A stretch of DNA of 64,000 bases from a virus. The position numbers were made by a program, and so were the translations under genes. Under the pieces are notes generated by a model. The model saw only the letters and a program-made list of their open reading frames with translations. It had not been told where the DNA came from and ran no database searches. Numbering within the stretch: position 1 is the first letter of the stretch; each line of letters opens with the position of its first letter. The stretch spans positions 4,766 to 68,765 of the IMG/VR virus record IMGVR_UViG_3300032144_000385. One strand, 5' to 3'. This document shows, piece by piece, positions 1 through 64,000 of this stretch.

Positions 1-518
1 AGCGCCGCGCGCAGCGCGGCCGCGTCGACCGTGGCCACGGTATCGGTGGGCAGGGCCCGGCACAGGGCCGGGAAGTCGCTCGGGTCGGCCTCCACCGCGA
101 GCCGGATGATTCCGGCCTGCGCCACGGTCAGGACCACCTCGCCCCGCTCGTCGGGGGTGCCCTGCTCCACCACGACGCGGTACGGCCTCGTCGGCGTCGC
201 CTCCTGGACCACGTCGGGCCTCCCGGCCTTGAAATCGCGCGTGACCGCGAGGTCCACCGTGTCCCCTTCGGACGCCTTGAGGAAGGCGCGCGCGTCGTGT
301 ATCGGGAGCAGCACCTTGCCCGGGGCCGCGACCGTCGCGCCGTGCACCCGCGCGCGGACGCTGGAGTCCAGGTCCGTGCCCGAGACGGTCACGCCTTCGG
401 CGTCGGCCTCGACGAGCGCCAGCCGGAGGATCGGGTTCTTGCTGTTCTTGCGCGCGACGAGCGCGACGGAATCGAGAGCGGCCAGGAGGGACTTGCGGTC
501 AGATTGGATATGCAGCAT
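1..518 (-). CDS. dnaN: DNA polymerase III beta sliding clamp-like protein (runs off the window start)
   Basis: Not in the ORF track. Manual translation from ATG at 518: MLHIQSDRKSLLAALDSVALVARKNSKNPILRLALVEADAEGVTVSGTDLDSSVRARV...PGKVLLP...DFPAL, matching DnaN domain I motifs (PIL, TGTDLE, PG...VP, DFP). GGAG RBS upstream. Confidence 0.85.
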   Translation of the reverse strand, partial: MLHIQSDRKSLLAALDSVALVARKNSKNPILRLALVEADAEGVTVSGTDLDSSVRARVHGATVAAPGKVLLPIHDARAFLKASEGDTVDLAVTRDFKAGRPDVVQEATPTRPYRVVVEQGTPDERGEVVLTVAQAGIIRLAVEADPSDFPALCRALPTDTVATVDAAALRAA

Positions 519-764
519 GGTGGTGTCTCCGTTGTTGGTATTGCGTTGGGGTGGGCTACTGGCGCACGGCCTCCGGCATGGAGGCGGGCAAGCCGAAACG
601 AACGCGGTTCTTGGCGTGCAGGCCGGACAGGTAACGTCGGTAGGCGGCGCGGCCGATGTCCCCGCACCACCACGATGCTTGCCGCCGGCCCCGGTCGTCC
701 GGGTTTAGCATCCGCCATGCGCGCGCAACCGCGTTGCGCCTGCGCCTTTCCTTGGAGATGGCCA

Positions 765-977
765 CTAGACCTCCCCCTTGATCGCGCGGCAGTCGGCCAG
801 GATGCGACGCTCGCGGTCCGTCAGCCCGTCCGGGCCGGCGAGGACGATGCGGCCGCGGCCGTCCATGCCGCGCTCGCCGGCGAGGACGAGCTGCAGGCCC
901 GGGATCCCGCCCATCGCGCGCTTGACGCGGGCCGCCAGGTTCGCGTCGCGGAGCTGCTCGAGTTGCTTGTTCGACAT
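765..977 (-). CDS. hypothetical protein
   Basis: ATG at 977 with CAACGGAGA RBS, the same RBS context as the dnaN-like gene. Confidence 0.65.
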   Translation of the reverse strand: MSNKQLEQLRDANLAARVKRAMGGIPGLQLVLAGERGMDGRGRIVLAGPDGLTDRERRILADCRAIKGEV

Positions 978-1021
978 GGTGTGTTCTCCGTTGTCGCGCA
1001 GGACCATCCCCGCGCTGGACC

Positions 1022-1069
1022 AGCATATCGGGATTCTCCCCCGGATGTCGGGAGAGAATCCCGATTTTC
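1022..1069 (-). promoter_or_regulatory. Putative promoter (-10 TATGCT) overlapped by a 12-bp inverted-repeat operator
   Basis: ATCGGGATTCTC (1027-1038) and GAGAATCCCGAT (1054-1065) are perfect reverse complements; minus-strand TATGCT at 1022-1027. Confidence 0.6.
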
Positions 1070-1085
1070 GCCGGCCGCCTCGTTC

Positions 1086-1178
1086 TCAGCCTCCGCGGTC
1101 CCGCCGGCCGGCGCGCAGCACGATCAGGAGCAGGACGAGCAGGGCCCCGGCCCCCGCCACCTCGAGGGCGCGCCTCAC
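1086..1178 (-). CDS. small hydrophobic peptide (30 aa)
   Basis: MRRALEVAGPGPLLVLLLIVLRAGRRDRGG; GTGA overlap with the upstream ORF. Confidence 0.45.
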   Translation of the reverse strand: MRRALEVAGAGALLVLLLIVLRAGRRDRGG

Positions 1179-1276
1179 GGCCGGCCCCCGCGGCGCCGGA
1201 TGCGCCAGGGCACGTCGGCCGAGGTCATGAGAACGGCCAGCGCGACGACGGCGCCGGCCACTGCAAGATCGAGCAT
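1175..1276 (-). CDS. small membrane peptide (33 aa)
   Basis: MLDLAVAGAVVALAVLMTSADVPWRIRRRGGRP; hydrophobic helix followed by a basic tail. Confidence 0.5.
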   Translation of the reverse strand: MLDLAVAGAVVALAVLMTSADVPWRIRRRGGRP

Positions 1277-1552
1277 GGAACTACCCCCCGTGAAATAGTG
1301 AACCCCGGCCGAGACGTCCCCGGCCGGGGGACGACGGGACCCCAGGAATGCGGCCCCGTCACCGGAGGGGAGCATACCGGCCCCGCTCGAGCGCGGTCGA
1401 GAAAATCGGGATTCATGGACGACCGGTCGCGGCCGTCCAGGCCCGGTCCGGTCGTCCCCGCGCCCGGCAGAGTCGGCATCGACCGGCGCCGAGCTCGAGG
1501 CCCCTCCCCGAAACGAATGGGGGCCGCGCCGCTGGGACGCCTCGCGGGAAAA

Positions 1553-1780
1553 CTCATTCGGCACTCAGCTAGGCAAACTCATTCGGCGCCCTGGCTCATT
1601 CGGCACCCCGTTCCTCATTCGGCACCCTTCGACCCCTGCAGCAGGAGTCGCACCGCACCGCGGGCGCGTCGTCGTCCAGGAGCCAGTCGAGGCAGATGGC
1701 GACGAACACACCGGTAAGCATGGAAACGATTATCAGCATATCGAGTATCCCTCCGTCTTCCCCTGTCACTCATTCGGCAC
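1553..1780. repeat. Five direct repeats of CTCATTCGGCAC (iteron/operator-like)
   Basis: Copies at 1553-1564, 1578-1589 (1 mismatch), 1595-1606, 1614-1625 and 1769-1780, in the largest non-coding gap. Confidence 0.9.
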
Positions 1781-1856
1781 CCCGACCTCGGGATACCGAC
1801 GTAGCGGATCACGGGTCAGGGCTCCCCGCGCGCGATCTTGCCGGCGATGTAGTGGT

Positions 1857-2450
1857 TCATGGTTCGCCCGCCCGGACCTTGACCAGGCCGGGCCGGATCG
1901 ATCGGTCGACATCAGGCCCGGGGCTCGCGTACAGCTTCCCGGTCTTCTCGTCGATCCATAGGTCGTCGCCGATCTTGAGGTCCTCGCCGGCGATGAGAAG
2001 GTTCGGCCCGTGGAAGTCCTGCGCGCACGCGCGCCGGCGCCCGGGGCTCGGCCAGAACACGATCGCCGCCGGAGTCTTGCCCTTGGCGATGTCGGGCGTC
2101 GCCCCGAGGTCGCGCAGGGTGTTGCGCAGCTGGTCGTAGACCGACCTCTCCTCGACCTCACGCAGCGTCTTTGCCACCTGGTCTCGGATCGCCGTCTCGG
2201 GGGCTGTGGCCACCTGGCGCAGGGCCTCGGCCTTCTGCGCGTCCGTGAGGTCGCTCGCCGTCGCCTCCGCGGCCGCGGCGTGGTCGACCGCGAGGTTGTT
2301 CCACCCCCAGGGGGTGCGCGCGAAGTACCAGCGCGACCCCTCGGAGTCCACGATCGCCGTGCCACCGAGCTTGACGTCGGCGCGCGCGCCGAGCGCCGCC
2401 TTCACCGGGGCGGGCACCTTGTCCCAGAGCACTCGGGTCGAGGCGCTCAC
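1857..2450 (-). CDS. hypothetical protein, paralog of 2447-3235 (WYFxxTxWGWN domain)
   Basis: GTG at 2450 overlaps the upstream TGA; shared N-terminal domain LWD.VP..VKA...RWYF.RT.WGWN. Confidence 0.75.
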   Translation of the reverse strand: MSASTRVLWDKVPAPVKAALGARADVKLGGTAIVDSEGSRWYFARTPWGWNNLAVDHAAAAEATASDLTDAQKAEALRQVATAPETAIRDQVAKTLREVEERSVYDQLRNTLRDLGATPDIAKGKTPAAIVFWPSPGRRRACAQDFHGPNLLIAGEDLKIGDDLWIDEKTGKLYASPGPDVDRSIRPGLVKVRAGEP

Positions 2451-3235
2451 GCGGGGATCTGCGCCGTCACGGTGCCGTCTCGCTGGACCCATCGGCGCGT
2501 GCCGCAGGGGCAGTCCAAGAGCTCGGGGTAGGTGCCGGCCATACTTTTACGCTTCCAGTGGTGGGTGCCATCCGTGCTGCCCCGGCACGGGCGCTGACCG
2601 ACCTTTCTAATCGGGTCGACGCACGCGGCGAGTGGAATGGCCACTCCGCAGGTGCAGCGGGCGTTGCTGCCGAAGATGTACCATCCGTGCTCGCCGCCGA
2701 CGTGGGCGGGGCATGGGCGCAGCGATTGGTCTCGTAGGTTGCAGAGATCCTGGAAGAACTTGAAGGTGATCGAGAGCTCGATCTCCACGCTGTCGGCACC
2801 CACGGCGCGGATCCTCCCGACGTTGGTCCCCAGGACGAAGGCCGGTCGTCCGACGATGGCCTGGTCGTCGAGCAGGACGGCGAGGCACATCGCCGCCTCC
2901 CGCCGATTGAGGCGTTCCAGCTTTTCCTTCAGCGGCTCCTCGTTGAGCTCAGGCGGCGCCCGCCTCCCCGCCATGATCGCGTCCACCTTCGCGCGCCGCG
3001 CCGCGAGGTCCGCCGCCGCGGCGGCCTTGACGGACTCGGGCAGGTCGGACGCGACCGAGTCGTCGGCCTGGCGGTCGACCCCCTGGCAGTTCCAGCCCCA
3101 CCGCGTCCGGGTGAAGTACCAGCGCTGGCCGCGCACGGCCTCGCAGATGGCGACCTGCCCGTCCCGGCAGGGGCCGCGCTGCTCGAGCTCGGCCTTCACC
3201 TCGTCGGGCACGTCGTCCCAGAGGATGCGAGTCAC
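2447..3235 (-). CDS. hypothetical protein with WYFxxTxWGWN N-terminal domain and Cys/His-rich C-terminus
   Basis: GTG at 3235 overlaps the recombinase stop; C-terminal CPAH, CTC, C...H, CPCG motifs suggest Zn binding. Confidence 0.75.
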   Translation of the reverse strand: MTRILWDDVPDEVKAELEQRGPCRDGQVAICEAVRGQRWYFTRTRWGWNCQGVDRQADDSVASDLPESVKAAAAADLAARRAKVDAIMAGRRAPPELNEEPLKEKLERLNRREAAMCLAVLLDDQAIVGRPAFVLGTNVGRIRAVGADSVEIELSITFKFFQDLCNLRDQSLRPCPAHVGGEHGWYIFGSNARCTCGVAIPLAACVDPIRKVGQRPCRGSTDGTHHWKRKSMAGTYPELLDCPCGTRRWVQRDGTVTAQIPA

Positions 3236-3870
3236 GCCGCCCTCCGCACCATGTCGCGCACCACCTTCGGGACCCATGAGGCGCCGCCGCCGACGGGGGC
3301 GAACCCCTCGTGCCGCAGGCGGTCGCCGATCGACCGGAGCGACCAGCCCTCGGCGCGCAGCTCGCGCGCGCGGCGGCAGGCCGCCTCGGGGACGCGGTCG
3401 TAGCGCGACACGCGCTCGCCGCGGGACCGCTTCAGGGCCATGGCGGCCGTGGTGCGGTCGGAGATGAGGTCGCGCTCGAACTCGGCCAGGACGGCGAGGA
3501 GGCGGAAGACCATCTTGCCGGTGGCCGAGGAGGTGTCGATCCGCTCGGTCAGGGACACGAGGTCGCAGCCGGCCTTCTCGAGGCGCTCGGCCGTCTCCAG
3601 CATGCCGGTCGTCGACCGGGCCACGCGCGACATGGAGTAGGCCACCAGGGCGGAGCCCTTCCCGCCGGCCTCGGCCGCGGCCAGGGCCGCCACCAGTCCC
3701 TTGCGGTCCATTCGGCACCCCGAGCGGGCCTCGTCGCGGAACAGGACGAGCTCGCGCCCGCCCCCGTTCAGCTCGTGCCACGCCCGGATCTTCGACTCCT
3801 GAACCTCGAGCGAGACGCCCTCCCGGGCCTGCTCCTCGGTCGAGACGCGCACGTAGCCGACGACGATCAT
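3232..3870 (-). CDS. small serine recombinase (resolvase/invertase family) with C-terminal HTH
   Basis: GYVRVSTEEQ catalytic Ser motif, SG...DR, SRVAR, SLTERIDTSSATGKMVFRLLAVLAEFERDLISDRT. Confidence 0.95.
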   Translation of the reverse strand: MIVVGYVRVSTEEQAREGVSLEVQESKIRAWHELNGGGRELVLFRDEARSGCRMDRKGLVAALAAAEAGGKGSALVAYSMSRVARSTTGMLETAERLEKAGCDLVSLTERIDTSSATGKMVFRLLAVLAEFERDLISDRTTAAMALKRSRGERVSRYDRVPEAACRRARELRAEGWSLRSIGDRLRHEGFAPVGGGASWVPKVVRDMVRRAA

Positions 3871-3875
3871 GCCGA

Positions 3876-3920
3876 ACTATATCGGGAGGACCAGGCGGGG
3901 GAGGCGAGAGAATCCGGATT
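3876..3920 (-). promoter_or_regulatory. Putative leaderless promoter (-10 TATAGT) with upstream AATCCGGATTCTCTC element
   Basis: TATAGT at 3876-3881 lies 5 nt before the recombinase ATG; upstream element has the same 27-nt offset as at 1025/1052. Confidence 0.55.
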
Positions 3921-3941
3921 ATTCCAGCCGGGTCTCGACGG

Positions 3942-4073
3942 CTACAGCCCCAGCTCCGCGCGCGCGATCTCGAGGCACCGCGTGCAGGCGGCGTCGGCGA
4001 CGGGCATCTCGGCGGAACTTACCCAGCCGTTGTAGCCCGGGCAATCCGCGCAGGTGAACATGATCTCGTTCAC
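3942..4073 (-). CDS. small CxxC...CxxC protein (43 aa)
   Basis: MNEIMFTCADCPGYNGWVSSAEMPVADAACTRCLEIARAELGL; GTGA overlap. Confidence 0.55.
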   Translation of the reverse strand: MNEIMFTCADCPGYNGWVSSAEMPVADAACTRCLEIARAELGL

Positions 4074-4192
4074 AGGCTCACCACCACGATCAGCGCCGCG
4101 ACCGCGGCCACGGCGACGGCCAGGGAGAGGGCCAGGAGCGCGGCGGTCGCGACGGCGCGGCCGGAGTCGCTTTTGTACCGGGAGTTCAGCAT
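4070..4192 (-). CDS. small membrane peptide (40 aa)
   Basis: MLNSRYKSDSGRAVATAALLALSLAVAVAAVAALIVVVSL; coupled on both sides. Confidence 0.55.
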   Translation of the reverse strand: MLNSRYKSDSGRAVATAALLALSLAVAVAAVAALIVVVSL

Positions 4193-4193
4193 G

Positions 4194-4589
4194 TCAGGAG
4201 GCCTCCACCACGCGGCGGCCGTTGGTCAGCCGACGGGTCTCGTCCCGGCCGGCGTGGTACTCGAGCCATGTCCGCTTCCACGGCCCGCGGACGGACAGGG
4301 CCCCGGAGCGGCGCCGCGGGAGGATCCGGTGGCAGCAGGACCGGGGCGTCCACTTCGGCCGGAGGGAGGGCGCCCAGCGCAGGCGACGGCCGTCGGCGTG
4401 CAGCTCGTCGACCTCGCCGCGGAGCCACCAGGTCAGCGCCGCGAAGGCGTGCGAGTGGAACACCTCGCGCCTGCTGCCGGGCTCGAAGCGCAGGAGGACG
4501 ACCGAGACGCCGGCCTTCCACTCGAGCAGCCAGAATCCGGTGACGCCAGAGTCCGGGCCGCCGTCGTGACGGGAGAAGAGGAATCGCAT
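4194..4589 (-). CDS. cupin-like fold protein
   Basis: FHSHAFAALTWWLRGEVDE...HRI...LSVRGPWKRTW resembles the two-motif phage cupin pattern. Confidence 0.6.
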   Translation of the reverse strand: MRFLFSRHDGGPDSGVTGFWLLEWKAGVSVVLLRFEPGSRREVFHSHAFAALTWWLRGEVDELHADGRRLRWAPSLRPKWTPRSCCHRILPRRRSGALSVRGPWKRTWLEYHAGRDETRRLTNGRRVVEAS

Positions 4590-4593
4590 GGTG

Positions 4594-4833
4594 CTAGTAG
4601 TCTCCGCTTGTAATGACCCGGAGGGTCGCCTCGATGTCGAGCTCGCGCCAGTCGCACAGGCCGAAGCGCTCCTCGATGCGGTAGTCGTCGGTCGTCGGGA
4701 AGTGCCCGAACCCGGCGCCGAATACCTCGCGCAGTCGGAACTTCCGGTCCGGGAAGGCGCGTCGAATCAGGTCGAGTTGCATCTGGCGGAGGTCCAGCTT
4801 GCTCTGGAGCGTCGGCTTGTAGATCGGTTCCAT
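4594..4833 (-). CDS. hypothetical protein, MEPIY family paralog 1
   Basis: MEPIY...RRAFPDRKFR; shares a 22-nt start sequence with 5322-5720. Confidence 0.7.
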   Translation of the reverse strand: MEPIYKPTLQSKLDLRQMQLDLIRRAFPDRKFRLREVFGAGFGHFPTTDDYRIEERFGLCDWRELDIEATLRVITSGDY

Positions 4834-4842
4834 GTCAGTCAC

Positions 4843-5322
4843 TTACTGTGCTTGGCGTTCCGTCTCGTAGGACAGCATGAGCGGGTGCCGGGGCTGCCCG
4901 GATTGGGTCAGTGTTCCGATTCGATAGACCGCTTGACCGTGGGAATGCGCCAATGCGAGAACCCGCGCAGCGCGAGCCGGGTCGGCGTGGCTACCCCAGG
5001 CGCACACCACGTCGGCGCCGCGGCAGGTGACCTCGATCCAGGCGTCGTTGTCGCAGCCCACCGGGAAGCCGGCGCGAGCCAGGTCGCGTGGGTCGGTGGC
5101 GCGGTAGGCGTAAAGGTTCACCACCTCGAAGCCAGAATACCCCCAGCGGCCCGCGAAGCCGCGGCATTTCCGGATCGTGTGGTCGTCGGTCGCTTCGTCG
5201 GCCACGCTGGGATTCAGCATGATGAACACGAGGCGTGTGCCGTCCTCCGACCCGCCGCGCACGTCGGTATCGCGCGCAAGGTGGTAGCGGAACGGGCCGT
5301 CGATGACTGCGGAGGACGGCAC
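4843..5322 (-). CDS. DUF1643 family protein
   Basis: RYHLAR...FIMLNPSVAD...DDHTIRKC..FA.RWG...VVNLYAYRATDP...VCAWG...PRHPL. Confidence 0.9.
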   Translation of the reverse strand: MPSSAVIDGPFRYHLARDTDVRGGSEDGTRLVFIMLNPSVADEATDDHTIRKCRGFAGRWGYSGFEVVNLYAYRATDPRDLARAGFPVGCDNDAWIEVTCRGADVVCAWGSHADPARAARVLALAHSHGQAVYRIGTLTQSGQPRHPLMLSYETERQAQ

Positions 5323-5720
5323 TAGTCCCCCCTCGCGGCCTTGCGCTTTGCAGCCTCGTCCAGGAACGACGCGACCACCGGGAAGCCCTCCGCGTAGTGC
5401 TTGGCGCAGAACGCCCACCACATCGGCTTGTGAAAGAGCCGCGTCGTCACGATCGGGTCCTCGACGCAGCCCTCGGCGTGACAGAAGCGAGGCCCCGCCG
5501 CCTTCTCGCGCTCGGCCTGGATCGCCCTGTTCGTCTCGGGCATGTCGAGGTTACGCCAGACCTTGCCGCCCCACCAGGTGCGGCCGACGAGCTCCTGGAA
5601 AAAGACGCCCCCGTGCACGCGGAACGTCCGCCCCGGGAAGGCGTCCCGGAGGCGCTTCAGCTTCTCCGCCCGCTCGTCCTCGGAGCGCTGGACCAAGTCG
5701 ATCTCGTAGATCGGTTCCAT
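5322..5720 (-). CDS. hypothetical protein, MEPIY family paralog 2, with C-terminal C..C...C..H motif
   Basis: MEPIY...RDAFPGRTFR; ends KRKAARGD. Confidence 0.75.
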   Translation of the reverse strand: MEPIYEIDLVQRSEDERAEKLKRLRDAFPGRTFRVHGGVFFQELVGRTWWGGKVWRNLDMPETNRAIQAEREKAAGPRFCHAEGCVEDPIVTTRLFHKPMWWAFCAKHYAEGFPVVASFLDEAAKRKAARGD

Positions 5721-5721
5721 G

Positions 5722-5895
5722 TCAGTCTCCCCGAGCGGCCTTGCGCTTCTGGTGCTGCTCGCGCAGTTTCAGGCAGCACCAACCCAGACCTGCCACTAGA
5801 AGGAATGGCGCGCCCAGAATCAGCACGATTGGCAGGACCAGAATCTCCCCACCCGCCGTGAAACAGTCGTCGAAGTCGGAACTGAACCGGCGCAC
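5722..5895 (-). CDS. small membrane protein (57 aa) missed by the track
   Basis: MRRFSSDFDDCFTAGGEILVLPIVLILGAPFLLVAGLGWCCLKLREQHQKRKAARGD. Confidence 0.65.
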   Translation of the reverse strand: MRRFSSDFDDCFTAGGEILVLPIVLILGAPFLLVAGLGWCCLKLREQHQKRKAARGD

Positions 5896-7257
5896 CTAGT
5901 CCCCCCTCGCGGCCTTGGCCTTCGGCAGCATCTTGGTCACGTCGTCGCTCTCGAGCAGTCCGAACACGTCCACCCGCGGATCCACGGGTGACTGGTCAGT
6001 GGCCGCCGAGTACCAGTTCAGGAGGTCCACACCCGCGACCTCCGCGGCCCGCCGGATACCCCGGTACAGCTCGCCCATCCACTCCGTGCGCTGGGCCTCG
6101 ATCGCCGCGCGGCGCCAGGGGTGAGCGCCGGCGAGCAGGCTCTGGCCGGCCTCGTAGCAGGCGAAGTAGGGGACGTCGTACTGGTTACGGACGATCCACC
6201 GATGCGCCTCCAGGTCGCCGTCGGTCGAGGCGCTGCTCGGTCCCGTCTGAATCTCCTCGAGGCGCGCCATGCAGCTCGCGCGGAGCTCGTCCTGCGCCGG
6301 TACCGCGCCCGTGGCCTCCCACTCCTGGCGCTGGGCCTTCATGGGCCCGACGTACAGGGCGGGGCCGGCGGCGTCAGGTGTGATGCCGAGGTCCGCCAGC
6401 GCCTGGAGGATCCGTTGCAGGTGCGAGGGCACCGTGAGCTGGCCCCCGACGAACAGGTAGTAGGCGCGCGCGCCGAGGGGGCCGGGGGTGCCGAAGACGC
6501 GGTCGGCGACGTGCTTGAGGGTGGCGATCTCGCGGGCCGCCACCTGGTGCCAGGTGGTCGGAACGGAACTGCTCTGCCCTGCGACGACCGGCACGGCCGC
6601 CTTGAGCCACCCGTGCACCGGGAAGCCCGCGTTCCACAGCTCGTTTCCGTACTCCATGATGACGGGCCGTTGGGCGGTGCGCTTGATCGCCGTGAGGTAC
6701 TCCTCCAGGCGGACCTCGTACTCGTCCACGGGGAGCTCGTAGCGCGGCGGGGCGCACCACCAGAGCGAGCACCCGAGCTGGTTCGCGATGCCCGCCTGGA
6801 TCTCGACGGCCATGCCGGCGTCCGTGCCCTGGAGGAAGTCCGTCGGGCGCACGCGGGGGCGTGTCCAGTCGGGGCGCTTGTTGGTCATTTGCCAGTCCAG
6901 GGTGCGGAGGACGGCGGGGCGGAGGGCCGTCAGCGCGGCGAGAGAGGGCTCATGCGGAATCAGCGGCCCACACGGGCGCGTGAATCCGCGCCCCGGCCAT
7001 TCCTCGATCACCAGGCCCGACGGCATCCGCCGTGCCCCGTCGGGCAGTGGTCCTGTGTACCACGCCTCAGCGCAGCGCACGCCGTGGCGGCGCCCGTCTA
7101 GCGACGGCGCGCCCGTACTGTCCAGCGGGCTCGCCTCCCCCGTCGGCCGACCTTGGGCGTCCAGGACCTCGAACCGGCGCCCACGGCGCGCGAGGTCGGC
7201 GAAGAGTTGTAGCGGCGAGGCGTAGACGAACGAGGGGTTGAGGCCGTAGTGGGTCAT
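5896..7257 (-). CDS. putative clan GH-A-like glycoside hydrolase (TIM barrel)
   Basis: EYGNELWN (acid/base-type NE) and CYEAGQSL (nucleophile-type YE) motifs with appropriate spacing; ATGA overlap at 7254-7257. Confidence 0.55.
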   Translation of the reverse strand: MTHYGLNPSFVYASPLQLFADLARRGRRFEVLDAQGRPTGEASPLDSTGAPSLDGRRHGVRCAEAWYTGPLPDGARRMPSGLVIEEWPGRGFTRPCGPLIPHEPSLAALTALRPAVLRTLDWQMTNKRPDWTRPRVRPTDFLQGTDAGMAVEIQAGIANQLGCSLWWCAPPRYELPVDEYEVRLEEYLTAIKRTAQRPVIMEYGNELWNAGFPVHGWLKAAVPVVAGQSSSVPTTWHQVAAREIATLKHVADRVFGTPGPLGARAYYLFVGGQLTVPSHLQRILQALADLGITPDAAGPALYVGPMKAQRQEWEATGAVPAQDELRASCMARLEEIQTGPSSASTDGDLEAHRWIVRNQYDVPYFACYEAGQSLLAGAHPWRRAAIEAQRTEWMGELYRGIRRAAEVAGVDLLNWYSAATDQSPVDPRVDVFGLLESDDVTKMLPKAKAARGD

Positions 7258-7462
7258 TTCGGGAGCTCTCGGAGGGTGCGATTGATCCACGCCGGGACGC
7301 CCGGCACAGCGCGTCCGCGGCTGGTTAGGAAACAGAAGCGTGGGCCGAGGTGCAGAACCAGGTCTCCATCATCGTCTACCTCCAGGCTCGCGAGGATCTC
7401 CAGTGGCGCGTCGGCCGGCGGCGTGCGCGGGTCCGTGACGATGAACTTGATCGGGCGGGTCA

Positions 7463-7463
<1 letters not shown>
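7254..7463 (-). CDS. hypothetical protein
   Basis: MTRPIKFIVTDPRTPP...; GTG start abutting the upstream TAG. Confidence 0.6.
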
Positions 7464-8181
<718 letters not shown>

Positions 8182-8185
<4 letters not shown>

Positions 8186-8364
8186 GCGACGTTCTCCTCG
8201 ATCCAGTTGACGACGACCTCAGCGACGTTGGCCACGATCGAGCCGGCCCGGACCCCGCACGCCGCATCGTCGTGGCGGAACTGCAGGTACGGCATCTCCC
8301 TGACGGGCAGCGGCAGGATGCTCGCCAGGTCCGGGTAGTTCTTCACGAGACCGTCGATGCTCAT
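8182..8364 (-). CDS. hypothetical protein
   Basis: Track ORF with coupled overlaps. Confidence 0.65.
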
Positions 8365-8413
8365 GTTCTCGCTCCCGCGGCTCGGGTCCAGCCGTTGATA
8401 GGTTCGATCTTGC

Positions 8414-8602
8414 TCACTGACATTCCTTTCTCTGCTTGCTGATTCGGTCCTGCACGGTCCGCGCGCACGCTCCGCAGAGACGCACGGTCGTTCGCTCGCC
8501 GCCGAGCCGCAGCTCGGCCTGGTAGATCATGGCGCTCTCGCCGCACCCGCGGCACGTCTCGACGCGCAGCGGCGCGAGCTGGATGGCCTGGCCGTGGCAC
8601 AT
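8414..8602 (-). CDS. small Zn-finger protein
   Basis: CRGC...CGAC; ATG at 8602. Confidence 0.6.
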   Translation of the reverse strand: MCHGQAIQLAPLRVETCRGCGESAMIYQAELRLGGERTTVRLCGACARTVQDRISKQRKECQ

Positions 8603-8604
8603 GG

Positions 8605-8988
8605 TCAGAAGGCCGTGTCCGGCGGGGCCTCGGGCTGCTCGGTCGTCGTCGGCTCGGGCTGCTCGTCCGCGGTCTTGGACCGGCCGGCGAACTCCCAGTC
8701 CGTCACGACCAGCTTGGTCCGGCGGCGCTTCTCGCCGCGCGAGTCGGTCCACTCGTTGTCCTCGAGGTGGCCGATCAGCATCGCGGGGCTCCCCTTGGCG
8801 TGGTAGCGCGCGAAGGCCTCGCCCCGCTTGCCCCACACGGAGAACTCAAGGAACAGGGCCCGCTGCTCGCCGGACTTCGGCGCGCGGCGGTTGTTCGCGA
8901 TGCAGCAGTTGCACACCGGCGTCCCGTCCGCGGTGAAGCGGATCTCGGGGTCGCGGGCGAGGTGGCCGTCCAGGATCAGGAGGTTCAC
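8605..8988 (-). CDS. ssb: single-stranded DNA-binding protein
   Basis: GHLARDPEIRFTADGTPV...FSVWGKRGE...KGS...GHL...WTD..GEKR..TKLV; acidic tail ending in F. Confidence 0.95.
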   Translation of the reverse strand: MNLLILDGHLARDPEIRFTADGTPVCNCCIANNRRAPKSGEQRALFLEFSVWGKRGEAFARYHAKGSPAMLIGHLEDNEWTDSRGEKRRRTKLVVTDWEFAGRSKTADEQPEPTTTEQPEAPPDTAF

Positions 8989-8992
8989 GGGA

Positions 8993-9190
8993 TCACCGGC
9001 TCTTGGGGCGGCCGACCTTCCGGGGCTTGGCGCCCTCGTCGACCGCGACCTTGCGGATCGTGTCCGTGCACACGCCGTAGTCCGCGGCGATCTCGAGCAG
9101 GGGTTCCCCCTCCTCGTAGCGGCGGCGGATGCTCGTCCGCGACTCGTGGTGGGTGATCTTGTTCGGGGTCATGCCCTTCGTTCCGCTCAT
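8993..9190 (-). CDS. small HTH DNA-binding protein
   Basis: IRRRYEEGEPLLEIAADYGVCTDTIRKV. Confidence 0.75.
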   Translation of the reverse strand: MSGTKGMTPNKITHHESRTSIRRRYEEGEPLLEIAADYGVCTDTIRKVAVDEGAKPRKVGRPKSR

Positions 9191-9191
9191 G

Positions 9192-9437
9192 TCAGCTCTC
9201 CTTGGCGGGGATGAACCCGGCCTGTCTTCGGTTTCTCTCCGCGGCGTTCTCGACGGTGACGATGGTTGCCCGGACCGCCGCGTCCTTGGCCTCGAGCAAC
9301 CGCAGGAGCGCGACCTCGCGCTCCGTGGAATCCTCGCACCGCTCCAGCAGGATCGCCGCGAGCTCGGTGAACGGTCGCACCACGTCCTGCAGGTGCGGGG
9401 GCAGGTGGGAGCACAGGAACCAGCGCATGCCCATCAC
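9192..9437 (-). CDS. HLPPHL-family small helical protein, possible Acb2/Tad1-like nucleotide sponge
   Basis: WFLCSHLPPHLQDVVRPFTELA...EREVALLRLLEAKDAAVRA. Confidence 0.55.
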   Translation of the reverse strand: MMGMRWFLCSHLPPHLQDVVRPFTELAAILLERCEDSTEREVALLRLLEAKDAAVRATIVTVENAAERNRRQAGFIPAKES

Positions 9438-10207
9438 GCGGCACCCTCGATCTGGTGCAGGAGGTCCAGCCCCGGCGAGCCCGTGCGCTCGTACGCCTCC
9501 TCGGCGCACCGGGCGGCGAGGCGCAGGATCCCGTCGCGCTCGCTGCCACGGGAGAGCGCGCCGACCAGCGCGGGGAGGCTGGCGAGGTCCACGCACAGGT
9601 CGATGTGCGTCTGCTCGACGGTCCCGGCGACGTCGAACCCGAGGGTGACGGCCTTCACGCGCTGCGCCTCGACCGCGCTGATCGTCCTACATACGTCGGC
9701 CAGGCCTCGGTAGAAATCCACCGGCTCGAAGTCGGCCCAGTTCCCGCTGGCGTGATCGACCTCGTAGGCGGCGGCGCCGAGGGCCGCCTCGGAGCCCTCG
9801 GTCTCGCACCGCCTCGCGGCCGCTCGCAGCGCCGCGGCGTGGTCCTCGTCTATTGCCGCCATGGCCTCGAGCCCCGCGGGGACCACGCGCCGGATCGTGA
9901 GCTCGACCAGCTGCTCCACCCAGGGACCGCGGTCCGCGCCGCGCGTCCCGAGCTGCAGCACGGCGACGCGGCGCAGCCCCGCCGCCCGCGCGGCCGGGGA
10001 CGACCACTGGGAGTCGTTCAGCGTGATCTTGAACCAGCGGTCCGGGTTGGACACGCACTCCGGGTCGTCCCCGTGCGGCAGGCCGAGCGCGAAGCACACG
10101 GCGGCCTCGACGCACATCTTGCCGGGCTCGGGCGCGCCCACGCCGCACACGAGCCCGTGGTCCACGATCTCCAGGACGCGCTGCGCCTGCTCAACGGTGA
10201 TCTTCAT
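9434..10207 (-). CDS. phage protein, paralog of the 7463-8185 N-terminal domain
   Basis: PGKMCVEAAVCFALGLPHGDDPECV...ITLND. Confidence 0.8.
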   Translation of the reverse strand: MKITVEQAQRVLEIVDHGLVCGVGAPEPGKMCVEAAVCFALGLPHGDDPECVSNPDRWFKITLNDSQWSSPAARAAGLRRVAVLQLGTRGADRGPWVEQLVELTIRRVVPAGLEAMAAIDEDHAAALRAAARRCETEGSEAALGAAAYEVDHASGNWADFEPVDFYRGLADVCRTISAVEAQRVKAVTLGFDVAGTVEQTHIDLCVDLASLPALVGALSRGSERDGILRLAARCAEEAYERTGSPGLDLLHQIEGAA

Positions 10208-10214
10208 CGAGATT

Positions 10215-10262
10215 ACGATATCGGGTTCTGCCCCCGGGGGCCAGCGGAAAAACCGGGAATCA
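10215..10262 (-). promoter_or_regulatory. Putative leaderless promoter (CCCGATATCGT)
   Basis: Third copy of the CCCGATAT core, 7 nt before ATG 10207, with a degenerate upstream element. Confidence 0.45.
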
Positions 10263-10637
10263 GTCCTCGACCACCGCCCGGTAGGCGGAGGCGTACGCGA
10301 CCCCCCAGGCGGGGCCGTGGTCCTGCAGCTGCGAGTGGTCGGAGTGCCACGCCATGCAGTGCGCCCACTCGTGGATCAGGGTCTCGCGCGCGTCCAGGGC
10401 CGAGATCCGCCGCGGCCGGCGCGCGCCGCGCTCGTAGTACCGCTCGCGCACCACGATCCGGAACCCGTCCTCCTCGGGCCCGACGTAGGACCAGCCGATC
10501 AGCTCGCCCCCGTCCCCGAACCGGGGCGGGGCGCGGCGGTCGAGGACGACCCGGATCGGGAGGACGAGGGGGCACTCGGCACGCAGGGCGAGCACCGTGC
10601 GGCGCCAGACCTGCGCCAGGTGGGCGGCGCGGGTCAC
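10260..10637 (-). CDS. HExxH zincin-like (SprT-like) metallopeptidase
   Basis: TLIHEWAHCMAW...DHGPAWGVAYASAYRAVVE. Confidence 0.75.
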   Translation of the reverse strand: MTRAAHLAQVWRRTVLALRAECPLVLPIRVVLDRRAPPRFGDGGELIGWSYVGPEEDGFRIVVRERYYERGARRPRRISALDARETLIHEWAHCMAWHSDHSQLQDHGPAWGVAYASAYRAVVED

Positions 10638-11950
10638 CGGCGGACCGTCTTCCAGCGCCGGCGCCAGAACGCGCGCGTCTCCTCGAGGCCCGAGGGGAGG
10701 CCCCGGGGCTGCTCGAGGTACCAGCCGTGCGCCATGGCGGCGCCGCCGCTCACGGGGACGGGGGTGAGCTGCAGGGCCTTGCCGCAGGTCTCGAGGACCC
10801 CCCACCCGCGCGACCAGGCCGGGAACGGGCCGGGGACGTAGTGGCGCGCCGCGGCGTCGATCACGCCGCCGGGGAGGCAGAGCCACTGGCGGTCGCGCAG
10901 CGCGAAGGTGGACCCGATGGCGAGCTGGTGGCGGTGGACGTGGCCGGAGACCCCGCTCTCGCCCCAGGAGTGGAGCTCCGCGTGCGCGGGGTGCGCGCCG
11001 GTGCGAGTGCCGTGGGTCACGAGGACCCGGTCCCAGAGGCGCAGCGCGGGGCGCTGGTCCTCGCCGGGGGCGAGGAACGAGCCGGAGGGCGCCAGCTCCA
11101 CGTCGAGGTCCGCGAGGTCGAGCAGCTGGTCGATCCGCATGGACCGCAGGTTCGCGAGCGCGGGGGCCACCTGGGTCAGGTAGGACACCATGCGCGCCCA
11201 GAAGTGGTTGTCGGGGACGAGCACGAACCGCGCCCGGGGGCACCGCTCGCGCATCTCGACCATCATGGCCCGCTGGCAGTCGAGCTCCTCCTGCAGCGAG
11301 ACCGTGAACCCGGGGACCTTGGGGTGCCGGCTGATCTCGGAGCCGTCGACGTGGTCGCCGACCCACAGCACGGCGTCTGGCTGCGCGTGCTCGGCGAACT
11401 CGAGCAGCGAGAGCCAGGAGAAGGGGTCGCAGAGGAGCGAGTGCGTGTCGCCGATGGCGACCGCCAGGCGGGAGCCGGACGTCGCGCGCGTCAGCTCGGG
11501 GTGCTTGTCGGCGTGCGGCAGGAGCCAGCGGCGCCAGTAGCGCTCGGAGTGCTCCGCGATCGAGCGCTCCGTGCGCGCGGCGAGCAGGCGGCGGTCGCCC
11601 GGGGCCTGGCTGAGGCCGGCCATCTGCTTGACGTGCTCGAACCGGCCGTGCTCGAGCAGGAACTCGATCGGGTAGCGACCGTAGAGCTCGTAGCGGCGCC
11701 GCGAGACGGCGCGGAACTTGTGCCAGGGGTTGGTCGCGGCGTCCTCGGCCACGCGCACCACGTCCGCGAGGACGTCCTCGATCGAGGGGCGGGCCTTGCG
11801 CTTCCCGGCGGCCTCGCGCGCGCGGCGCGCCTCCTCGCGCGCCTTGCGGTCCTGCAGCTTCTGCAGCTCGCGCGGGTTCTCGATGACCTTCTCGGGGGCG
11901 GCGAGCAGGGTCTCGGCGAGCGGCGCCCTCTTACGTGACTTCCCAGCCAA
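10634..11950 (-). CDS. calcineurin-like metallophosphoesterase
   Basis: GDTH, GDHVD, DNH, VTHG and GHVH motifs in order. Confidence 0.9.
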   Translation of the reverse strand: MAGKSRKRAPLAETLLAAPEKVIENPRELQKLQDRKAREEARRAREAAGKRKARPSIEDVLADVVRVAEDAATNPWHKFRAVSRRRYELYGRYPIEFLLEHGRFEHVKQMAGLSQAPGDRRLLAARTERSIAEHSERYWRRWLLPHADKHPELTRATSGSRLAVAIGDTHSLLCDPFSWLSLLEFAEHAQPDAVLWVGDHVDGSEISRHPKVPGFTVSLQEELDCQRAMMVEMRERCPRARFVLVPDNHFWARMVSYLTQVAPALANLRSMRIDQLLDLADLDVELAPSGSFLAPGEDQRPALRLWDRVLVTHGTRTGAHPAHAELHSWGESGVSGHVHRHQLAIGSTFALRDRQWLCLPGGVIDAAARHYVPGPFPAWSRGWGVLETCGKALQLTPVPVSGGAAMAHGWYLEQPRGLPSGLEETRAFWRRRWKTVRR

Positions 11951-12206
11951 GGCATTCCTTCATGTGACGGACCAGGGACTTGTAGTCGCGGACCTCGTAG
12001 CCGAGGCCCTTGCGGAGGATCCGGTGGAACGCCTCCCAGGAGGCGAGCGCCTTCCCGGCGCGCCGCGCGCGGTTGTAGGCCGCGCACTCGGCCTCGACGG
12101 CCGCGCGGTGCTGCGAGCGGCAGGTGGAGCACGGGCGCCCCGCGACGCGCTTGGCGGCGGGGGACCGCACGAAGGCGTCGGACAGCGGGGATTTTCTGGG
12201 TGCCAT
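11931..12206 (-). CDS. hypothetical protein, possible Zn-binding (CxxC...H...C)
   Basis: PCSTC...RHMKECLG; first gene after the sigma70-type promoter. Confidence 0.7.
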   Translation of the reverse strand: MAPRKSPLSDAFVRSPAAKRVAGRPCSTCRSQHRAAVEAECAAYNRARRAGKALASWEAFHRILRKGLGYEVRDYKSLVRHMKECLGWEVT

Positions 12207-12214
12207 TGTGGGAG

Positions 12215-12243
12215 AGAATATCCCCCCAGGCCGCCCCCGTCAA
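12215..12243 (-). promoter_or_regulatory. sigma70-type promoter TTGACG-N17-TATTCT
   Basis: -35 at 12238-12243, -10 at 12215-12220, exact 17-nt spacer, 8 nt before ATG 12206. Confidence 0.75.
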
Positions 12244-12800
12244 GGGGTTCGACCGGGCCAGCTCTCGGTCTCGGCCACCGGCCACCAGGTCTCCGGCGGC
12301 AGGACGGCCGGGAGCGCCGGCGCCGGCAGCTCCTCGAGCTGCCCCAGGATGCGCGAGAAGAACGCGGCCGCGCAGTCGCGGTTCCGCGGGTCGTTCCACC
12401 ACCGCGAGCGCCCGCTCGGGTGCGGGGCGATCCACGCGCGGCAGGCGCCCCACCCGCCGCGGTCGTCCGGGACGACGGGGTAGGCGGAGGAGAAGTAGGG
12501 CGCCGGGTGCAGCGCGTCCAGGGCGGGGTGCATCCCCGCGAAGGCGCGCGCGACGCGCCGGCCGAGGAGCACGACCTCGCGGCCGGCCAGCACGGTCCGG
12601 AAGAGCTCGCGGGCGCGCTCGCGTGCCGCGGCGGCCGGCCACTCGTCGGCGGGCCCCATGGACCGCGCGAGGAGGTTCAGGGCGTCGAAGCCCCGGCCGC
12701 GGAGCAGCCGGTCGAGGCGCGCGCCGGAGCGGGTGCGGGGCCCGAGGGCGGCGGCCGCCAGGTCCGCGGCCGCCTCGCCGATCAGGAGCGGCCGGATCAC
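12240..12800 (-). CDS. uracil-DNA glycosylase superfamily protein
   Basis: LLIGEA...ALNL...VVLLGRRVA...PHPSGRSRWWN. Confidence 0.75.
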   Translation of the reverse strand: MIRPLLIGEAAADLAAAALGPRTRSGARLDRLLRGRGFDALNLLARSMGPADEWPAAAARERARELFRTVLAGREVVLLGRRVARAFAGMHPALDALHPAPYFSSAYPVVPDDRGGWGACRAWIAPHPSGRSRWWNDPRNRDCAAAFFSRILGQLEELPAPALPAVLPPETWWPVAETESWPGRTP

Positions 12801-13036
12801 GGCTCGCTCCAGGGGCGCAGGACGTTCCTGTCGGGCGGCCATACCCGCGAGCAGCAGAACACGCGCGAGAGGTCGAAGCCCGGCCAGCGGAGCTGGCAGG
12901 CGCCCTCGGCGAGGGCGACCGCGTCGTCCGGGTCCGCGGCGGCCACGAACACCTCGCGCAGGAACCCCGCCAGCGCGTTGCCGCGCGGCCGGATCAGGAC
13001 CTTCACGCGCCAGGTCTGGAGGATGATCGGTCTCAC
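12797..13036 (-). CDS. hypothetical protein
   Basis: MRPIILQTWRVKVLIR...; GTGA overlaps on both sides. Confidence 0.6.
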   Translation of the reverse strand: MRPIILQTWRVKVLIRPRGNALAGFLREVFVAAADPDDAVALAEGACQLRWPGFDLSRVFCCSRVWPPDRNVLRPWSEP

Positions 13037-13650
13037 CGGTGCCCCTCCCGCGAGATCGGGACGATCAGGCCGGTGGGCCCGCCGCCCTCGGCCGGCTCGA
13101 CCAGCACGCCGACGGTGTCGGCGAGGCGCGCCCAGTCCCTGTGCGAGCTCCCCGCGGTCAGCGGGATCCGCAGCCGCAGGCCCTCGCGCCCGCAGCCCAG
13201 CGCCCGCGACAGGCGGTGCAGGGCCTCGGGGTCGAGGATCAGGTCCACGACCTGGAAGACCCCGTACTCGGCCTCCGCCTGCTCGAGCATCGCGTCCACG
13301 GGCGGCCGCTCGGCCCCCGCGGCGGCCTCGGGCGGCCGGAAGTGCATGGAGGGGCGCCGCTCGCCGGCGCACGCCACCTGCTCGCCGAACGAGAGCCGCA
13401 GGGTCCCGTGCCCGGTGGACCCGCGGGAGGCCTCGGCCCAGGCGCGCGTCGAGAGCGCCGCCCCGGGGATGATCTCCTCGCCGGGCTCCGCCTCGACCAG
13501 GCCCGGCCCGACGGGGACGCGCGCGGCCACGACCGCGTCGGTCGCCACCACGGCCCCGCCGCGGTCCGACACGCGGACGACGTCGAGGTGCATCTCGGGC
13601 GTGTCCTCGCCGGCGGCGAGGTGTAGTTCCAGGCGCTTCGGGATCCTCAC
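13033..13650 (-). CDS. beta-clamp-like protein corresponding to DnaN domains II-III
   Basis: AAGEDTPEMHLDVVRV...VVATDAVVAARV...P.VD...LILDPEAL...GLIVPI parallels DnaN A..D.R..L.GV...VATDG.RLA...YVVMP. Confidence 0.55.
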   Translation of the reverse strand: MRIPKRLELHLAAGEDTPEMHLDVVRVSDRGGAVVATDAVVAARVPVGPGLVEAEPGEEIIPGAALSTRAWAEASRGSTGHGTLRLSFGEQVACAGERRPSMHFRPPEAAAGAERPPVDAMLEQAEAEYGVFQVVDLILDPEALHRLSRALGCGREGLRLRIPLTAGSSHRDWARLADTVGVLVEPAEGGGPTGLIVPISREGHR

Positions 13651-13973
13651 AGCGGTCCCTCCCACTTGCGGCCGTAGAGGATCTCGACCCGCTGCTGCAG
13701 CGCCGCCACGCGGCGGCGCCACGCGGCGCCCCGGCGGGGGCGCGACGCCTCCATGTCGCCGAGCTCGGCGATGATCGTGCGCGCGAGGGCCTCGGCTCGG
13801 CCGGGGTCCTCCGGCGTCGGCACCGCGCAGAGCGGGTGCCGGGTCGGCGCGCAGCGCAGGACGACGCAGTCCGCGGTCGTGACCACGCGGTCCCGCTTCC
13901 CGGTCTGGCGCGGCGCGCGCTCGTCCTCGAGCCGCGACAGCGACTCGACGATCCAGCTGCGGCCCCCGATCAC
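13647..13973 (-). CDS. hypothetical protein
   Basis: Track ORF with coupled overlaps. Confidence 0.65.
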   Translation of the reverse strand: MIGGRSWIVESLSRLEDERAPRQTGKRDRVVTTADCVVLRCAPTRHPLCAVPTPEDPGRAEALARTIIAELGDMEASRPRRGAAWRRRVAALQQRVEILYGRKWEGPL

Positions 13974-14527
13974 AGGCCCACCCCCACCGAGATCGCGAGA
14001 GCGCCGCGGTCGAGGTCCTGCTCCTCGGGGTTGTCCCCGAGGGCGCCCTCGACGCCGAACGTGTGCCGGTACTCAAGGCCGAGCCGGAGCTTCCCGAGCA
14101 CGAGCTCGACCCCGGCGCAGGCGTAGAGGCCCGTCAGGAACTCGTCGGCCGAGCCGGCCGCGCCGTCCTCGAGGTGCACGTAGGTCCCGGCCACGCCGAG
14201 CCCGAGGTAGGGCTGGTAGGCCGGCGAGAAGGAGGTCGGGTAGAGGCGCGCGCCGAGGTCGAGCTCCGCCGCGCCGCCGTCGACGAGGTCGGAGTCCATC
14301 GACGTGAGGCGCACGGCCGCGTCGCCGACCCAGCCCTGGAGGGGCTCACCCGCCGGGATGTCGTTCTGGAACGTCACCCCCAGCGTCGCCTCCGGGCACG
14401 TCCCGATCTCCTCCGCCTCGTCCGCCGAGAACCGGGTAGCCCCGATGCCCGCGCGCCCAGCCAGGAACCCGGCCGAGCTGCACGAGCTCGCGGCCGCCGT
14501 CAGCGCCAGAACCGCCATGATCTTCAT
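13970..14527 (-). CDS. outer-membrane beta-barrel protein (OmpA/OmpW/Ail-like) with lipoprotein-type signal
   Basis: MKIMAVLALTAAASSC signal; amphipathic strands LDLGARLY, YQPYLGLGVAGTY, GVELVL, LGLEYRH; C-terminal SVGVGL. Confidence 0.8.
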   Translation of the reverse strand: MKIMAVLALTAAASSCSSAGFLAGRAGIGATRFSADEAEEIGTCPEATLGVTFQNDIPAGEPLQGWVGDAAVRLTSMDSDLVDGGAAELDLGARLYPTSFSPAYQPYLGLGVAGTYVHLEDGAAGSADEFLTGLYACAGVELVLGKLRLGLEYRHTFGVEGALGDNPEEQDLDRGALAISVGVGL

Positions 14528-15074
14528 TTCGCGTAGCCTTTCGTTTCGTACCGAGCTTGATCCCGACCCAGGCGTCCAGCGCCCGGGCCATCCGGAACTC
14601 CCCGAACGATACCGGGTATCGGTCCGCGGCGTCGGGGGACTTTCGGGATTTCTTCCGGAACGAAATCCCGAGCTTGCGGGACCGCTCGTACACCGCGAAC
14701 ACCGACCGGCCGAGCTCGGCGGCGAGCTTCGGCATCGTGGTCTCCGCGGCGGCCTCCGCGAGGCGACGGTTCTCGGCCGGGCTCCAGCGGATCCCCACCC
14801 GCGTCGGCTCCGGCGCGGGGACCCCGGCCCGGCGCACGGCCCAGCGCTCGAGCTCGAGCTCGGTGACGCCCAGGGCCTCGGCGAGCAGGGGGGCAGGGAC
14901 GCGCCCGTACCAGGCGCGCGCGTAGTGCTTGTCGATCCCGCGGTCCTCGGCGCGGTCGACCACGCACCAGTCCTGGGGGTGCGCGTCGGCGCAGGCGGGG
15001 CAGCGCTCGAGGCCGCAGCCGGCGCACACGAGCCCGCGGGGCGCCGACCAGGGCGCCCCCCGCCCGCGGATCAT
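14346..15074 (-). CDS. Zn-finger + HTH regulator
   Basis: CAGC..CPAC...H; RWSPAENRRLAE...KLAAELGRSVFAVYER..KLG; 3' end overlaps the OMP gene by 182 nt. Confidence 0.65.
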   Translation of the reverse strand: MIRGRGAPWSAPRGLVCAGCGLERCPACADAHPQDWCVVDRAEDRGIDKHYARAWYGRVPAPLLAEALGVTELELERWAVRRAGVPAPEPTRVGIRWSPAENRRLAEAAAETTMPKLAAELGRSVFAVYERSRKLGISFRKKSRKSPDAADRYPVSFGEFRMARALDAWVGIKLGTKRKATRNEDHGGSGADGGRELVQLGRVPGWARGHRGYPVLGGRGGGDRDVPGGDAGGDVPERHPGG

Positions 15075-15550
15075 CCGCCGGCAGGTGGGGCAGGCTCGCT
15101 GCGGAGGACCGAGTCGAAGGGCGCGCCGGTATCCCTGGACCATCGAACGAACACCTTTCCCGGGACGTTACCCGAGCCTCCCGCCGCGGTGACCGGGCCG
15201 ACCCGGAGCAGCCGGACCTCGGCGTGCTCGAGCACCGATCCCGGCTCCTCGGCCGCGTGGGCCTGGCAGAGTCGCACCGCCGACTCGGCGGCGTCGCGCG
15301 GCGTCGCGGCCGAGAACACCTCCGTCCAGCGGGAGACGTCCGCCGGCCCGTGGCGGATCCCGTAGCTGACCTCGAAGACGTGCGACCGGGTCCAGCCGAG
15401 GCGCCGGAGGAACGCCGGCACGTCCGGCTCCTCGTCGAGCCTGCACGCGCCGAGGAACACCGCCACGAGGTCGCTCCCGGGCGCCGGGTGCGCGTCCCCG
15501 AGCCGGGGGAGCCGCACGACGTCGCCGGGCCTGCGCATCTTCCGCCTCAC
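15071..15550 (-). CDS. hypothetical protein
   Basis: C-terminal part of track ORF 15071..17773; GTG at 15550 overlaps the primase stop. Confidence 0.6.
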   Translation of the reverse strand: MRRKMRRPGDVVRLPRLGDAHPAPGSDLVAVFLGACRLDEEPDVPAFLRRLGWTRSHVFEVSYGIRHGPADVSRWTEVFSAATPRDAAESAVRLCQAHAAEEPGSVLEHAEVRLLRVGPVTAAGGSGNVPGKVFVRWSRDTGAPFDSVLRSEPAPPAGG

Positions 15551-17943
15551 GAGAACGCCTCCTCCCTGGGCCGGTCCTGCAGGAGCTGGCCCTCCGTCCA
15601 CGAGAACTCGCCGCCCATGTACTCGGCCCACCGGCGGCGGGACTCCTCGAGCGTCGGCAGGACGAGGATGCGCGGCCGGTCGACGATCCGGGTCTCCCCG
15701 TCCTCGACCACGACGTGCGCCGGGCGGGCGAGCTGCTGGCGCTCGGCGCCGAGGCGCTCGAGCATGCGCCAGAGGCGCCCGACCCCGATGCGGTGCCCGC
15801 GGCCCCAGCTGCCGGCGTGCGACGTGAAGTCGTGCAGGACCTCGGTCCAGGCGATCCACTGCGGCCACGCCTCGCCCTCGCGGAACTGGCCGGCGCGGAG
15901 CTTCTCGAGCCACCACTCCTGCTCCAGCGGCAGGCTGTGCTCCTTCTGCTCCTGCTCGGCCGCGGTGTGCGGCACGTCGCGGGGCTCGAAGCGCGAGAGG
16001 TCGCGCGTCATGAGGAGGTGGAGGAGCGCCTCCCTCCCGCCCGCGGCGAGCTGCTCGCCGATCGCGCGGAAGTGGGGCTTGTCCTGGCGGTTCCCGTTGC
16101 CGACCTCGAGCACGAGGTAGCGGCGCTCGTGCGGGCCGGCGGGGACCACCCAGTCCTCGTTGGCCGCCATGATGATATGCAGGCAGTTCGCGGCGGTCTC
16201 GGCGGCGCGGAACTTCGCGCGCGCGACGCGGCGGCTCTCGGTGATCAGGCCCTTCAACACGGCCTCGTTCCGCTTGTCTCCGGCGAAGAACGCCTCGTCG
16301 GCGTAGAGGACCACGGTGTCGAGCAGGTGCTCGTTGAAGTCGCCGAACACGTCGCTCGGGCTCGTGATCGGGAAGAAGTGCCGCCCGAACAGCTCGCCGA
16401 AGTTGGTCGCGAAGACGCCCTTGCCGGCGCCGCGCGCGCCGCGCAGCACGATCGCGACGTGCGCCTGGTCCCCGGGGCGCTGCACCGCGCGCGCCATCCA
16501 GGAGAGCAGGTACTCGTAGTGCTCCTCGTTCCCCGCGCAGATGTTGCGCCGGACGTGGTCGAGGTAGAGCGAGCAGTCGCCGGGGACCGCCTCGCACGCG
16601 AAGCCGCGCCAGAGGTTGTACGCGCCCGGCACCGCGCGCCCGGGCGCGAAGAGCATGCGGTCGTACTGGCGGCGCTGCGGGTGGGCGAGCCACCAGCGGC
16701 CGAGGTCGCGCGTCCGCGGGTCGTCGCCCTCCTCGCCGGGGACCTCGACCGTGCGGTTGGAGTACCGGTTGATCATGTCCTCGAAGGTCTGCAGCGAGAA
16801 CACGTCCCGGCCGAGGACCGGGTCGAGGGACTCGGAGATCACGCGGCACTTGCCGCCGACGTCGGCCACGACGGCGTGGCGCGAGTTCAGGTCGGCGAGC
16901 AGCGGGTCGTCCTCCTGCTCGTGGGCGCGCTGGATCTGCTGCAGGGCGTAGCGCTCGGCGCGGCTGCCCTTGTCGAGGACGGACTCGCTGATCCCGAAGT
17001 CGGGGTCGGTGATCACCGAGTACACGACGTCGTCGGACACCCCGCTCCGGAGCAGGGAGCACACGACCCAGAACAGAGGCTCGGAGCGGCTCTTCCACCG
17101 CCGCGGGTGGTCGGGGTCGTGGCCGCGGTTGATCACGACCTTCACCCCGCCCGGCACGGTCTCGGGCAGCTCGTCGAGCGAGAGCAGGCGCTGGACGTTC
17201 GCCGTCTCGACCCGCCGCGGCGCCGGGGCCGGGAAGGTGGCGTCGCCCTCGCCCTGCCGGGGGGCGGCGGGCGTGAACGCGGACAGCGGGTGCGAGAGGT
17301 CCCAGTCGGCGGCGGCGACGCGCGCCACCGCGGGCGCGCGCCCGGCCGCGCGCTTCTTCGCGTCCGGCCAGTTGACCGTGCCCGGGAGGCGCATGAGCCG
17401 GTCGACGTTGTGGCAGTTGTCGCCGCCGAGGACCACCTCGAGCTGGATGTTCCAGCGCGCGGCCTCCTCGTAGGCCTCGGGCCGGCCGCCGACGTCCACG
17501 GGCTCGGCGAGGCGCCAGAGCATCTGGTAGCCGCCGCCGGAGTCGACGAGGACCGTAGGCCGCGGGAGGAAGGCCGGCCACCGGTCCCCGACCAGGGCCT
17601 CGATCCGCGCGCGCTCCTCGGCGAGGGGCTTCCGCTTGTCGGGGTCCACGTCGACGTGGAGCCACTCGAGGGCCGCCACGTCCTCGCGCGAGGGCTTCCG
17701 CGCCACCGGGCGCAGGAGCGGGTTCACGGTCCAGTAGAGGTTGCGCCCCGCGGCGTTCTCGCGCTCGATCCACGCGCGCGCCTCGTTCCCCTCGCGGGTC
17801 GCGAAGCTGCGCACCCGGATCTTGTCGGGGTCGCCGGTCGGGAGGTCGGGGTCGATGCGCGCCAGCGCCCAGAACCCCTCGGGGCGGACGCGGCGCAGGA
17901 AGTCGACCGCGGCCTGGGGGTCAGGGGTCGTCGGGGAAGTCAC
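15547..17943 (-). CDS. primase-helicase (RepB-like AEP primase + SF3/NrS-1-type DUF5906 helicase)
   Basis: HVDVD, LVDSGGGYQMLWRL, RLMRLPGTVN; Walker A GARGAGKG, Walker B LYADE. Confidence 0.92.
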   Translation of the reverse strand: MTSPTTPDPQAAVDFLRRVRPEGFWALARIDPDLPTGDPDKIRVRSFATREGNEARAWIERENAAGRNLYWTVNPLLRPVARKPSREDVAALEWLHVDVDPDKRKPLAEERARIEALVGDRWPAFLPRPTVLVDSGGGYQMLWRLAEPVDVGGRPEAYEEAARWNIQLEVVLGGDNCHNVDRLMRLPGTVNWPDAKKRAAGRAPAVARVAAADWDLSHPLSAFTPAAPRQGEGDATFPAPAPRRVETANVQRLLSLDELPETVPGGVKVVINRGHDPDHPRRWKSRSEPLFWVVCSLLRSGVSDDVVYSVITDPDFGISESVLDKGSRAERYALQQIQRAHEQEDDPLLADLNSRHAVVADVGGKCRVISESLDPVLGRDVFSLQTFEDMINRYSNRTVEVPGEEGDDPRTRDLGRWWLAHPQRRQYDRMLFAPGRAVPGAYNLWRGFACEAVPGDCSLYLDHVRRNICAGNEEHYEYLLSWMARAVQRPGDQAHVAIVLRGARGAGKGVFATNFGELFGRHFFPITSPSDVFGDFNEHLLDTVVLYADEAFFAGDKRNEAVLKGLITESRRVARAKFRAAETAANCLHIIMAANEDWVVPAGPHERRYLVLEVGNGNRQDKPHFRAIGEQLAAGGREALLHLLMTRDLSRFEPRDVPHTAAEQEQKEHSLPLEQEWWLEKLRAGQFREGEAWPQWIAWTEVLHDFTSHAGSWGRGHRIGVGRLWRMLERLGAERQQLARPAHVVVEDGETRIVDRPRILVLPTLEESRRRWAEYMGGEFSWTEGQLLQDRPREEAFS

Positions 17944-18364
17944 GGGATCGGGAGGAGAGGAGGCGGGGGAGCTCTCGACGCATCTCGGCGCGGTCGGCCC
18001 ACCGGGCCACCGCGGCGGCGCGGAGCTCGGGGACGGGGACGCGGCCCAGGATTCTAGCAGCCACGCCGCCCTCCAGGAGGAGGACCTCCTTCTCCTGGAC
18101 GGACTCGATCAGCACGTAAGTCTCGCCACCGACCCGACTTCGGCGCAGGTGGCGGACCTTCTGCTCGGGGGTCCAGTGCTCCACGCGGACGGGGGTGTTC
18201 CGGTTGGCCGGCCAGCGCGTGAGGGACTTCAGCTCGAGCCAGCCCTCGGCGTAGTTCACGTCCGGGGTGCCAGGCAGGGCGGGGTTCTCGACGGCGATGG
18301 CGTCGAGGGCCGCGAGGCACGCGACGACGACCCGCCGGAGGCTGCTACGCTCCCGAGCGGGCAC
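17921..18364 (-). CDS. PD-(D/E)xK nuclease (VRR-NUC/Holliday junction resolvase-like)
   Basis: VEN...PGTPDV...WLELK...EQ. Confidence 0.85.
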   Translation of the reverse strand: MPARERSSLRRVVVACLAALDAIAVENPALPGTPDVNYAEGWLELKSLTRWPANRNTPVRVEHWTPEQKVRHLRRSRVGGETYVLIESVQEKEVLLLEGGVAARILGRVPVPELRAAAVARWADRAEMRRELPRLLSSRSRDFPDDP

Positions 18365-18527
18365 GGCACGCCTCTAGGAACGCGCGGATGTCGGCCGCGA
18401 GGCCCGTCTCAGACTCGGGGGGTACGCAGGACGCGACGGCGAACTCCGCGTCCAGCATGCGCTGCAGCTGCTCCGCGTGGCGCGCGCACTGCTCGATCGC
18501 GCGGCCCTCGAGCTCGACGGGGCTCAC
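18345..18527 (-). CDS. hypothetical protein
   Basis: Track ORF, coupled. Confidence 0.55.
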   Translation of the reverse strand: MSPVELEGRAIEQCARHAEQLQRMLDAEFAVASCVPPESETGLAADIRAFLEACRARSGA

Positions 18528-18685
18528 GACAGCTTGAACGCCACGCTGGCGCGCAGGGGGCCGACGGCGAGGTCGAGGTGCAGGCTGCCGCCCCGGCGCG
18601 CGACATACACGCCGACGAGGAAGCAGCCCGGGTCGAGCCCGAGGCTCGCCGAGCCGCCGGGCGTGTGGAAGGTGCGGGTGATCAC
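18524..18685 (-). CDS. hypothetical protein
   Basis: MITRTFHTPGGSASLGLDPG...; GTGA overlaps. Confidence 0.5.
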   Translation of the reverse strand: MITRTFHTPGGSASLGLDPGCFLVGVYVARRGGSLHLDLAVGPLRASVAFKLS

Positions 18686-18870
18686 GGGGAGGGGGTCTCC
18701 GAGAAGATGCCGTCGCTCACGATGCGGTCGACGACGTCGCAGATGGACAGGATGTGGGTCTTGCAGAGGCCGACGATCCTCGGCCCGGTGGTCGTGTAGA
18801 ACACGACGTCGAGGGCCGGCGGCGCGCCGCACCTGACGCAGGGTGTCGGGAGCAGGAGTACGGGGATCAC
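18682..18870 (-). CDS. small Zn-finger protein
   Basis: PCVRCG...LCKTH; GTG overlaps the polA stop. Confidence 0.55.
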   Translation of the reverse strand: MIPVLLLPTPCVRCGAPPALDVVFYTTTGPRIVGLCKTHILSICDVVDRIVSDGIFSETPSP

Positions 18871-20852
18871 TCGACCTCGCCCCAGCTTCGGCCGTGCTCG
18901 GGCTTGACCAGGTGGGGCACGCTGCAGGGTACCGCGTTCAGCATGATCTCCGCAAGCTGAATCGAGGTTCGGCGGTCGCCGACCGAGAGGTCGAGCTCGT
19001 CGTGGACCTGGAGCTGCAGCGCGATCCCGGCCTCGTCCGCGTCGACCATGGCCCGCTTGATCTGGTCGGCGCTCGAGCCCTGCACGACGCGGTTCGTCGC
19101 CTTGTGGGTCCAGTCGTAGCCCGGCCGGCCGTCGCGGTGGCGCGGGAAGCGGCACACGCGCCCGAGCACGGTGCGGACGTAGCCCTGGCGCTTGGCGACC
19201 TTCTCGGTCTCCTGGTTCAGCTCGCGGATGAACGGCGCGCCGCGGTGGAAGTCGTCCATCACCGCCTGGCCCTCGTCGCCCGCGACCTCGATGTAGCGGC
19301 CGCTCCTGGTCTCGACCCAGCGCGTGGGCTTGCCGAGCTGCCGGCAGAGCTTGGGGCCGCCCATGCCGTACGCGATCCCGAGGTAGACGGTCTTGGTGCG
19401 CTCCTTGCCCTCGTCGCCGGACCAGCCGATGCGGTCGCGCAGCACCTCGTAGAGCTTGGTCGCGGGGTCGCGCCGGAAGGCGTCGCGCATCTCGGCCGCG
19501 CCGGTGCAGCGCGTCTCCGCGGCGAAGTGGATGAGCCAGCGCGGCTCCTGCGCGCTGTAGTCGAGGCACGCCCACTCGGCCCCCTCGTCGGCGAGGTAGG
19601 CCTTGCGCCAGATCGCGCCGATTGCGGGGTCGCGGACCGGCTGGTTCTGGAGGCTCGGGTCGGTGGCCGACACGCGGCCGCTGATCGTGCCCTCGTCGTC
19701 GTCCGAGGCGTCGTCCTTCGCGCGCTTGACCTGGTTGAACGTGCAGTGCACGCGGCCGCGGACCTGGTGGTCCCGCAGCTGCTGGACGTAGGTCGTGCGC
19801 AGCTTGGAGAACCGGCGCGCGCGCAGGTACAGGTCCACCGCGGGGTGGTGCAGCGCGCGCAGCTTCGGCGCCTTGAGCTCGTGCTTGTTCGTCTCCGTGC
19901 GCCCGAGCTTCAGGCCCAGGGCCGACTCGATCAGCGGGCCGACCACGGCCGACTTCGCGAGGTCGGAGGGCTGCAGGCGGCGCCCGACCGCGGTCGAGAA
20001 GGCCGCGCAGGCGTCCTCCTCCTCGCGGAGGCAGCGCGCCTCGACGACGTCGAGGTGCGGCAGGTCCACGCGCACCCCGCGGCGGCGCATGCCGAGCAGG
20101 ACCGGCAGGAGGCGGGACTCGAGGTCCCAGAGCGAGCGCAGGCTCGCCGCCCGGCCGGACGCCACGCGCGCGTCGGCCGAGTCGGTGGCCGCGAGCCGCC
20201 GCTCCTGGGCCTCGAGGATCTCGAGCGGCCGGAGCGCGTCGACCTCGGCGTAGGGGCCGACGTGGCGCGAGGGCAAGCGCCAGATGTGGGCCTTGGGGTT
20301 CCACTTCCGGTTGCCGCGGCGCTCGCCGGCGCAGAAGTGCCGCGCCGCCTGGTCGAGGAGCGCCTCGTCCTTCCCGGCGAGGCCGTTCCGCTCGGCCACG
20401 GCCTGCAGCGAGTAGGAGAACTGGAGCTCGTCGAGCAGGGGCTCGAGCACCTGGATGTCCCGGAACCGGCGCGGCCGGAACCGGACCCCGGCCTCCTCGA
20501 GGTAGTCGAGGTCGTAGGGCAGGTTCGCCCCGACGATCTCGGCCGCGTTCTCGGTCGCCGCGGCCTGGTCGCGGAGGTACGCGAGCACGGCCTCCGGGTC
20601 GAGGTTACCGCCGCCCTCGTGGCGGATCGGGAGGTACCACCCGCGGCGCGCCTCGCCGGGCCGGTCGATCGAGAACGAGATCCCGACCACGTAGCCCCCG
20701 CGGCGCACCCCGATCCCGAGGTCGTCGCCGATGCTGTCGTCGCGGGTCTCCGTGTCGATCGAGACGCGGGTCGCCCCGCGCCAGGAGGGCAGCGAGGAGA
20801 GCTCCGGCGGCCGCCACCCGGTGACCGGGGCGAAGAGGCGCAGCTGGACCAC
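18867..20852 (-). CDS. polA: family A DNA polymerase with 3'-5' exonuclease domain
   Basis: Exo I SIDTET; motif A LDYSAQEPR; motif B RTKTVYLGIAYGMG; NRVVQGSSAD; motif C LQVHDEL. Confidence 0.97.
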   Translation of the reverse strand: MVQLRLFAPVTGWRPPELSSLPSWRGATRVSIDTETRDDSIGDDLGIGVRRGGYVVGISFSIDRPGEARRGWYLPIRHEGGGNLDPEAVLAYLRDQAAATENAAEIVGANLPYDLDYLEEAGVRFRPRRFRDIQVLEPLLDELQFSYSLQAVAERNGLAGKDEALLDQAARHFCAGERRGNRKWNPKAHIWRLPSRHVGPYAEVDALRPLEILEAQERRLAATDSADARVASGRAASLRSLWDLESRLLPVLLGMRRRGVRVDLPHLDVVEARCLREEEDACAAFSTAVGRRLQPSDLAKSAVVGPLIESALGLKLGRTETNKHELKAPKLRALHHPAVDLYLRARRFSKLRTTYVQQLRDHQVRGRVHCTFNQVKRAKDDASDDDEGTISGRVSATDPSLQNQPVRDPAIGAIWRKAYLADEGAEWACLDYSAQEPRWLIHFAAETRCTGAAEMRDAFRRDPATKLYEVLRDRIGWSGDEGKERTKTVYLGIAYGMGGPKLCRQLGKPTRWVETRSGRYIEVAGDEGQAVMDDFHRGAPFIRELNQETEKVAKRQGYVRTVLGRVCRFPRHRDGRPGYDWTHKATNRVVQGSSADQIKRAMVDADEAGIALQLQVHDELDLSVGDRRTSIQLAEIMLNAVPCSVPHLVKPEHGRSWGEVE

Positions 20853-20855
20853 GGG

Positions 20856-21077
20856 TCAGGCCTCCCAGACCGTGCCGACCACGAGCTCCACGAACTCCCG
20901 GTCGGAGATCGGGGTCGCGTCGGCCTCGTAGAGGAAGACCCCGGCCGCGTCGCGCCGGTGCACGTAGATCGTCCCGAACCAGCGGGACTCGTTGAACTCG
21001 ATCGGCGCCGGCTCGAGTCGCAGCACGTCCGGGAGCTCGCGCCCGGTGGCCACGTCCACGAGGCGGGCGCGCGTCAT
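20856..21077 (-). CDS. hypothetical protein
   Basis: MTRARLVDVATGRELPDVL... Confidence 0.55.
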   Translation of the reverse strand: MTRARLVDVATGRELPDVLRLEPAPIEFNESRWFGTIYVHRRDAAGVFLYEADATPISDREFVELVVGTVWEA

Positions 21078-21106
21078 GCCGCCGTGGGTCACGAGGCGGA
21101 GGGTTC

Positions 21107-21853
21107 TCAACCGAACACGTCCCCGCCGTCGAGCTCCGGGGCCTCGGCGCGGCGCACGTACTCCTCGATGGACTCCTGGCCGCCGCAGAGGCCGCGCTGG
21201 TCGCACGTCCGGCAGGCGTCGCCCTCCCAGACGTCGCCGGGCTCGGCGCCGCCGGCGATCTCCTTCATGATGGAGGCCTCGTCGAGCAGGTTCGACCACT
21301 CCGCGCGGCAGCGCTCGGCCGGGATCTCGGCGTGCACCTCGCGCGCCGGCCCGAGGCCCGGCTCGACCGGGATCTGGTTGTGCCGCACCACGACGGGCCG
21401 GGAGAACCCGGTCGCGCGCGAGAGGATGGCCGCGTAGCAGAGCATCTGCGCGTCCTCGCCGATCCATCGCCGGGCGCCGGGGCGGCCGCTCGCGAGGTAG
21501 GCGCGGCCGGAGGCCGCGAAGGTCTTGTGGTCGTGCACCTCGGGGACCAGGGTGCCGGGGTCGAGGTACAGCGCGTCGACCTTGCCGGCGATCTCGAAGG
21601 CGCCCTCGGACGACTGGACCTTGACCTCGACCAGGGGCGGCGGCTCGAGGCGCAGGACGGGGCGCGCGACCTCGAGGATCGGGTCGGCCCGGTCGTGGTC
21701 CCTGCCCCCGAGCACCGCGGCGAGGAGCGCGTGGACCCGGTCGCCGCGGCCGCGGCGGTTCCGCCGGACCTCGGGGAGCCGCATCACGTACTTCCAGTAC
21801 CAGGCGCGGGGGCACTTCCTGAACAGGACGTGCTGGGAGGGGGAGGTGCGCAA
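21107..21853 (-). CDS. Cas4/RecB-like PD-(D/E)xK exonuclease
   Basis: SPSQ...CPRAWY, G..VH, GKVD, DHKT, QMLCY, CRTC...C. Confidence 0.9.
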   Translation of the reverse strand: MRTSPSQHVLFRKCPRAWYWKYVMRLPEVRRNRRGRGDRVHALLAAVLGGRDHDRADPILEVARPVLRLEPPPLVEVKVQSSEGAFEIAGKVDALYLDPGTLVPEVHDHKTFAASGRAYLASGRPGARRWIGEDAQMLCYAAILSRATGFSRPVVVRHNQIPVEPGLGPAREVHAEIPAERCRAEWSNLLDEASIMKEIAGGAEPGDVWEGDACRTCDQRGLCGGQESIEEYVRRAEAPELDGGDVFG

Positions 21854-21857
21854 CGGG

Positions 21858-23132
21858 TCACTTTCCGCTGCCGCCGGCCAGCACGCCGTCGCGCCAGACG
21901 CGGAGCTTGTCGGCCTCGGGGCCGGTCGGGGGAAGGGGGGTCGTCTCGAGCGGGTCGTTCAGGAGGTCGTACAGCTCCTCGACCCCGTCGGGGCGCGTCA
22001 GGAGCTTCCAGCGCCGGCCGATCGCCGCGCGGTCGAGGCGCGGCGGGGGCGACCAGGCGAACACGAACGGCCGCGGCCCGGGCACCGGCCCGAGGAACGT
22101 GGCGGCGAAGGAGAGGCCGTGCGAGAGGCCGCTCGCGGCGTCGGGGCGCGGCTGGATGTTGACGATGCGCGCCAGGGTCGGCAGGAGGTCGACGCCGACG
22201 TGCACGAGGGCCTGGCTCTCGCTCGGCACCACCCCCGGGCCGCGGACGATCAGCGGGACGCGGATCCCGTCCTCGTAGCAGGTCAGCTTCACGCGCGCGG
22301 GGTCCTGCTCGGGGCGGGTCGCGACGGTGTCGGCCGGGTCCTGGCCGGGGACGATTCCCGGGGTCCCGTTGTCGCCGAGGAAGACGATCCAGGTCGAGGG
22401 CCCGACCAGGGCCGCGATCTGGCCCACGGCCACGTCGAGGCCGGCGATCTCGGCCTCGTAGGCCTCGCGGTTCGTGCAGGGGACGTGCGGGCACTGCGGG
22501 TAGCCCGGCGGCAGGATCGAGGGCGGCGGGCGCTTGAACGGCGCGTGCCCGGCCGCGAAGTTCACGATGGCGAAGCGGGGCGAGGGGGTCTCGGTCCACC
22601 ACTGGACGAAGGCGTCCCGGCAGGCGATCGTCTCGTCCCCGCCGGCGGAGGGCGAGGCGACCCCGTCGTCGAGGCGGACCACGCCGCAGGACTCCCCGAC
22701 CGGGCGGCCGTTCAGGACCCGGTCGTAGCCCTCGAGCTCCGGGGCGAGCTGCCAGTCCCCGACCTCGGGGACGCCGAGGTGCCACTTGCCGATGTGGGCG
22801 GTGTTGTAGCCCTGGCCGTCCAGGACCTCGGCGATCGAGAGGTCGTTCGGGTCCCGGGAGACCGAGACCGGCAGGGCGCAGGCGTCCCCGCGGAAGACGC
22901 CGAGCCAGCGCGAGCGGTCCATGCTGTCGCGCGTCGGGGCGCACCAGCCGTGGGAGTAGGCGCGGCGGTACCGCACCCCCTCGGCCGCCAGGGCGTCGAG
23001 GCTCGGGGTCCATCCGGCCGCGGACACGTCGTCGATGTCCGAGTCGGCGATGTCGTCTCCGACGATGATCACGATGTCCGGCCGCGCGGGGGCGGCCTGC
23101 AGGAGGGCCAGGAGCAGGGCGGCGAGGATCAT
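21858..23132 (-). CDS. secreted Cys-type (formylglycine-dependent) sulfatase
   Basis: Signal peptide; PDIVIIVGDD; TPSLDALAAEG; CAPTR; GKWH; H.PF; GDN; K..YEDGIRVPLIVRGPG; DLLPT; ELYDL..DPLE. Confidence 0.9.
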   Translation of the reverse strand: MILAALLLALLQAAPARPDIVIIVGDDIADSDIDDVSAAGWTPSLDALAAEGVRYRRAYSHGWCAPTRDSMDRSRWLGVFRGDACALPVSVSRDPNDLSIAEVLDGQGYNTAHIGKWHLGVPEVGDWQLAPELEGYDRVLNGRPVGESCGVVRLDDGVASPSAGGDETIACRDAFVQWWTETPSPRFAIVNFAAGHAPFKRPPPSILPPGYPQCPHVPCTNREAYEAEIAGLDVAVGQIAALVGPSTWIVFLGDNGTPGIVPGQDPADTVATRPEQDPARVKLTCYEDGIRVPLIVRGPGVVPSESQALVHVGVDLLPTLARIVNIQPRPDAASGLSHGLSFAATFLGPVPGPRPFVFAWSPPPRLDRAAIGRRWKLLTRPDGVEELYDLLNDPLETTPLPPTGPEADKLRVWRDGVLAGGSGK

Positions 23133-23141
23133 GTCCCCAGC

Positions 23142-23762
23142 CTAGCGGGCCGGCGCGCGGCGGTAAAGGCGGCGGTAGAAGCGTACGACCTGGTCCGCCT
23201 GCACGGCGGCGTCGTCGAGGGCCGAGTGCTTGACCAGGGGCGAGGTCTCGAGCACCTCGGCCCAGCCGTCCTGGCCGGACTGCATCGCGGCCTTGGCCGC
23301 GGCGATCACGGTGCGGAGGTCCTGCTCGTTCCGGTGCTGCCAGGGCTCGTCGACCCCGAACTTCGCCAGCTGGGCGCGCAGGGTCACGAGGTCGTACTGC
23401 GGCGGCTTCGCCCACACGGTGAGCTCGGCGTCGCGGCCGTTTATCGTCCGCAGCGACGCGGCGAACGCCGCCAGGAAGGCGCGGTAGTCGTCGTGCCGCG
23501 GCTCGCGGATCAGCGCCTCGCGCGCGTCCTGCGACTGGGCGAGCCACCACTCGACGGTGTCGGCGTTGACCTCGAGCCCGGCGCGCGACGCCGCCCCGAG
23601 CGAGCACCGGACCTCGACCCAGTACGCGGCCGGGGCGACGGAGCAGTCGTCGGGGTGGATCTGGAAGGGCACGACGCCGATCGAGAGGACCGCGGCGCTC
23701 GGCCCGTGGCCCATCGTCTCGACGTCGATCATCACGTTGCGGTAGCGGGAGGGCGCGGTCAA
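23142..23762 (-). CDS. DEDDh 3'-5' exonuclease (RNase AS/ExoVIII N-terminal-like)
   Basis: MIDVET...SIG...TVEWW...WAK..YDL...D.RT...HSALDDA. Confidence 0.9.
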   Translation of the reverse strand: MTAPSRYRNVMIDVETMGHGPSAAVLSIGVVPFQIHPDDCSVAPAAYWVEVRCSLGAASRAGLEVNADTVEWWLAQSQDAREALIREPRHDDYRAFLAAFAASLRTINGRDAELTVWAKPPQYDLVTLRAQLAKFGVDEPWQHRNEQDLRTVIAAAKAAMQSGQDGWAEVLETSPLVKHSALDDAAVQADQVVRFYRRLYRRAPAR

Positions 23763-24109
23763 CGGGAGGCCTTCTGCTGGGCTCGCCAGCGAACGAGGTC
23801 CCTGATGTCGGCGAAGACGGGGATCCGGGCGGCGCGCGCCGCTGCCACCTCGGCGCGGGCGCCGGAGGAGCGCTCCCAGTCCGAGGTGAGCAGGACGGCG
23901 TCGCAGCGGCGCAGGATCTCGAGGTCGCCCTCGAGCCACACCTCGTCGGGCGCGGCGCCCTGGAAGAACCGCGTGTTCGTGTGCGGGCAGATAACCGCGA
24001 ACCCGGCGCGCCACGCCTCGAGCGCGAGGCGCTCGGCGCGGCGGATGTTCTCCTCGATGTCCCATGCGGAGGGGCCGCGGAACGGCCCTGCGATGTAGAC
24101 GACCCTCAC
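23759..24109 (-). CDS. nucleoside 2-deoxyribosyltransferase-like protein (DUF4406/DUF1937)
   Basis: VYIAGP...ICPH...RRCDAVLL...WERSSGARAE. Confidence 0.85.
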   Translation of the reverse strand: MRVVYIAGPFRGPSAWDIEENIRRAERLALEAWRAGFAVICPHTNTRFFQGAAPDEVWLEGDLEILRRCDAVLLTSDWERSSGARAEVAAARAARIPVFADIRDLVRWRAQQKASR

Positions 24110-24453
24110 GGCGCGAACTCGAAGGTGCGTCGAACCCGGCCGTCGCCGAGCTCGAGGAGGACCGGGGCGAGACCCTCGTCCCCGGAGTACATGCAGCCCC
24201 AGCCCCGCGTGGGGCCGGAGGCGACGACGCCGTCGGCCGCCTCGGGGCGGTTCAGGTTGAACCGGCCGATGCAGCTGAAGGCGAAGTAGCGGTCGGCCTC
24301 GGGGACGCCGATGTCCTTGAGGTCCTTGTAGCGCTGCACCTGGCCGCACGCGGGGCAGGCGAATCGCCAGAGGCGCGCGTCCGCGGTGTTGAACCGGGCC
24401 GCGCCCTCGGCCTGCCACTCGGCGAGGGTCAGGGGACGGAGGGTGTCAGCCAC
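24106..24453 (-). CDS. VVA0879-family phage protein
   Basis: EW.AEG..RF...WRFACPACG...SCIGRF...GC.Y. Confidence 0.7.
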   Translation of the reverse strand: MADTLRPLTLAEWQAEGAARFNTADARLWRFACPACGQVQRYKDLKDIGVPEADRYFAFSCIGRFNLNRPEAADGVVASGPTRGWGCMYSGDEGLAPVLLELGDGRVRRTFEFAP

Positions 24454-24790
24454 GATCGTCGACCTGCTCGGCGTTCCGCGCGTAGCCGCACACGTCCACG
24501 AGGTTGTCGCGCTTCGGCGCGTTCGCGTCGCGCGAGACCTTCAGGAGGATCATCATCATGCAGACGTCGCGGGCGCCGAGCGCCTGCGTGATCCCGTACT
24601 TCCGCCGCAGGTACGCGGTCCAGAGCTCGGCCGTGTTCCCGTGGTTGTCGGACGGGTGGCCGTAGTAGCGCTGCCGGTCGCCGGCCGTCACGCGCGCGGC
24701 CTCGGCGAGGACGGACTCCGGCGGCGGGGCGAACTGCTCGGGGAGCATGGTCCGCGCGTCGAAGTCGGAGGGCTGGGAAGAGAGCGGCAT
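24446..24790 (-). CDS. DUF6378 family protein
   Basis: GDRQRYYGHP.DN...AELW...DVCMMMILLKVSR...DNLVDVCGYA. Confidence 0.85.
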   Translation of the reverse strand: MPLSSQPSDFDARTMLPEQFAPPPESVLAEAARVTAGDRQRYYGHPSDNHGNTAELWTAYLRRKYGITQALGARDVCMMMILLKVSRDANAPKRDNLVDVCGYARNAEQVDDRG

Positions 24791-24825
24791 GAGGTTTTAG
24801 TAGGTCGTCATTGGAAAAGTTCTCC

Positions 24826-25071
24826 TTAGCGGTCCTCCGGCACCGACGTCGTAATCCGCTTCAGGCGGCACACGTCGCAGGGACACTCCCCGGGGCGGAG
24901 GAAGCGGAAGTCCACCTCGCCCGTGCGCTGGTCGATCGTCCGCTCGGCGACGCCGGCCTCGATCGCCTCGACCCTCAGTCCGGCGCGACCGACGTTGTAG
25001 CCGAGGAAGCCGCCGAGCCCGAAGAATATGGCCACCCAGACCAGGCACACGCCCACGCTGTCGTCGCTCAC
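24826..25071 (-). CDS. small membrane-anchored protein
   Basis: MSDDSVGVCLVWVAIFFGLGGFLGY...; GTGA overlap. Confidence 0.55.
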   Translation of the reverse strand: MSDDSVGVCLVWVAIFFGLGGFLGYNVGRAGLRVEAIEAGVAERTIDQRTGEVDFRFLRPGECPCDVCRLKRITTSVPEDR

Positions 25072-25718
25072 GGTCGCTTCCTCCGAGGGATGATGTTCTC
25101 CAGGCTCTGCAGGTACGTCCGCCAGAACACCCAGTCGATCGCGGTGTGGAAGCCCCACGACCGGCGGTGCGGCCCCCAGAGGACCAGCGTCACCGTGCCG
25201 GGGTCGACCTCGACGATGCGGTGCGCGTCGGTGGCGCGGCGGAACGCGACGGAGAGGAGGCCGCGCCGCGCGGTCCGCGTCGGCATGCCGTGCACGGAGA
25301 GGCCGAGGTCGTAGCGGTTGCCCTCGAGCCGCAGCTCGTGCTCCACGGTCGCGGGGGCCGGCCGCTCCTCGACGTAGCCGCCGCGCAGCACGATCGACAC
25401 GAAGGACCGCGGGTGGTCGTGCATGTCGCGGCCCGGGTCCGGGGCGCGGATCAGGTGCACGCTCGCCTGCGCGAGGGGGCAGCGCGCGAGGTACAGCTTG
25501 GTCATGTAGTGGGCCCCGGCGAACCAGAGCTCCTGCCAGCGCCACGCGGCGTACCGCTGGTCGTCGCCGAGCTCGCGACGCTCGCCGCCCTGGACGAGCG
25601 AGAACCACGCGACGGCGATCAGGGACCAGACCGCCACCGGGACCGCGAGCTCGGTCGGGAGGAACGTCATCGCGGCAGCCGCGGAGAGCGAGGCCACGGA
25701 GAGCTGCAGGCGGCTCAC
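25068..25718 (-). CDS. membrane-anchored cupin-like protein
   Basis: N-terminal TM; PD..RDMHDHP..FVSIVLRGGYVE...HRI...TLVLWGP..RSWGF. Confidence 0.75.
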   Translation of the reverse strand: MSRLQLSVASLSAAAAMTFLPTELAVPVAVWSLIAVAWFSLVQGGERRELGDDQRYAAWRWQELWFAGAHYMTKLYLARCPLAQASVHLIRAPDPGRDMHDHPRSFVSIVLRGGYVEERPAPATVEHELRLEGNRYDLGLSVHGMPTRTARRGLLSVAFRRATDAHRIVEVDPGTVTLVLWGPHRRSWGFHTAIDWVFWRTYLQSLENIIPRRKRP

Positions 25719-25939
25719 GCCCCACGCTCCGGCCAGGCGACGAGGAGGTCGAGGCCCGCCGCCGCGGCGACGGCGACGAGGGTGCCGACGCGGGTCGAGC
25801 GCCGGCCGCCCTCGATGTTGGCCACGGTGCGCGCGTGCACCCCCGCGGCCGCGGCGAGCTCGGCCTGGGTCAGGTCGAGGTGCGCGCGCCGGCGACGCAG
25901 GCGGCGTCCGATCTCGGCGATCATCTCTCGGGGGCTCAT
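25715..25939 (-). CDS. XRE-family HTH regulator
   Basis: LTQAELAAAAGVHARTVANIEGG. Confidence 0.92.
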   Translation of the reverse strand: MSPREMIAEIGRRLRRRRAHLDLTQAELAAAAGVHARTVANIEGGRRSTRVGTLVAVAAAAGLDLLVAWPERGA

Positions 25940-26106
25940 CGGCGGTCCTTCCTCGCGCGGCCGCGCTCGGCGGCGCGGCGCATCCCGGCGCGAACGTCCA
26001 AGCCTACCCCGCGGAGGGCGGCCTCGAGCTGCTGACGGAGGTTCTTCGGGCCCATCGGGGCGTGGTCGCAGGGGCGGAGGCCGAGGAGGAAGGCGCGCTG
26101 GTTCAC
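25936..26106 (-). CDS. hypothetical protein
   Basis: MNQRAFLLGLRPCDHAP...; fills the gap with GTGA/ATGA overlaps. Confidence 0.45.
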   Translation of the reverse strand: MNQRAFLLGLRPCDHAPMGPKNLRQQLEAALRGVGLDVRAGMRRAAERGRARKDRR

Positions 26107-26375
26107 CGCCACGGGAGGAGCCTCCTCAGGCGGGCGAGGAGCCGCTGGGACGCGCGCGGCACGACCCGCACGTTGACCGCGCCGGCCAGGATCTCGACGC
26201 CCTTCGGGTAGACGGTGAGGTCCATCGTCGTCTGGTAGGTCTCGGCGTCCAGGTGCAGTGCCAGCGACTTGATCGGGATCAGGCTCGTGACGTCCTTCTC
26301 CCCGAGGAAGACCTGGAAGTCGGTGGTCGGCGTCGCGCCGATCTTGAAGAGGAGTCGCCCGGATGTGCTGCTCAT
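26103..26375 (-). CDS. hypothetical protein
   Basis: Track ORF, coupled. Confidence 0.65.
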   Translation of the reverse strand: MSSTSGRLLFKIGATPTTDFQVFLGEKDVTSLIPIKSLALHLDAETYQTTMDLTVYPKGVEILAGAVNVRVVPRASQRLLARLRRLLPWR

Positions 26376-27499
26376 CGGATCAGTCCTTGGCTCAGGGGGA
26401 GCGCGTGGTCGGGGAGGGGGAGGATCGGCTCGCGCGAGACGTCGAGGCCGCGCGCGGCCGCGACCTCGCGGATCGCGGGGGTGTTGTTCCCGGCGATGCG
26501 CGTCGCGCCGTCGGGGATGTTAGTGGTCTGGACCTGCAGGCCGCGACCGTAGATCGCGTTGCCCTCGATCGTGAGGCTGCGGCAGGAGCGGTGCGAGCCC
26601 GGGGAGAGGTTCCCGACGCGGATCACGGTCGAGTAGCCCTCGGGGCCGCCGTCGGCGCGGATCAGGTTGCGCCGGATGATCACGTCGCCGTTCCGGTAGG
26701 GCGAGTCCTGCGCGCCCTGCGGCCAGCCGCGCAGCGAGCCGTCGTCGACCATGATGGCGCGCGCGTGGAGCGGGGTGTCGCTCGGCATCCAGAACTGGTT
26801 GTCCTCCACCGTGAGGTGGGAGGCCCCGCCCTCGCACACGATGGCCCCGCTGCCGCGGGAGGTCCAGGGCATGCCGGTTCGCTTGAAGACGCACCGGCGG
26901 ATGACCTGACGCGCGCGGGGGCCCGGCCAGGGGACCTCCTCGCGGTCGGGGCGCGCCTTGACGTGCTGCGCGCCCGACTCCATGAACTCGACCGCCTCGA
27001 TCAGGCTGCCGAGGTCGGCCCAGCAGTGCTGGTAGACCGAGTGCTCGGTCGAGCGCCCGTACCAGACCACGCCGTGGCGGAGCAGGAGGTCGGCCCGGTA
27101 GGTGAAGATCCCCCAGCACACCGAGGAGACCTGGCCCGCCGCCGGGTCCTCGGCCACGAGCTCGAAGTCCTCGACCTCCAGGCGGAAGCGCCGGGAGAGC
27201 GGGGCGACCGAGTCCGGCTCCCCGGCCATGAGCGCCGAGCGCCCGCGACCGTGGATGCTCAGGCTCTCGAAGCGGACCGTGCCCTGGTGCTCGGCGACGA
27301 AGAGGTTGGTCCAGACTCCGGGGGCGGGGCGGATGCGCGTGCGGCCGCGCCCGCGGCCGATGAACCGGACCCCGCGGTAGCCCTGGGCGAGCCAGGTCGC
27401 CGGGTCGTAGAGCCGCCCCCCGTTGTCGAGGCGCCGGCCGACGTCGAACCCCGGGACGTCGCCCTCGGGGAGCCTGATCTCGAGAAGTCCCTTAGCCAT
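26372..27499 (-). CDS. right-handed parallel beta-helix protein (pectin lyase-like)
   Basis: GVRFIGRG.GRT, VRFESLSI, repeated V.IRRC.F / LTVEDNQF / VIIRRNLI / LTIEGNAI / IAGNN stacks. Confidence 0.65.
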   Translation of the reverse strand: MAKGLLEIRLPEGDVPGFDVGRRLDNGGRLYDPATWLAQGYRGVRFIGRGRGRTRIRPAPGVWTNLFVAEHQGTVRFESLSIHGRGRSALMAGEPDSVAPLSRRFRLEVEDFELVAEDPAAGQVSSVCWGIFTYRADLLLRHGVVWYGRSTEHSVYQHCWADLGSLIEAVEFMESGAQHVKARPDREEVPWPGPRARQVIRRCVFKRTGMPWTSRGSGAIVCEGGASHLTVEDNQFWMPSDTPLHARAIMVDDGSLRGWPQGAQDSPYRNGDVIIRRNLIRADGGPEGYSTVIRVGNLSPGSHRSCRSLTIEGNAIYGRGLQVQTTNIPDGATRIAGNNTPAIREVAAARGLDVSREPILPLPDHALPLSQGLIR

Positions 27500-28520
27500 G
27501 TTGCTCCTGTTCGCCGGCCGCCCGCAGGCGGGACCGGATGATCTCCACGTAGCCTACCTCCCGCTCGACCAGGAGGAAGGGCACGCCCTCGAGCGCGCAC
27601 GCGATCCCGGTCGTGCCGGACCCGGCGAACGGGTCGAGGACGAGGTTCTCCCCTGGACCGCGGACCAGACGAACGAGCCAGCGCATCAGCTCGACGGGCT
27701 TGACGGTCGGGTGATTGTTTCCCTCGCCGCGGTCGCGCTTCGACGCCTTGGCGCAGTAGAAGAAGCGAGAGGCGCCGCCGGGCACGTCGTGTGGCTTGCA
27801 CGGGACGGGCGGACCCATCTCGCCGAGACGGCCGTGCCCTGGCCGCGGACGGCCCGTCGCCTTGAGAGGCGCCGCCTGGCCCTTGTCAGGAGCCTGCTCG
27901 TCGAGCATCGCGGCGGCCTCCTCGTCGAGCACAACATTGGCGGGCCAACGCCCTTCTGTAAAGGTGCCCAGTGAGCGCGATCCGTTGATCCCACTGCCGT
28001 ACACGTCTCCGTCTAGCGCCTTGTCGTTACGGCGTTCAATGTGCGGTCGCTCGCCACTCTCGATCCTACACCCGTCGATGTTCAGCGCGCCCGTGCCGTG
28101 CTCGCGGCAGTTGCGCTCGACCGTGCCGACGAGCGGCTTACGCGCGAGGATGATCGGCTCCCACGCGGGCTTGAGCGCGGTGCCGAAGCCAGCGAACTCG
28201 CCGTCGAGGTTCTTCGACTTCGGGAAGCCCTGCCCGTACATCCACGCGAGGCAGTCGCGGATCTCGAAGCCCGCGTCCTCCATCGCGCAGGTCAGGCGGT
28301 GGAATGCGCGCGTGCCCCCGAAGACGAGCGCGTGCCCGCCGGGGCGGAGGACGCGCAGGGCCTCGCGCCAGACCTCGGTCGGCGGCTGCACCTTGTCCCA
28401 GCCCTTGCCCATGAACTCGAGGCCGTAGGGCGGGTCCGTCACGATCGCGGTGACGCAGCCGTCCGGCAGGTCGCGTAGGACCTCGAGGCAGTCGCCGTGC
28501 ACCACGCGCGCGTCGCTCAC
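27492..28520 (-). CDS. DNA methyltransferase, N6-adenine/N4-cytosine beta class
   Basis: GDC, VTDPPY, HPTVKP, VLDPFAGSGTT; GTG at 28520. Confidence 0.95.
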   Translation of the reverse strand: MSDARVVHGDCLEVLRDLPDGCVTAIVTDPPYGLEFMGKGWDKVQPPTEVWREALRVLRPGGHALVFGGTRAFHRLTCAMEDAGFEIRDCLAWMYGQGFPKSKNLDGEFAGFGTALKPAWEPIILARKPLVGTVERNCREHGTGALNIDGCRIESGERPHIERRNDKALDGDVYGSGINGSRSLGTFTEGRWPANVVLDEEAAAMLDEQAPDKGQAAPLKATGRPRPGHGRLGEMGPPVPCKPHDVPGGASRFFYCAKASKRDRGEGNNHPTVKPVELMRWLVRLVRGPGENLVLDPFAGSGTTGIACALEGVPFLLVEREVGYVEIIRSRLRAAGEQEQHG

Positions 28521-29746
28521 CTGATCACCGTCACCCTTCTGCTGGCCCGCGTTACCGCCGTGTAGAGCCACCGCCGCGCGTCGGGGCCGAAGTCGCGCGA
28601 CTCGTCCACCACGCAGACCGAGGGCCACCCGGAGCCCTGGCTCTTGTGCGCGGTGAGGGCGTAGGCGAAGTCGAAGCACTGGGCCGAGCGGACCTCGTAG
28701 GGCTTCGGCTGGTCGCCGCGGAAGTACTGCAGGTGCGACTCCACCGTGACGGTGGCCTCGCCGCCCTCCTCGCGCACGGCGAGGATCGCCCGGTCGGCGT
28801 CCAGGCGCTCGGCCGCGAGGCAGCGCCACTGCGCGCCGTTCAGGAGGCCGACGTCGTGGTCGTTGCGGAGGCACACGAGGCGGTCGCCCGGGACGGGGCA
28901 GAGGGGGTCCGCGCCCGGGAGCAGGGCCTCGCGGAGCTGGCGGTTCAGGGCGCGGCGCGTTGCGTTGCGTCCGCACACGACCTGGTCGAAGGCCGAGGCC
29001 GCGTCGGCGAGCTTGACGTCCCGGCGGCGCACGACCTCGGCGAGGCCCTTCTCGTTCTCGTCGCGCCCGTAGTCGATCGCCTCGCCGCGCCGGACCCGGG
29101 TGGCGAGCGCCAGGACGGGGCTTCCCGCCGCCTGGCGGTGCACCTCCTCGAGGAGCAGGTCGGGGGTCTGGCGCGGGTCGGTGAAGTAGCCGCGGTCCCC
29201 GACGGGGGGCAGCTGCGAGGGGTCGCCGAGGGCGAGGATCGGCACCTCGAAGGAGAGGAGGTCCCGGCCCATCGTCTCGCCGATCATGGACACCTCGTCG
29301 AGGACGAGGAGCGCCGCGTCGCGGAGGTCGGAGGTCGTGTTCAGCGTCCAGGAGGGGCGGCGCAGGTTCGCCATCTCCTCGTCGTGCTCGGCCTGCAGCT
29401 CGCGCCGGCGGTCGGCGTCGGGCTCCGCGCGCAGGCGCTCGGCGAGCTCGCGGAGGTGCGCGGTGCACTGCTGGCGCGGCCGGTAGATCAGCTTGTGGAC
29501 GGTCGAGGCGCCCTCGCAGCCCTTGGCGCGCATGACGTGCGCGGCCTTGCCCGTGAAGGCGGCGTAGCGCACGGCGCCTCCGGCCGCGGCGGCCGCGTGG
29601 ACCGCGAGGGTCGACTTCCCGCTGCCGGCCGGCCCGAAGAACCGGAAGACGCCGGGCTCGCGGGTGGCGCCCGGCGCGCGGGGGTCGGCGAGCCAGGCGC
29701 GTACGCGCTCGAGCGCGGCCTGTTGGGAGGCGGAGAGGTCGATCAC
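28517..29746 (-). CDS. RecD/Dda-like SF1B helicase
   Basis: GPAGSGKST, AFTGKAA, TVHKLIY, LDEVSM, GDPSQLPPV, HRQ, TAHKSQGS, YTAVTRA. Confidence 0.95.
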   Translation of the reverse strand: MIDLSASQQAALERVRAWLADPRAPGATREPGVFRFFGPAGSGKSTLAVHAAAAAGGAVRYAAFTGKAAHVMRAKGCEGASTVHKLIYRPRQQCTAHLRELAERLRAEPDADRRRELQAEHDEEMANLRRPSWTLNTTSDLRDAALLVLDEVSMIGETMGRDLLSFEVPILALGDPSQLPPVGDRGYFTDPRQTPDLLLEEVHRQAAGSPVLALATRVRRGEAIDYGRDENEKGLAEVVRRRDVKLADAASAFDQVVCGRNATRRALNRQLREALLPGADPLCPVPGDRLVCLRNDHDVGLLNGAQWRCLAAERLDADRAILAVREEGGEATVTVESHLQYFRGDQPKPYEVRSAQCFDFAYALTAHKSQGSGWPSVCVVDESRDFGPDARRWLYTAVTRASRRVTVIR

Positions 29747-29940
29747 TCGGGGACCTCGTCCCTCGCGCCCACGACCAGCCGCCGGACGCCCTCCTGGTCC
29801 ACGGCGTACACGGCCCAGGTGCCGTCGCGGCGGAGGACCTGCGTGAGAACCTGGCCGCTCGGGCCGTGGCCCCAGCGGACGGAGATCGAGCGGGCGCGCG
29901 CGGCGCGCAGCATCTCGGCGGGGTCTCGCTCGTCGGTCAT
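29743..29940 (-). CDS. hypothetical protein
   Basis: ATG at 29940. Confidence 0.55.
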   Translation of the reverse strand: MTDERDPAEMLRAARARSISVRWGHGPSGQVLTQVLRRDGTWAVYAVDQEGVRRLVVGARDEVPE

Positions 29941-30126
29941 GGTTTGATCGGGTCCGGGGTTCGGTGGCCGCCCACCCCGGGGGACGTCGTTTAGGCACCG
30001 CGCCGGAGCCGGTCGACAGAAGCGCGGGTCCTTGCCACTCACCGCCGCCCGGACCCCTTTCCCAAAGGTCCGATCGGAGGGCCGGCGGGCCGGGGAACGA
30101 GATCCTCGGCCCGCCTTGCTCGTCGT

Positions 30127-30996
30127 CTAGCCGAACACCGGGTCGGAGCTCGCGCCGTCGCCGCTCGCGGCGGTGGCGGCCTCGTCGGCGGGGTCGGCCA
30201 TCTTCGCGCGGCCGGTCGAGATCATCTCGACGAGCTCGCTCGCGGCGCGGAACAGGTCCGACGCCGGGTCGATGAGGCTGTCCCGGATCGAGCCCTTCAG
30301 CGGCTCGAAGCGGTAGTTGAAGGACACGCCGCTCGGACGGTCCTCGCGGGCGAGCGTGCAGCGCAGGCGGTGGTACCAGAGGCGGTTGCCGCCGGCCACC
30401 TTGAAGCTCTGCAGGCGCGTGTACACCTGCTGGCGGTAGATCGCGATGTTCGTGCTCTTGAAGGGCAGCACGACGCCGCCGACCGGCGTGACCCCGTCCT
30501 CGCCGAGGATCATGGACCACAGGTAGTACGTCTCGACGAGCGCGTTGCCGCCCTCGGTCTTGACGTCCTTCGAGAGGCGCTTCGCCGGGTTCTTGTCCGC
30601 GTTGAAGCGGGCCATCGCCTGCTTGTAGAGGTCGGAGTCGATGTCGTGGCGCGCGACGAACTTCCCGCTGCCGGGGTCGCCCGCCCACTCGACGACGCAG
30701 TGCTCGATGAAGATCGGCACCATGGCGAACCCGGGCGTGCCCGGGATCAGCTCGCCCGTCCCCGTGTTCAGGAACATGCCGGGCTGCGCGCCCTTGACGT
30801 GCTTGGCGTGGCCGGGGTCGACGGCCTTGCTCATCTTCTGGAGGATCGCCAGGAACGGCGTCCCCAGGTCCTTGCGGGGGTCGGCGCCCTCGAAGCCGGT
30901 GGCGCCGGCGACGCCGCTGTAGTCGAAGGGCACGACCGCGCCGGCGGTCGCGGCGGTCGGCTGGACCGCGGTGGTTTCGGGAGAGGGTTGGGTCAT
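30127..30996 (-). CDS. phage replication protein, putative ssDNA-binding protein
   Basis: PFLAILQ..S...GAQPG...NTGTGE...EW...H family typical of polA modules; acidic tail ending VFG. Confidence 0.55.
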   Translation of the reverse strand: MTQPSPETTAVQPTAATAGAVVPFDYSGVAGATGFEGADPRKDLGTPFLAILQKMSKAVDPGHAKHVKGAQPGMFLNTGTGELIPGTPGFAMVPIFIEHCVVEWAGDPGSGKFVARHDIDSDLYKQAMARFNADKNPAKRLSKDVKTEGGNALVETYYLWSMILGEDGVTPVGGVVLPFKSTNIAIYRQQVYTRLQSFKVAGGNRLWYHRLRCTLAREDRPSGVSFNYRFEPLKGSIRDSLIDPASDLFRAASELVEMISTGRAKMADPADEAATAASGDGASSDPVFG

Positions 30997-31001
30997 GTTG
31001 T

Positions 31002-31541
31002 TCAGTCCGTGACCTTCGCCACGCGGAACACCCGCGCGCCGAAGAGTTCGAGGGGGATGGCCTCGCCGTTCTCGACGGCGCGGCGGATGTAGGCCTTCAG
31101 CTGGCCGGTGTGCACCTCGGCGGCCTCGCGGACGGCGCCGGGGAAGTCGACCCCGAGGCGGTCGGCGAGCGCGTGCGCGCGCTCCTGCTGGCCGGGGCCG
31201 ACGGCGACCTCGACCGAGCGCTTGACGAGGCCCCCCTGGCCGTGGTCCTCGAGCCAGGCGTAGGCGGCGCCGCGCTGGTGCACCGGCGGCTGCTTCACCT
31301 GGATCGCGGGCTCCACCACGACGGAGCGGCCGTCGCGGAGGCGGAACTCGGCGAGGCCGGCCTCGTCCATGGCCTCGGGCAGGCGGCGCTCGACGATCTC
31401 CCGGAGGCGGTCGGCGGCGGCCTGGGACTCGAGCGCCAGGCGCGCGACGTCCGCCTCCGCCGTCCGCATCTCCTCGCCGAGGGCGAGGATCCGCTCGAGA
31501 CGGTCGGAGGCGGGCGCGCGGGGGGAAGGAGAGTCGTTCAC
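31002..31541 (-). CDS. conserved phage replication-module protein (coiled coil + alpha/beta)
   Basis: LPEAMDEAG...WLED.G.GGLVK...VH..QLKAY.R...E.G..IP.ELF. Confidence 0.75.
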   Translation of the reverse strand: MNDSPSPRAPASDRLERILALGEEMRTAEADVARLALESQAAADRLREIVERRLPEAMDEAGLAEFRLRDGRSVVVEPAIQVKQPPVHQRGAAYAWLEDHGQGGLVKRSVEVAVGPGQQERAHALADRLGVDFPGAVREAAEVHTGQLKAYIRRAVENGEAIPLELFGARVFRVAKVTD

Positions 31542-31807
31542 GGCTTGTAGACCCCGTGGTGCAGCCGGCGGGCCGCGCCGGCGAGATCCGAGGGGGTCAG
31601 CTCCAGGATGCGCTCGATCTGACCGTGGAAGCGACCGGATTCGGTGACCGGGTGCACCGATCCGGACTCGGCGCGGTACGACAGCTCGTGGAGCCGAACG
31701 AGCTCCGCGCCCGTCAGGACCAAGGTGAAGCGGTCCTCCGTGAGGAGCTTCTCGAAGGGACCGTAGTCCTTTTTCTTGACGGGGGGCTCGGTGTTCGCGA
31801 TGTGCAT
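31538..31807 (-). CDS. hypothetical protein
   Basis: Track ORF with ATG and RBS (AAGGAA). Confidence 0.65.
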   Translation of the reverse strand: MHIANTEPPVKKKDYGPFEKLLTEDRFTLVLTGAELVRLHELSYRAESGSVHPVTESGRFHGQIERILELTPSDLAGAARRLHHGVYKP

Positions 31808-31826
31808 GGGTGTTCCTTGTGATAGA

Positions 31827-31917
31827 CGAGCCGGGACAGGAGTCGAACCTGCGACCGCGGCGGGATGGTTTCGAACCTCTCCCGTGCTCCGCCGCTCTTC
31901 CGTTGAGCTACCGGCTC
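31827..31917 (-). ncRNA. atypical tRNA-like RNA (about 91 nt) with an extended anticodon arm
   Basis: GAGCCGG/CCGGCTC acceptor stem, TA-GCTC-AACGGAA-GAGC D arm, GCAGG-TTCGACT-CCTGT T arm; about 36-nt hairpin in place of the 17-nt anticodon arm; no encoded CCA. Confidence 0.8.
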
Positions 31918-31921
31918 GCCA

Positions 31922-33421
31922 CTATCCTACCCGGGGATCGCGATCGAGCGAGAGCCACTCCCGCATTTCGTCGCCCTGGACCTGGGCCGCGATCTCGCGC
32001 TTCGACGCAAGTGCCCGCAGGATAGCGAGATCCAGCGTCGGCTCGTCGCCGTCCATGGCCACGAGGTCGACGATCTGCACGCTCTTCCGCTGCCCGATCC
32101 GGTGCGCCCGGTCCTCGGCCTGGAGGCGCTCGGCGAGCTTGTGGGACGTGTTGTAGAACACCTCCGCGCCGGCCTCGTTCAGGGTCAGCCCCGTGCCGCC
32201 CTTGGACGGGTTCGACACGAAGAACCGGGCGCGGCCCGCGCGGAAGTCCTCGACCGCGGCGCGCGCCTCGTCCTCGGAGCACGCGCCGTCGTAGCGCGCG
32301 GCGGTCTCGCCGGCGGCGGCCAGGGCCGCCAGGATGTCGCCGACGTCCCGGCGGAAGCGGCACCAGACGATCGCCTGGCCCTCGATCCCCTCGAGCGTGC
32401 GGAGCAGGGCGTCGAGCCGGGGGTTGTCGTCCCCGACCCGGAGCTCGGCGCGCTCGCCGTCCTCGCCGGGGAGGTCGGAGGGCGCGTAGCCCGAGGTGAC
32501 CTGCTGCATCCGGAGGAGGCGCGTGATCACGAGCTGGGCCGTCACGGTCTCCCCGCCGGCGAGCACGGTCATGGCCTCGTCGCGGAGCTCGCGGTAGGCC
32601 CGGCGCTGCGCGGGCGAGAGCTCGAAGTACACGCGCCGGTAGGTCTTCGGGGGCAGCTCCGGCAGGACGTCGGCCTTGCGAACGCGCGAGGTCAGGGAGT
32701 CCACGACCGAGCGCATGGCCTCGAGGTTGCGGTAGCCGAGGAGCGCCGGGTAGGAGTGGCCGTTCGCGTAGCGGTCCTCCCAGCGGCCGAACGCCGCCTT
32801 GAACGCGAAGAACGAGCCGCAGCCCACGGCGCGCCAGGCGTCGGGGTCCAGGAACCGGAGCTGCGCGTAGACGTCGAACGGACGGTCCGGGACGATCGTC
32901 CCGGTGGCGATCCGCCGGTAGGGGGCGTGCGCGGCCAGGGCGAGGCAGCGCTTGGTCCGGCGCGCGTCGGGGGACTTCAGCATCTGCGACTCGTCCGCCG
33001 CCGCGAGGGCGGGGCCCCCGTCGAGGAACCGGCGCACGAACTTGGCGCAGTCCTCGGTCATGAGGGCGTCGTAGGAGACGCACAGGCAGAGGAGCGGGCG
33101 CTCGGCCGCGGGGGCGAGGAAGGCGGCGCGCGCGGCCTCGGCGCGCCTGGTGCGCGCGGAGGCGGTGCTCCAGCAGTGGATCCGGCGCGGGAGGTCGTCC
33201 GGAAGGTGCTTGGGCAGCTCGTCCTGCGCCCAGGCGCGGTGCACCCCGTTCGGGGCTAGGGCGAGGAAGCGGTCGATCCGGGCGCCGCGGAACAGGTACG
33301 CGGCGTCCGCCACGATCCCGGCGGTCTTGCCGCAGCCCATCTCCCAGCAGTAGCCCCACGCGCGCGCGTCGCGGTGGGCCAGGTGCTCGGCGAGCTGGAA
33401 GGGGTAGAGCTCGGTCGCCAC
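31922..33421 (-). CDS. SNF2-family (SF2) helicase
   Basis: EMGCGKT, ADESQ, TGT, QVTSG, VWCRF, G.GLTL, YN, QAEDRAHRIGQ. Confidence 0.96.
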   Translation of the reverse strand: MATELYPFQLAEHLAHRDARAWGYCWEMGCGKTAGIVADAAYLFRGARIDRFLALAPNGVHRAWAQDELPKHLPDDLPRRIHCWSTASARTRRAEAARAAFLAPAAERPLLCLCVSYDALMTEDCAKFVRRFLDGGPALAAADESQMLKSPDARRTKRCLALAAHAPYRRIATGTIVPDRPFDVYAQLRFLDPDAWRAVGCGSFFAFKAAFGRWEDRYANGHSYPALLGYRNLEAMRSVVDSLTSRVRKADVLPELPPKTYRRVYFELSPAQRRAYRELRDEAMTVLAGGETVTAQLVITRLLRMQQVTSGYAPSDLPGEDGERAELRVGDDNPRLDALLRTLEGIEGQAIVWCRFRRDVGDILAALAAAGETAARYDGACSEDEARAAVEDFRAGRARFFVSNPSKGGTGLTLNEAGAEVFYNTSHKLAERLQAEDRAHRIGQRKSVQIVDLVAMDGDEPTLDLAILRALASKREIAAQVQGDEMREWLSLDRDPRVG

Positions 33422-33454
33422 GGGGTCCTGGGAGCATACCCGCCCCCGGGGATG

Positions 33455-33493
33455 AAAAGGACGCCCCGCCGGCGAAAACCCGGCGGGGCGTCC
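33455..33493 (-). terminator. Rho-independent terminator ending the morphogenesis/lysis transcript
   Basis: 14-bp perfect stem GGACGCCCCGCCGG/CCGGCGGGGCGTCC, 7-nt loop, followed by TTTT on the minus strand. Confidence 0.85.
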
Positions 33494-33544
33494 AGGGCCG
33501 CCCCTCCCCCTTGGGCAGGCCCCTAGTCTACACGGGCGCGCGCC

Positions 33545-33787
33545 TCAGCGGCCGCCCCCCAGGAACGACCGGACGCCCGTCCAGAGCGCCGCCGCGGCCG
33601 CGGTGAGCAGGATGCCGATCATCGCTGCGGCCGCCTTCCCGCGCGCCGAGGCCGCCGCCAGGCGCAGCTGGCGCAGCCACGCGAGGTCCTGCTGTACGGC
33701 CAGCGGGTCCTTCTGGTCGACCCCGATCGCGATCAGGGTCTCCCGGACGGTCTCCTGCACGATCTCGCGCACCTCGTCGCGGTTCAC
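33545..33787 (-). CDS. holin-like small membrane protein
   Basis: VRETLIAIGVD..DP...QQDLAWLR...; C-terminal TM helix; last gene before the terminator. Confidence 0.6.
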   Translation of the reverse strand: MNRDEVREIVQETVRETLIAIGVDQKDPLAVQQDLAWLRQLRLAAASARGKAAAAMIGILLTAAAAALWTGVRSFLGGGR

Positions 33788-34164
33788 GGGGCCCCCTCCA
33801 CCACGATCCGGTAGGCGCGCGCGTAGGCGACCCCCCAGGCGGCGTCGTGCACCCCCGCCTCGTGCGGGAGGCTCCAGGTGACCGCGTGGGCCCACTCGTG
33901 CGCGAGGACGCGCAGCTGGAAGGCCTCGTCGAGGCCCGAGTCCACGACGACCTGCAGGCGCCCGGGGACGCGCACCCGGCGGTACGTGACCCCGAACATG
34001 CACAGCTCCTCGGGGATGCGGCAGACCCGCACGTCCGTCGGGAGGGCGGGCGGCATCTGCTCCCGGAGCTCCGCCACGGCCGCGGCCATGGAGAGGCTCG
34101 GGACCTCCGCGCGGGGGAGCGCGACGCAGGCCGCGCAGAGCGCGGCGACGAGAAGGATCCTCAT
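33784..34164 (-). CDS. lipoprotein HExxH metallopeptidase-like protein
   Basis: MRILLVAALCAAC lipobox-like signal; LAHEWAH...HDAAWGVAYARAYRIVVE. Confidence 0.75.
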   Translation of the reverse strand: MRILLVAALCAACVALPRAEVPSLSMAAAVAELREQMPPALPTDVRVCRIPEELCMFGVTYRRVRVPGRLQVVVDSGLDEAFQLRVLAHEWAHAVTWSLPHEAGVHDAAWGVAYARAYRIVVEGAP

Positions 34165-37100
34165 GTGAAGAGCACCATGTAGCCGTCCTGGCTCGCGCCG
34201 GGGCTGTTGACCGAGAGCTGCTTCAGCGCCGCGACGTCCGCGGACGTGTGCCGGAACCGGAGCGTGTCGGAGACCGAGAGCGCCGCGGTCGCGCCGGTCG
34301 TCAGGCCGGCGGCGACGGCCGAGATCCAGGTCCCGCTCCCGTTGACGTCGTACTCGACCGCGCCGGTCGAGAACGCCGAGGAGAGAGTCAGGTTCACCAC
34401 GCCGGCCACCGTCACGGTGAACGAGTTGGACGCGACGCTCGCGGCGCGCGCGCCGAAGTTGAACTGCCCGGTCAGGGCGGTCGTCACGGCGAAGTCGTGC
34501 CGCAGCGGGACCAGGGAGTCCAGCGGCGTCGACTGGTGGACGTGCGAGGCCGTGACGTCGAACCGGAGCGAGGTCGGGAGGACCCCGTCGGTCGCGAGCA
34601 GGATCTCGATCCGGCGCACGTCCTGCTGCGTGCCCGAGAACGGGTCGGTCTCGAGGAGCAGGACGTTCGCGAGGTCGCGCACGAGCACGCGGTGCTCGGT
34701 CGAGTTCGCGGCCGGGAAGTCGGCGAAGATCGCGGCGGCGTCGGCCCCGAGGGCCTGCACCTCGTCCACGGTGCGGTAGTCGCGGCGCCGGACGTCGGAG
34801 AGGTCGATCGCGAAGTCCTCCGGCCCGGAGCCGGAGGCCTCCATGGAGGTCGTGGCCGCCCAGGGCGTGCCGTCCAGGGAGAGGCGCGAGGGCGGGTAGG
34901 GCCGGCGCACGCGGTCGGACATGGTCAGGCTGATCGTGGCCGCGTCGTCGTCCGGCAGGATCGACGAGCGCGAGAACGGGATCAGCTTCACCTCGACGTT
35001 GTCGCCGGCGGGGAGCAGGGAGTCGGAGAGCCCCGCGCCCGCGAAGACGAGGTAGACGGGGGTCCCGGCCGGGTGCTCGCCCTGCACGGAGTCGAGCGCG
35101 CCGCGGTAGACCCCGTTCAGCTGGACGTCGGCGCCCGAGGCCTGCGCGGAGGAGGGGAGCATGAACTCCGCCCCGACCAGGACGAGGTTCGTGAGGTTCG
35201 TCCCGAGGTCGACCGGGTCGCTCGAGTCCGAGAAGGCCGCCTCGAGCGCGGCCTGGGAGTCGGGGCCGGCGAGCAGGAGGAGCGAGGTCAGCGGGACGGC
35301 GGAGCCGCGCGCGAGCGAGTTCTTGAGGCGCCCGACCAGCATGAGGCCGAAGACCTCGCCGGCCGCCTCGAAGGCGCCCGTCGGGGTGGCGGGGTCGTGG
35401 CGCTCCGCGATCTCGAACCCGACCTCGGGGCCGGCGCGCCGCGCCGCGGCGAAGAGGAGGTCCCGGTCGGGGCCGCCCCCGAGCGGGTCGCGCGCGGCGA
35501 GGCCGCGGGGCGCCTCGATCGCGACCTGGTAGGCGAAGGGCACGAGGTCGTCGGACGGCGGTCCCCAGTTCGTGTCGCCGGGGTCGGAGAAGGACCCGGC
35601 CGCGGTCTCGAAGACGTCCTCGGTGACCGAGAGCTTGATACGCCCGTCCTCCAGCTCGCCGAGGTCGAGCTCGGCCACGCGCACGGGCATGCGCTCAAAG
35701 GCGACCGACCCGACCGAGTAGGTCAGGGCGTAGAGCTTGCCGGGGCGCGCGTCGAAGACGCTGCGGTCGACCACGATCGTCCCCTTGGCGAGCGGGTAGG
35801 AGAGGCCGCGGAGGTCGCGCCACGCGATGCTGTTCGCGAGGGTCCGGTCCTTGACGCCGGGGTACGTCGGCTCGGCGGGGATGACCTCGCCCTGCATGAC
35901 GTCGATGTTCGCCTGGTCCTGCGCGAGCGCGGACGTCGACTTGTACTGGTCGGCCCGGTCGGAGAACTTGACCGACACCTGGTTCGTGGTGTCCGCCCAG
36001 GCGCCGCGCGCGAAGCCCTCGAGCTCCACGATGTTCGAGGCCGAGAGGAGCGGCAGGGTGCCGACGTCGTAGCCGCCGCGCGCGAGGTCGAGGCTCCACT
36101 TGCCGAGGATCTGGTCGAAGAACACGACCCCGTCGATCTGCTCCTCGAGGATGCGCTGGAGCTCCGCGGCCTCGACCCGTCGGTCGAGGATCATGGAGAA
36201 CCCGTTGCCCTCGTCGGCCAGGGTCACGGCGTGGCCGGAGAAGGCCGCCGTGTCGACCTCGGAGATGGGGCGCTTCAGGCCCCACTCCTTGTTGGTCAGG
36301 ATCTCGACGAGGACGTTCGCCGGGTTGGCGTCCTTCCCGTTCACGGCCGCGTCGGCGTCGGAGAGGCCGAGCGGGTTCGGGAGGCGCCGGACCTCGAAGG
36401 CCCACGGCTTGATCTGCGTCGAGTTGCCGAGGTAGATCGGCTCCTCGGACGGCGCCACGTAGCAGGTGCGCAGGTAGGCCGGGGCCACCCCGTTCACGGT
36501 CTGGAAGCCGCCGTTGCCGGTCAGGGTCAGGGTGCAGCCCGTCCCGCCGGTCGGGGAGGCGGTCGTCGACGCGGGGCTGGCCGGGAAGGCGGAGTAGAAC
36601 CCGCGGTCGATCAGGACGACCGAGGTCACCGCGCCGCTCGAGACCGCGGTCACCTGGACCGTGGCCGCGGAGGTGTGCGTCCCGCCGACCGCGGTCAGGA
36701 TGTTCCCGACCGAGTAGCCGGTGCCGCCGGCCGCGACGGCGGCGGCGACCACGGAGTTGTTCCCGCCGAGGTAGGGCGACGGGTCCTGGTCGTCGGTGCC
36801 GGCGAAGAACGTCAGGGTGCCGCGCACGCCGCCGGCCCCGAGGTCGTCCCCGCCGAAGAGGTCGGGGCAGTCGATGAGGAACTGCTCGCCGTGCTCGACC
36901 GGCACGCCCTTGGTCATGGCGACCGTGGCGCCGGAGCCCGAGCCCCCGCTGAGGGCGGCCGCGCCGCCGCTCGGGAACACGGAGTACTCTCCCTTGTCGA
37001 TCAGAGTGATCGCGGTGATGTCGCCGGTGGCGTTGACCCGGTCGACGCGGACCTTGGCCGGGCGCTCGAACGTGCCGCCCACGACCTCGAGCACCTCGCG

Positions 37101-37541
37101 GCGCTTGTAGCCCGTGCCGTCGTTGGCCAGCGACACCGCCATGATCGCGGCCTCGCTGTAGACCTCGACGTCGCCGATCCAGACGCGGGTCAGCGTGCAC
37201 TGCTCCTCGTCGGGCGCGTCCCCCGCGCCGCGGCAGAGGACGAACTGCACCCCGAGGTGGTAGCGGAAACCGGTCACCTGCGTCTCGTGGGAGAACAGGC
37301 CGGTCTTGATCTCGACCTTGATGGGCTCCTGGATGAAGTCGCCGTACCAGACGACGTTGGGGCCCTTCTGCTGGCAGGTGCCCCAGAGCAGGGGGATCGG
37401 CCGGTCCTCGGTGGCGGTCGGGAACCGGAAGTCCCCGAGCGATGCGGGCTTGGCGTTCTCAATGTCCGGCTTGGGCCGGATCAGCTCCGCGAGGAGGAAC
37501 AGCCCGACCTGGATCGCGGCCCAGACCCACCAGATGACCAC
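34161..37541 (-). CDS. tail tip / central fibre (host specificity) protein
   Basis: PTATEDRPIPLLWGT..PNVVWYGD; NPANVLVEILTN..WG; position after the hub gene. Confidence 0.9.
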   Translation of the reverse strand: MVIWWVWAAIQVGLFLLAELIRPKPDIENAKPASLGDFRFPTATEDRPIPLLWGTCQQKGPNVVWYGDFIQEPIKVEIKTGLFSHETQVTGFRYHLGVQFVLCRGAGDAPDEEQCTLTRVWIGDVEVYSEAAIMAVSLANDGTGYKRREVLEVVGGTFERPAKVRVDRVNATGDITAITLIDKGEYSVFPSGGAAALSGGSGSGATVAMTKGVPVEHGEQFLIDCPDLFGGDDLGAGGVRGTLTFFAGTDDQDPSPYLGGNNSVVAAAVAAGGTGYSVGNILTAVGGTHTSAATVQVTAVSSGAVTSVVLIDRGFYSAFPASPASTTASPTGGTGCTLTLTGNGGFQTVNGVAPAYLRTCYVAPSEEPIYLGNSTQIKPWAFEVRRLPNPLGLSDADAAVNGKDANPANVLVEILTNKEWGLKRPISEVDTAAFSGHAVTLADEGNGFSMILDRRVEAAELQRILEEQIDGVVFFDQILGKWSLDLARGGYDVGTLPLLSASNIVELEGFARGAWADTTNQVSVKFSDRADQYKSTSALAQDQANIDVMQGEVIPAEPTYPGVKDRTLANSIAWRDLRGLSYPLAKGTIVVDRSVFDARPGKLYALTYSVGSVAFERMPVRVAELDLGELEDGRIKLSVTEDVFETAAGSFSDPGDTNWGPPSDDLVPFAYQVAIEAPRGLAARDPLGGGPDRDLLFAAARRAGPEVGFEIAERHDPATPTGAFEAAGEVFGLMLVGRLKNSLARGSAVPLTSLLLLAGPDSQAALEAAFSDSSDPVDLGTNLTNLVLVGAEFMLPSSAQASGADVQLNGVYRGALDSVQGEHPAGTPVYLVFAGAGLSDSLLPAGDNVEVKLIPFSRSSILPDDDAATISLTMSDRVRRPYPPSRLSLDGTPWAATTSMEASGSGPEDFAIDLSDVRRRDYRTVDEVQALGADAAAIFADFPAANSTEHRVLVRDLANVLLLETDPFSGTQQDVRRIEILLATDGVLPTSLRFDVTASHVHQSTPLDSLVPLRHDFAVTTALTGQFNFGARAASVASNSFTVTVAGVVNLTLSSAFSTGAVEYDVNGSGTWISAVAAGLTTGATAALSVSDTLRFRHTSADVAALKQLSVNSPGASQDGYMVLFT

Positions 37542-37545
37542 GGGA

Positions 37546-38391
37546 TCAGCACCGCTCCGGGTCGAGCCCGGTCTCGAAGATGTTGATCGTGGGGATGAAC
37601 GCGAAGCCCTGGTATCGCAGCACCTTGTCGAACTTGGTGCTGCAGGTCTGGATGTCGTGCGCGCAGCCGGCGCGGAGGATCACCTGCTCACCCACCACGG
37701 GGAAGGGGAACCCGAAGTGCAGCGTCAGGACGTCGCCGACGTGGCGCAGGATCATGCGCGCGTCGAGGCCGTCGGTCGTCTCGACCGTGCCGGCGTCGAA
37801 CCAGCCGTCCCCGAACGCCGCGGCGCCCGGCACCGTCAGCTGGAGGCCGGACTGGGCCGTCGCGGTCGCGGCGAGCCGGAACGCGGGGTCCTCGAGGTCC
37901 ACGTCGCAGAGCCCCGGGCCGCCGTCGGCGCCGTCGCCGAGGACGTTGTTGCATTGGCCGCGGAAGTCGAAGCGCGGGATCTGGCGCGCGGCGATGGAGA
38001 CGGGCGGCTCGATCGCGAGCTTGGCCTTGGTGCCGTCCTCGGAGAAGGCCACGGACTTGAGGAGCCCGCGGAAGAGCGTGGCGACGCTGCCGTCCCCGCG
38101 GTGGAGCTGCTGCAGCGTGAAGCGGGCCTGCTCGCTCGGGACGCTCGTGACGTAGCGGGACGGGAGGTCGTGCTCCGCGGGGAGGCTGATCTCGAGCGCG
38201 GACTGGCGCGCCTCGCGCGCCTGGGTAATCTTCCCGCGGCTCAGGCCCTCGGTCGCGAGGTAGTCGAGGCCGCCGGCGGACTGGTCGTCCTCGGCGGAGG
38301 TGAGCCGGTAGACCTGGAGGCCGAGCTCGAAGGTGTAGAGGTCGACCGGCCGGCCGCTCTCCTGGGAGGTCTCCTGCCCGCTGTAGGTCAC
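37546..38391 (-). CDS. baseplate hub protein (DUF2163/BR0599 family)
   Basis: PV.LYTF...T; C.NVLGD...C.VD; AGCAHDIQTC.TKF....YQGF.FIP. Confidence 0.9.
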   Translation of the reverse strand: MTYSGQETSQESGRPVDLYTFELGLQVYRLTSAEDDQSAGGLDYLATEGLSRGKITQAREARQSALEISLPAEHDLPSRYVTSVPSEQARFTLQQLHRGDGSVATLFRGLLKSVAFSEDGTKAKLAIEPPVSIAARQIPRFDFRGQCNNVLGDGADGGPGLCDVDLEDPAFRLAATATAQSGLQLTVPGAAAFGDGWFDAGTVETTDGLDARMILRHVGDVLTLHFGFPFPVVGEQVILRAGCAHDIQTCSTKFDKVLRYQGFAFIPTINIFETGLDPERC

Positions 38392-38395
38392 GGGG

Positions 38396-40123
38396 TCACT
38401 CCAGGACCGTCACGAGGGGGAGGACCGCGCGCCGGGCGTTGCCCGGCCCGTGCGTGATCCGGACGGTGTCGGAGTCGCTGCGCACCTTCTCCACGAAGCT
38501 GATCCTATCAATCTGCGCGGGGGTCAGGGTGGTCGGCCACGACGGGGTGACCGTGATGTTCTCCTGGGTGGACGTGGGGGCCGTGGACCCCGTGATCGTT
38601 CGGATGAAGGCCGCCCCGGAGACGGGCTGCACCCGGATCACGTTCTTGGGCTGGCGGGACCGCGCGAAGGCCGTGTAGCCGACGTGCTGGACCGCGAGCG
38701 TGGTCTGGCCGCTCGTCATGGTCCCGGAGGGCACGAGGTCCTTCGAGAAGGTGGGGATGTAGAGGCTGACCCGGCGGCCGTCCAGGGCCCAGAGGAGCTT
38801 CCGGATCCGCCACATGCCGGCCTTGCCGGACGCGACGAAGCCCCGCTCCGAGGCGCGCCGGTGGCGGTCCTGGCGCGTGGTCTCGCGCGTGAGGCCCACG
38901 GACCCGTCGGCGCGGCGGACGGGGTGCCGGTACTCCTCCGGCATCGTGCCGCGCACGAAGTTCGGGTCGTCGAGCAGGATCTTGCCGTTGAAGGTGGACC
39001 AGGTGGAGGCGTCGGCCAGCGCCGCGTCGTTGTCCTTCACCCGGAAGTGGGCGGAGAACCGGTCCTGCCCCTGCAGGTAGCGCTGCCCGCGGATCGGCCC
39101 GTCGATCGCGGCGAGCCGGAGCGGGGCCACGAGCACGAGGTCGGCGACGGGCGTGTAGGAGAGGACCGGGGGGTTGGCGACCGTGATCGTGGTCGCGGTG
39201 TGCGACACGAGGTCCAGCACGTCGAACCGGGAGTCGCTGGCCCACACGACGACGAGGCTGCCGTCCCGGAAGTCCGCGTCCGCGGTCGAGGCGACCGTCA
39301 GGACCGTGGTCGAGCCGCCGACGACCGCCGCGGTCAGCGGCGTCGCCTCGTGCCACATGGGGATCCCGAAGGTGCGCGGCTGCCAGTCGAAGAGCGCCGT
39401 CTCGAGCCGGGAGCGCTCGGCGCCGTCCTCGACGAGGATGTCCCAGGAGAACTTCTGGCGCGGGCTCTTGCGCAGGGCGCGGCGCTGCTCGGTGCCGTCC
39501 GCGTGCTGGATCACGTCGGTCAGCCACTCGAGGGTCTCCTCGTAGGGCTGCTCCGGCGGCGGCGCGAACAGGACCACGCGCTGCAGGGTGATGGGGACCT
39601 GGATCGTGCCGGTGATGTTGAACGTGAAGTCCAGCGTGGCGTCGACCAGGGCCGGGCCGACGAGGTCGATCAGGACGTCGACCTCGATCCCCTCCATGGG
39701 GGCGAAGAGGCGCGGCAGCGGCGGCGGGGAGACCAGCGACACGCCGTCGCCCGCGTTGTTGTCGAACAGCGTCCAGCTCAGGCTCCGCGACCGGAACGCC
39801 GAGAACACCTCGAGCGTGACCTGGGTCGGCGAGAGCACGTTGCCGAGCTCGATCTCCCGCGGGACGATGTGGAACTTGTCGTAGAAGTCGAGCCCCGGCG
39901 TGGAGGAGTACCCGGCCTCGCCGAGGTACTCGACCGAGGTCTCCGCCGGCTCCTGGTGGTCGTCCGTCGCGATGCCGACCAGGGGCGCCGCGAGCGCCGC
40001 CGGGTCGTCGACGAGCAGCTTGACCCCGCGCGACGCGAGCGCGTACGCGGCCGCGACGCGCCCGGGGATCTCGGCGCGCATGACCGAGGTGGTGAAGGGG
40101 ATCGCCCCGGGATACTCAGCCAT
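38396..40123 (-). CDS. virion structural protein (distal tail-like)
   Basis: ETLEWLTDVI..ADGTEQRRALR..PRQ.F; position after tape-measure-adjacent genes. Confidence 0.8.
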   Translation of the reverse strand: MAEYPGAIPFTTSVMRAEIPGRVAAAYALASRGVKLLVDDPAALAAPLVGIATDDHQEPAETSVEYLGEAGYSSTPGLDFYDKFHIVPREIELGNVLSPTQVTLEVFSAFRSRSLSWTLFDNNAGDGVSLVSPPPLPRLFAPMEGIEVDVLIDLVGPALVDATLDFTFNITGTIQVPITLQRVVLFAPPPEQPYEETLEWLTDVIQHADGTEQRRALRKSPRQKFSWDILVEDGAERSRLETALFDWQPRTFGIPMWHEATPLTAAVVGGSTTVLTVASTADADFRDGSLVVVWASDSRFDVLDLVSHTATTITVANPPVLSYTPVADLVLVAPLRLAAIDGPIRGQRYLQGQDRFSAHFRVKDNDAALADASTWSTFNGKILLDDPNFVRGTMPEEYRHPVRRADGSVGLTRETTRQDRHRRASERGFVASGKAGMWRIRKLLWALDGRRVSLYIPTFSKDLVPSGTMTSGQTTLAVQHVGYTAFARSRQPKNVIRVQPVSGAAFIRTITGSTAPTSTQENITVTPSWPTTLTPAQIDRISFVEKVRSDSDTVRITHGPGNARRAVLPLVTVLE

Positions 40124-41099
40124 TGTCCCGCCGGTAGGCGATGCCGAGGTTCTGGGTCCCCGTCGCCGTGCTGCCGGTGTTCTTCTGCTGCGCGGGGAAG
40201 ATGTACCACTGGTCGCTGCCGATCGTGACGACCTCGCGCGCCGCGAAGAACCGCATGTTCATGCCGCGGACGTCGGGCATGTAGCCGAGGTAGTACACCC
40301 GCTGGTTCGCGGTGTCCCGGTAGTAGACGCCGATCGGGTACATCGGGATCGCGCCGGAGCCCGACCCGCCCGAGTAGCGGCCGAACTGCGTGGCGACCGG
40401 GCCGCCGCGGAACCCGCCCTGCAGGTTCGCCTTCGCGATGCCCGCCGTGTCGTTCTGCGCCGCCTGGCTCGTGCCCCAGGTCTGGCCCCACTTGCCGCTC
40501 GCGACCTGGTTCGGGAGGCCCTCGAGGTGCACCGTGGCGCCGCGGCCCTTGTCCGAGGCCGTGGTCGTGTGGAAGATCCCGTCGAGCAGCATCGTGTCGC
40601 TGCTCGAGACCGCCCCGTTGTTCGTCTTGAAGTGGCCGTAGCAGTACTCGCCGCCGGTCCAGTCCCCGGTCTTGACGAGGGCCCCCACGCCGAAGTGCTT
40701 GAACACGTCGGCCGCCGACTCCACCACGACGTGGACGTAGAAGTCCTGCTCGAAGAACCAGTAGGTGAACGGCCCGTTGCCGAGCGCGTTGACGTGCCGC
40801 TCGTCGTCGAGGACCGCGTTCGTGCTGCCGACCGCGCCGTTGCCGCTGTCGTTGGGGTGCTGGCCCGGCTGGTTGCCGCCCGTGTATCCCAGGGCCTGGT
40901 AGATCCCGAGGTGGTTGGGGGACGAGGTGTCCCAGCGCACGCTGACCCACAGGGCGACCCCCGTCGCGGTGCGGTGCCACGCGGCCTGGCCGGTGCCCGT
41001 CGAGAGCTGGTCCTGCGTCCAGCCCTGCGCCACCAGGAAGGTGTCGAGCGCCGTGATCAGCGCGGACATGGTCGAGGCGGTCCCGGTGGAGAAGGCCAT
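40116..41099 (-). CDS. virion structural protein
   Basis: Position in the tail module; MAF.TGTA...L...L..F...GW family. Confidence 0.75.
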   Translation of the reverse strand: MAFSTGTASTMSALITALDTFLVAQGWTQDQLSTGTGQAAWHRTATGVALWVSVRWDTSSPNHLGIYQALGYTGGNQPGQHPNDSGNGAVGSTNAVLDDERHVNALGNGPFTYWFFEQDFYVHVVVESAADVFKHFGVGALVKTGDWTGGEYCYGHFKTNNGAVSSSDTMLLDGIFHTTTASDKGRGATVHLEGLPNQVASGKWGQTWGTSQAAQNDTAGIAKANLQGGFRGGPVATQFGRYSGGSGSGAIPMYPIGVYYRDTANQRVYYLGYMPDVRGMNMRFFAAREVVTIGSDQWYIFPAQQKNTGSTATGTQNLGIAYRRDNG

Positions 41100-42728
41100 C
41101 TACTGCTCCTTGATCGCGAAGTAGGTGTAGTCGAGCGCGCGGCTGCCGCTCTTGAACACCCGGTAGCGGTCCGTGCCCTGGGTGATGAAGTCCTCGGAGG
41201 TGAGCGGGGTCGTCACGTCGGAGGCCGACACCCAGAACACGCCGTCGAGCTCGCCGACGACGTCGTGCTCGGTCGGCGGCCCGTCCGACCCGAGCTGCAG
41301 CGTCAGCGGGAAGAGGCGTCGCAGCGCGCCGCCCGTGTTCGGCGTGGGGTGCAGCGTGAGGTTCGGGCTGCCCGGCACGCCGCTCCCCGCGATCACCGTG
41401 TCGTTCCCGCTCGCGCCGGAGAGCAGGATCCCCCCGTTGGCCTGCGGGTCGGCCGTGATGTTGTCGTCCGCGTCGGTGTCCTGGAGCGCGGGGTTGGACA
41501 CGCCGACCGGGTAGAGCACGCGCTCGTTCACGAGCGAGCGGTTCGGCGACGTCTCGTCGGAGGCCACGGAGCTGTTCAGGACCGGCTGCCAGTTGCCGTC
41601 GGACCGGAGGTAGAACGCCGGCCCGCCGGTCGGGTTCGCCGCGATGAGCTCCATGATCGAGCTGACGTAGGTCAGGATCGTGCTGTTGAAGAGCGCGCGC
41701 ACGCGGGTCGTGCACCCGGAGATGTAGATCGGGTAGGGCCACTCGCTCGGGCTGCCGAACCGGTTGAGGAAGCCCACGTACAGGCTCGAGTAGTGCGTGA
41801 CCGTCGCGTTCCGGACCTTGAACACGCCCTCGATCCGGTTCGGGGTGATCGAGAACCACAGGTCGATCGGGAAGCTCGCGCCGTTGTTGTGCAGCGGCAC
41901 GAACGCGCCGGTCGTGTTCGTGGCGCCGGTCGGGTCGCCGGGGCTCTTGCCCGCCTGCGCGTCGAAGGTCAGGAGCGGGTTGAACGCGGTGAACCCGAAC
42001 AGGGCCCAGTTGAACGCGGTGTTCGCGCCGTTCGCGGCCTGGTAGGTCCGGAAGCCCACGAAGACCGGCGTGCCGCCGCCGGAGCCCTCGAGGATCATGA
42101 CCTGGTCCTGCGTCGCGGGGAACGCCCAGGTGACGTTGAGCGTGGCGCCCGAGAGGCCCGCGCCCGTGACGGCCACGGGGTTCGCGGGGACCTCCTCGTA
42201 GAGGCCGGCCGTGACGACGCCGAGGACGGCCGTGATCGTGCCGCCGGCCACGGTGACCGAGAACTGCGCGGCGGTCGTGACGCCGACGGCGCCCACGCTC
42301 GAGAGCGTGACCGTCTGCGTGCCGTTCGTGCCGCCGGAGCCGCCGGAGCCGACGGTCGCCGAGGCGGCCTGCTGCGATCGGCGCCGGAGCGTCCAGCCGT
42401 TCGAGGCGAACGTGAGGTTGAAGGTGGCGCCGGTGCCACCGCCCCCGGTGACGGAGACGGGGTTCGAGGGGTTGGCCGTGTAGGACCCGCCCTCAGACAC
42501 CACGGCCGAGGTGATGTTACCGGTCGAGACGCCCGTGACGCGGATCTTGGCCGCGAAGGTCGACGTGCCGCCGGAGACGGTCAGGATGTCGCCGACGACG
42601 TAGGCGCCGGTCGTGGCGGTGCCGCTCTGGATCGAGACGGCCGTCGCCCCCTGCCCGGTGGCGGCCTTCATGAGCTTGTCGAGGACGTCGATGTAGCCGA
42701 CGCTGGAGGAGCCGGTGATCCAGGACAT
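41100..42728 (-). CDS. virion structural protein with Gly/Thr-rich beta modules
   Basis: Directly downstream of the tape measure; G.Y.VGDILTVSGG modules. Confidence 0.75.
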   Translation of the reverse strand: MSWITGSSSVGYIDVLDKLMKAATGQGATAVSIQSGTATTGAYVVGDILTVSGGTSTFAAKIRVTGVSTGNITSAVVSEGGSYTANPSNPVSVTGGGGTGATFNLTFASNGWTLRRRSQQAASATVGSGGSGGTNGTQTVTLSSVGAVGVTTAAQFSVTVAGGTITAVLGVVTAGLYEEVPANPVAVTGAGLSGATLNVTWAFPATQDQVMILEGSGGGTPVFVGFRTYQAANGANTAFNWALFGFTAFNPLLTFDAQAGKSPGDPTGATNTTGAFVPLHNNGASFPIDLWFSITPNRIEGVFKVRNATVTHYSSLYVGFLNRFGSPSEWPYPIYISGCTTRVRALFNSTILTYVSSIMELIAANPTGGPAFYLRSDGNWQPVLNSSVASDETSPNRSLVNERVLYPVGVSNPALQDTDADDNITADPQANGGILLSGASGNDTVIAGSGVPGSPNLTLHPTPNTGGALRRLFPLTLQLGSDGPPTEHDVVGELDGVFWVSASDVTTPLTSEDFITQGTDRYRVFKSGSRALDYTYFAIKEQ

Positions 42729-42732
42729 CGGG

Positions 42733-45700
42733 TCAGCGGCCGAGGCCGCGGCGGATCTTCTCGGGGTTCTTGGTCACCTGGTTCACGATGTGGCGCCCGG
42801 CGGCGTCGGAGGAGAGGTAGTCGCCGAACTCGTTGGGGTCGGTCTGGTTCACGATGGTAACCGGCACGGTGACCTGCGGGGCGGCCGCCTGCGCGGCGGG
42901 CGCGGCGCCCGCGCGGCCGAGGGCCTCGACGACCTGGTCGGACGGCACGATGGACCCGGGGCGCGAGAAGACGCGCAGCTCGGGGCCGTTCTCGCCGACC
43001 ACGTAGGGCTGGCCGGGCTCGGTGCGGCCGCCGCCGGCGAGGCCGGGGATGGCGACCCCGGGGAGCACGCCCGCGATGCCGCTGATCGCGTCGGTGGCGC
43101 CGCCGCCGAGGCCGGCGAGGGCCTTGACCGCGCGCAGCACGAGCAGCTGCGTGATGATCTGGGCGATGGCGTCGATGAAGTTCAGGGCGAGGCGGCGGAT
43201 GTCGACCGACCCGTCCTGGACGAGCTGCGACGTCGCCTGCGTGGCGGCGTTCAGGGCCGCGGTCAGGGTCTGGCTGCCGATCGTGGCCTCGGTCACGCTG
43301 GCCGACATCCGGTCCAGGGCGACGGTGAAGCCGTCCCCGAACGCGGTCGAGGCCTCGCGCGCCTTGAAGTCGAGGTCCTGGAGCACGAGCGCGAGCTGGC
43401 CCGCGCTCAGGACCCCGGCGTTGAAGGCCTCGTTCGCGCGCTGCGTCTCCGCGGCGATCTGCTGCTGGGCCTGCGCCTGCGCGAGGGCCGGCGACTGCAG
43501 GTTGTTCAGGAGCGCGCCGAACTCGCGCGCGAGCTCGTTCCGGCGGATCGCGGCGGCCTCGGCCGCAGGGTCCTTCACGACGTCGTTCAGCTCGCGGAGG
43601 GCCAGGATCTGGCGCTCCACGGCTTGGTCGAACTCGGGGAGCAGGGAGAGGCGCGAGGCGTCGGCGCGCTCGCGCTGGATCTCGAGCAGGCGCTCCTGCT
43701 GCTCGCGGAGCCGCTGCGAGGCCTCGGCCTCGCGGAGCAGGGCCTCGATCTGGCCCCGGCGCGCCGAGATGTCCTCGGTCGCCACGCCGGCGTCGCGCAG
43801 CGCCTTCAGCTCCTGCTGGAGCCGGACCTGGATCTCGAACTCGCGGTTGGCCTTCTGGATGGTCTCGAGGTCGCGCCCGGGGTCCCCGGTGAGGGCGAGG
43901 GTCGGCCCGACCACGGCGTCGGCCGCGTCCTGCAGCCGGTCGATCGCCGCGATGAGCGGCTGCGCGTCGCGGCGCTCCGCGAAGAGCTTGTTCAGGGCGC
44001 CCGAGAGGTCGCGGGCGGAGATGAGGGCGCGGTCCTCGGCCTCGACGAGCAGGTCGAACTTGCGGCGGAAGTCGTCCTCCGGCCCCTTGATGTCGTCGAC
44101 GACCGCGGCGAGCTCCTCGGCCGCCTGGCGGGCGGCGAGGATGGCGCGGAGACGCGCCTCGTTCGGGGACCCGGCGTCGACGTCCACGCCCTCGCGCGAG
44201 AGGGCCTTTCGGCGCCGGATGAGGTCGAGCTCGAGCTCCCGCTCGCGCCGGCTCTTGCCCAGCGCGTCGATGATCTCCTGCTGCTCGGCGATCTCCCGCT
44301 TCAGGGGGTCCTCGTCGCGCAGGGCGCGCGCGTTGCGCAGGCGCTCGCGCTGCAGGGCCGCGAGCTTCTCCTCGGCGGAGACGAGGCGTCGCGCGGCCGA
44401 GGAGTCGCCGCCCTCGCGCTCGGCGATCTCCTTCAGTCGCGCGACCTCCTCGGAGGCGCGGCGCAGGCGCTCGGCGAAGCTGTTTTCCGCCAGCGCGATG
44501 CCCTGCCGGACGAGGGCCTCGTTCACCTGGTCGAGCCGGCGGGCGATCTCCCCGAGGACGAGCAGGGCGGCGCCCAGGCTCGCGGCGATGGCGACACCCG
44601 CCGAGGCGGCCGCGACCTTGATCGCGACGAGCGCTAGGCCGGCCGCGGTGGCGAGGCGGATGAGGGTCGACAGCACCTCGCCGACGCCCCCGAGGGCGCC
44701 GAGGGCCGAGGTCGCAGCGCCGCGGACGAGGTCGAGGCCGTCCCCGACGGAGCGCAGGACGGAGCTGACCCCCTCCGTGACGGCCGAGAAGTCCGTGAGC
44801 AGGATGAGCAGGGCGCCGATGGCGGCCACGGCCACCCCGAAGGGGTTGGCCGCGATGAAGGCGCCGATCTTGGCGAGCAGCCCGGGGGTCGTCCGGAGGG
44901 TGCCGTTCAGGCGCGCCTGCGCGGCCGCGAGGGCGTCGGTCTGGGCGGTCAGCTGGGCGTCCAGGGCCGCCATCTGCGCCGATGCGATCACGCGCCCCTC
45001 CTGGGCGCGGGCGGCGGCCGCGGAGGCGGCGGCGAGCTGGGCCTCGGCGGCGGCGAGCCGCTCCACGGCGCCCGCGCGCGCGGTCTCCAGGGCCGCGAGC
45101 TGCTGCTCGAGCCCGAACAGGAAGGTCTCGCGCTCGGCGACGACGCCCTCGGCGCGGGCGCGGACGATCTCCGCCTCGGCGACGGCCGCGGCGGACTCGG
45201 CGCGCCGAATGTCGGCCTGCGACGCCCGGAGGGTCGCGGACAGGCCCGCGAAGGTGGCCTCGCTGGCCTCGGCGACGGCGACGGCGCGCGCCTGCTCGGC
45301 CTGCGTGACCGAGATGGCCGCGCGGGTCTTCGCGAGGTCGGCCTCGGAGGCGAGGACGGCCGCGCGCGCCTCGTTCTCGAGGGCCAGCGCCGCGGCCTCG
45401 GGGCCGGCGATGCCGGCCGCGACCTCGGCGTTGAAGAGGCGCTGCGCCGCGGCCGCGTCGGCCAGGCGCTGCGCGAAGCGCACGAACGGCCCGGCGGCCA
45501 GGGCGGCCCCGACGGCGACGAGCGAGAGGGCGAGGACGTCCAGGCTGCGGCCGAGGAGGCCCAGCACCGCGGCCAGGAGCTGCGAGGCCCCGGTGGCCTT
45601 GTTCAGCTCGCCAACGAACCGGACGGCGTTGTTCTGGAGGACCTGCAGGGCCTGCGAGGCGGTGGGGACCGTCTTGGCGAACCGCTGGCTGATCTCCTCG

Positions 45701-46356
45701 CGCGCGCCCTGGAAGGCGTCCAGGATGACCTGGGCCGTGATCTCCCCGTCCCGGCCGAGCTCGCGCAGCTGGCCGCGGGTCACCCCGAGCTGGCGCGCGA
45801 TGACGTCGGCCACCACCGGCAGCTGCTCGAGCACCGAGCGCAGCTCGTCGCCGGCGAGCCGGTTCGAGCTGATCGCCTGCGACAGCTGGATCAGGCCGTT
45901 GCTGGACTCCTTGGCGCTCGCGCCCGACAGGATGATGGCCTGGTTGACCGTCTCGGTGATCCCGAGCAGGTCGGCCTGGCTGGTCCCGAGGTCGCGCGTG
46001 GCGAGGGCCGTGCGCGCGTAGAGCTGCGCGGTCGCCTCGAAGCTCGTCCGGGTGCGGTTCGCGACCCCGAGCAGGCTGGCCGTGGCGCTCTCGAGCTCCT
46101 CGGTCCCCTCCGTAACCGAGCCGAGCCGGTTCTGGATCTGGGTGTACGTGTCCGAGAGGTCGGTCAGCGCGCCCACGAGGCGGCGGGCGGCCTCGATCCC
46201 GGCCCCGAGGCCGACGAGCTGGAAGGCGTTGCGGAGGAGCCGGTTGGTCGACGCCGCGGTCCGGTTCAGGTCCTCGAGCGACGACTCGACCTGCCGGACG
46301 CCGCTGACGGCCTGCCGGTTCGAGACGACGACGTCGATCCTGAAGACATCCGCCAC
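42733..46356 (-). CDS. tape measure protein
   Basis: YTQIQNRL...LYAR...IQLSQA..S.RL.GDELRSVLEQ.P...IA..LGVTRGQLR..G.DG.IT; long helical body. Confidence 0.97.
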   Translation of the reverse strand: MADVFRIDVVVSNRQAVSGVRQVESSLEDLNRTAASTNRLLRNAFQLVGLGAGIEAARRLVGALTDLSDTYTQIQNRLGSVTEGTEELESATASLLGVANRTRTSFEATAQLYARTALATRDLGTSQADLLGITETVNQAIILSGASAKESSNGLIQLSQAISSNRLAGDELRSVLEQLPVVADVIARQLGVTRGQLRELGRDGEITAQVILDAFQGAREEISQRFAKTVPTASQALQVLQNNAVRFVGELNKATGASQLLAAVLGLLGRSLDVLALSLVAVGAALAAGPFVRFAQRLADAAAAQRLFNAEVAAGIAGPEAAALALENEARAAVLASEADLAKTRAAISVTQAEQARAVAVAEASEATFAGLSATLRASQADIRRAESAAAVAEAEIVRARAEGVVAERETFLFGLEQQLAALETARAGAVERLAAAEAQLAAASAAAARAQEGRVIASAQMAALDAQLTAQTDALAAAQARLNGTLRTTPGLLAKIGAFIAANPFGVAVAAIGALLILLTDFSAVTEGVSSVLRSVGDGLDLVRGAATSALGALGGVGEVLSTLIRLATAAGLALVAIKVAAASAGVAIAASLGAALLVLGEIARRLDQVNEALVRQGIALAENSFAERLRRASEEVARLKEIAEREGGDSSAARRLVSAEEKLAALQRERLRNARALRDEDPLKREIAEQQEIIDALGKSRRERELELDLIRRRKALSREGVDVDAGSPNEARLRAILAARQAAEELAAVVDDIKGPEDDFRRKFDLLVEAEDRALISARDLSGALNKLFAERRDAQPLIAAIDRLQDAADAVVGPTLALTGDPGRDLETIQKANREFEIQVRLQQELKALRDAGVATEDISARRGQIEALLREAEASQRLREQQERLLEIQRERADASRLSLLPEFDQAVERQILALRELNDVVKDPAAEAAAIRRNELAREFGALLNNLQSPALAQAQAQQQIAAETQRANEAFNAGVLSAGQLALVLQDLDFKAREASTAFGDGFTVALDRMSASVTEATIGSQTLTAALNAATQATSQLVQDGSVDIRRLALNFIDAIAQIITQLLVLRAVKALAGLGGGATDAISGIAGVLPGVAIPGLAGGGRTEPGQPYVVGENGPELRVFSRPGSIVPSDQVVEALGRAGAAPAAQAAAPQVTVPVTIVNQTDPNEFGDYLSSDAAGRHIVNQVTKNPEKIRRGLGR

Positions 46357-46365
46357 GGGGCTCCG

Positions 46366-46671
46366 CTACTCCTTCGCGCTCTTCCCGGACGCGCGCTCGC
46401 GGCGGCGGGAGGCCCAGGCGAGGAACTCCTCGTCGCACGCGCGCACGGCGGCCGTGAAGATGGCCATCATACACGCGGGAACGCCCCTCCGGGCGGCGTA
46501 GTCCTCGATCCGGCTCAGGGGGATGTAGCCCGGCACGAGGCCGATCGGGCGCTCGGTGGAGAGGTCCCGGAACGAGGCCACCACCATGCGGGTCCCCTCG
46601 TCGGGGACCGGCTCGGCGGCGTACCAGGCCGGGACGGGGTAGTTGGGGTCGCGGGCGGCCTTGGAGGCCAC
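46366..46671 (-). CDS. tail assembly chaperone, downstream (GT) part
   Basis: Frame open upstream to the end of the preceding chaperone; FRDLSTER..G...IP...I..YA. Confidence 0.75.
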   Translation of the reverse strand: MASKAARDPNYPVPAWYAAEPVPDEGTRMVVASFRDLSTERPIGLVPGYIPLSRIEDYAARRGVPACMMAIFTAAVRACDEEFLAWASRRRERASGKSAKE

Positions 46672-46762
46672 CTCGTACCCCTTCTCCTGCAGCGTCAGCT
46701 CCCAGGCCAGCCGGGCCCGCGCGGCCTCGCAGGCCTCGCGGACGGCGGCCGGGTCGGGCGCG

Positions 46763-47212
46763 TCAGCCGCGAAAGTTGCGGAGCTGGTTGCAGAAGACCC
46801 GCAGGCGGTCGAACTGGTCGGGCGGCAGCTGGCGGAGCAGGTTCCGGCGGTGCTCGACCGAGAGGGGCATCGGGACCGGCTGGCCGGTCTCGTCGTCCAC
46901 CCAGCCGCCGCCGTTGCCCGTCAGGACGTGCTCGGCCCAGAGCGGGACGGAGCGCTGGCGCTCGAGCGCGAGGTCCTCCACGCTCAGGCGGTCGCGCGTG
47001 ATGGCCAGCTTGTCAGGGCGCGCGAGGACCGCGGCCGTGAAGGCGCGGTTGCTCTCGCCGGCCGGCCGGACCTCGAGCCAGGGGACCACGGGCGGCAGCG
47101 GCGAGCCGCTCTCGTCCTGGCCCTCGGGCTGGAAGGGGGCGATCTCGTCGAACTCGAAGCGCGCGGTGGCCCCGGGGGCCACCTGCGCCTTGTCCAGGTG
47201 CTTGAACTTCAT
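46763..47212 (-). CDS. tail assembly chaperone (G)
   Basis: ATG at 47212; between the tail tube and tape measure; ends LRNF. Confidence 0.8.
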   Translation of the reverse strand: MKFKHLDKAQVAPGATARFEFDEIAPFQPEGQDESGSPLPPVVPWLEVRPAGESNRAFTAAVLARPDKLAITRDRLSVEDLALERQRSVPLWAEHVLTGNGGGWVDDETGQPVPMPLSVEHRRNLLRQLPPDQFDRLRVFCNQLRNFRG

Positions 47213-47244
47213 GGGGGAGGGTCGGGGGTTGCCCCCGCGGCGCC

Positions 47245-48720
47245 TTACGGCACGACGGGGAAGAGGGAGATGCCGATCGAGGTGCCGAAGAACGTGTCCT
47301 GGAACGCCTCGCCCGCGAGGGCCATGCGGACCGACTCGTGCACCGGGAAGTCCTTGGAGCCGTCGCCGAGCGTCATCGACGGGATGTCGACGGAGATCGC
47401 GCCGTCCGTGTTCTTCATGAGCAGGTCCATCGTCACGGTCTCGTTGTTCCGGACCGCCGAGGCCACCGCGATCGAGGTGAACAGGATCTCGCCCTCCATG
47501 TCCACGAGGAAGAGGCCGTTGTTCATGAACACGGCGCCGAGCGTGCCGATGCACTTCTCGGGCGTGACCTCGTTGCCAAGCGTGATCGACACGCTCTTGA
47601 AGCAGGTCGTGAGGCCGGTCTCGTCCACGCGCTGCACGCGCAGGCGCAGCACGTCCGCGGACGTGTTGTAGGCCGACGTCTGGACGGGCTGGATCGGCGT
47701 GGCCGCGTTCGTCGCGCGGGTCGTGGTCGGGATCCCGGTATTCGTGCCGACGAAGCCGAAGTCGACGAGGGCCTTGTCGGCGACCTCGAGGTTCAGCGTC
47801 ATCTCGTTCGCGAGGTTGCCCACCGCGTACTCGGCCGCGTCGTTGGGCGGCCCGAGCTCGGTGTTGAGGCCCGGGTAGAGGAGCTCGAAGTTGAAGCTGC
47901 GCGTCAGGAACGAGGCGTCCGACGTCGGCACGTTCTTGAGGAACAGGCCGAAGAGCAGGTCCACCGTGTCGCCCGTGCCGGGGTCGGTCAGGAGCGTGCT
48001 CGAGGGCTTGTCGGCCGTGATCGTGCCGGTCGCGACCGTGCGGACGCGGCAGTAGCCGAGGCCGGCCGAGAACTGGTTGGCGCCCGTGAGGCCGCCGACG
48101 TGGATGAGCTGTCCGACCTTGATCCCGACCGTGGTCAGGTTGACCGCGGCCGAGGTGATCGTGACCGAGGTGCCCGAGACCGTGATCGCGAGGTCCGACG
48201 TGGCGAAGCGCCAGCCGGCCACCTCGAGCGAGGCGTTGGCGGGCGGCGTCTCGACCACGAGGCCGCCGCCGGCGATCGGGATCGAGGTCGACGTGGCGCC
48301 GGTCGTGACCTGCTTCAGGCCATTGTTCGCCGAGTTCGTGAAGCCGCGCGCGAAGACGAGCTGCCCGTTGGCCAGCACCGGGCCCGCGGGGACGGTGTAG
48401 GCCGACGTGGAGACGGCCGTCGGGCGCCCGATCTGGCTGCCCTGGTACGTCGCGAAGACGAACGCCTCCGAGAAGAGGACGAACACCTCGCGCGTGAGGT
48501 CGTGCTCGAAGGCCACGGCCGAGTCGAGGTCGGTCGTCGAGCCCTTGCGGCGCTGGCGGTTCGCGGAGATCGGCGCGCGCGGGGTCGTGGTGATCGTCGC
48601 GCCGAAGTCCGTGATGTCGTTCGGCTCGAGCAGGAACCAGACCGGGGAGCCGGGGAGGACCCCCAGGGTGGACTCGACGGCCACCTCGAGGCTGATGTTG
48701 TCGGTCTTGACTTGCGACAC
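47245..48720 (-). CDS. major tail tube protein
   Basis: E.TLG..P...W..LEPN...DFGA...PIS..RQRRKG.TTDLD. Confidence 0.9.
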   Translation of the reverse strand: MSQVKTDNISLEVAVESTLGVLPGSPVWFLLEPNDITDFGATITTTPRAPISANRQRRKGSTTDLDSAVAFEHDLTREVFVLFSEAFVFATYQGSQIGRPTAVSTSAYTVPAGPVLANGQLVFARGFTNSANNGLKQVTTGATSTSIPIAGGGLVVETPPANASLEVAGWRFATSDLAITVSGTSVTITSAAVNLTTVGIKVGQLIHVGGLTGANQFSAGLGYCRVRTVATGTITADKPSSTLLTDPGTGDTVDLLFGLFLKNVPTSDASFLTRSFNFELLYPGLNTELGPPNDAAEYAVGNLANEMTLNLEVADKALVDFGFVGTNTGIPTTTRATNAATPIQPVQTSAYNTSADVLRLRVQRVDETGLTTCFKSVSITLGNEVTPEKCIGTLGAVFMNNGLFLVDMEGEILFTSIAVASAVRNNETVTMDLLMKNTDGAISVDIPSMTLGDGSKDFPVHESVRMALAGEAFQDTFFGTSIGISLFPVVP

Positions 48721-48732
48721 GGTCTCGGTCTC

Positions 48733-49149
48733 CTACTTGGTCTCGTCGTAGGTGCACCGCACCTCGACGTTGGTCTGGTAGCTTCGGTCTCCGCTCGAGA
48801 GGGGCGCCTCCGAGACGCGGCCGTCGAGGAAGGTCAGCTCCGGCCCGAGCCGGCGGCCCTCGAAGATAGCACGGGCGCGGTGCGCCAGGGTAGCCCCGAG
48901 GCCCGGTCCCTGCACGGAGGGCGTGAACACCTGCACGAACGCCGCGCCGGTGCGCTGGTAGATGCGCGCGCCCTCGGGCCCGAGGGTGTGCTGGCCGCCG
49001 CCGTAGTCGCGGAACGACACCCGCACCCAGGGGCTGCCGGGGCCGGGCTCCGGCTTCCCGTCGCCCTCGAGGAGCACGGCCGCGTCGTCGGCGTCCCACT
49101 CGGCCTTGAACCGGCGGTACACCTCGTCCAGGACCTCGAACGGCGTCAC
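48733..49149 (-). CDS. tail terminator protein
   Basis: PWVRVS...G...VQVFTP...G; position. Confidence 0.8.
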   Translation of the reverse strand: MTPFEVLDEVYRRFKAEWDADDAAVLLEGDGKPEPGPGSPWVRVSFRDYGGGQHTLGPEGARIYQRTGAAFVQVFTPSVQGPGLGATLAHRARAIFEGRRLGPELTFLDGRVSEAPLSSGDRSYQTNVEVRCTYDETK

Positions 49150-49535
49150 GCGGACGCCTCCTCGATGCCCCGCACGATCGCGCGCTGCACGAACGCCGCG
49201 GGGGCCTTGGGCGAGCTCCCGGCGTTCAGCTTCTGGATGTAGTCGACCGAGTTCGCGTCGTGAACGTCGCCGTCCTCGAGCCTGTAGGCCTGCACGGCGG
49301 CCACGCCCGCCTCGCGGGGGCCGGGGTCGAGGCGGCCCAGGGTCGCCTCCTCGTACGTGCCCGCGGTCCCCTGCCGGGGGGACCCGAGCGTCTGGATCCA
49401 GTTGTTCGCCGCGAACCCGGTGTCCCGGGGCGTGTCGTCGACGAGCCGGCGATGGATCGCCGCCGACACCCGAGACGTGGCGCGCTCCACCGCGCGCCGC
49501 AGGCCGTCGGCCAGGCGGCGTGCGGGCTCGCTCAC
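49146..49535 (-). CDS. HK97 gp10-like tail completion protein
   Basis: TPRDTGFA.NNW...N.V.YI.KLN.GSS.KAPA.FV. Confidence 0.85.
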   Translation of the reverse strand: MSEPARRLADGLRRAVERATSRVSAAIHRRLVDDTPRDTGFAANNWIQTLGSPRQGTAGTYEEATLGRLDPGPREAGVAAVQAYRLEDGDVHDANSVDYIQKLNAGSSPKAPAAFVQRAIVRGIEEASA

Positions 49536-49792
49536 GACTCGTGCGCCGAGGCCTCGACCTCGGACAGGACCGGCGCGGGCGCGACCCCGAGCCAGCGGAG
49601 CTGGTGGGCCACCCAGGGGCAGCCCTCCATCCCCACGAGCCCCGCCCGGAAGAGGGGCAGGATGTGCCGCGCGTCGCACCACCCCGGCACCCGGTCGCCC
49701 GGGGCCAGGAGGGTGTTCCCGTCGAGCCGGGCGTGGCGGACGGCCACGACCGGCTCCCCGGGACGGTAGGACTCGCGGCCGCCGCCGCTCAC
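49532..49792 (-). CDS. small head-associated hypothetical protein
   Basis: Track ORF after the capsid gene. Confidence 0.6.
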   Translation of the reverse strand: MSGGGRESYRPGEPVVAVRHARLDGNTLLAPGDRVPGWCDARHILPLFRAGLVGMEGCPWVAHQLRWLGVAPAPVLSEVEASAHES

Positions 49793-50805
49793 GACACGGC
49801 CGCGCTGAAGAAGTAGCCGAGCTCGGGGCCGGTGACCTTGTAGTCGAAGGCCATCTGCCCCTCGATCGTGTCGGCCTCAACCTTCTCGTCGCGGAACCGC
49901 TTGATGCGGAAGCCGCTCGGCGTCGAGCCGGTCAGGCCGGACCAGCTGAACTGGACCCCGGCCGAGGGCGTGCCCTGCACGTCCACGGAGTTCGGGGCGT
50001 AGTACAGCAGCGCGTTCTTGCCGGCGAGGAAGCTCGTGGCCTCGGTGGCGCCCTCCTTGGCGGAGTTGGCGACGCCGTCGGCGACGAGGATCTCGTCGAG
50101 CTCGAGCAGGCTCGCGACCAGCTGGCGCTGGACCTGAGCGGGCTGGCCCACCGTCGCCCCGCCGTTGATGCGCGAGAGCAGGTCGGCGTTGTCGAGCAGC
50201 TTGTTCCACACCTGGCGCGAGAGCAGCAGGCGGTTCGGGCGGAAGCCCGTCTTGCCCTGCACGGACTCGATGCCGAGGCGGATGTTCGCGATCGGCGTGC
50301 TGCCGCTCACGTCCCACCGCAGGAACTGGTTGGTCGTGGGGCCGGAGGCGACGCCGACCTGGTCGGTGCCGCCGGTCCAGATGCCCAGGCCGAAGTAGCG
50401 CGCGAGGAACAGGGCCTCGCGGCGGATCATGAGCTTCAGCGCCACGTACTGCGCGGACGACTCGTCGAGAGCGACCTGCGAGTCCGCGTTGGCGCGCTGC
50501 TGGTCGGTCACGTCCTTGGCGAACTTGTGCACCTTGCACAGGTAGCTGTCCTGCGACAGCGAGAAGCCGCCCTTGGGGGCCTCGTGACCGTCGGCGACCT
50601 CCTCGGCCTCGTCGCGGTAGAAGTCCGCGCGCGAGAACTTCCAGTACTGGTCCGCCTTGTTCTGCACCGGGAGGTTGGGCATCCCCCGGAGCGAGACGAA
50701 GTTGGACTGGTCCTGCAGGTACTTCTGCGCGAAGTTGCCGAGCGGCCGGACGACGTGGACGTCGCTGACCGTCGGGTTGCTCACCATCTTGCGGAACTTG
50801 CTCAT
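49789..50805 (-). CDS. major capsid protein (HK97 fold)
   Basis: 338 aa after the decoration gene; D.PL.N...Y...F...P.LPV...Y..F; D..P...I...I....G.RPN.L. Confidence 0.9.
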   Translation of the reverse strand: MSKFRKMVSNPTVSDVHVVRPLGNFAQKYLQDQSNFVSLRGMPNLPVQNKADQYWKFSRADFYRDEAEEVADGHEAPKGGFSLSQDSYLCKVHKFAKDVTDQQRANADSQVALDESSAQYVALKLMIRREALFLARYFGLGIWTGGTDQVGVASGPTTNQFLRWDVSGSTPIANIRLGIESVQGKTGFRPNRLLLSRQVWNKLLDNADLLSRINGGATVGQPAQVQRQLVASLLELDEILVADGVANSAKEGATEATSFLAGKNALLYYAPNSVDVQGTPSAGVQFSWSGLTGSTPSGFRIKRFRDEKVEADTIEGQMAFDYKVTGPELGYFFSAAVS

Positions 50806-50833
50806 TTGCTCTCCCCCGTTTCGCGTGCGCCGA

Positions 50834-51241
50834 TCAGGCGTCGCGACGGTCGGCTCCCTTCAGGAACAGGATCTCGATGACCTCGTTGGCCGCGCCCGCG
50901 CTCTGCAGGGCGTAGCCCAGGATGCGGTCCGTGGCCGCGGCGACGGCCACGGCGCGGCCGGCGCTGTCGGTCGTGACCGGCACCGCGCCGGCCGTGATGT
51001 CGATCGCGGCCCCGGCGAGGACCTTGGCCACGCAGTTCGGGAGCAGCATCGGGATGCGGGTCTCACCCGCGGTGATCTGCGCGGCCGAGCGCGCCTCCAG
51101 GGAGATGCCGACCACGTCGTCGGCCGCGGCGTTGGCCGCGGTCGCGACGGCGTTGGCCGAGGCGATCTCCAGGAACTTGTACTGCGCGATGGCCGCGGCC
51201 ACCGTGATCGGGACGATGACGCCGCTGATGTTGGCGGACAT
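50834..51241 (-). CDS. capsid decoration/cement protein (DUF2190-like)
   Basis: VVGIS...KVLAGAAI..G..V.TDS.GRAV...LGYAL.SA.AA.EVI. Confidence 0.8.
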   Translation of the reverse strand: MSANISGVIVPITVAAAIAQYKFLEIASANAVATAANAAADDVVGISLEARSAAQITAGETRIPMLLPNCVAKVLAGAAIDITAGAVPVTTDSAGRAVAVAAATDRILGYALQSAGAANEVIEILFLKGADRRDA

Positions 51242-51245
51242 GGGA

Positions 51246-52502
51246 TCAGGCCTCCTGGCCGACGATCGTGGTTCCGACGGCCTGCTCGTACAGGTCGCGG
51301 TTCTGGTCCGCGGCGAGCGCGTAGGCGTCCGCCTCGGTCAGCTTGGGATTCTTCTCGCGGAGGCCCTTGGCGAGCGCCTCGAGCTTTTCGTGCGCCGCGT
51401 CCGCGGAGTCGGGCTGGTCGCCGGCGCCGGACGCCGTGCCGAGCTCGCGCTGGAACTTGGCGAGCGCGTCGTTGCCGGCCTTCAGGATCGAGAACACGGC
51501 CTTGCGGACGGTCTCGTCGCCGATGCCGTCGACCGCGCGGAGCAGCGCGACCTTGGCGGTCTCGTCGCCGGGCAGGCGGCCGAGCTCCGAGCCCGCGCGC
51601 TTGCGCAGCTCGTCCGACTGGCGGAGCGAGCGCTCCGCCGCGAGGGCGAGGGTGGCCTCATGGGCGCGCTTCGCGGTGGCCACGAGGCGCGGGTCGTCGT
51701 TCTTGCGGAACTGCTGGCCGTCGATCTCCAGGATCACCGGGTTCGACTCACTCGCGGCGCGCACCTTCTCGAGGCGCTGCGCGGGCGTCATCTTGCGGAA
51801 GGCCTCCTGGCCGGCCGCGTCCATGCCGGAGTACAGGGACTTCTCGGCGTCGCTCATCTCGCCGAGCGCCTTGGCGACCGCGAGCTCGGCCTGGGACTCG
51901 CCCAGCTTTCGCACGGTCTCCGCCAGCTGCGCGGCCGGGTCGGGTTGGTTGGTCATGTTCTCGGTTTTGTTCCCGGCGGTCTGCTTGCCGAAGCTGTCCG
52001 GGACCAGCTCCGAGGCGCCCAATGCTAGTGCACGGCGCCGGATGTGCGCAATGGCCTTCTCGACGCGGCCCTCCTGCGGCTGCGCCGCGACGGCGGCCCG
52101 CAGGTCGGCGACGTCCTCGATCGGCAGGGACCCGTCGGGCAGGGCGACGCCCCGCTCCGCCAGCTCGGCGCGCTCCGCGGCCGAGAACGCGCGCTTGGCC
52201 ACCACCGAGTGGGAGTGGCCGTCCGCGGCGAGGATCTCGACCGAGCCGTCGGCCCGGCGGATCCAGTCGTGCATGTGGGCGTAGTCGGAGTCCGCCGAGA
52301 TGACGTAGCTCGTGCAGCCGCCGGCGCGGCCGTCGTCCTCGAGCGTGTGCGCGTGGCCGGCCTCCTCGGAGGTCGCCTGGAGGCGCTTCCGGACCGCCCC
52401 GGCGCGCTTGAAGATCGCGACGCGCGCGACCGGCTGCGCCGGGTTGTCGACCCCGCTGATCTCGTCGATCTCGTCGATCTCGAGCCGGTTGACCTTCCTC
52501 AC
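51246..52502 (-). CDS. capsid scaffolding/prohead protein
   Basis: L.IDEISGVDNPAQ..A.V.IFKR N-terminus; His-rich and ALPDGS.PI domains; coiled-coil C-terminus. Confidence 0.75.
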   Translation of the reverse strand: MRKVNRLEIDEIDEISGVDNPAQPVARVAIFKRAGAVRKRLQATSEEAGHAHTLEDDGRAGGCTSYVISADSDYAHMHDWIRRADGSVEILAADGHSHSVVAKRAFSAAERAELAERGVALPDGSLPIEDVADLRAAVAAQPQEGRVEKAIAHIRRRALALGASELVPDSFGKQTAGNKTENMTNQPDPAAQLAETVRKLGESQAELAVAKALGEMSDAEKSLYSGMDAAGQEAFRKMTPAQRLEKVRAASESNPVILEIDGQQFRKNDDPRLVATAKRAHEATLALAAERSLRQSDELRKRAGSELGRLPGDETAKVALLRAVDGIGDETVRKAVFSILKAGNDALAKFQRELGTASGAGDQPDSADAAHEKLEALAKGLREKNPKLTEADAYALAADQNRDLYEQAVGTTIVGQEA

Positions 52503-52903
52503 GGGAGCTCGACCTCCGTGCGGCGGCCGCGGCCCCCGATGGAGAAGCCGCGGTACTCGCCGCTCTTGAACTTGGCCAGCATCTCGGGGCCGGGTCGCAT
52601 CCCGATCAGCATCCCGGTGCGCGCGGACTGGATCCCGCAGGCCTTGGCGATGTCGGCCGTCATCGGCCAGACGAATTCAACGGTGCCGGCCGGGCCGCCC
52701 TCGTGCATGTCCTTGGCGACGCGCGCGCCACGCGCGAAGCTCGAGGCCACCTTCACGAGGTTGTCGGGCGTGACCCAGTCCTTCTGCAGGTCGACGTAGG
52801 GCTTGCCGCCCTCGTCGCACACGAAGGCCCAGCCGAAGACGAGCCCCTGGGACTCGTCGACCTTGCACACCTCCGCGGTGATCTGGAAGTCGGTCTGGGA
52901 CAA
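52499..52903 (-). CDS. XkdF-like putative prohead serine protease
   Basis: LVFGWA...D.Q.D...MH...KSGEYRGFSIGG; start codon uncertain (TTG 52903). Confidence 0.8.
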   Translation of the reverse strand: MSQTDFQITAEVCKVDESQGLVFGWAFVCDEGGKPYVDLQKDWVTPDNLVKVASSFARGARVAKDMHEGGPAGTVEFVWPMTADIAKACGIQSARTGMLIGMRPGPEMLAKFKSGEYRGFSIGGRGRRTEVELP

Positions 52904-52908
52904 GGGGT

Positions 52909-53793
52909 TCAGGCTACCTCCGGGCGGGCGACAGCGCCAGCCCTCAGGCGTCGCCGGCACCGGCAGCCGGCCCGGTCGGACAGCGGGGCCGACGGGTCGT
53001 GCGGGTAGCGGAGCAGGTTCCCGTCCCCGCTCCGGAACGGCTCCCCGTCCGGCCGGACCTGGCCGTGCATGGCGCGGTGCGACGGGCGCACGCGCTCGTC
53101 GCGGGCGGTGACCCACTCCCAGGTCGGGGGCTCGATCTCCCCGTCCTCGAGGGACTGGGCGGCGGCCTCGGACTCCCCGACGGCGATGGCCCGCTGCGCG
53201 AGCGCGAGCCCGACCGCGGCGGCCGCGGCGCTCGAGAGCCGCCCGCGGTACGCCTCGAGGATGGCGGCGGGACTCGTTCGCCCGTCCTCCTCGCCCTCGT
53301 CGGGCGGGCCGCGGCGGTCCAGCACCCCGGCCATGGCGGCGAGGGCGCGCGCCTGGGCGGCGTTCAGGCCGACGGAGGCCCGGACCCAGCGGGCGGGGTC
53401 CTCGCCGCGCAGCAAGGCGGCGTAGTTCGCCTCCTCGGCCGCGCGGCGCGCGGAGTCGGCGAGGTCGATGGACAGCGCGGCCAGGGCCGCCGCGAGGGCG
53501 TCCGGCAGGCGGCGCCGCGATAGGTCGAGTCCGCCGGGGGCTCCGGTCGAGCGGGCAATGTCGGCGGCGGCGCGCTCGCCGGCGGCGAGGGCGCGGGCCT
53601 GCAGGGCGGGTCGCAGCCGCGCGAGGGCGAGGGCGGCCCAGCGGCGCGCCACGGCCCCGGGGCCGCCCCGGGCGAGCAGGCGGCGGACCTCGGCCTCGGT
53701 CAGCTCCCGGCGCGCGGCGCGCGCGGCGGCGAGGTAGGCGGCGGCGAGGTAGGCCTCCGCCGCGGCGAGCTCCCGGTCCTCGCGCTCACGCAC
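52909..53793 (-). CDS. MuF-like head morphogenesis protein
   Basis: WEWVTARDERVRPSH..MHGQ...EPF...LRYP.DP....GCRC. Confidence 0.9.
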   Translation of the reverse strand: MREREDRELAAAEAYLAAAYLAAARAARRELTEAEVRRLLARGGPGAVARRWAALALARLRPALQARALAAGERAAADIARSTGAPGGLDLSRRRLPDALAAALAALSIDLADSARRAAEEANYAALLRGEDPARWVRASVGLNAAQARALAAMAGVLDRRGPPDEGEEDGRTSPAAILEAYRGRLSSAAAAAVGLALAQRAIAVGESEAAAQSLEDGEIEPPTWEWVTARDERVRPSHRAMHGQVRPDGEPFRSGDGNLLRYPHDPSAPLSDRAGCRCRRRLRAGAVARPEVA

Positions 53794-54163
53794 GGCAGAC
53801 GCAGGTGTACGTGGCCAGGGCGGGGTCGGCCGAGACGCCGTCGCCGACGATCTCGAGCGTCTCGCCGAGGAGGACGATCAGGTCGCCCGGCTGCGGGCGG
53901 ACGCTCCGCGGCAGGGTGTCGCCGATGAGCACCACCACGCGCTCGCCGGCGCGGACGGCCGTGCCCGAGCGGCGGACGGTGGCCGCCTCGTCCTCGAACC
54001 CCCGGCAGGGGAACGAGCGGTAGGCGACCCGCGGCGGCGCCGCGGGCAAGGCGGGGTCGGCCGCGGAGAGCGCGGGCCGGCGCAGGGTGGCGCGGGGCAG
54101 GCCGGCGGCCATGGCGCGCTTGACCGCGCCCGAGATGTCCTGGCCGAAGAGCGGGACGCCCAC
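53786..54163 (-). CDS. head closure (head-tail joining) protein
   Basis: MGVPLFGQDI...PQPGD.I...V..DPA.ATY....R. Confidence 0.7.
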   Translation of the reverse strand: MGVPLFGQDISGAVKRAMAAGLPRATLRRPALSAADPALPAAPPRVAYRSFPCRGFEDEAATVRRSGTAVRAGERVVVLIGDTLPRSVRPQPGDLIVLLGETLEIVGDGVSADPALATYTCVCRA

Positions 54164-54744
54164 TAGCCCAGCCCCTGGGACAGGTTCTCCACGTCGCAGT
54201 CGTCGAACTCCGACTCGGCGCCGGTCCCGGAGGACTCGCTCCCGGACGCGCCGCCGTTCGAGTCGAGCAGGAACGGGTCGAGCAGGTCCTGGACGCGCGG
54301 GGGGAACCGCGTCACGGGGTCGAACGCCCCGGGCGCGAAGTTCTCGACCTCCGCCGACCCGGCCTTCACGCGCTTCACCGCGCCGGCGGCCGTGCTGACC
54401 TGGGCCTCTAGGTCCGGGTTCACCAGGAGCTCGTAGGAGAGGAGCGCGTGCGCCTGGAGCACCTCCTCCGGCGTCGTCCCGTCGGGCAGGGCGGCGCCGT
54501 ACTTGTCGGTCAGCCCGTCGCGCGGGAACGCGCGGGTCTGGGCGGGCGGGACGTCCGAGGGCGACCCCTCGTAGGCCGGCTCGTCGATTAGCAGGGTGGC
54601 GCTGATCGCGCACCGCGCCTGGTCGTCCGGGTCGGCGGACTCCCACGTCGCGGCGGCGCGGATCGAGTCCCCGAGGCGCGTCGCGAGCGCGTCGAGGTCG
54701 TTGTACGTGTTCCCGCTCGGGGAGTCGTCGAGGACGGAGACCAT
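54163..54744 (-). CDS. head-tail adaptor (DnaT-like domain family)
   Basis: N.Y....W......AT..ID...Y.G....Q.RAFPR. Confidence 0.8.
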   Translation of the reverse strand: MVSVLDDSPSGNTYNDLDALATRLGDSIRAAATWESADPDDQARCAISATLLIDEPAYEGSPSDVPPAQTRAFPRDGLTDKYGAALPDGTTPEEVLQAHALLSYELLVNPDLEAQVSTAAGAVKRVKAGSAEVENFAPGAFDPVTRFPPRVQDLLDPFLLDSNGGASGSESSGTGAESEFDDCDVENLSQGLG

Positions 54745-54747
54745 GGC

Positions 54748-55152
54748 TCAGGCGTTCACGATGTTCGGGTTCACGGTCACGGCCCCGTCGGCGGCCACCT
54801 CGGGGTTCCCCGACCCGTCGTACAGCTCGAGCTGGTGGAAGTACTCCCTGCCGGCCCGCAGGAGGTCGGTGTCCCCCTCCTCGAGGGTCACGACGACGTT
54901 GAAGCCGTCGACCGCCGGGACCAGGACCTCGATCGTGCTCCCGTTCGCGCTCGGCGCGCCGAGCGAGTCGAGGTCGATCACCGGGGACGCGGTCAGGGGC
55001 CCGCTCGAGCCCTGGGCGCAGGCGGCCCACTTGGCCGAGAGCCCGGTCAGGTCGAGCAGGGGCTCGCCGTCGGTGTCCTCGTCTACCACCGCGAACCGGA
55101 GGATGACCCGCGTGCGCTGGAAGAGTTCGACGTCCTGGTTGCGCTTCGCCAT
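54748..55152 (-). CDS. BppU-like Ig-fold virion protein
   Basis: LDLTG..AKW...VTL...DT..L...Y.HQLE..D..G.......G.V.V. Confidence 0.7.
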   Translation of the reverse strand: MAKRNQDVELFQRTRVILRFAVVDEDTDGEPLLDLTGLSAKWAACAQGSSGPLTASPVIDLDSLGAPSANGSTIEVLVPAVDGFNVVVTLEEGDTDLLRAGREYFHQLELYDGSGNPEVAADGAVTVNPNIVNA

Positions 55153-55154
55153 GT

Positions 55155-57215
55155 TCAGATGCCGCCGCCCAGATCGTAGACGACCCGGCGTCCGGCGGAA
55201 AGGTCGGTCGCCGCGGCGTGCCCGGCCAGGAGGTCGAGGAGCAGCCGGCGCCCGGCCGCGAGGACGTGCACGTCCGCGATGGCCTCGGCGTCGGTCCCCG
55301 CGAGGACCGCGGCGGGGACGGTGAGGACCCCCGTCGCGAGGAACCGCTCCGCGGCCGCGGCCGTCAGGACGACGGCGCCGACCAGGACCCCGCCCGAGGC
55401 GGTGATCGCGACGGCGGCGGCCGCGGTGGCGGAGCCCGCCAGGATCGCGGCCGCCTGGGAGACGGCCCCAGAGGCGGCGACCTTCTCAAGCGCGGAGCCG
55501 GCGAGGACCGTCGGCGCGGCCGAGACAGCCCCCGAGGCCGACGCGCGCTCCGCGGCGGATCCCGCGAGGACCGCGACCCCGACCGAGAGGGCTCCCGAGG
55601 CCGAGAGCCGGCCGGCCGCGGAGCCCGCGAGGATCGCGGCCGCGGTCAGGATCGACCCCGACGAGGCGAACCGCTCCGCGGCGGAGCCGGCGAGGACCGC
55701 GGCGGCGGCCGCGGCGGCGCCCGAGGCGGCGACCTTCTCGAGCGCGGAGCCGGCGAGGACCGTCGGCGGCCGCAGGACGGCGCCGGACGCGGCGAACCGC
55801 TCGAGCGCGGCGCCGGAAAGCACGGTCGCCCCGGCGGTCAGCGACCCCGAGGCCTGGAACCGCTCCGCGGCCGCGCCCGACAGGGCGGCGCGCTGCACGG
55901 CGAGGGCGCCCGAGGCGGTGAACCGCTCCGTCGCGGCCCCCGCCAGCACCGCGCGCGCGACGGTCATCGCGCCGGTCGGGGGCGGCTCCTCGACCACCAG
56001 GATCGCGACCGGCGAGTCCGCCGCCGCGGTCGAGCTCACGTTGTACGTGTACCCCGTCGCGGTGAAGGCGACGTGGTTCAGCACGTACTCGTGCAGGGTG
56101 GCCGTCGACACTGCGTCGACCATGTTGGCGCTGGAGGTCAGCGACTGCGTGCCCGAGGTGCCGATGCCGTCGCGCGCGTTCCAGGTGACGCAGGCCTGGG
56201 TGCCCGACGCGGAGCTCGCGGCGCCGACGCTGATCGAGCCGGTCGTGTTCGAGACCGAGTCGGCCGCGGTCACGCGCGTCCCGGCCGCCATGATGAAGCA
56301 CCCGCGCCGGCCGGGGGCCGTCTCGGTCGACTGCCCCGAGGTGTCGACGTTGAGGGTCGGGGACCCGACGTACACGTTCCGGCCCGCGACGCGGAACCAG
56401 AGGTACATCGCGTCGACGGCGGACGCGGTGAGGCTCTTGATCGTGAACCCGGTGCTGTCCCAGGACGAGACCTGGACGCGCGCGGTCTCCGTCACGGCGC
56501 CGGCCACGCCCGTGATGGTCGAGACGCAGGCGTCGGTGCGGACCATGGACCCCGAGGAGGTCGAGCCCGCGGCGTTGTCCTCGGCCGTGACGGTCGCGGC
56601 CGCGTTGCCGCCGCTCGAGCGGCCCGCGAACCCGACGGACAGGCGCGCGACCGTCGTGCCGAGGTCGGCCGCGAAGTCCTGGCCGACGCTGAGGGCGATC
56701 AGGCCGTCGGGCGTCACGCCCGGCGCGGTCGTGGCGACCGTGCCGTTCAGCGAGCCCGAGCTCTTGAGGTTCAGCACCCCGGCCAGCATGTCCGCGCCCC
56801 AGAGGAACACGGCGTACCCGCGGTAGGCGTTCGACGGCTCGTCGCCGCTCGCCCAGTTGATCGTGACCTGGTCGGTCCCGAACGAGACGAAGGTGGCGCG
56901 CGCCTCCTTCCCCTGGTTCACCGTCCCGGTGATCTGGATGCACGCGCCGGTGTCGATGCGCGAGCCGCTGTCGGCGTTGAGCGCCGGCTGGCCGTTCTCG
57001 GCCATGACCGCGACCGCGCGCTGCGTGCTCCCGTCGGCCGCCCCGCCGCCGATCATCGCCTGCGCGGTGATCGTGTCGAGCGCGGTCGCCCGCGAGACCA
57101 GGAACAGGACGGCCTTGGGCGTCTTGCCCGGGCCGCTCGGGATCGAGATGGTCTGGTTCCCCGACGCCGTGGCGACGGAGAACGGGACTACCGAGAAGCC
57201 GTAGTCGAGGGCCAA
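55155..57215 (-). CDS. large virion accessory/fibre-like protein with C-terminal 21-aa repeats
   Basis: Ser/Thr/Ala-rich beta body; about 10 repeats of ERFxASGxxxxxxxVLAGSAA. Confidence 0.75.
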   Translation of the reverse strand: MALDYGFSVVPFSVATASGNQTISIPSGPGKTPKAVLFLVSRATALDTITAQAMIGGGAADGSTQRAVAVMAENGQPALNADSGSRIDTGACIQITGTVNQGKEARATFVSFGTDQVTINWASGDEPSNAYRGYAVFLWGADMLAGVLNLKSSGSLNGTVATTAPGVTPDGLIALSVGQDFAADLGTTVARLSVGFAGRSSGGNAAATVTAEDNAAGSTSSGSMVRTDACVSTITGVAGAVTETARVQVSSWDSTGFTIKSLTASAVDAMYLWFRVAGRNVYVGSPTLNVDTSGQSTETAPGRRGCFIMAAGTRVTAADSVSNTTGSISVGAASSASGTQACVTWNARDGIGTSGTQSLTSSANMVDAVSTATLHEYVLNHVAFTATGYTYNVSSTAAADSPVAILVVEEPPPTGAMTVARAVLAGAATERFTASGALAVQRAALSGAAAERFQASGSLTAGATVLSGAALERFAASGAVLRPPTVLAGSALEKVAASGAAAAAAAVLAGSAAERFASSGSILTAAAILAGSAAGRLSASGALSVGVAVLAGSAAERASASGAVSAAPTVLAGSALEKVAASGAVSQAAAILAGSATAAAAVAITASGGVLVGAVVLTAAAAERFLATGVLTVPAAVLAGTDAEAIADVHVLAAGRRLLLDLLAGHAAATDLSAGRRVVYDLGGGI

Positions 57216-57228
57216 TCCGGGCCCCCGC

Positions 57229-57657
57229 TCACGACTCGGGGACGGTCACCGTGAAGCTGGTGATCGAGACGATGGCGCCCGAGGAGATCGCCGTGGTGTT
57301 GAAGTTGAGCTCGCTCCCCGAGGTCGCGCAGGCTCCCTGCAGGACCGCGGTCGGGTTGCGGTCCACCATCCGGAAGAACGCGGCCGTGCCGGTGGCGTCG
57401 GCGCTCGTGTCGTCCGAGATCGCGGCCGCGGTCGCCCGCGCGCCCGGCGAGATGTCCGCCGCCGCGCCGAACGCGGGGTTGCTCATGTTGAGCTCGGCGA
57501 GGAGCACCTGCGCCCCGAGCGCCGTGTCGGCGTCGGTCGGCACGGTGCCCGAGTAGATTCGGACGCGCGCGGTGGCGTTCGTGGACCCGAGGTCCAGGCG
57601 ATCGACGATGGCGTCGCACGCCGCGATGGCCGCCGCGTTGGAGATGAAGCCGGTCAC
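57229..57657 (-). CDS. conserved phage virion structural protein
   Basis: IYSGT.P..AD.A.....LL...F..A...A..TGTA.FFR...G...SG.EL..NTT.I..G..V.ITSF. Confidence 0.8.
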   Translation of the reverse strand: MTGFISNAAAIAACDAIVDRLDLGSTNATARVRIYSGTVPTDADTALGAQVLLAELNMSNPAFGAAADISPGARATAAAISDDTSADATGTAAFFRMVDRNPTAVLQGACATSGSELNFNTTAISSGAIVSITSFTVTVPES

Positions 57658-57661
57658 GGTA

Positions 57662-57922
57662 TCAGTCCCCCTTCCCGGGCCGCGGACCTTCGGCATTGAG
57701 GAGCGCCTCGATCTCCGCGCGGTGCGGATGGTCGTGCGGGATCAGGAGCCGCATGTCGCGGTACCCCTCCCCGACGCGGCCCGTGCCCGCGCAGCGGTCG
57801 CACTGGGCGGGGCCATCGTACTCGGCATGCCCGCCGGGCACGTCGTGGGCCTCGTGCTTCGCGACGCGCTCGGCGTCGCGCCCGGAGCCCCCGCACTCGG
57901 GGCACTGCTCGTTTCGCTTCAT
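57662..57922 (-). CDS. small DnaJ-type Zn-finger protein
   Basis: CPECGGSG...CDRCAGTG; ATG at 57922. Confidence 0.65.
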   Translation of the reverse strand: MKRNEQCPECGGSGRDAERVAKHEAHDVPGGHAEYDGPAQCDRCAGTGRVGEGYRDMRLLIPHDHPHRAEIEALLNAEGPRPGKGD

Positions 57923-58140
57923 CCCTGCTCCTCCAGCTCCCTCTTTCGCTCCTCGTAGCCGGGGTCGCCCGGGTTGAGGACGCGCACTGTACCCGAGACG
58001 CGGACGCTTGGGCAGAGGACGTCCAGCGCGACGCGCGTGGCCCCGCCGCACACGTCGCAGGGGCCGACCTCGCTGGTGCCCGCCAGGACGTCGATGCGCC
58101 GGACGCGGCCGGAGCCGAGGCACCCGGGGCAGGTCTTCAC
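57919..58140 (-). CDS. small DnaJ-type Zn-finger protein
   Basis: CPGCLGSG...CDVCGG; GTG overlaps the portal stop. Confidence 0.65.
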   Translation of the reverse strand: MKTCPGCLGSGRVRRIDVLAGTSEVGPCDVCGGATRVALDVLCPSVRVSGTVRVLNPGDPGYEERKRELEEQG

Positions 58141-59576
58141 GCGGACGCCTCCTCGTCCTCGGGGGTCGCCTCCGCGGTCGCCTCGGCCGTCTCCGCCGCC
58201 ATCTCCGCGACCTCGGCCGCCTGGCGGCCGGGCAGGAGCCCGGCGTCGAGCGCCGAGGGCACCTCGACCGGGTGCTGGAGGCCGAGCAGGTCGCGGACCT
58301 GGTTCACCGCGGGGTCGTTCGGGAGCGTCATCGCGCCCGCCTGGCCCATCTTCGCGAGGGTGTCGGCCACCTCCTGCGCGCTGCGGTACTGCAGGCGGTC
58401 GGTCAGCATCTCGGGCATCGCCTCGAGCGGCCAGCCGTTCATCGCCCAGATCGGGCCGAGGTAGTCGCGCTGGAAGGCCTCGCGCAGCTCCTCGAGCGTG
58501 CCGTCGACCTGCACCGCGAAGTTGTGGTTCTTCTCCTTGGCGAGCGCGAAGCTGCCCGCGGCGCCGTCGCCGAGCAGGAGCTGCTCCACGCCGAGGACGC
58601 GCGCGATCTCGCGGTTCAGGCGCTCGATCGCGCGCAGCACCTCCGCGTGGGAGTTCGCGTCGCTGCGCAGGAGGTCGAGGCCCCACTTGTACGCCGACGA
58701 CGGGCGCCGGGTCTCGCGGTCCTCGTAGGTCATGCTGTCGAGCAGGACCGACATGTTCGGGGTCTTGACGTGGCCGCGCAGGAACGCGCGCATGCCCTGG
58801 AGCTCGGCGTCCACGTCGGCCTTGTTCTCGCGCATCTCCGCGATCGGCGCGCGGCCGACCGGGATCCCGCGGAGGTCGGTCTCGTAGCCCCAGCCCTCGA
58901 GCTGCTCGTAGCGGTTCAGGCGGCGCACGGACTCGGCGACGTGCCGGAAGAGGCCCATGCCCTCGGGCGAGTCGCTCACCGAGTCGTCGACGAGGTAGAC
59001 GAGCTTCCAGCGCGGGAGGAACACGCGCGCGCCGCTCATCGGGCTCTCCTGCCACGCGCCGTACACGCGGCCGCGCTCGTCGACGTCCCACTGGCGGATC
59101 GTCGACTGCGGGCGCACCGCGACGTCGGCCATGCCGATCGTGCCGTCGGCGCGCACGCCGGCGGTCCACTCCTGCAGGCTGAACCCGTAGAAGCGGTACA
59201 TCGCGGCGCGGCGGACGACGCGCTGCCACGAGGTGGCTCCGGCCGTCGGGCCGTACATCATCGCGTAGACGAGGTCGGTCAGGCGCTGCGAGTCGGGGTG
59301 GTCCGTCGGGTCGAGCGTCCACTGCGGGCGGCTGACCAGGTTCAGGAAGTAGCGCACCCCCGCGCTCACGATCGCCGTGTTCGCGAGCGCGTTCGAGAAG
59401 GTGACGTAGCGCTGGTCGCCCGCGAGCTCGGGCCGGCGCTCGACGACCTGGACGTACCCGCCGACGACGGCGGTGCCGCTGACGCCCTGCGGGGCGTCGG
59501 GCGGCAGGGCCTGCGGCCCGGGCGCGCGCGAGAGGTCCCGCGAGAGCCCGAGCTGCTTCAGGATGCGGTCGAGCAC
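58137..59576 (-). CDS. portal protein (Mu gp29/DUF935-like)
   Basis: 479 aa downstream of TerL; YGFSLQE, PEG.GLFR, G.P.G, IAR.LG...L.G..GS.AL. Confidence 0.88.
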   Translation of the reverse strand: MLDRILKQLGLSRDLSRAPGPQALPPDAPQGVSGTAVVGGYVQVVERRPELAGDQRYVTFSNALANTAIVSAGVRYFLNLVSRPQWTLDPTDHPDSQRLTDLVYAMMYGPTAGATSWQRVVRRAAMYRFYGFSLQEWTAGVRADGTIGMADVAVRPQSTIRQWDVDERGRVYGAWQESPMSGARVFLPRWKLVYLVDDSVSDSPEGMGLFRHVAESVRRLNRYEQLEGWGYETDLRGIPVGRAPIAEMRENKADVDAELQGMRAFLRGHVKTPNMSVLLDSMTYEDRETRRPSSAYKWGLDLLRSDANSHAEVLRAIERLNREIARVLGVEQLLLGDGAAGSFALAKEKNHNFAVQVDGTLEELREAFQRDYLGPIWAMNGWPLEAMPEMLTDRLQYRSAQEVADTLAKMGQAGAMTLPNDPAVNQVRDLLGLQHPVEVPSALDAGLLPGRQAAEVAEMAAETAEATAEATPEDEEASA

Positions 59577-59584
59577 CTAGGGTC

Positions 59585-60157
59585 TCAGGCCGAGGGCGAG
59601 GTCGTGTTGATAACGATCGTCGTCGCGCCCTCGGCGGACGAGGACGACACGTACCCGGAGGTCGCCACGGTCTCGGGCCGCGAGTGCATCGCGCCCATGG
59701 CGCGCAGCACGTCGCCGGCGGCCGTGTAGAGCTTGCCCTTGGACATGCTGCGGAACGCGGAGGCGTACAGCGAGCGCTTGCGCCGGCTCGAGAGCGCGGC
59801 GACCGCCTCGAGCGCGAGGGCGCCGAGGCCGTAGGGCAGGAGGCCGGCGAGCGGCTCCGCCTGGCGGCGCGCGGCGCGCTCCTCGAGGCCGGCGAGCGCC
59901 TCCTCCGCGCCCGCGAGGCGGCGGTTCGCGGCGGCGAGCGCCTCCGCGGCGGGGAGGTCGTCGGACGGGTCGGGGCTCTGGGCGGCGGACTCGACCTGGC
60001 CCTCCGCCGCGGAGACCGCGGCCTGGGCCGCCGCCTCCTCCGCGAGCTGGCGGTCGTACTCCGGCAGGGCCTCGGGCGTGCTGGACGCGACGGCCTGGCG
60101 GTCGACGGCGCATCCGGGGAGCAGGGCGAGGACGAGGGCGGCGATGAAGGGGCGCAT
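59585..60157 (-). CDS. predicted lipoprotein with coiled coil
   Basis: MRPFIAALVLALLPGC lipobox; heptad-rich middle. Confidence 0.7.
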   Translation of the reverse strand: MRPFIAALVLALLPGCAVDRQAVASSTPEALPEYDRQLAEEAAAQAAVSAAEGQVESAAQSPDPSDDLPAAEALAAANRRLAGAEEALAGLEERAARRQAEPLAGLLPYGLGALALEAVAALSSRRKRSLYASAFRSMSKGKLYTAAGDVLRAMGAMHSRPETVATSGYVSSSSAEGATTIVINTTSPSA

Positions 60158-60167
60158 GGCCCCCATG

Positions 60168-62723
60168 CTACTCCGGATCGTCCTGCTGGACAACCTCGGC
60201 CGCGGCCCCCGAGGAGGCGGTCGGCATGCGGACGAGCCGCGCGAAGGCGCGCGAGAGGGCGTCCACCTGGTCCTTGTACGTCCCGGCGGGGAACTGCCCG
60301 AGCTCGGCCAGGAGCTGGTCGGTCCATGGCGCCTCGACCACGCTGACGTTCCCGAGCTCCACCTGGGCGGCGAGCGGGCGCGCGCGGTCCTCCTTCGACC
60401 CCGTCTCCGGGCTGATCCGGACGTCGTACCCCGCCAGGAGCTCCGCGAAGTCCGCCTTCTGCGACAGGCCCGCCTGCCCGGGGTCCTGCGGCAGGTCGTG
60501 CACGGTCGAGCGCGGGTCCCCGTCCGCGGCCTCCCGCACCCGCATCCGCACCTCGCCCGGTCCCCAGCGCCCGCGGACGATGTCGGTGATCGTGTAGTGG
60601 TCCCGCCCGTCGCGCTTCCAGCGCGACATGCGCGCCCCCACCGTGTAGGCCGCGCGACCGTCCTTCGACGCCGCGAGGTCCCACGCCCGGCAGACCCGTC
60701 CCACCGGGACCTCCTCGGCCCGGACCCGGAGGATCTGGTCGCGCTTGAACATCCCCCCGCCGCGCGGCACCGGGCGCTGCTGCAGCTGGCTCGAGATCGC
60801 GTAGTCCCCGCCCCAGCTCGACAGCTCCTTCTCGAGCTCGTCGACCTGCGCGGGCGGGAACCGCTCCGGCCAGAAGAGCTCGCCCGGCTCCGTGCGCGGG
60901 TCCACGAACCCGAGGCTCGTCTTCGACGGGTAGGGGTGGTCGGGCTCGTGCCGCATCGGCAGGATCAGCCGGTCGTACGCGAGCCCGTGCTCGAGGATGT
61001 GGCCGGCGGGGTCCCGGTCGTGCAGGCGCTGCATGATCAGGATGATCGCGCTCGAGGCGTCGTTCGTGCGGCTCGGGATGACCTCGGTGAAGTACTGCAG
61101 GCAGATGTCGAGCGCCGCCTCGCTCGCGACCTCGCGCGCGTTCAGCAGGTCGTCCAGGATCACGCGGTCGCCGCGCTCGCCCGTGCCCGTGCCCTTGACC
61201 GAGCTCGCGAAGCGCCACCCGGTCGCGGAGTTCCCGAACTTCTCCTTGCCGAAGCTCTCGAGCTTCACGCGCTCGCCCCAGAGCTTCTGGTAGACCTCCG
61301 ACTGCACGAGGCGCAGGCACCGCCCGTTGTCTCGGATCGTCAGGTCCTCGGAGTACGCCGAACTCATGTACCGCATGTGCGGCAGGTTCCGCGGGCCCCA
61401 CTCCCACGCGGGCCAGAAGACGTTGCAGAGGAGAGAGTTGTGCACGGCCACGTCTCCGACGGTGAACGAGGCGTCCTCCTCGACCGTCAGGCACCGGCAC
61501 TCGCCCTCTCCGTCCAGCTCGACCGACTCGACCTCGTCCTCGTACAGAACGCGCTCGAAGATCGAGTCCGGGGCGGTATCCGCCGCTAGCCGCTTGCGGG
61601 CGCAGAGCCCGGGCAGCGCGGCGATCCTCCACAGGTCCGGGCTGCCGACGACGCTCACCGTCCAGGAGACGTAGAGGTCGCCCTGCTTCCGCGTTCTGAT
61701 CTTGCTGACCTTGCGCCGAACCGACGATCGGATCCCGAGCCGCAGCAGCGCGTGCTGCACGTCGTCGGCGAGGCGCTTGGAGACCGTCGTGCAGGAGCTT
61801 CGGTAGGCGGAGCCTCGCTGCCGCGTGTCGCGCACGTACACGTTTCCGTCGCTGGCCCAGTACGCTCCGAGAAAGTTCGAGAGCACCTCGCGCGACGACG
61901 CCAGCACTCGGTTCGGGATGAACTTGTCGTAGCTGTTTTTCCCTGTCAGCCCGAAGCTCTCGACCCAGCCGCGCGACCCCAGAACTCGGACGGTCCAGGA
62001 CGTTCGACCCGCGTACAGCGACTTGCTGGTCCGCAGGCCCACCGCCTCGCAGCACCGCTCGAAGTCAGCGATCACCTCGGGATCGGAGTTCGTGAACACG
62101 GTGGTCGCCGTGGTGAGCGACCCGTCGCCGACCAGGTAGCCGAGGACGCGCGCCTCCTCCACCGTGACGTCTCCCGACAGGTCCTCGTCCGGGCGAACCG
62201 CGGCCAGCGTGTCGCCCCGACGAAGCTCGTCGGCGCGGCGCCAGCCGCGCGGGGTCAGGTACGGATGATCCGCCGCGGCGCGGCTCACGCGACCGGCGAA
62301 CGTCTCTACCCGCAGAAGCGGGAGCACGCCCTGCTCGTGGACCGCGAGCACCCGTCGGTAGCGCCCGCGGTGCGTGAGCACCTCGTCGCCGACCGCGACC
62401 TCGCCGAGCGGGATCCGACCGCGCCGCGTGGCGACCAGGTTCCCCACCCACTCGGGCTTCATGCTCCCGGGCGGAATGTTGATCAGGAGCCGCCGGATCC
62501 GCCCGGCCGTGACCGCCTCGAGGTGGCTCGCGACCGCCTCGAGCGCCCAGCCGGTGACGAGCTTCCGACCCGGCTCGAGCACGGGCCACATGAGCTTGAC
62601 GAACTCGACGAGGCTGCGCTCCGCGCCGGCCTTCCGCAGGTGGAGCCGCGCCTCGTCGGGGTGCGCGGCGGCCCAGCGGGCGAGCGCCGCGAGGTCGGCG
62701 GGCGGGTTGGGCTTCGGGCTCAC
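60168..62723 (-). CDS. terL: terminase large subunit (intein-containing)
   Basis: LLINIPPGSMK|S Walker A split by the intein; G.RGDRVILDD; IMQRLH..D; AWDLA; DQVDA; GTG at 62723. Confidence 0.97.
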   Translation of the reverse strand: MSPKPNPPADLAALARWAAAHPDEARLHLRKAGAERSLVEFVKLMWPVLEPGRKLVTGWALEAVASHLEAVTAGRIRRLLINIPPGSMKPEWVGNLVATRRGRIPLGEVAVGDEVLTHRGRYRRVLAVHEQGVLPLLRVETFAGRVSRAAADHPYLTPRGWRRADELRRGDTLAAVRPDEDLSGDVTVEEARVLGYLVGDGSLTTATTVFTNSDPEVIADFERCCEAVGLRTSKSLYAGRTSWTVRVLGSRGWVESFGLTGKNSYDKFIPNRVLASSREVLSNFLGAYWASDGNVYVRDTRQRGSAYRSSCTTVSKRLADDVQHALLRLGIRSSVRRKVSKIRTRKQGDLYVSWTVSVVGSPDLWRIAALPGLCARKRLAADTAPDSIFERVLYEDEVESVELDGEGECRCLTVEEDASFTVGDVAVHNSLLCNVFWPAWEWGPRNLPHMRYMSSAYSEDLTIRDNGRCLRLVQSEVYQKLWGERVKLESFGKEKFGNSATGWRFASSVKGTGTGERGDRVILDDLLNAREVASEAALDICLQYFTEVIPSRTNDASSAIILIMQRLHDRDPAGHILEHGLAYDRLILPMRHEPDHPYPSKTSLGFVDPRTEPGELFWPERFPPAQVDELEKELSSWGGDYAISSQLQQRPVPRGGGMFKRDQILRVRAEEVPVGRVCRAWDLAASKDGRAAYTVGARMSRWKRDGRDHYTITDIVRGRWGPGEVRMRVREAADGDPRSTVHDLPQDPGQAGLSQKADFAELLAGYDVRISPETGSKEDRARPLAAQVELGNVSVVEAPWTDQLLAELGQFPAGTYKDQVDALSRAFARLVRMPTASSGAAAEVVQQDDPE
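61437..62456 (-). mobile_element. 340-aa intein with LAGLIDADG homing endonuclease; Pro1, class-3-like
   Basis: Block A PEWVGNLVATRRG, block B AAADHPYL, endonuclease blocks LGYLVGDG and LGAYWASDG, block F CRCLTVEE..SF, block G VAVHN/S. Confidence 0.93.
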
Positions 62724-62872
62724 GCCGGCGCCGGCAGCGGCCGGCACGAGAGGACGCGCTCGAGGCCGCAGAGCGCCATCGCCTCCGCGCACGCCTCGTC
62801 GGGGTCGGCGGTCCGGCGCCAGGCGAGAACCGAGCGTCCGCCGCGGAGGCCGTGGATGAGCCAGACGATCAC
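62720..62872 (-). CDS. hypothetical protein
   Basis: MIVWLIHGLRGG...; GTGA overlaps. Confidence 0.45.
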   Translation of the reverse strand: MIVWLIHGLRGGRSVLAWRRTADPDEACAEAMALCGLERVLSCRPLPAPA

Positions 62873-63159
62873 TGTCGGGACCCCGGGCCGCGGAGCAGGG
62901 CGCCGCGCGGGGCGGCGTCGGCGATCGTCGCGCGCACGACCGCCTCGGGGTCGGGGCCCGCCGCCGCGCAGCGCGGCCGGGCGGGGTCCCACACGAATCC
63001 GATGAAGCACGCCGGGGCGATCCCCGCCTCGACGGCCACGAACGACACGGGGTGGTGGTTCGCCGGGAACGCGCGGGTGGTCGGGCCCTCCTGGTTCCAT
63101 CTGGTGTCGCCCGGCACGGCGAGTAGCAGGGCGTCGCGGAGTCGCTCGGAGGCCGTCAC
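62869..63159 (-). CDS. hypothetical protein
   Basis: Track ORF, coupled. Confidence 0.55.
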   Translation of the reverse strand: MTASERLRDALLLAVPGDTRWNQEGPTTRAFPANHHPVSFVAVEAGIAPACFIGFVWDPARPRCAAAGPDPEAVVRATIADAAPRGALLRGPGSRQ

Positions 63160-63722
63160 GGGGCGGGCTCCTCGGGGTCGGGCGCGATCTCGCGCGGGGG
63201 CTGGGGCGCGTCGCCCGCGGCGGGCGGGCTGGTCGGCGGCGCCAGGTGCAGGGACTCCACGAAGGCGTCGAAGCGGCGGCGCTGCTCGGGGAGCAGGTTG
63301 TCGATGGCCGCCGCGGTCGGGGCGTCGCGGCGCTCGGTGACCGAGTGCGGGCGGAAGCGCGGGTCGAGGACCTCGAGCAGGCGCAGCATGAGCCCGTCGG
63401 AGTAGACCCGCTCGACGACGGGCTTACCTTCCTCGTCCAGGACCTGCTTCCCCTGGTAGTAGACGCCCTTCTCGGCCCCCTCCACCGCGCGGCGCGCGGC
63501 CTCGGGGATCAGGACGGAGTCCTTCCAGTTCGTGACGGCGAGCTCGAGCGCCTCCGAGAACGAGGGGTCGCGGGCGGCGGCGGCGCGGATCGCCGACAGG
63601 GTCGTCCCCGCGGCGCGCGCGGCCTTGCCGAGGTCGCCGGTCGTCTCGAGCACCTCGCACACCAGGGCCTGGACGGCGGGCACGAGATCGAGTGATCGGC
63701 GGGGCTCCGGCGCGCGGCTCAA
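63156..63722 (-). CDS. terS: terminase small subunit
   Basis: HTH N-terminus; EA.RRAVEG.EKGVYYQG...YSD.LM..LL....P..; upstream of TerL. Confidence 0.8.
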   Translation of the reverse strand: MSRAPEPRRSLDLVPAVQALVCEVLETTGDLGKAARAAGTTLSAIRAAAARDPSFSEALELAVTNWKDSVLIPEAARRAVEGAEKGVYYQGKQVLDEEGKPVVERVYSDGLMLRLLEVLDPRFRPHSVTERRDAPTAAAIDNLLPEQRRRFDAFVESLHLAPPTSPPAAGDAPQPPREIAPDPEEPAP

Positions 63723-63922
63723 GCGGTCTCCTCCCTCTCCGAGGATAGCATCCGGGCGGCGAGGGCGCGCGCCTCGGCCGGGTCGACGTCGGGCACCTCG
63801 GCCCGGGCCTGGCGGTAGCGCACCTGCTGCGCGTACCCGCGCGAGACGCCCATGCGCTCGGCCATCGCGGCGATCGGCTCGGCGGAGAGCCGGAGCTCGC
63901 GCACCTGCTCGGCCGAGAGCAC
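63719..63922 (-). CDS. small HTH protein
   Basis: PIAAMAERMGVSRGYAQQVR. Confidence 0.65.
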   Translation of the reverse strand: MLSAEQVRELRLSAEPIAAMAERMGVSRGYAQQVRYRQARAEVPDVDPAEARALAARMLSSEREETA

Positions 63923-64000
63923 GGCGGGGCGGCCGGGGCGCCGGCGCTTGTCCGCCGGGGCGGCCTTGGGCCGGGGCGAGGCGCGCAGGCGCTTGGCGTC

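Follow-up and report, generated by a model that had tools for sequence, protein, structure and literature searches.

The sulfatase gene and its genomic setting

The window analyzed here is a 64,000-nt stretch of the virus record IMGVR_UViG_3300032144_000385, and all coordinates below are positions in that stretch. The record itself is a 70,718-bp siphovirus genome with a CheckV completeness of 100%, and it has genes for terminase, portal, capsid, tape measure and tail; the source is a complete uncultured tailed phage. Its nearest cultured relatives infect Pseudomonadota and include the Roseobacter RDJL phages (portal, 49%) and Pseudomonas phages of the Mesyanzhinovviridae (PolA, 45%). No tRNAs were found in the window.

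The gene of interest (P0001) lies on the minus strand at 21858..23132. It starts with ATG, has its stop codon at 21858-21860 and encodes 424 amino acids. Nine nucleotides separate its start codon from the stop codon of the upstream gene (23142..24065, minus strand), which encodes an Rv2179c-like 3'-5' exonuclease (PF16473, 115 bits; phrog_255 exonuclease). The exonuclease domain spans residues 110-293 of the longest ORF, and the true start of this gene is probably near 23744. On the other side, a gap of 4 nt leads from the sulfatase stop to the TTG start of a PD-(D/E)XK nuclease gene (21107..21853, minus strand; PF12705, 60 bits; phrog_69 exonuclease). Nucleases, PolA and primase are encoded on one side of the sulfatase gene, and helicases and tail proteins on the other. 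A scan for sigma-70 promoters and terminators did not find signals specific to the sulfatase gene. The product of the gene at 25068-25718 carries the PHROG label 'cysteine dioxygenase', which might have provided a link to sulfur metabolism; we rejected this candidate, as the label has neither Pfam nor PDB support.

The initial annotation had described the gene as flanked by co-oriented phage nucleases and as something other than the edge of a host contig. Both statements hold, since the PF16473 and PF12705 neighbors share its strand, phage genes lie on both sides within a complete viral genome, and its composition is that of the phage (r = 0.988 for RSCU and r = 0.955 for the tetranucleotide profile, sulfatase gene against the rest of the genome). 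The proposed membership in the phage replication module needs to be qualified. The gene is indeed embedded there in this phage, but it is not part of a conserved module: the closest relative, whose PolA is 70% identical, has the same module order and no sulfatase gene. Tight packing between nuclease genes, phage codon usage and absence from this region in the closest relative together identify the sulfatase gene as lineage-specific cargo.

Assignment to sulfatase family S1

Pfam assigns the 424-residue protein to PF00884 (Sulfatase) with 86.8 bits (cut-off 25), covering positions 1-300 of the 301-position profile. The AlphaFold2 model (pLDDT 93.9) has the alkaline-phosphatase-like alpha/beta fold with a C-terminal subdomain. 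Foldseek matched the model to more than 40 S1 structures with probability 1.00 and TM-scores of 0.66-0.75, among them the S1_16 sulfatase 9fo1 (0.75) and other S1 sulfatases (0.72-0.75). Moreover, the PDB profile matches are carbohydrate sulfatases, with E-values down to 5e-52. Taken together, these results make it almost certain that the ORF encodes a formylglycine-type (Cys-type) sulfatase of family S1. Identity to the nearest characterized sulfatases is only 20-26%, and the substrate can therefore not be read from them. We also considered phosphoethanolamine transferases and LTA synthases, which are other members of PF00884. These have a Thr or Ser nucleophile and no CxPxR, and were ruled out by the cysteine within CxPxR; in addition, the multi-span membrane domain of those enzymes has no counterpart in a protein of only 424 residues with a single short N-terminal hydrophobic segment.

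Active site and subfamily signature

To judge conservation we relied on an alignment (A1) of 30 subfamily sequences, 36-66% identical, and all residues called invariant below are invariant in this alignment. The reference was 6prm, a structure of the S1_19 exo-4S-kappa-carrageenan sulfatase PsS1_19B (6prm, 6psm). The metal-binding aspartates D26-D27 (23052..23057) are aligned to the DD pair of 6prm and are invariant. The sulfatase signature, C64-A-P-T-R68-D-S-M-D-R-S-R75, is encoded at 22908..22943; within it C64, P66 and R68 are invariant. C64 is aligned to the catalytic Cys77 of PsS1_19B and is the predicted formylglycine precursor; in the model a helix begins at this residue. The sulfate-binding and catalytic Lys and His of the GKWH motif, K116-W-H118 (22779..22787), correspond to GKWHLG of 6prm, the catalytic H196 (22545..22547) to the histidine of NAVHTP, the metal ligands D254-N255 (22368..22373) to DN, and the sulfate-binding K282 (22287..22289) to a lysine. 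K116, H118, H196, N255 and K282 are likewise invariant, and D254 is conserved in at least 90% of the sequences. With R68, the two lysines and two histidines make up the sulfate-binding and acid-base residues expected of an S1 sulfatase. Thus, the full catalytic set proposed at the outset is present to the last of its ten residues, and the CxPxR motif, expected at about 22929-22943, is found exactly there as C64-A-P-T-R68.

The translated ORF also bears out that the LTG usually following CxPxR is replaced by DSMDRS. After C64-A-P-T-R68, the sequence D-S-M-D-R-S-R stands in place of xxxLTGR, and the final Arg alone is retained. Within the subfamily CxPTRD[SA] is conserved, whereas more distant homologs have CSPTRxxxxTGR. 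Judged from the alignment, the altered sequence is a conserved signature of the 30-member subfamily and not decay. Nor does the missing LTGR exclude the protein from S1, because this stretch plays an auxiliary part and differs from one S1 subfamily to another. Two further cysteines, C85 (22878..22880) and C149 (22686..22688), are invariant in 30 of 30 sequences and may form a disulfide bond.

Comparison with solved carbohydrate sulfatases of family S1, namely S1_16 (9fo1), S1_19 PsS1_19B (6prm, 6psm) and a putative arylsulfatase of E. coli (3ed4), shows the same two-subdomain alkaline-phosphatase-like fold (TM 0.72-0.75), the CxPxR nucleophile motif, the metal ligands and the Lys/His sulfate-binding residues. 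In contrast to these enzymes, the phage protein is shorter, at 424 residues, is carried by a phage, shares only the 20-26% identity noted above, has D-[SA]-x-x-x-[SG] in place of LTGR and has the two extra invariant cysteines. The arylsulfatases AtsA of Pseudomonas aeruginosa (1hdh; P51691) and Klebsiella (Q9X759) are also Cys-type S1 enzymes with the same catalytic residues and are structural neighbors of the phage protein; they differ in being larger (536-577 residues), about 20% identical and cellular, with a role in sulfate starvation.

Export and maturation

The N-terminus of the sulfatase, MILAALLLALLQAAPA, is hydrophobic and signal-like, and secretion is predicted on this basis. Residues 1-17, MILAALLLALLQAAPAR (23082..23132), constitute a predicted Sec signal peptide whose h-region is 10 residues long and in which A-P-A may be the cleavage site; a basic n-region is lacking. 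An N-terminal hydrophobic segment occurs in nearly all 30 subfamily members, several of which have a lipobox-like cysteine, and relatives of the sulfatase show either clear signal peptides or the lipobox cysteine. The two extra invariant cysteines likewise count in favor of export. In several phage copies the leader is very short. Judging from these features and the complete active site, the enzyme is quite probably active and exported in its natural host, a conclusion that we hold with less certainty than the family assignment.

In bacteria, formylglycine is formed in the cytoplasm by FGE or anSME, and export is therefore not needed for maturation. The initial annotation had reported that no formylglycine-generating enzyme is encoded in the window; this absence extends to the entire 70,718-bp record, where neither FGE (PF03781) nor radical SAM (PF04055) proteins were found. 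Since the phage lacks both FGE and a radical-SAM maturase, it must rely on the host for maturation, as had been proposed. Such reliance appears to be general, because FGE is also absent from five other sulfatase-bearing virus records (5/5). Formylglycine-generating enzyme genes have been reported as auxiliary metabolic genes of Pseudoalteromonas phages (PMC10232697). These likewise touch the sulfatase pathway, but in the opposite way: the Pseudoalteromonas phages carry the maturase and not the sulfatase, whereas the present phage and the five other records have the sulfatase and no maturase.

A mostly phage-borne subfamily

Scanning IMG/VR with the single sulfatase sequence returned no relatives, whereas alignment A1 as the query detected 22 loci, the closest 38% identical. 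In a scan of GTDB genomes the best match among the matches listed was 32% identical, and a scan of IMG/VR with PolA found nothing. Sequenced phages hardly ever carry sulfatases: among 50,697 records of deposited phages there were five weak matches. In the literature searched, wording of the type 'phage-encoded sulfatase' did not occur.

All close homologs with readable genomic context (10/10, in two subclades) reside on phage contigs, which are independent and come from different samples. Two branches, P0028 and P0035, are cellular. Overall, the sulfatase belongs to a coherent, mostly phage-borne S1 subfamily that has its own signature and has been preserved intact in no fewer than eleven phage backbones.

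Gene neighborhood of the subfamily

In nine of the phage loci (L001, L003, L006, L007, L112, L113, L008, L013 and L023) the gene immediately downstream of the sulfatase gene encodes a homolog of P0123, and L110 has one in the same position (hhalign, 98.8%), bringing the total to ten. In the present phage P0123 itself is encoded in the head/virion module (55155..57215, minus strand), 32 kb from the sulfatase gene; the synteny is a feature of the other phages and not of this window. P0123 has 686 residues, comprising three tandem beta-sandwich domains and C-terminal repeats of about 18 residues. Residues 1-414 are modeled confidently by AlphaFold2, and the best structural matches are trimers of the C1q/TNF-like type, with a borderline Z-score of 7.5. 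Searches of Pfam, PHROG, the PDB (Foldseek) and deposited phages gave no match. We regard P0123 as fibre-like, and its gene position is what suggests a role in the virion or in binding. Directly upstream of it is the gene for P0124 (57229..57696, minus strand), a virion structural protein (phrog_3758, E = 5e-32), a homolog of which is encoded directly upstream of the sulfatase gene in L003.

Pairwise identities among sulfatases and among P0123-family proteins are correlated, with r = 0.78 in the close clade and a Mantel r of 0.47, a value reached by 159 of 5000 permutations. On the other hand, the P0123 family comprises about 4,242 representative clusters, most of which have no known sulfatase neighbor, so that adjacency could mark a preferred insertion slot and not a functional pair.

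Two other proteins of putative glycan-related function recur in these neighborhoods. P0125 (26372..27499, minus strand) is a right-handed beta-helix protein (ESM Atlas feature score 0.96; TM 0.65-0.70 to Beta_helix/NosD clusters) and a candidate polysaccharide lyase or hydrolase; its homologs are encoded 0.7-2.4 kb from the sulfatase gene in L002, L008 and L023. P0126 (5896..7257, minus strand) is a GH-A-like candidate with YGNELWN and CYEAG motifs. It has no Pfam or PDB sequence match, the Atlas leads, which point to GH44/39/79, reach a score of just 0.76, and its TM-score to unnamed 'cellulose-binding' clusters is 0.82. Homologs of P0126 are found in L001 (57%), L007 (75%) and L111 (55%), in the last case 0.2 kb downstream of the sulfatase gene. 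Neither protein has a signal peptide, and until the cell lyses they would therefore be kept apart from an exported sulfatase.

Possible function

Considered together, the sequence features describe a genuine and probably active S1 sulfatase, carried as lineage-specific accessory cargo and apparently co-transcribed with the replication genes. How might such an enzyme serve the phage? We propose that Cys64 of the CxPxR motif would be oxidized to formylglycine by a host FGE or anSME. The hydrophobic leader would then carry the protein across the inner membrane, as its sequence and the lipobox-bearing relatives suggest. Located in the envelope or extracellularly, the enzyme would hydrolyze sulfate esters by the canonical metal- and formylglycine-dependent chemistry, which the full residue set predicts. 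From the gene neighborhood, the likeliest substrate would be a sulfated host glycan, on the surface or extracellular, that the phage's own glycan proteins also handle. Desulfation might then edit the receptor or the matrix during infection, much like a receptor-destroying or receptor-masking function, and could limit re-adsorption to infected cells and debris, limit superinfection or ease release. In our estimation this account, a cargo sulfatase editing a sulfated host glycan, has an even chance of being correct. The chance that the target is a host glycan we put at even or a shade lower. A literature search on sulfated phage receptors found nothing relevant.

Phage T5 offers a partial parallel. 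Its lipoprotein Llp, the gene of which is located beside that of the receptor-binding protein (pb5/oad), blocks the protein receptor by binding to it. As the sulfatase may also do, Llp, an exported or lipidated protein that the phage makes during infection, neutralizes the phage's own receptor. Its gene, too, lies next to one for a virion binding protein, although the receptor role of P0123 is putative. The mechanisms differ, with binding to a protein receptor in T5 and the proposed enzymatic removal of sulfate from a glycan here, and the two proteins are related neither in sequence nor in fold.

The sulfatase might instead be an auxiliary metabolic gene for sulfur scavenging, with the exported enzyme freeing sulfate from environmental esters for Cys and Met of the virion. 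This would parallel the phage genes pstS and phoA for phosphate. The completeness of the enzyme and its predicted export are consistent with such a role, as is its location in this phage in an early/replication operon and not among virion genes. Furthermore, the Klebsiella and Pseudomonas arylsulfatases, which are sulfate-starvation enzymes, are among its structural neighbors. However, the phage has no other gene of sulfur assimilation, neither PAPS reductase nor sulfotransferase being encoded, and extracellular sulfate would be a shared good bringing little return within one latent period. Scavenging also leaves unexplained why the gene is placed in the virion module beside a fibre-like gene in ten other phage loci. 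Unlike the AtsA enzymes, the phage sulfatase has its genetic links to virion and glycan-type genes and not to sulfur regulons. Adjacency to P0123 in ten loci, the beta-helix and GH-A-like partners and the missing sulfur-assimilation genes lead us to favor desulfation of a surface glycan, and we consider scavenging unlikely.

In most phage loci virion genes flank the sulfatase gene directly on both sides, which could also mean that the enzyme is not secreted at all but is packaged alongside the P0123-like fibre or bound to it, desulfating receptor or capsule at adsorption in the manner of a tailspike depolymerase. Cytoplasmic formylglycine formation, which makes export unnecessary for maturation, would allow this. 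Yet a conserved hydrophobic leader with lipobox variants typifies exported and not virion proteins, and in the present phage 32 kb separate the gene, located in the replication operon, from those of the virion; we find a virion-associated enzyme improbable.

Members of the alkaline-phosphatase superfamily are known to be promiscuous, and the protein might in practice hydrolyze phosphonate monoesters, phosphodiesters or other esters, for which formylglycine-dependent phosphonate monoester hydrolases provide a precedent. The atypical signature after CxPxR, the low identity to any characterized sulfatase and the location between two nuclease genes would all fit. Against this, the sulfate-binding residues K116, H118, H196 and K282 are all invariant, the top matches in both sequence and structure are without exception bona fide sulfatases, and the export leader speaks against a role in nucleic-acid metabolism, which leaves this alternative with a similarly small probability. 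Finally, the lack of a maturase and the sulfatase-free closest relative might suggest an inert passenger, recently captured from a host and left unmatured or unused, or a chimeric assembly, but the fully phage-like codon usage and tetranucleotide profile, the operon-tight packing and a catalytic set that stays the same in 30 diverged copies, of which 10 come from independent phage contigs, make this very improbable.

Surface-glycan desulfation can be taken one step further. The sulfatase and the P0123-family protein might be a mobile 'bind and erase' cassette of two genes, carried by uncultured phages. P0123 would then act as a virion lectin, pseudo-trimeric and C1q/TNF-like, that recognizes a sulfated surface polysaccharide, and the exported sulfatase would be the matching receptor-destroying enzyme. 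This would amount to a bacteriophage counterpart of haemagglutinin/neuraminidase logic, based on sulfate esters. We offer the cassette as a speculative idea that is considerably more likely to be wrong than right.

Implications

What is new here is an S1 subfamily that is usually coupled to one uncharacterized virion-type gene family. Because it depends on a host maturase, the gene is a convenient test case of accessory function confined to the right host. Should sulfur scavenging turn out to be its role, organic sulfate esters would have to be added to the list of nutrients that hosts mine with the help of phages. If a host glycan is edited instead, sulfate esters would be a determinant of phage adsorption or exclusion, the hosts would possess unrecognized sulfated envelopes or matrices, and the subfamily would be a source of compact sulfatases (about 400 residues) of new specificity. 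The cassette, if real, would make sulfated glycans phage receptors in a group of high-GC bacteria, where they have so far not been described.

An intact sulfatase gene with a subfamily-specific motif

The phage genome carries an intact family S1 sulfatase gene, complete in its catalytic set and conserved among phages. The open reading frame (21858–23132, minus strand), begun at the first ATG beyond the preceding upstream stop, encodes 424 aa and matches nearly the whole Pfam Sulfatase profile (PF00884, 86.8 bits, profile positions 1–300 of 301). Choline sulfatase and arylsulfatase models in NCBIfam matched below threshold only, and the PHROGs match was N-terminal, to an unannotated family. S1 sulfatases are a textbook enzyme family, and a profile of 30 homologues matched 84 solved sulfatases in PDB. 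The top match was 6prm, an S1_19 exo-4S-kappa-carrageenan sulfatase (E = 5e-52), and 9fo1, an S1_16 sulfatase, was also among the best. Cys 64 pairs with the catalytic cysteine in 6prm, as do the DD, GKWH, His, DN and Lys elements with their counterparts. Moreover, the AlphaFold2 model (pLDDT 93.9) resembles S1 sulfatases with a structure-search probability of 1.00 and TM up to 0.75, at 17–26% identity. The sulfatase proposed in the initial annotation is thereby confirmed, with its CxPxR motif (C64-A-P-T-R68) at 22929–22943.

That annotation had also pointed out unusual residues after CxPxR and considered a catalytically dead protein. The residues are indeed there (D-S-M-D-R-S-R), but they do not indicate decay. 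Database searches returned some 30 closely grouped proteins of 400–446 aa, 36–66% identical to the query; beneath this group, identity falls to 30–35% among generic sulfatases, several of them named as Planctomycetota MAG proteins. The group is a clade in the maximum-likelihood tree (support 98/98) with the consensus C-x-P-T-R-D-[SA]-[LMF]-x-x-[SG], whereas more distant homologues outside it keep CSPTRxxxxTGR. The 30 aligned sequences all share D26, D27, C64, P66, R68, K116, H118, H196, N255 and K282, and D254 is almost invariant. Judged from this alignment, the changed motif is a subfamily signature. Two additional cysteines, C85 and C149, are invariant across the subfamily and may form a disulfide.

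Genomic setting of the sulfatase gene

The window spans bases 4766–68765 of the source IMG/VR record (70,718 bp, CheckV completeness 100%), which encodes a large terminase, portal, head–tail adaptor, major head protein, tape measure and tail proteins. Its replication block comprises two helicases, a methyltransferase, an Rv2179c-like exonuclease, a PD-(D/E)XK nuclease, PolA and primase. G+C content of the window is about 73%, and nearly all genes are on the minus strand. Only 9 nt separate the exonuclease stop from the sulfatase ATG, and 4 nt the sulfatase stop from the TTG start of the PD-(D/E)XK nuclease. In codon usage (RSCU r = 0.988) and tetranucleotide composition (r = 0.955) the sulfatase gene follows the other phage genes. 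It is phage cargo, as initially proposed.

The proposed placement within the replication module holds, although not as part of a conserved core. In the closest relative found (contig of 70,468 bp, PolA 70% identical), the methyltransferase is followed by two small genes, the PD-(D/E)XK nuclease, two further small genes, PolA and primase, and no sulfatase occurs within 10 kb. The slot is therefore variable. Compared with this relative, the window has gained a cargo block (21858–27499) between methyltransferase and nuclease, consisting of a β-helix gene, a phrog_4786 gene, DUF6378, the exonuclease and the sulfatase; this makes the interval an accessory-gene hot spot.

Several neighboring features deserve mention. 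The first ~107 residues of the longest exonuclease ORF (23745–24065, minus strand) are Arg/Pro-rich and without a match. Translation probably begins close to residue 108 (MIDVETMGH), in which case ~320 nt upstream would be unexplained. The phrog_4786 match (25068–25718, minus strand; E = 2e-29) is annotated 'cysteine dioxygenase', but this label seems unreliable, as Pfam and PDB sequence searches gave no match. The gene at 3232–3876, minus strand, encodes a small serine recombinase or invertase (phrog_95 and phrog_125), which may act as an integrase or as an invertase; the relatives of this phage all appear as free contigs of 60–73 kb.

The subfamily and its partner genes in other phages

We inspected the genomic contexts of twelve homologues. 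At loci L001, L007 and L113 the sulfatase gene follows lambda-E-type capsid and connector genes; at L006 and L112 it follows genes for portal, Mu-F, GP7 and Gp80, and at L003 genes for baseplate and tail fibre. It sits within replication modules at L002 and L111 and amid small unannotated genes at L110. Homologues P0028 (47% identity) and P0035 (39%) have ordinary cellular neighborhoods. In the tree, the ten phage contexts, including the window, fall into two subclades, with P0028 branching between them. Across the contexts inspected, the subfamily is mostly phage-borne. A search of 50,697 deposited phage records gave only five weak sulfatase matches. In IMG/VR, a pattern scan retrieved 22 viral loci whose sulfatases are more distantly related, and two of these records have terminal repeats. 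Directly upstream of the closest homologue, P0004, is an HNH_3 homing-endonuclease-like gene (L113:3388–3858), which might aid cassette movement. Also present on the sulfatase-bearing phage contig L002 (Logan SRR14194061) is a gene for a vWA-domain Ro60/TROVE protein (17507–19225), an RNA-quality-control protein unusual in phages.

A second gene recurs with the sulfatase. In the window, P0123 (55155–57215, minus strand; 686 aa) directly follows P0124 (57229–57696, minus strand). An all-against-all locus comparison showed that the sulfatase is immediately followed by a P0123 homologue in L001, L003, L006, L007, L112, L113, L008, L013 and L023, and profile comparison added L110 (probability 98.8%). 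Some of these ten loci have sulfatases that share just 29–38% identity with the query. The gene preceding the sulfatase in L003 is homologous to P0124, a virion structural protein (phrog_3758). P0123 had no match in Pfam, PHROG or deposited phages; in metagenomes its family comprises 4,242 representative clusters (E ≤ 0.001), many members being ~430 aa and some exceeding 2,000 aa with several module copies. The model confidently shows three tandem β-sandwich domains (residues 1–414), followed by about a dozen ~18-aa repeats (AVLAGSAAERFxASG-like) of low model confidence. The best structural matches, C1q/TNF-like heads in single-chain or trimeric form (Z = 7.5), are borderline, as are those of single domains to phage tail-fibre tips (Z = 5–6); this modeled likeness is only a lead.

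Pairwise identities of sulfatases and their P0123-like neighbors are correlated (r = 0.78 in the close clade; Mantel r = 0.47, reached by 159 of 5000 permutations), and the most similar sulfatase pairs are on differing capsid backbones. These sequence comparisons fit joint transfer of both genes, although a correlation of this kind can arise from common descent as well.

Carbohydrate-type folds recur near sulfatases as well. P0125 (26372–27499, minus strand), a right-handed β-helix protein (Atlas score 0.96), has homologues near the sulfatase in L002, L008 and L023, and P0126 (5896–7257, minus strand), a GH-A-like candidate with the motifs YGNELWN and CYEAG, in L001, L007 and L111. Both lack a signal peptide and are encoded outside the virion modules.

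Maturation, export and possible role

The reported absence of a formylglycine-generating enzyme (FGE) extends from the window to the whole phage genome, which has no radical-SAM gene either. Since FGE was also absent from all five IMG/VR sulfatase-bearing records tested, these sulfatase phages seem as a rule to depend on a maturase of the host, and the enzyme is presumably matured by the host. The nearest cultured phages infect Pseudomonadota, a weak clue to the host. Residues 1–17 form a hydrophobic leader, with A-P-A directly ahead of the first strand of the fold. Nearly all subfamily members have a hydrophobic N-terminal segment, many a longer, typical signal peptide and several a lipobox-like Cys. 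Export is therefore likely, but no more than that because the window copy lacks a basic n-region.

At even odds or slightly less, we favor a sulfated glycan of the host's surface or matrix as the substrate, because a fibre-like virion gene is coupled to the sulfatase in ten loci, carbohydrate-type folds are found repeatedly in its vicinity and other sulfur-assimilation genes are absent from the phage. This last observation speaks against sulfur scavenging, which is a distinctly less probable role for the enzyme. It is unlikely that the sulfatase is carried on the virion, its coupling to a virion-type gene notwithstanding, and equally so that an enzyme with this S1 catalytic set acts on a non-sulfate substrate. 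An inert passenger or artefact is very unlikely for a gene with invariant catalytic residues and phage-like composition. If a surface glycan is the target, the sulfatase and P0123 may resemble the T5 Llp/pb5 arrangement in mode of action, not in family membership.

Sulfatase-related genes are already known as viral accessory genes, and a phage FGE has been reported (PMC10232697). What is new here is a distinct, mostly phage-borne sulfatase subfamily that has its own signature and whose pairing with a virion-type family, itself uncharacterised, is conserved.

What the first reader, a model, noticed from the sequence alone, without database searches (positions are those of the whole stretch)
31827..31930. 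tRNA mimic with a doubled-length anticodon arm capped by a second T-loop-like/CGA loop
Sequence (minus strand): canonical acceptor (extendable to 10 bp, one extra C before the 3' strand), D arm and T arm. The anticodon arm is GCGG-[AGCA bulge]-CGGGA-[GA/A]-GG-TTCGAAA-CC...TCCCG-CCGC. The apical loop TTCGAAA can be read as a U33-type anticodon loop with CGA (Ser) or as a second T-loop. There is no Ser-type long variable arm and no encoded CCA. A TAGGAT -10-like box (31924-31929) lies 6 nt upstream of the 5' end, suggesting its own transcript. Inference: not a normal decoding tRNA; possibly a decoy for anticodon nucleases or tRNA sensors of anti-phage systems, a ribosome/EF-Tu/synthetase-binding mimic, an intron-containing tRNA, or an RNase P/Z processing signal.
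Basis: partly seen in the sequence, partly recalled or inferred. Interest (0 to 1): 0.8.

Follow-up and report, generated by a model that had tools for sequence, protein, structure and literature searches.

The report
Non-decoding tRNA-shaped phage leader RNA
A soil phage carries a tRNA-shaped RNA that cannot read codons and sits at the predicted start of an early transcript; two related phages have similar anticodon-less tRNA look-alikes behind their promoters, which suggests a small, undescribed family whose function is untested.

Summary
Window 31827-31917 (minus strand) has a tRNA acceptor stem, D arm and T arm with the usual tertiary-contact bases (Rfam tRNA 30.5 bits, just over threshold). 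A 28-nt insert roughly doubles the anticodon arm. One extra C lies at the T/acceptor junction, and no CCA is encoded. ARAGORN rejects it at default settings.

The window is a 70.7-kb, 72% GC soil siphophage distantly related to YuA and Pam3. The element lies between the SNF2 helicase gene and an orphan 89-aa gene.

New here:
- **Promoter.** The TAGGAT box is conserved in relatives. In two of them it lies 6 nt before a leaderless ATG, so transcription here should start at tRNA position 1.
- **Relatives.** Two of 11 relatives (L223, L224) carry tRNA-like elements just after a TAnnnT box. Their anticodon arm is only 4 bp plus a 4-5-nt loop. No clade member has a canonical tRNA.
- **The long arm.** It is not conserved, and its tip looks like a partial copy of the element's own T arm.

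Best reading: a non-decoding tRNA-shaped leader that works through its acceptor/T/D half, in processing or stability, or as an excised stable RNA. A decoy role or simple decay remain possible; an intron-containing tRNA is very unlikely. No RNA data exist. The scan has noted anticodon-less phage tRNA look-alikes before, on other DNA.

The parts
31924..31929 (-). TAGGAT, a -10-like promoter hexamer. Its last T is the first base of the helicase TAG stop codon.
   Evidence: Single TAGGATA in the window. The motif is conserved at the helicase 3' end in L002, L007, L008, L224 and L226, independent of the stop-codon frame. It lies 6 nt before the leaderless ATG of the DUF7307 gene in L008 and L224. 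19 sites share GG(G/A)-TAnnnT.
31827..31917 (-). tRNA-shaped element, from G1 (31917) to discriminator G (31827). Predicted transcript start at G1.
   Evidence: Rfam tRNA 30.5 bits; cloverleaf MFE fold; arm-by-arm parse.
31861..31888 (-). 28-nt insert that extends the anticodon arm: AGCA bulge, 5-bp helix, GA/A internal loop, and a GG-TTCGAAA-CC tip.
   Evidence: Rfam alignment shows a 28-nt local insert where the model has 9 positions. The tip is 10/12 identical to the element's own T arm. It shares the 8-mer AGGTTCGA, reached by 407 of 20000 shuffles.
31835..31835 (-). Extra C between the T stem and the acceptor 3' strand (equivalently, a bulged U in the T stem).
   Evidence: It is absent from L223 and L224.
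31808..31826 (-). Single-stranded trailer, UCUAUCACAAGGAACACCC, with the AAGGA ribosome-binding site of orf89. No terminator.
   Evidence: The terminator scan finds none between the element and orf89.
31538..31807 (-). orf89, an orphan 89-aa gene co-transcribed downstream. Like the tRNA-like element, it is absent from this slot in relatives.
   Evidence: GC3 0.90. No close homolog. Only weak small-protein matches. Relatives go from helicase to DUF7307 directly or with other small genes.
31922..33421 (-). SNF2-family helicase gene upstream. Read-through from its promoter would put a 5' leader on the element.
   Evidence: Pfam SNF2-rel_dom and Helicase_C; PHROG 62.

Best explanation
The element is a tRNA-derived, non-decoding RNA module at the 5' end of the orf89-DUF7307-gp34 transcript.

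**Shown by sequence.**
- It has an intact acceptor stem, D arm and T arm, with the elbow bases.
- It has no usable anticodon stem-loop and no CCA.
- It has no terminator of its own.
- A conserved -10 box lies 6 nt upstream.

**Shown by comparison.**
- Two related phages carry tRNA-shaped elements in the same promoter-proximal layout, with only a mini-hairpin in place of the anticodon arm.
- Other relatives have unrelated stable stem-loops in this leader slot.

**Inferred mechanism.**
- The RNA works through its acceptor/T/D half, which is the part that RNase P, RNase Z and the CCA-adding enzyme recognise.
- On the short transcript that starts at G1, it would form a compact, base-paired 5' end. 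This would either protect the mRNA or be cut off after G73 by RNase Z or RNase E.
- On read-through transcripts from the helicase promoter, RNase P could cut at G1. That would separate the helicase mRNA from the downstream genes.
- Either route would release a stable RNA of about 90 nt, much like an engineered tRNA scaffold.
- The long arm is a tolerated, lineage-specific insertion, probably a partial T-arm duplication. It is not a decoding or splicing device.
For: - tRNA body and tertiary bases are present.
- It cannot decode. ARAGORN finds nothing at default settings. The anticodon arm holds 36 nt where 17 are expected, and there is an extra C at the T/acceptor junction.
- The promoter is supported. 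The TAGGAT motif is conserved independent of reading frame, and TAGGAT + 6 nt + ATG gives leaderless DUF7307 genes in L008 and L224. 19 sites share GG(G/A)-TAnnnT. The window has five leaderless candidates.
- No terminator lies before orf89.
- L223 1419-1485 scores 37.9 bits against Rfam tRNA (E = 6e-5) and 34 bits against my model R1. L224 1389-1492 scores 24 bits against R1. Both start 7-9 nt after TATCAT or TAGACT and end 10-17 nt before the helicase GTG. Their anticodon-arm regions are 11-12 nt.
- Acceptor pairs 2-6 and T-stem pairs 2-3 differ among the three elements. All but one (C-U at acceptor pair 4 in L223) keep pairing.
- No canonical tRNA was found in any of the 11 relatives with DNA.
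- Non-tRNA structured leaders with long closing stems occupy the same slot in L002, L007 and L301.
- Engineered tRNA scaffolds, with the anticodon stem-loop replaced by a hairpin, are processed and stable in E. coli (PMC3753655).
Against: - There is no expression data at all. Only one DNA run holds this phage.
- The family has only three members. They lie on different sides of the helicase gene, so they could be independent tRNA captures rather than descendants of one element.
- The shared D arm is generic among phage tRNAs (74 IMG/VR loci), so it does not prove common descent.
- Fold-energy z-scores are weak: -2.05 for the window, -1.3 for L223 and +0.2 for L224.
- The extra C at the T/acceptor junction could weaken recognition by tRNA-processing enzymes.
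- If transcription starts at G1, the 10-14-bp extended acceptor stem exists only on read-through RNA.
- Eight of 11 relatives manage without any tRNA-like element.
Confidence: 0.45

Rival explanations
1. A trans-acting decoy or sponge. The excised tRNA-shaped RNA titrates a host or rival-phage factor that binds the tRNA body, such as an acceptor-end-modifying toxin, a tRNA nuclease, a modification enzyme or a tRNA sensor. Because it has no anticodon loop, it is not cut and not used in translation.
For: - The elbow and acceptor features are kept while the anticodon arm is free to vary in all three elements.
- It sits in a hypervariable accessory-gene slot that holds 0-4 small orphan genes in relatives.
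- Many other phage contigs carry tRNA-like genes with short or absent anticodon arms. At least one (L311/L315) appears from its flanking sequence to have its own promoter-like box and terminator hairpin.
- Phage tRNAs are known to counter tRNA-targeting defences (PMC11464382, PMC10264068, PMC11555353; seen in the hit list, not read).
Against: - No defence-related or tRNA-related gene was identified next to it.
- orf89 is uninformative.
- Known counter-defence phage tRNAs are functional, decoding tRNAs.
- Relatives fill the same slot with plain hairpins.
- Nothing shows that the RNA is excised or abundant.
Confidence: 0.2
2. A decaying pseudo-tRNA. A once-functional phage or host tRNA gene was disabled by a slippage or duplication insert in the anticodon arm and a 1-nt indel. 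It persists only because it is recent, or because any stable hairpin is tolerated in this leader.
For: - It is a singleton. No copy was found in viral, metagenome or genome collections, and only one sequencing run holds the phage.
- The insert tip resembles the element's own T arm, as a replication error would produce.
- The extra C is a lesion at a normally invariant junction.
- The long arm is not conserved in L223 or L224.
Against: - All tertiary-contact bases and all four helices are intact.
- The insert forms a helix that continues the anticodon stem rather than disrupting the fold.
- Two relatives at about 57% helicase identity, where neutral DNA would be randomised, also have clean cloverleaf bodies without anticodon loops.
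- No clade member keeps a functional tRNA that could be the parent.
- All three start at a fixed distance from a -10 box.
Confidence: 0.2
3. A structured cis-regulatory leader that only happens to be tRNA-derived. Examples would be a promoter-proximal antitermination RNA of the HK022 put type, or an operator bound by a phage protein such as orf89. In this reading the tRNA shape is incidental.
For: - It sits at the 5' end of a multi-gene early transcript.
- Relatives have other strongly folded leaders with long closing stems in the same slot.
- The element and orf89 are both unique to this phage.
Against: - There is no sequence or structure similarity among the leaders of different relatives, which a polymerase-binding RNA would need.
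- Nothing links orf89 to RNA binding.
- It does not explain why a full tRNA elbow is kept in three phages.
Confidence: 0.1
4. A decoding tRNA after all. Either tRNA-Ser(CGA) reads through the TTCGAAA loop at the end of a long arm, or tRNA-Val(CAC) has an 18-nt intron at position 37/38 that is spliced out.
For: - The apical loop has U33-like and A37-like positions.
- ARAGORN, with introns allowed and the score threshold lowered to 98%, calls tRNA-Val(CAC) with an 18-nt intron at the canonical site.
- UCG and GUG are common codons in this phage.
Against: - The arm is about 11 bp with two irregularities, instead of 5 bp. By established tRNA geometry, the loop therefore lies far from the decoding distance.
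- There is no long variable arm for Ser identity.
- The Val reading has G33, a 6-nt variable region and no position 26.
- The fold has its bulges on the wrong strands for a bulge-helix-bulge.
- 28 nt is far too short for a group I intron, and Rfam finds none.
- The phage has no RtcB, RNA ligase or CCA-adding enzyme.
- The related elements have 11-12-nt arms that cannot decode.
Confidence: 0.03

Closest known systems
Canonical phage-encoded tRNA genes (Rfam RF00005)
   Same: 7-bp acceptor stem, U8, a 4-bp D stem with A14/G18G19/A21, a T arm with G53-C61 and a UUCGA loop. The D arm is identical to that of many phage tRNAs.
   Different: No 5-bp stem plus 7-nt anticodon loop. There is a 28-nt insert, an extra base at the T/acceptor junction and no CCA. 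It is fused to an mRNA. ARAGORN rejects it.
Engineered tRNA scaffold chimeras (Ponchon and Dardel; PMC3753655)
   Same: The same architecture: acceptor, T and D arms are kept, and the anticodon stem-loop is replaced by a foreign hairpin. Such RNAs are recognised, processed and stabilised by E. coli tRNA machinery.
   Different: Those are man-made and end in a terminator. This one is natural, sits at the start of an mRNA, and its processing is untested.
mascRNA and menRNA of MALAT1/MEN-beta, and other tRNA-like processing signals
   Same: A tRNA-like fold without a working anticodon, embedded in a longer transcript. RNase P and RNase Z use it to make RNA ends. An extended acceptor stem made by leader-trailer pairing matters there (PMC8457004), and such pairing is also possible here.
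   Different: Those are eukaryotic and lie at the 3' end of a long non-coding RNA. There is no sequence relationship. Cleavage is unproven here.
Bacillus cereus pseudo-tRNA, tRNA-Other (PMC3399842)
   Same: A bacterial tRNA-like element that does not function in translation and is expressed as part of larger RNAs with a regulatory role.
   Different: It is chromosomal, keeps a normal-length anticodon arm, and is not promoter-proximal in a phage operon.
YrlA / bacterial Y RNA tRNA-like module, and the tmRNA tRNA-like domain
   Same: Non-decoding tRNA mimics that keep the T arm, the acceptor stem and, in YrlA, the D arm.
   Different: YrlA is circularly permuted: its ends lie in the anticodon-stem position and its acceptor stem is closed. 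tmRNA lacks a full D arm and carries a coding region. Neither is detected here (Rfam; ARAGORN tmRNA mode). The YrlA and tmRNA descriptions rest on my own knowledge.
Anticodon-less tRNA-like modules noted earlier by this scan (e1-3299259, e1-185656)
   Same: Phage tRNA-shaped elements whose anticodon arms are replaced, collapsed or missing.
   Different: They are on other genomes, in tRNA clusters or after an exonuclease gene. No sequence look-alike of this element is on record. Those notes are unchecked.

Membership tests
Decoding tRNA (RF00005) | Cloverleaf with a 7-bp acceptor stem, D arm, T arm and conserved tertiary bases (U8, A14, G18G19, A21, G53-C61, U54-A58) | tested here: met
   Rfam 30.5 bits against a gathering score of 29; MFE cloverleaf; arm parse.
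Decoding tRNA (RF00005) | 5-bp anticodon stem and 7-nt loop with U33, at a fixed distance from the elbow | tested here: not met
   36 nt where 17 are expected. ARAGORN default finds 0 genes. The relaxed intron reading has G33.
Decoding tRNA (RF00005) | Uninterrupted stacking of the T stem on the acceptor stem (no base between positions 65 and 66) | tested here: not met
   Extra C at 31835.
Decoding tRNA (RF00005) | Aminoacylation and a 3' CCA | not testable with these tools
   No CCA is encoded; the 3' flank is GTCTATC. The phage has no CCA-adding enzyme, but a host enzyme could add CCA.
Intron-containing tRNA (archaeal bulge-helix-bulge type) | Two 3-nt bulges on opposite strands, separated by a 4-bp helix, at the splice sites | tested here: not met
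   The fold has a 4-nt 5'-strand bulge, then 5 bp, then a GA/A internal loop. The bulges are on the wrong strands and of the wrong sizes.
Intron-containing tRNA (bacterial group I type) | A group I intron of about 200 nt or more in the anticodon loop | tested here: not met
   The insert is 28 nt, and there is no Rfam group I hit in the window.
Intron-containing tRNA (any type) | An RNA ligase or splicing enzyme is available | tested here: inconclusive
   No RtcB or RNA_ligase family match in the phage genome. The host is unknown.
tRNA-like processing or stability elements within longer RNAs (mascRNA type, tRNA-Other type) | A tRNA-like acceptor/T/D fold without a working anticodon | tested here: met
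   The same holds for L223 and L224.
tRNA-like processing or stability elements within longer RNAs (mascRNA type, tRNA-Other type) | Embedded in a longer transcript, with no terminator of its own | tested here: met
   No terminator lies between the element and orf89. It starts 6 nt after a conserved -10 box. This is sequence inference, not RNA data.
tRNA-like processing or stability elements within longer RNAs (mascRNA type, tRNA-Other type) | Cleavage by RNase P and/or RNase Z in vivo | not testable with these tools
   No RNA run holds this phage.
YrlA / Y RNA | Permuted tRNA-like module plus a Ro-binding stem; a match to the Rfam model | tested here: not met
   No Rfam match other than tRNA. 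The ends lie in the acceptor stem, not in the anticodon stem.
tmRNA | tRNA-like domain plus a tag reading frame | tested here: not met
   ARAGORN finds no tmRNA in the window or in the whole genome.

The most novel reading that the evidence does not exclude
This phage clade starts some early transcripts exactly at nucleotide 1 of a tRNA-shaped fold that has no anticodon. This would be a tRNA cap on the mRNA. It would be selected for its acceptor/T/D half, and its anticodon arm would be free to shrink to a tetraloop hairpin or grow into a second T-loop arm. The module would either shield the 5' end from 5'-end-dependent decay, or be excised to give a stable, non-cleavable tRNA mimic that titrates host factors binding the tRNA elbow or acceptor end, such as defence toxins. 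It would be one instance of a wider, undescribed class of anticodon-less tRNA look-alikes in phages.
Probability: 0.2. Interest if true: 0.8.

Novelty: new variant of a known kind. Interest (0 to 1): 0.55.

Why it matters
Non-decoding tRNA look-alikes are known in plant RNA viruses, mammalian long non-coding RNAs, bacterial Y RNAs and one Bacillus pseudo-tRNA. In the papers I could search, I found no description of anticodon-less tRNA-shaped modules placed at the transcript start of DNA-phage operons.

If such RNAs are real and processed, they would show phages using the host tRNA-maturation machinery to shape or stabilise mRNAs, or to make stable decoy RNAs. That bears on the current question of how phages cope with defences that target tRNA.

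There is also a practical point. Standard tRNA finders miss these elements, and genome annotation leaves them as empty intergenic space.

Tried and rejected
**Searches for copies of the element**
- Exact and degenerate DNA patterns in viral contigs and metagenome contigs found none. The hits were neighbouring tRNAs in phage tRNA arrays, or unrelated odd tRNA-likes.
- My model R1, run over about 100 loci of related and unrelated phages, found only ordinary tRNAs plus L223 and L224.

**Search for a parent tRNA**
- Genome contigs gave no clear parent. The body is generic. The best matches are Met, Ile and Lys tRNAs at similar scores.

**Expression**
- No RNA holder is listed. Only one DNA run, the probable source, holds the stretch.

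**Readings considered and rejected**
- attP or integration remnant: the element has both tRNA halves, and I saw no integrase gene near it.
- Excision that would leave a leaderless mRNA (an idea from note e1-1107461): 9-20 nt would remain before the start codon in all three elements.
- MITE-like insertion with a TA duplication at a GATATC site (compare L008 with the window and L002): possible at the DNA level, but there is a single copy per genome and no transposase. I left it as a note.

**orf89**
- No Pfam or PHROG match.
- No close homolog.
- Atlas and profile searches gave only weak small-protein matches. This says nothing about the element.

**Cultured relatives**
- None has a helicase more than 40% identical. 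The host remains unknown.

**Other relatives**
- Look-ups for P0007 and P0027 returned no DNA.
Full report
**What is there.**
On the minus strand, 31917-31827 reads as a tRNA body. It has:
- a 7-bp acceptor stem (GAGCCGG/CCGGCTC), then U8 and A9;
- a D arm, GCTC-AACGGAA-GAGC;
- a 4-nt variable loop, GGTC;
- a T arm, GCAGG-TTCGACT-CCTGT;
- a discriminator G.

The bases that build the tRNA elbow are all present: A14, G18, G19, A21, G53-C61 and U54/A58.

Three features are not tRNA-like.
- Where a 17-nt anticodon stem-loop should be, there are 36 nt. These fold as GCGG/CCGC, a 4-nt bulge, CGGGA/UCCCG, a GA/A internal loop, and a GG-UUCGAAA-CC tip.
- One extra C (31835) lies between the T stem and the acceptor stem.
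- No CCA follows the discriminator.

Rfam's tRNA model matches at 30.5 bits (threshold 29, E = 0.023), with a 28-nt local insert. It is the only Rfam match in the 64 kb. ARAGORN finds no tRNA or tmRNA in the window or the whole 70.7-kb genome. With introns allowed and the score threshold lowered to 98%, it calls tRNA-Val(CAC) with an 18-nt intron at 37/38. That reading has G33 and an irregular variable region.

**Context.**
The window is most of an IMG/VR virus record of 70,718 bp and 72% GC, from a soil metagenome. Gene content marks a siphophage distantly related to Pseudomonas YuA-like phages and cyanophage Pam3. No cultured phage has a helicase more than 40% identical.

On the minus strand the order is:
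- tail protein, small lysis-region genes and a strong terminator (33493-33459);
- SNF2 helicase (33421-31922);
- the element;
- an orphan 89-aa gene (31807-31538; GC3 0.90, so probably real);
- DUF7307, Pam3_gp34-like and a Dda-like helicase.

No terminator separates the element from orf89.

**The promoter.**
TAGGAT (31929-31924) overlaps the helicase stop codon. I fetched 11 relatives whose helicases are 49-61% identical (L002, L007, L008, L009, L223-L226, L301, L303, L305).
- TAGGAT(A) recurs at the helicase 3' end in L002, L007, L008, L224 and L226, in different positions relative to the stop codon. It is therefore not conserved as coding sequence.
- In L008 and L224 it lies exactly 6 nt before the ATG of the DUF7307 gene. 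That is the layout of a leaderless mRNA.
- Nineteen such sites in this clade share GG(G/A)-TAnnnT and have no obvious -35 element.
- The window has five more genes with a TAnnnT box 5-8 nt before the ATG.

With the same 6-nt spacing, transcription in the window should begin at G1 of the tRNA-like fold (31917). This is an inference from sequence, because no RNA data exist. Only one DNA run holds this phage.

**Relatives.**
The slot between the helicase and DUF7307 is hypervariable.
- In L008, L224, L303 and L305, DUF7307 starts within 10 nt of the helicase stop or overlaps it.
- L009 has a short, weakly folded 49-nt gap.
- L002, L007 and L301 have unrelated stable stem-loops with long closing stems.
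- L223, L225 and L226 have two to four small orphan genes there.

None of them has a copy of the window's element there.

A covariance model of the element (R1) found tRNA-shaped elements in two relatives, just upstream of the helicase start.
- L223 1419-1485 scores 34 bits with R1 and 37.9 bits against Rfam tRNA (E = 6e-5).
- L224 1389-1492 scores 24 bits with R1.

Both fold as cloverleaves. L223 has the same D arm as the window element, and its anticodon arm is only 4 bp plus a 5-nt loop. L224 has a 41-nt hairpin inserted in the D loop, and its anticodon arm is GCGA-CGCU-UCGC. The base of that stem matches the window's GCGG/CCGC with a compensated change.

Both elements begin 7-9 nt after a TAnnnT box (TATCAT, TAGACT) and end 10-17 nt before the helicase GTG. 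Both lack CCA. Across the three elements, acceptor pairs 2-6 and T-stem pairs 2-3 differ. All but one (C-U at acceptor pair 4 in L223) keep pairing. No canonical tRNA was found in any clade member.

**The long arm.**
It is the least conserved part, being absent from L223 and L224. Its tip, AGGTTCGAAACC, matches the element's own T arm, AGGTTCGACTCC, at 10 of 12 positions and shares an exact 8-mer. Only 2% of shuffled inserts reach that. A partial T-arm duplication is the simplest origin.

The arm is not an archaeal-type intron, because the bulges are on the wrong strands and of the wrong sizes. It is far too short for a group I intron. The phage encodes no RtcB, RNA ligase or CCA-adding enzyme. 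An anticodon-like loop at the end of an 11-bp irregular arm cannot sit at the decoding distance from the elbow. That last point rests on established tRNA geometry, not on a test here.

**Wider picture.**
- The D arm sequence is common in phage tRNAs of many specificities, so no parent tRNA can be named.
- Pattern scans of IMG/VR also turned up dozens of phage tRNA-like genes with short, absent or odd anticodon arms, not related to this one in the arm.
- Earlier notes of this scan describe similar anticodon-less modules on other phages. These notes are unchecked.
- In the papers I could search, phage tRNA-like structures are mentioned only in general terms (PMC10690425).
- The closest described precedents are engineered tRNA scaffolds (PMC3753655), mascRNA (PMC8457004) and B. 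cereus tRNA-Other (PMC3399842).

**Interpretation.**
The pattern is a conserved acceptor/T/D half, an unconstrained anticodon arm, a fixed position just after a promoter, and no terminator. This fits a role that depends on the upper half of the tRNA shape. That is the part read by RNase P, RNase Z and the CCA-adding enzyme.

I commit to a non-decoding tRNA-shaped leader that serves mRNA end formation or stability and may be released as a stable small RNA (0.45). The rivals are:
- a trans-acting decoy (0.2);
- a decaying pseudo-tRNA (0.2);
- an incidental tRNA-derived regulatory leader (0.1);
- a decoding tRNA (0.03).

The main weaknesses are the lack of any RNA evidence and a family of only three members. 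Those three may be independent captures rather than descendants of one element.

Noticed in passing
window 33452-33530 (-); also L223 about 1312-1390, and L002, L008, L009, L225, L301, L303 upstream of the helicase gene: Between the lysis-region genes and the helicase gene, most relatives with DNA there share three things in order: a TAGACT/TAGAAT/TAGGAT box, a hairpin whose loop reads GGGGGAGGG, and then a strong rho-independent terminator. This looks like a small RNA gene of about 70 nt. The helicase leaders downstream are C-rich (for example CACUCCCCC in L223) and could pair with that G-rich loop.
   Followed up: partly
window 31922-31541 slot; L223 3016-4455, L225 3025-4027, L226 3016-3983: The slot between the helicase and DUF7307 genes is a hotspot for accessory genes. 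It holds 0-4 unrelated small orphan genes, or structured leaders, in different relatives.
   Followed up: partly
window minus strand, ATGs at 60157, 23132, 12206, 10207, 3870: Five genes have a TAnnnT box 5-8 nt before the ATG, so they are probably leaderless mRNAs. Nineteen clade promoter-like sites share GG(G/A)-TAnnnT with no -35. This resembles hosts that use -10-only promoters, and the host is unknown.
   Followed up: partly
window 31918-31930 and 31821-31828; L002 4493-4565; L008 4016-4030: Compared with the empty site GGATATCGGC in L008, the inserts in the window and in L002 are flanked by GGATA...TATC. Both begin TGG(C/T)G(A/C)GC and end with its complement. This could be a hairpin-shaped insertion at a GATATC palindrome with a TA duplication.
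   Followed up: no
L234, L251, L259, L292 (IMG/VR contigs of about 40 kb, 63% GC): Four contigs share an 86-nt tRNA-like element. It has the same D arm and a 14-nt-longer, hairpin-containing anticodon region. It lies about 30 nt upstream of a gene with a ribosome-binding site. It may be another leader-type tRNA look-alike.
   Followed up: no
L311 and L315 around 516-590; L314, L322, L324, L328: These are tRNA-like genes with 6-16 nt in place of the anticodon arm. The L311/L315 copy appears to have its own promoter-like box and terminator hairpin, so it may be a stand-alone small RNA gene.
   Followed up: no
L175 1010-1076 (Patescibacteria single-cell genome): A bacterial tRNA-like gene with the same D and T arms and a 35-nt irregular arm in place of the anticodon stem-loop.
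   Followed up: no
L350, L417, L438: Phage tRNA-like genes with two consecutive anticodon-type hairpins (UAU-like and GAU-like loops).
   Followed up: no

Follow-up and report, generated by a model that had tools for sequence, protein, structure and literature searches.

A phiCbK-type intein without an N-terminal nucleophile interrupts the ATP-binding loop of a phage terminase

The gene for the DNA-packaging motor (the large terminase subunit, TerL) of an uncultured phage is interrupted in its ATP-binding loop by a genuine intein. This intein is a typical member of a phiCbK-type family, named here xCV or 'FCV', that is large, known and barely studied. Judging from its sequence, we consider it, with a probability of roughly 0.7, to be a functional and mobile intein, lodged between Lys and Ser in the Walker A motif, that is most likely spliced out by the class 3 route. 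That route would run on a class-1-like scaffold in which the Trp-B12 and Thr-G5 found in canonical class 3 inteins are absent.

The terminase gene and its intein

The window analysed, a stretch of 64,000 nucleotides, belongs to a virus record (IMGVR_UViG_3300032144_000385) whose CheckV completeness is 100%. The TerL precursor is encoded there on the minus strand by the open reading frame at 60168-62792 (stop codon inside), which yields 874 amino acids from a GTG at 62792; the database gene call (P0153) starts at the GTG at 62747 and gives 859 amino acids. The product matches Terminase_6C (1.5e-08) and phrog_38 (1.5e-62), and its architecture is that of a Terminase_6-type TerL, with an N-terminal P-loop ATPase, a C-terminal RNaseH-like nuclease, and the small terminase subunit and portal genes adjoining. 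The former lies upstream (63156-63722, minus strand; phrog_4044, 1.6e-22) and the latter downstream (58137-59576, minus strand; phrog_113, 4.4e-49). The N-extein (62457-62792, minus strand) ends in INIPPGSMK, the first half of Walker A, and the C-extein (60168-61436, minus strand) comprises the remaining ATPase domain and the RNaseH-like nuclease domain. In the examined part of the window, this split gene was the sole TerL seen.

The intein itself (61437-62456, minus strand; 340 amino acids) carries a LAGLIDADG homing endonuclease inside its HINT splicing domain, and its insertion point in Walker A reads PPGSMK|S. Seven close TerL homologues (505-513 amino acids; C-exteins 60-67% identical) lack the insert and have a gapless PPGxxK-S; because these homologues run contiguously across the junction, the intein boundaries are exact. 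The residue at -1 is Lys112 (codon 62457-62459, minus strand). Translation bore out every residue and coordinate that had been assigned in a sequence-only reading of this DNA. Position 1 of block A is Pro1 (62454-62456), which is not a nucleophile, and the core of block B, AADHPY (62259-62276), supplies Ala-B7, His64 at B10 and Tyr66 at B12. Block F starts with CRCLTV (61482-61499), in which Cys320 occupies F2 (61497-61499) and Cys322 occupies F4 (61491-61493), and continues as EEDASF, with Ala at the block-F His position. Block G ends in VHN (61437-61445), that is, Val338 at G5, His339 at G6 and Asn340 at G7, and is followed by Ser+1 (61434-61436), the Ser/Thr of Walker A and the candidate C-extein nucleophile. 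All of these features are on the minus strand.

Blocks A, B, F and G, His-B10, the C-terminal His-Asn and a nucleophilic residue at +1 are thus all present. An AF2 model of the intein (pLDDT 95.2, pTM 0.93) shows a HINT domain and a LAGLIDADG domain; in a Foldseek comparison the best matches of this model were the full-length inteins TliVMA (1.4e-20) and PI-SceI, and the splicing domain also matched the DnaB and MchDnaB1 mini-inteins. The CRCLTV segment lies within a beta strand of the model. When the intein was compared with the PDB by phmmer, the query segment 'ecrcLTV...asf...vHN' aligned to 'evfDLTV...hnf...vHN' of the Npu DnaB mini-intein (4o1r). We place Cys322 at F4 because this alignment sets it on the Asp-F4 of 4o1r, and Cys322 is most likely, from its position in the sequence, the branch-point nucleophile.

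The endonuclease domain was recognised by PF14528 (7.6e-18). Its two LAGLIDADG motifs, LGYLVGDG (62121-62144, minus strand) and LGAYWASDG (61845-61871, minus strand), each keep the acidic catalytic Asp, so that the two-motif endonuclease is intact, as had been noted from the sequence. The splicing domain, by comparison, scored 24-28 bits against Pfam Intein_splicing (cut-off 35.8) and was likewise below threshold for Hint_2. Because the Pfam splicing models score the whole family below threshold, routine annotation shows only 'LAGLIDADG' in a long terminase. A genome search with PF14890 for diverse class 1 inteins returned no loci, and missed the window's own intein too. A recent gain from a donor of other base composition was considered and rejected, the GC3 of the intein being 0.90 and that of the exteins 0.91-0.98.

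The xCV family and its place among inteins

What the sequence-only reading had presented as an oddity belongs, as an unremarkable member, to a large family; the TerL intein of phiCbK, which was annotated in 2012, is part of it too. Of the best 150 cluster representatives from a search of 1.84 billion proteins, 135 share the signature Pro1, AxxHx[FYVMLI], CxC, Val-G5, HN and Ser/Thr+1; the intein of this TerL carries all of these residues and falls in the family's clan in the splicing-domain tree. The terminase P-loop is the insertion site of 113 of the 126 members that could be cleanly mapped. The closest intein-bearing relative is P0159, on a 70.5-kb contig.

Within the 135 representatives, His-B10, Cys-F4 and Val-G5 are invariant, Cys-F2 is present in 132 and Asn-G7 in 134, and His-G6 is found in 119; in alignment A1, both Cys residues, Val-G5 and Asn-G7 are without exception. 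Three representatives have Met at F2 and Mesorhizobium phage Cp1R7A-A1 has Thr there, F4 still being Cys in each case. B12 is F, V, Y, M, L or I, and Trp in none. A single sampled family member, P0198, has Thr at G5, and its F2 is Val. The +1 residue is Ser in 106, Thr in 26 and Cys in three, while the block-F His position holds His in 69 and Ala in 13. The endonuclease is conserved as well: in alignment A1 the GDG of motif 1 is at least 90% conserved and the Asp-Gly of motif 2 is invariant. Pro1 had been regarded as atypical and as a possible sequencing error; the former view does not hold, since Pro1 is also the first residue of the MP-Be DnaB intein, on which class 3 was founded as its prototype (PMC2807308), nor does the latter, Pro being present in 125 of the 135 representatives. 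The CxC to which the same reading had drawn attention is real and nearly invariant, and such conservation suggests that it is probably functional.

Assignment to a class depends on the definition that is applied. With the class 3 signature of Tori et al. (2010), the intein shares a first residue other than Cys, Ser or Thr, Cys-F4 and Ser+1 (Ser or Thr at +1 is usual for the class, not absolute; PMC2807308), and departs from it in having Tyr66 for Trp-B12 and Val338 for Thr-G5; the description of a genuine intein with this combination of residues was correct. Hoffmann et al. (2020) define class 3 operationally, by no Cys1 and a Cys at C2:4, and the intein agrees with both points. Table S1 of that study lists, without comment, seven 'FCV' class 3 inteins among 1702, and YCV is absent from it (PMC7891396); the 'FCV' row corresponds to the xCV family. 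Class 2 consists of the Mja KlbA orthologues, and all known ones have Ala1, Cys+1, Asp-F4 and Ser-G6 (PMC4031507); here, the corresponding residues are Pro1, Ser+1, Cys-F4 and His-G6. In the literature, 'class 4' or 'class 3-like' inteins, or WCT variants in terminases, were not found beyond the papers cited here.

An unrooted tree of splicing domains, built with a careful search, resolved an xCV clan (98/90), a WCT clan (100/94) and class 1, sampled as 10 rows, as a third separate clan. The earlier suggestion of a divergent class 3 lineage fits this topology, in which xCV forms its own clan apart from WCT; placement within a monophyletic WCT clade was not recovered for xCV in this unrooted tree. 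A quick tree had put DnaB-type class 1 inteins inside an xCV polytomy, and an origin of xCV independent of class 3 was considered on that account; this arrangement vanished in the fuller tree, to which nine curated class 1 and WCT rows had been added under a careful search, and the suggestion was dropped. In profile-profile comparison with hhalign, xCV scored 196.9 against class 1 and 155.4 against WCT, and among solved inteins the xCV profile found class 1 DnaB (2.6e-14) and RecA (1e-10) ahead of class 3 MchDnaB1 (4e-3). By profile similarity, then, the family falls between class 1 and WCT class 3. The idea of a 'mechanistic intermediate' gains from this position to the extent that it is a statement about sequence space; as one about mechanism or descent it does not follow, the tree being unrooted. 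Because xCV lies outside the WCT clan and, at the profile level, resembles class 1 more than the solved class 3 inteins, mechanism is not simply transferable by homology.

A broader interpretation, which we offer tentatively as a possibility, is that xCV is a distinct and ancient lineage in which about four changes at the catalytic site put class-3-type chemistry on an essentially class-1 scaffold. Such a lineage would be either (i) a surviving link between class 1 and WCT, or (ii) one in which the block-F nucleophile was invented a second time, independently, and the second Cys would be a working part of it, as a thiol relay or a substitute for Thr-G5. If true, this would bear both on the published picture of class 3 as a monophyletic group for which the WCT context is obligatory and on the suggestion that no path of a few mutations leads from class 1 to class 3 (PMC7664689).

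Splicing route, homing and alternatives

In the route that we favour, the thiol of Cys322 (F4), aided by His64 (B10), would attack the Lys112-Pro1 bond and form a branched thioester at block F. The N-extein would then pass to Ser+1, giving a block-G branched ester; cyclisation of Asn340, with the help of His339, would release the intein; and an O-to-N shift would restore PPGSMK-S. Until the intein is excised, the TerL precursor should be incapable of binding ATP. Cys-F2 might (i) stand in for Thr-G5 by tuning or positioning the F4 thiol or His-B10, (ii) serve as a relay or reserve thiol, or (iii) enter a reversible disulfide.

The pairing of Cys-F4 with a Ser or Thr at +1 is what class 3 inteins show (PMC2807308, PMC5222942), and there are precedents for the absence of both hallmark residues. 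The AceL NrdHF intein, proven experimentally to be class 3, has Met at B12, so that Trp-B12 is dispensable in that intein (PMC7891396), and loss of Thr-G5 merely slows splicing (PMC7891396, PMC5222942). Against this route, the MP-Be DnaB intein with Trp changed to Tyr did not splice at 30 C, a defect rescued at 15 C (PMC2807308), Thr-G5 belongs to a proposed Cys-His-Thr triad (PMC7664689), and the block-F His, a helper of Asn cyclisation, is Ala in this intein. Because plaque-forming phiCbK-like phages of Caulobacter and Brevundimonas carry the signature in the Walker A motif of TerL (PMC3556154), the family very probably splices in vivo; for the present intein, the essential nature of the gene and the rated completeness of the record point indirectly the same way.

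Once freed, the intein would be expected to cut, with its LAGLIDADG endonuclease, the intein-less terL of co-infecting relatives and so to home. It is sporadic among close TerL relatives, and this occurrence, combined with the conserved endonuclease Asp, is what would be expected of an active homing element. The empty site of the closest terL allele is identical at 40 of 60 nucleotides.

Two further ideas concern the second Cys. It is unlikely, in our estimation, that Cys320 (F2) is catalytic too, as the first nucleophile or as a relay to or from Cys322, which would make the family a mechanistic sub-class of its own. Cys-F2 is indeed a feature of the family, whereas just two of the 11 canonical WCT inteins sampled have it; F2 and F4, two residues apart on one beta strand of the model, are predicted to point their side chains the same way; and P0198, with its Thr-G5 and Val-F2, hints that an F2 Cys and a G5 Thr are alternatives. 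However, the members in which F2 is Met or Thr and F4 remains Cys imply that the F2 Cys is dispensable in some of the family. It is quite unlikely that splicing is redox-conditional, as the sequence-only reading had proposed, an addition to the class 3 route in which oxidation would link Cys320 and Cys322 in a disulfide that blocks the nucleophile, and TerL maturation and packaging would pause until the cell is reducing. The conserved CxC is consistent with such a switch, and there is a single precedent in the class 3 Msm DnaBi1 intein, in which the catalytic Cys118 and Cys48 form a reversible disulfide and H2O2 inhibits splicing in vivo (PMC6195587). On the other hand, a disulfide linking positions i and i+2 along one beta strand would be under strain, stalling its own packaging brings no obvious gain to a lytic phage, and a catalytic or structural role explains conservation of the CxC equally well.

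A direct, class-2-like attack of Ser+1 on the Lys-Pro bond, with Cys322 as a structural or activating stand-in for the Asp-F4 of class 1, appears improbable. It would suit the class-1-like scaffold (the VHN end, a block B of the HPF type, and DnaB and RecA inteins as the nearest in profile) and the part of F4 in class 1 and 2 inteins, which is that of a non-nucleophilic helper. Yet the known class 2 inteins all use Cys+1 along with Ala1, Asp-F4 and Ser-G6 (PMC4031507), whereas 132 of the 135 family representatives have a Ser or Thr there. Direct attack on the amide is unlikely because +1 is Ser in this intein, the attack of a hydroxyl on an unactivated amide being chemically unfavourable, and the absolute invariance of Cys-F4 is what a nucleophile would show. 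That the intein is a dead element, in a TerL pseudogene of a defective or mis-assembled genome, is very hard to credit: the sub-threshold Intein_splicing score and the lost block-F His would agree with decay, but the 874-codon frame is open with every family-invariant residue present, the record is rated complete and the window offers no second TerL in the part examined, the block-F Ala is shared by 13 relatives, and the same design occurs in viable phiCbK-like phages.

To this phage the intein is selfish DNA of an ordinary kind: TerL splicing is needed before any genome packaging, and its endonuclease presumably lets it spread among related phages. More generally, hundreds of diverged sequences, those of culturable phiCbK-like phages included, appear to use a block-F Cys without the hallmark Trp and Thr, and the near-invariant second Cys of the family is a new point of attention. 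Through simple mutants of a class-1-like scaffold, the family offers biochemists a test bed for how class 3 arose, which residues are truly required and whether the CxC acts as a switch, and it may yield new tools for traceless or conditional splicing.

Comparison with known inteins

The closest described system is the phiCbK TerL intein (CbK_gp318, P131-N471; mat_peptide 'intein' in JX100813; Gill et al. 2012, PMC3556154). The two share the Walker A Lys|Ser site, a length of about 341 amino acids, a LAGLIDADG endonuclease, Pro1, Ala-B7, His-B10, a non-Trp aromatic residue at B12, CRCLTV and VHN|S, and they fall in the same clan of the tree. They differ in that identity over the intein is about 27% (tblastn), the N-terminal regions of the TerL proteins are dissimilar, and phiCbK has Phe-B12 and the block-F His where the present intein has Tyr and Ala. 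The 2012 paper noted the Pro start alone; the missing Trp and Thr and the CxC were not discussed (PMC3556154).

The closest solved sequences are the class 1 DnaB and RecA inteins, namely the Npu and Ssp DnaB mini-inteins (4O1R, 1MI8) and Mtu RecA (2IMZ). These resemble xCV in the HPF-type block B, the xLTVxxxHxF block F and the VHN end, but have Cys1, Thr-B7, a hydrophobic F2 and Asp-F4 where xCV has Pro1, Ala-B7, Cys-F2 and Cys-F4.

Canonical WCT inteins are 23-25% identical to the query. Their prototype, the DnaB intein of mycobacteriophage Bethlehem (MP-Be; 341 amino acids against 340 here), is likewise of phage origin and has Pro1, Cys-F4, His-B10, an HN end and Thr/Ser+1 in common with it, but possesses the Trp-B12 and Thr-G5 that the query lacks (Tori et al. 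2010, PMC2807308). The split intein AceL NrdHF (PDB 6ZGQ) resembles the query in having no Trp-B12, so the WCT triplet is not obligatory (PMC7891396); in contrast to the query, it is naturally split, keeps Thr-G5, and is without both helper His residues and an endonuclease. It was not detected by the xCV profile at E <= 0.01.

Canonical WCT class 3 inteins occur at this TerL site as well, in mycobacteriophages (Kelley et al. 2016, PMC5050341) and in the metagenomic sequences P0238 and P0262. They interrupt TerL proteins of the query's family at its K|S junction; with Ala1, GHLW, VSCIQ and PTHN, however, they represent another lineage at the identical site. Finally, the Msm DnaBi1 intein (PDB 6BS8; Kelley et al. 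2018, PMC6195587) provides a case in which the catalytic F4 Cys can be trapped by a second intein Cys. Unlike the F2 Cys of the present intein, its Cys48 belongs to none of the splicing blocks and is 11-12 A distant, and the element is a WCT mini-intein of a bacterial helicase.

The terminase locus and the boundaries of the intein

The 70,718-bp IMG/VR virus record, of which the window is most, has a G+C content of 73% and a CheckV completeness of 100%. Gene order on the minus strand is small terminase (63156-63722, phrog_4044), an 874-codon Terminase_6-type TerL open reading frame (60168-62792) and portal (58137-59576, phrog_113). TerL matched Terminase_6C (1.5e-08) and phrog_38 (1.5e-62), and its best cultured relatives, 37-44% identical, belong to Shewanella, Rhizobium, Paracoccus and Erythrobacter phages. 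Its start is ambiguous (62745-62792): the longest frame begins at the GTG at 62792 (874 aa), the database gene call at the GTG at 62747 (859 aa). Very long overlapping and out-of-frame ORFs with Arg/Pro/Gly/Ala-rich translations across the terminase-portal region (57919-62055 and neighbors; e.g., 1378 aa, minus strand) are the usual artefact of such a G+C content and were not counted as evidence of genes.

The intein occupies TerL residues 113-452 (340 aa), with its insertion point within Walker A. Translation of the minus strand gave Lys-1 (62457-62459); Pro1 (62454-62456), and thus no nucleophile at position 1; block B as AADHPY (62259-62276), with Ala at B7, His64 at B10 and Tyr66 at B12; block F as CRCLTV (61482-61499), with Cys320 at F2 and Cys322 at F4 (61491-61493); VHN (61437-61445); and Ser+1 (61434-61436). 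EEDASF directly follows CRCLTV, and the block-F His is therefore replaced by Ala. In a HMMER alignment, 'ecrcLTV' pairs with 'evfDLTV' from the Npu DnaB mini-intein, which places Cys322 on Asp-F4. A sequence-only reading had described an atypical class-3-like intein with Pro1 and Cys-F4 but neither Trp-B12 nor Thr-G5, and each of its residues and coordinates was correct to the nucleotide.

Seven close TerL homologues (505-513 aa; C-extein 60-67% identical) lack the insert and have an uninterrupted PPGxxK-S; as they are contiguous over the junction, the boundaries are exact. The empty site of the closest intein-less homologue matches the window's fused junction at 40/60 nt, and the distribution of inteins among close TerL relatives is sporadic. 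The insert matched LAGLIDADG_3 (7.6e-18) and intein-bearing models of NCBIfam and, among solved inteins, those of DnaB and RecA. An AlphaFold2 model built from an alignment of relatives (pLDDT 95.2, pTM 0.93) predicts CRCLTV as a beta strand, and its top Foldseek matches were full-length endonuclease-bearing inteins, TliVMA (1.4e-20) and PI-SceI. Both LAGLIDADG motifs, whose retention the sequence-only reading had noted, keep the catalytic Asp, and the endonuclease motifs are intact.

A family sharing the design

With HMMER, 1.84 billion cluster representatives yielded 223 proteins with E <= 1e-30; the top-scoring ones share 45-54% identity with the window intein. Key positions were mapped on the best 150 of the 223, and 135 of these share its design, which we call xCV (Pro1, non-Trp B12, Cys-F2/Cys-F4 as CxC, Val-G5). 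Among these 135, His-B10 and Cys-F4 are universal (135/135 each), as is Val-G5 by construction, since it defines the group. Asn-G7 occurs in 134, Pro1 in 125 and Ala-B7 in 120; F2 is Cys in 132 and Met in three, and G6 is His in 119 and Lys in 10. At B12 there is most often Phe (98), otherwise Val (16), Tyr (7), Met (6), Leu (4) or Ile (4), never Trp; the +1 residue is Ser (106), Thr (26) or Cys (3); and only 69 have the block-F His, with Ala there in 13. Invariant columns of a 49-sequence alignment include His-B10, both block-F Cys, Val-G5, Asn-G7 and, in the second LAGLIDADG motif, Asp-Gly. At G5, the few Cys-F4 relatives outside the group carry Ile, Cys or Ala, and Thr-G5 was found only in P0198, a protein from a separate search for TerL homologues.

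These counts make the window's 'odd' residues the family norm, and the element an ordinary member of a large family rather than an oddity. Nor is Pro1 atypical, because the class 3 prototype, the 341-aa MP-Be DnaB intein, begins with it (PMC2807308). The class-3-type assignment without Trp and Thr was thus right in kind, but misplaced in emphasis; the interest for bench work lies in the family, not in the window's copy.

The family is already known in part. The nearest cultured-phage inteins, 27-31% identical, interrupt TerL in phiCbK-like phages of Caulobacter and Brevundimonas. That of phiCbK, the best-known member, was annotated in 2012 as P131-N471, between K130 and S472, with the class 3 paper cited for its Pro start (Gill et al. 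2012; PMC3556154); on translation it has Pro1, AASDHAF, CRCLTV and VHN/S (slashes mark splice junctions), placing it in the same family. Class 3 has been defined operationally by no Cys at position 1 plus Cys at C2:4, and among 1702 nr inteins 1685 were WCT (Trp-B12/Cys-F4/Thr-G5), seven FCV, one MCT and a few others, the FCV inteins receiving no discussion (Hoffmann et al. 2020; PMC7891396). In the searchable literature we found neither an experiment on the xCV family nor a description of its shared features, and the family is uncharacterised. Pfam Intein_splicing scored the window intein at 24-28 bits (cut-off 35.8), Hint_2 fell below its cut-off of 28.4, and PF14890, searched against the window's own genome, gave no hit, not even this intein. 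Since these splicing models miss the family, routine annotation would report only a LAGLIDADG domain in an over-long terminase.

The terminase Walker A K/S or K/T junction is used by 104 of 126 cleanly mapped members, PPG/xxKS, three residues upstream of K/S, by nine, and the nuclease-domain motif EQEPG/SGGKE by four. A few lie elsewhere, including two representatives at QDPGQAGK/SQ, a motif that the window TerL also has. The upstream P-loop site (PPG/xMKS) is occupied in family members P0198, P0003, P0005, P0007-P0010, P0020, P0021 and P0024. P0198, nested in the family, has Thr-G5, Val-F2, a Ser-Asn end and Cys+1, and may represent a natural F2-Cys/G5-Thr swap, as one suggestive case and not a statistic. 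The TerL intein of Mesorhizobium phage Cp1R7A-A1 (MT188704, a record with no annotation of it) starts Asp-Met-Cys by alignment to PPGHAK/.../S, without Pro, and has Thr-F2. The TerL homologues P0165, P0204 and P0225 carry an additional, unrelated intein at another TerL site, apparently with a CTPAES start and SSN/C end.

A probable splicing pathway

By analogy with experiments on other inteins (PMC2807308, PMC5222942, PMC6195587, PMC7664689, PMC7891396), the most likely course is that Cys322 would attack the Lys-Pro bond to give a block-F thioester branch, the N-extein would pass to Ser+1, Asn340 would cyclise with assistance from His339, and an O-to-N shift would rebuild PPGSMK-S. Trp-B12 is not essential for class 3 chemistry, as AceL NrdHF, with Met at B12, shows; in that intein, loss of Thr-G5 slowed splicing about tenfold (PMC7891396). 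As far as indirect evidence goes, the xCV family splices in vivo, since TerL is essential for packaging and plaque-forming phiCbK-like phages carry such an intein in its Walker A motif. The near-invariant Cys-F2 could (i) stand in for Thr-G5 and hold His-B10 or the F4 thiol in place, (ii) act as a relay, or (iii) provide a disulfide switch; that some natural members have Met or Thr at F2 shows that Cys is not absolutely required there.

Relation to class 1 and WCT inteins

Our WCT phage sample comprised crAss-like cr111_1, DAC17, Salmonella SPLA5c, Klebsiella Miami, Vibrio 1.161.O, EC001, RTH11, Phrappuccino and Stx phage 24B. These inteins have 'HLW', Cys-F4 and 'THN'; the usual residue at F2 is Ala, Thr or Val. 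Cys-F2 occurs in 2/11, Stx2 phage 24B protein P (CLCIMV) and cr111_1 TerL (CKCVTV), so that CxC recurs outside the xCV family. Two metagenomic homologues of the window TerL, P0238 and P0262, carry a WCT intein (Ala1, GHLW, VSCIQ, PTHN/S) at the identical K/S site, indicating that two different lineages compete for it.

A careful IQ-TREE search (137 splicing-domain columns, 83 rows) gave an unrooted tree with three clans: WCT plus one 'YCT' intein (support 100/94); class 1, with 10 rows plus P0114 (99/84); and xCV (98/90), holding the window intein, phiCbK and Marchewka, with Cp1R7A-A1 at its base. The nesting of class 1 within xCV in an earlier quick tree was lost with better sampling. P0114, a 2025-aa metagenomic protein with an intein near residues 990-1350, has both possible first nucleophiles: an apparent Cys1 (CLSGDT) and Cys-F4, with THN and Cys+1. 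Were this unrooted tree rooted in class 1, xCV and WCT would be sisters with a single origin of Cys-F4; with the root elsewhere, xCV could be an independent invention.

Scores from hhalign were 196.9 for xCV-class 1, 155.4 for xCV-WCT and 128.8 for WCT-class 1, and the family profile matched class 1 DnaB inteins at 2.6e-14 but the class 3 MchDnaB1 intein at only 4e-3. By sequence similarity, the xCV family sits between class 1 and WCT, its blocks resembling those of a class 1 intein of the DnaB/RecA type in which four catalytic-site residues have been changed: Pro replaces Cys1, Ala replaces Thr-B7, and Cys stands at F2 and in place of Asp-F4.
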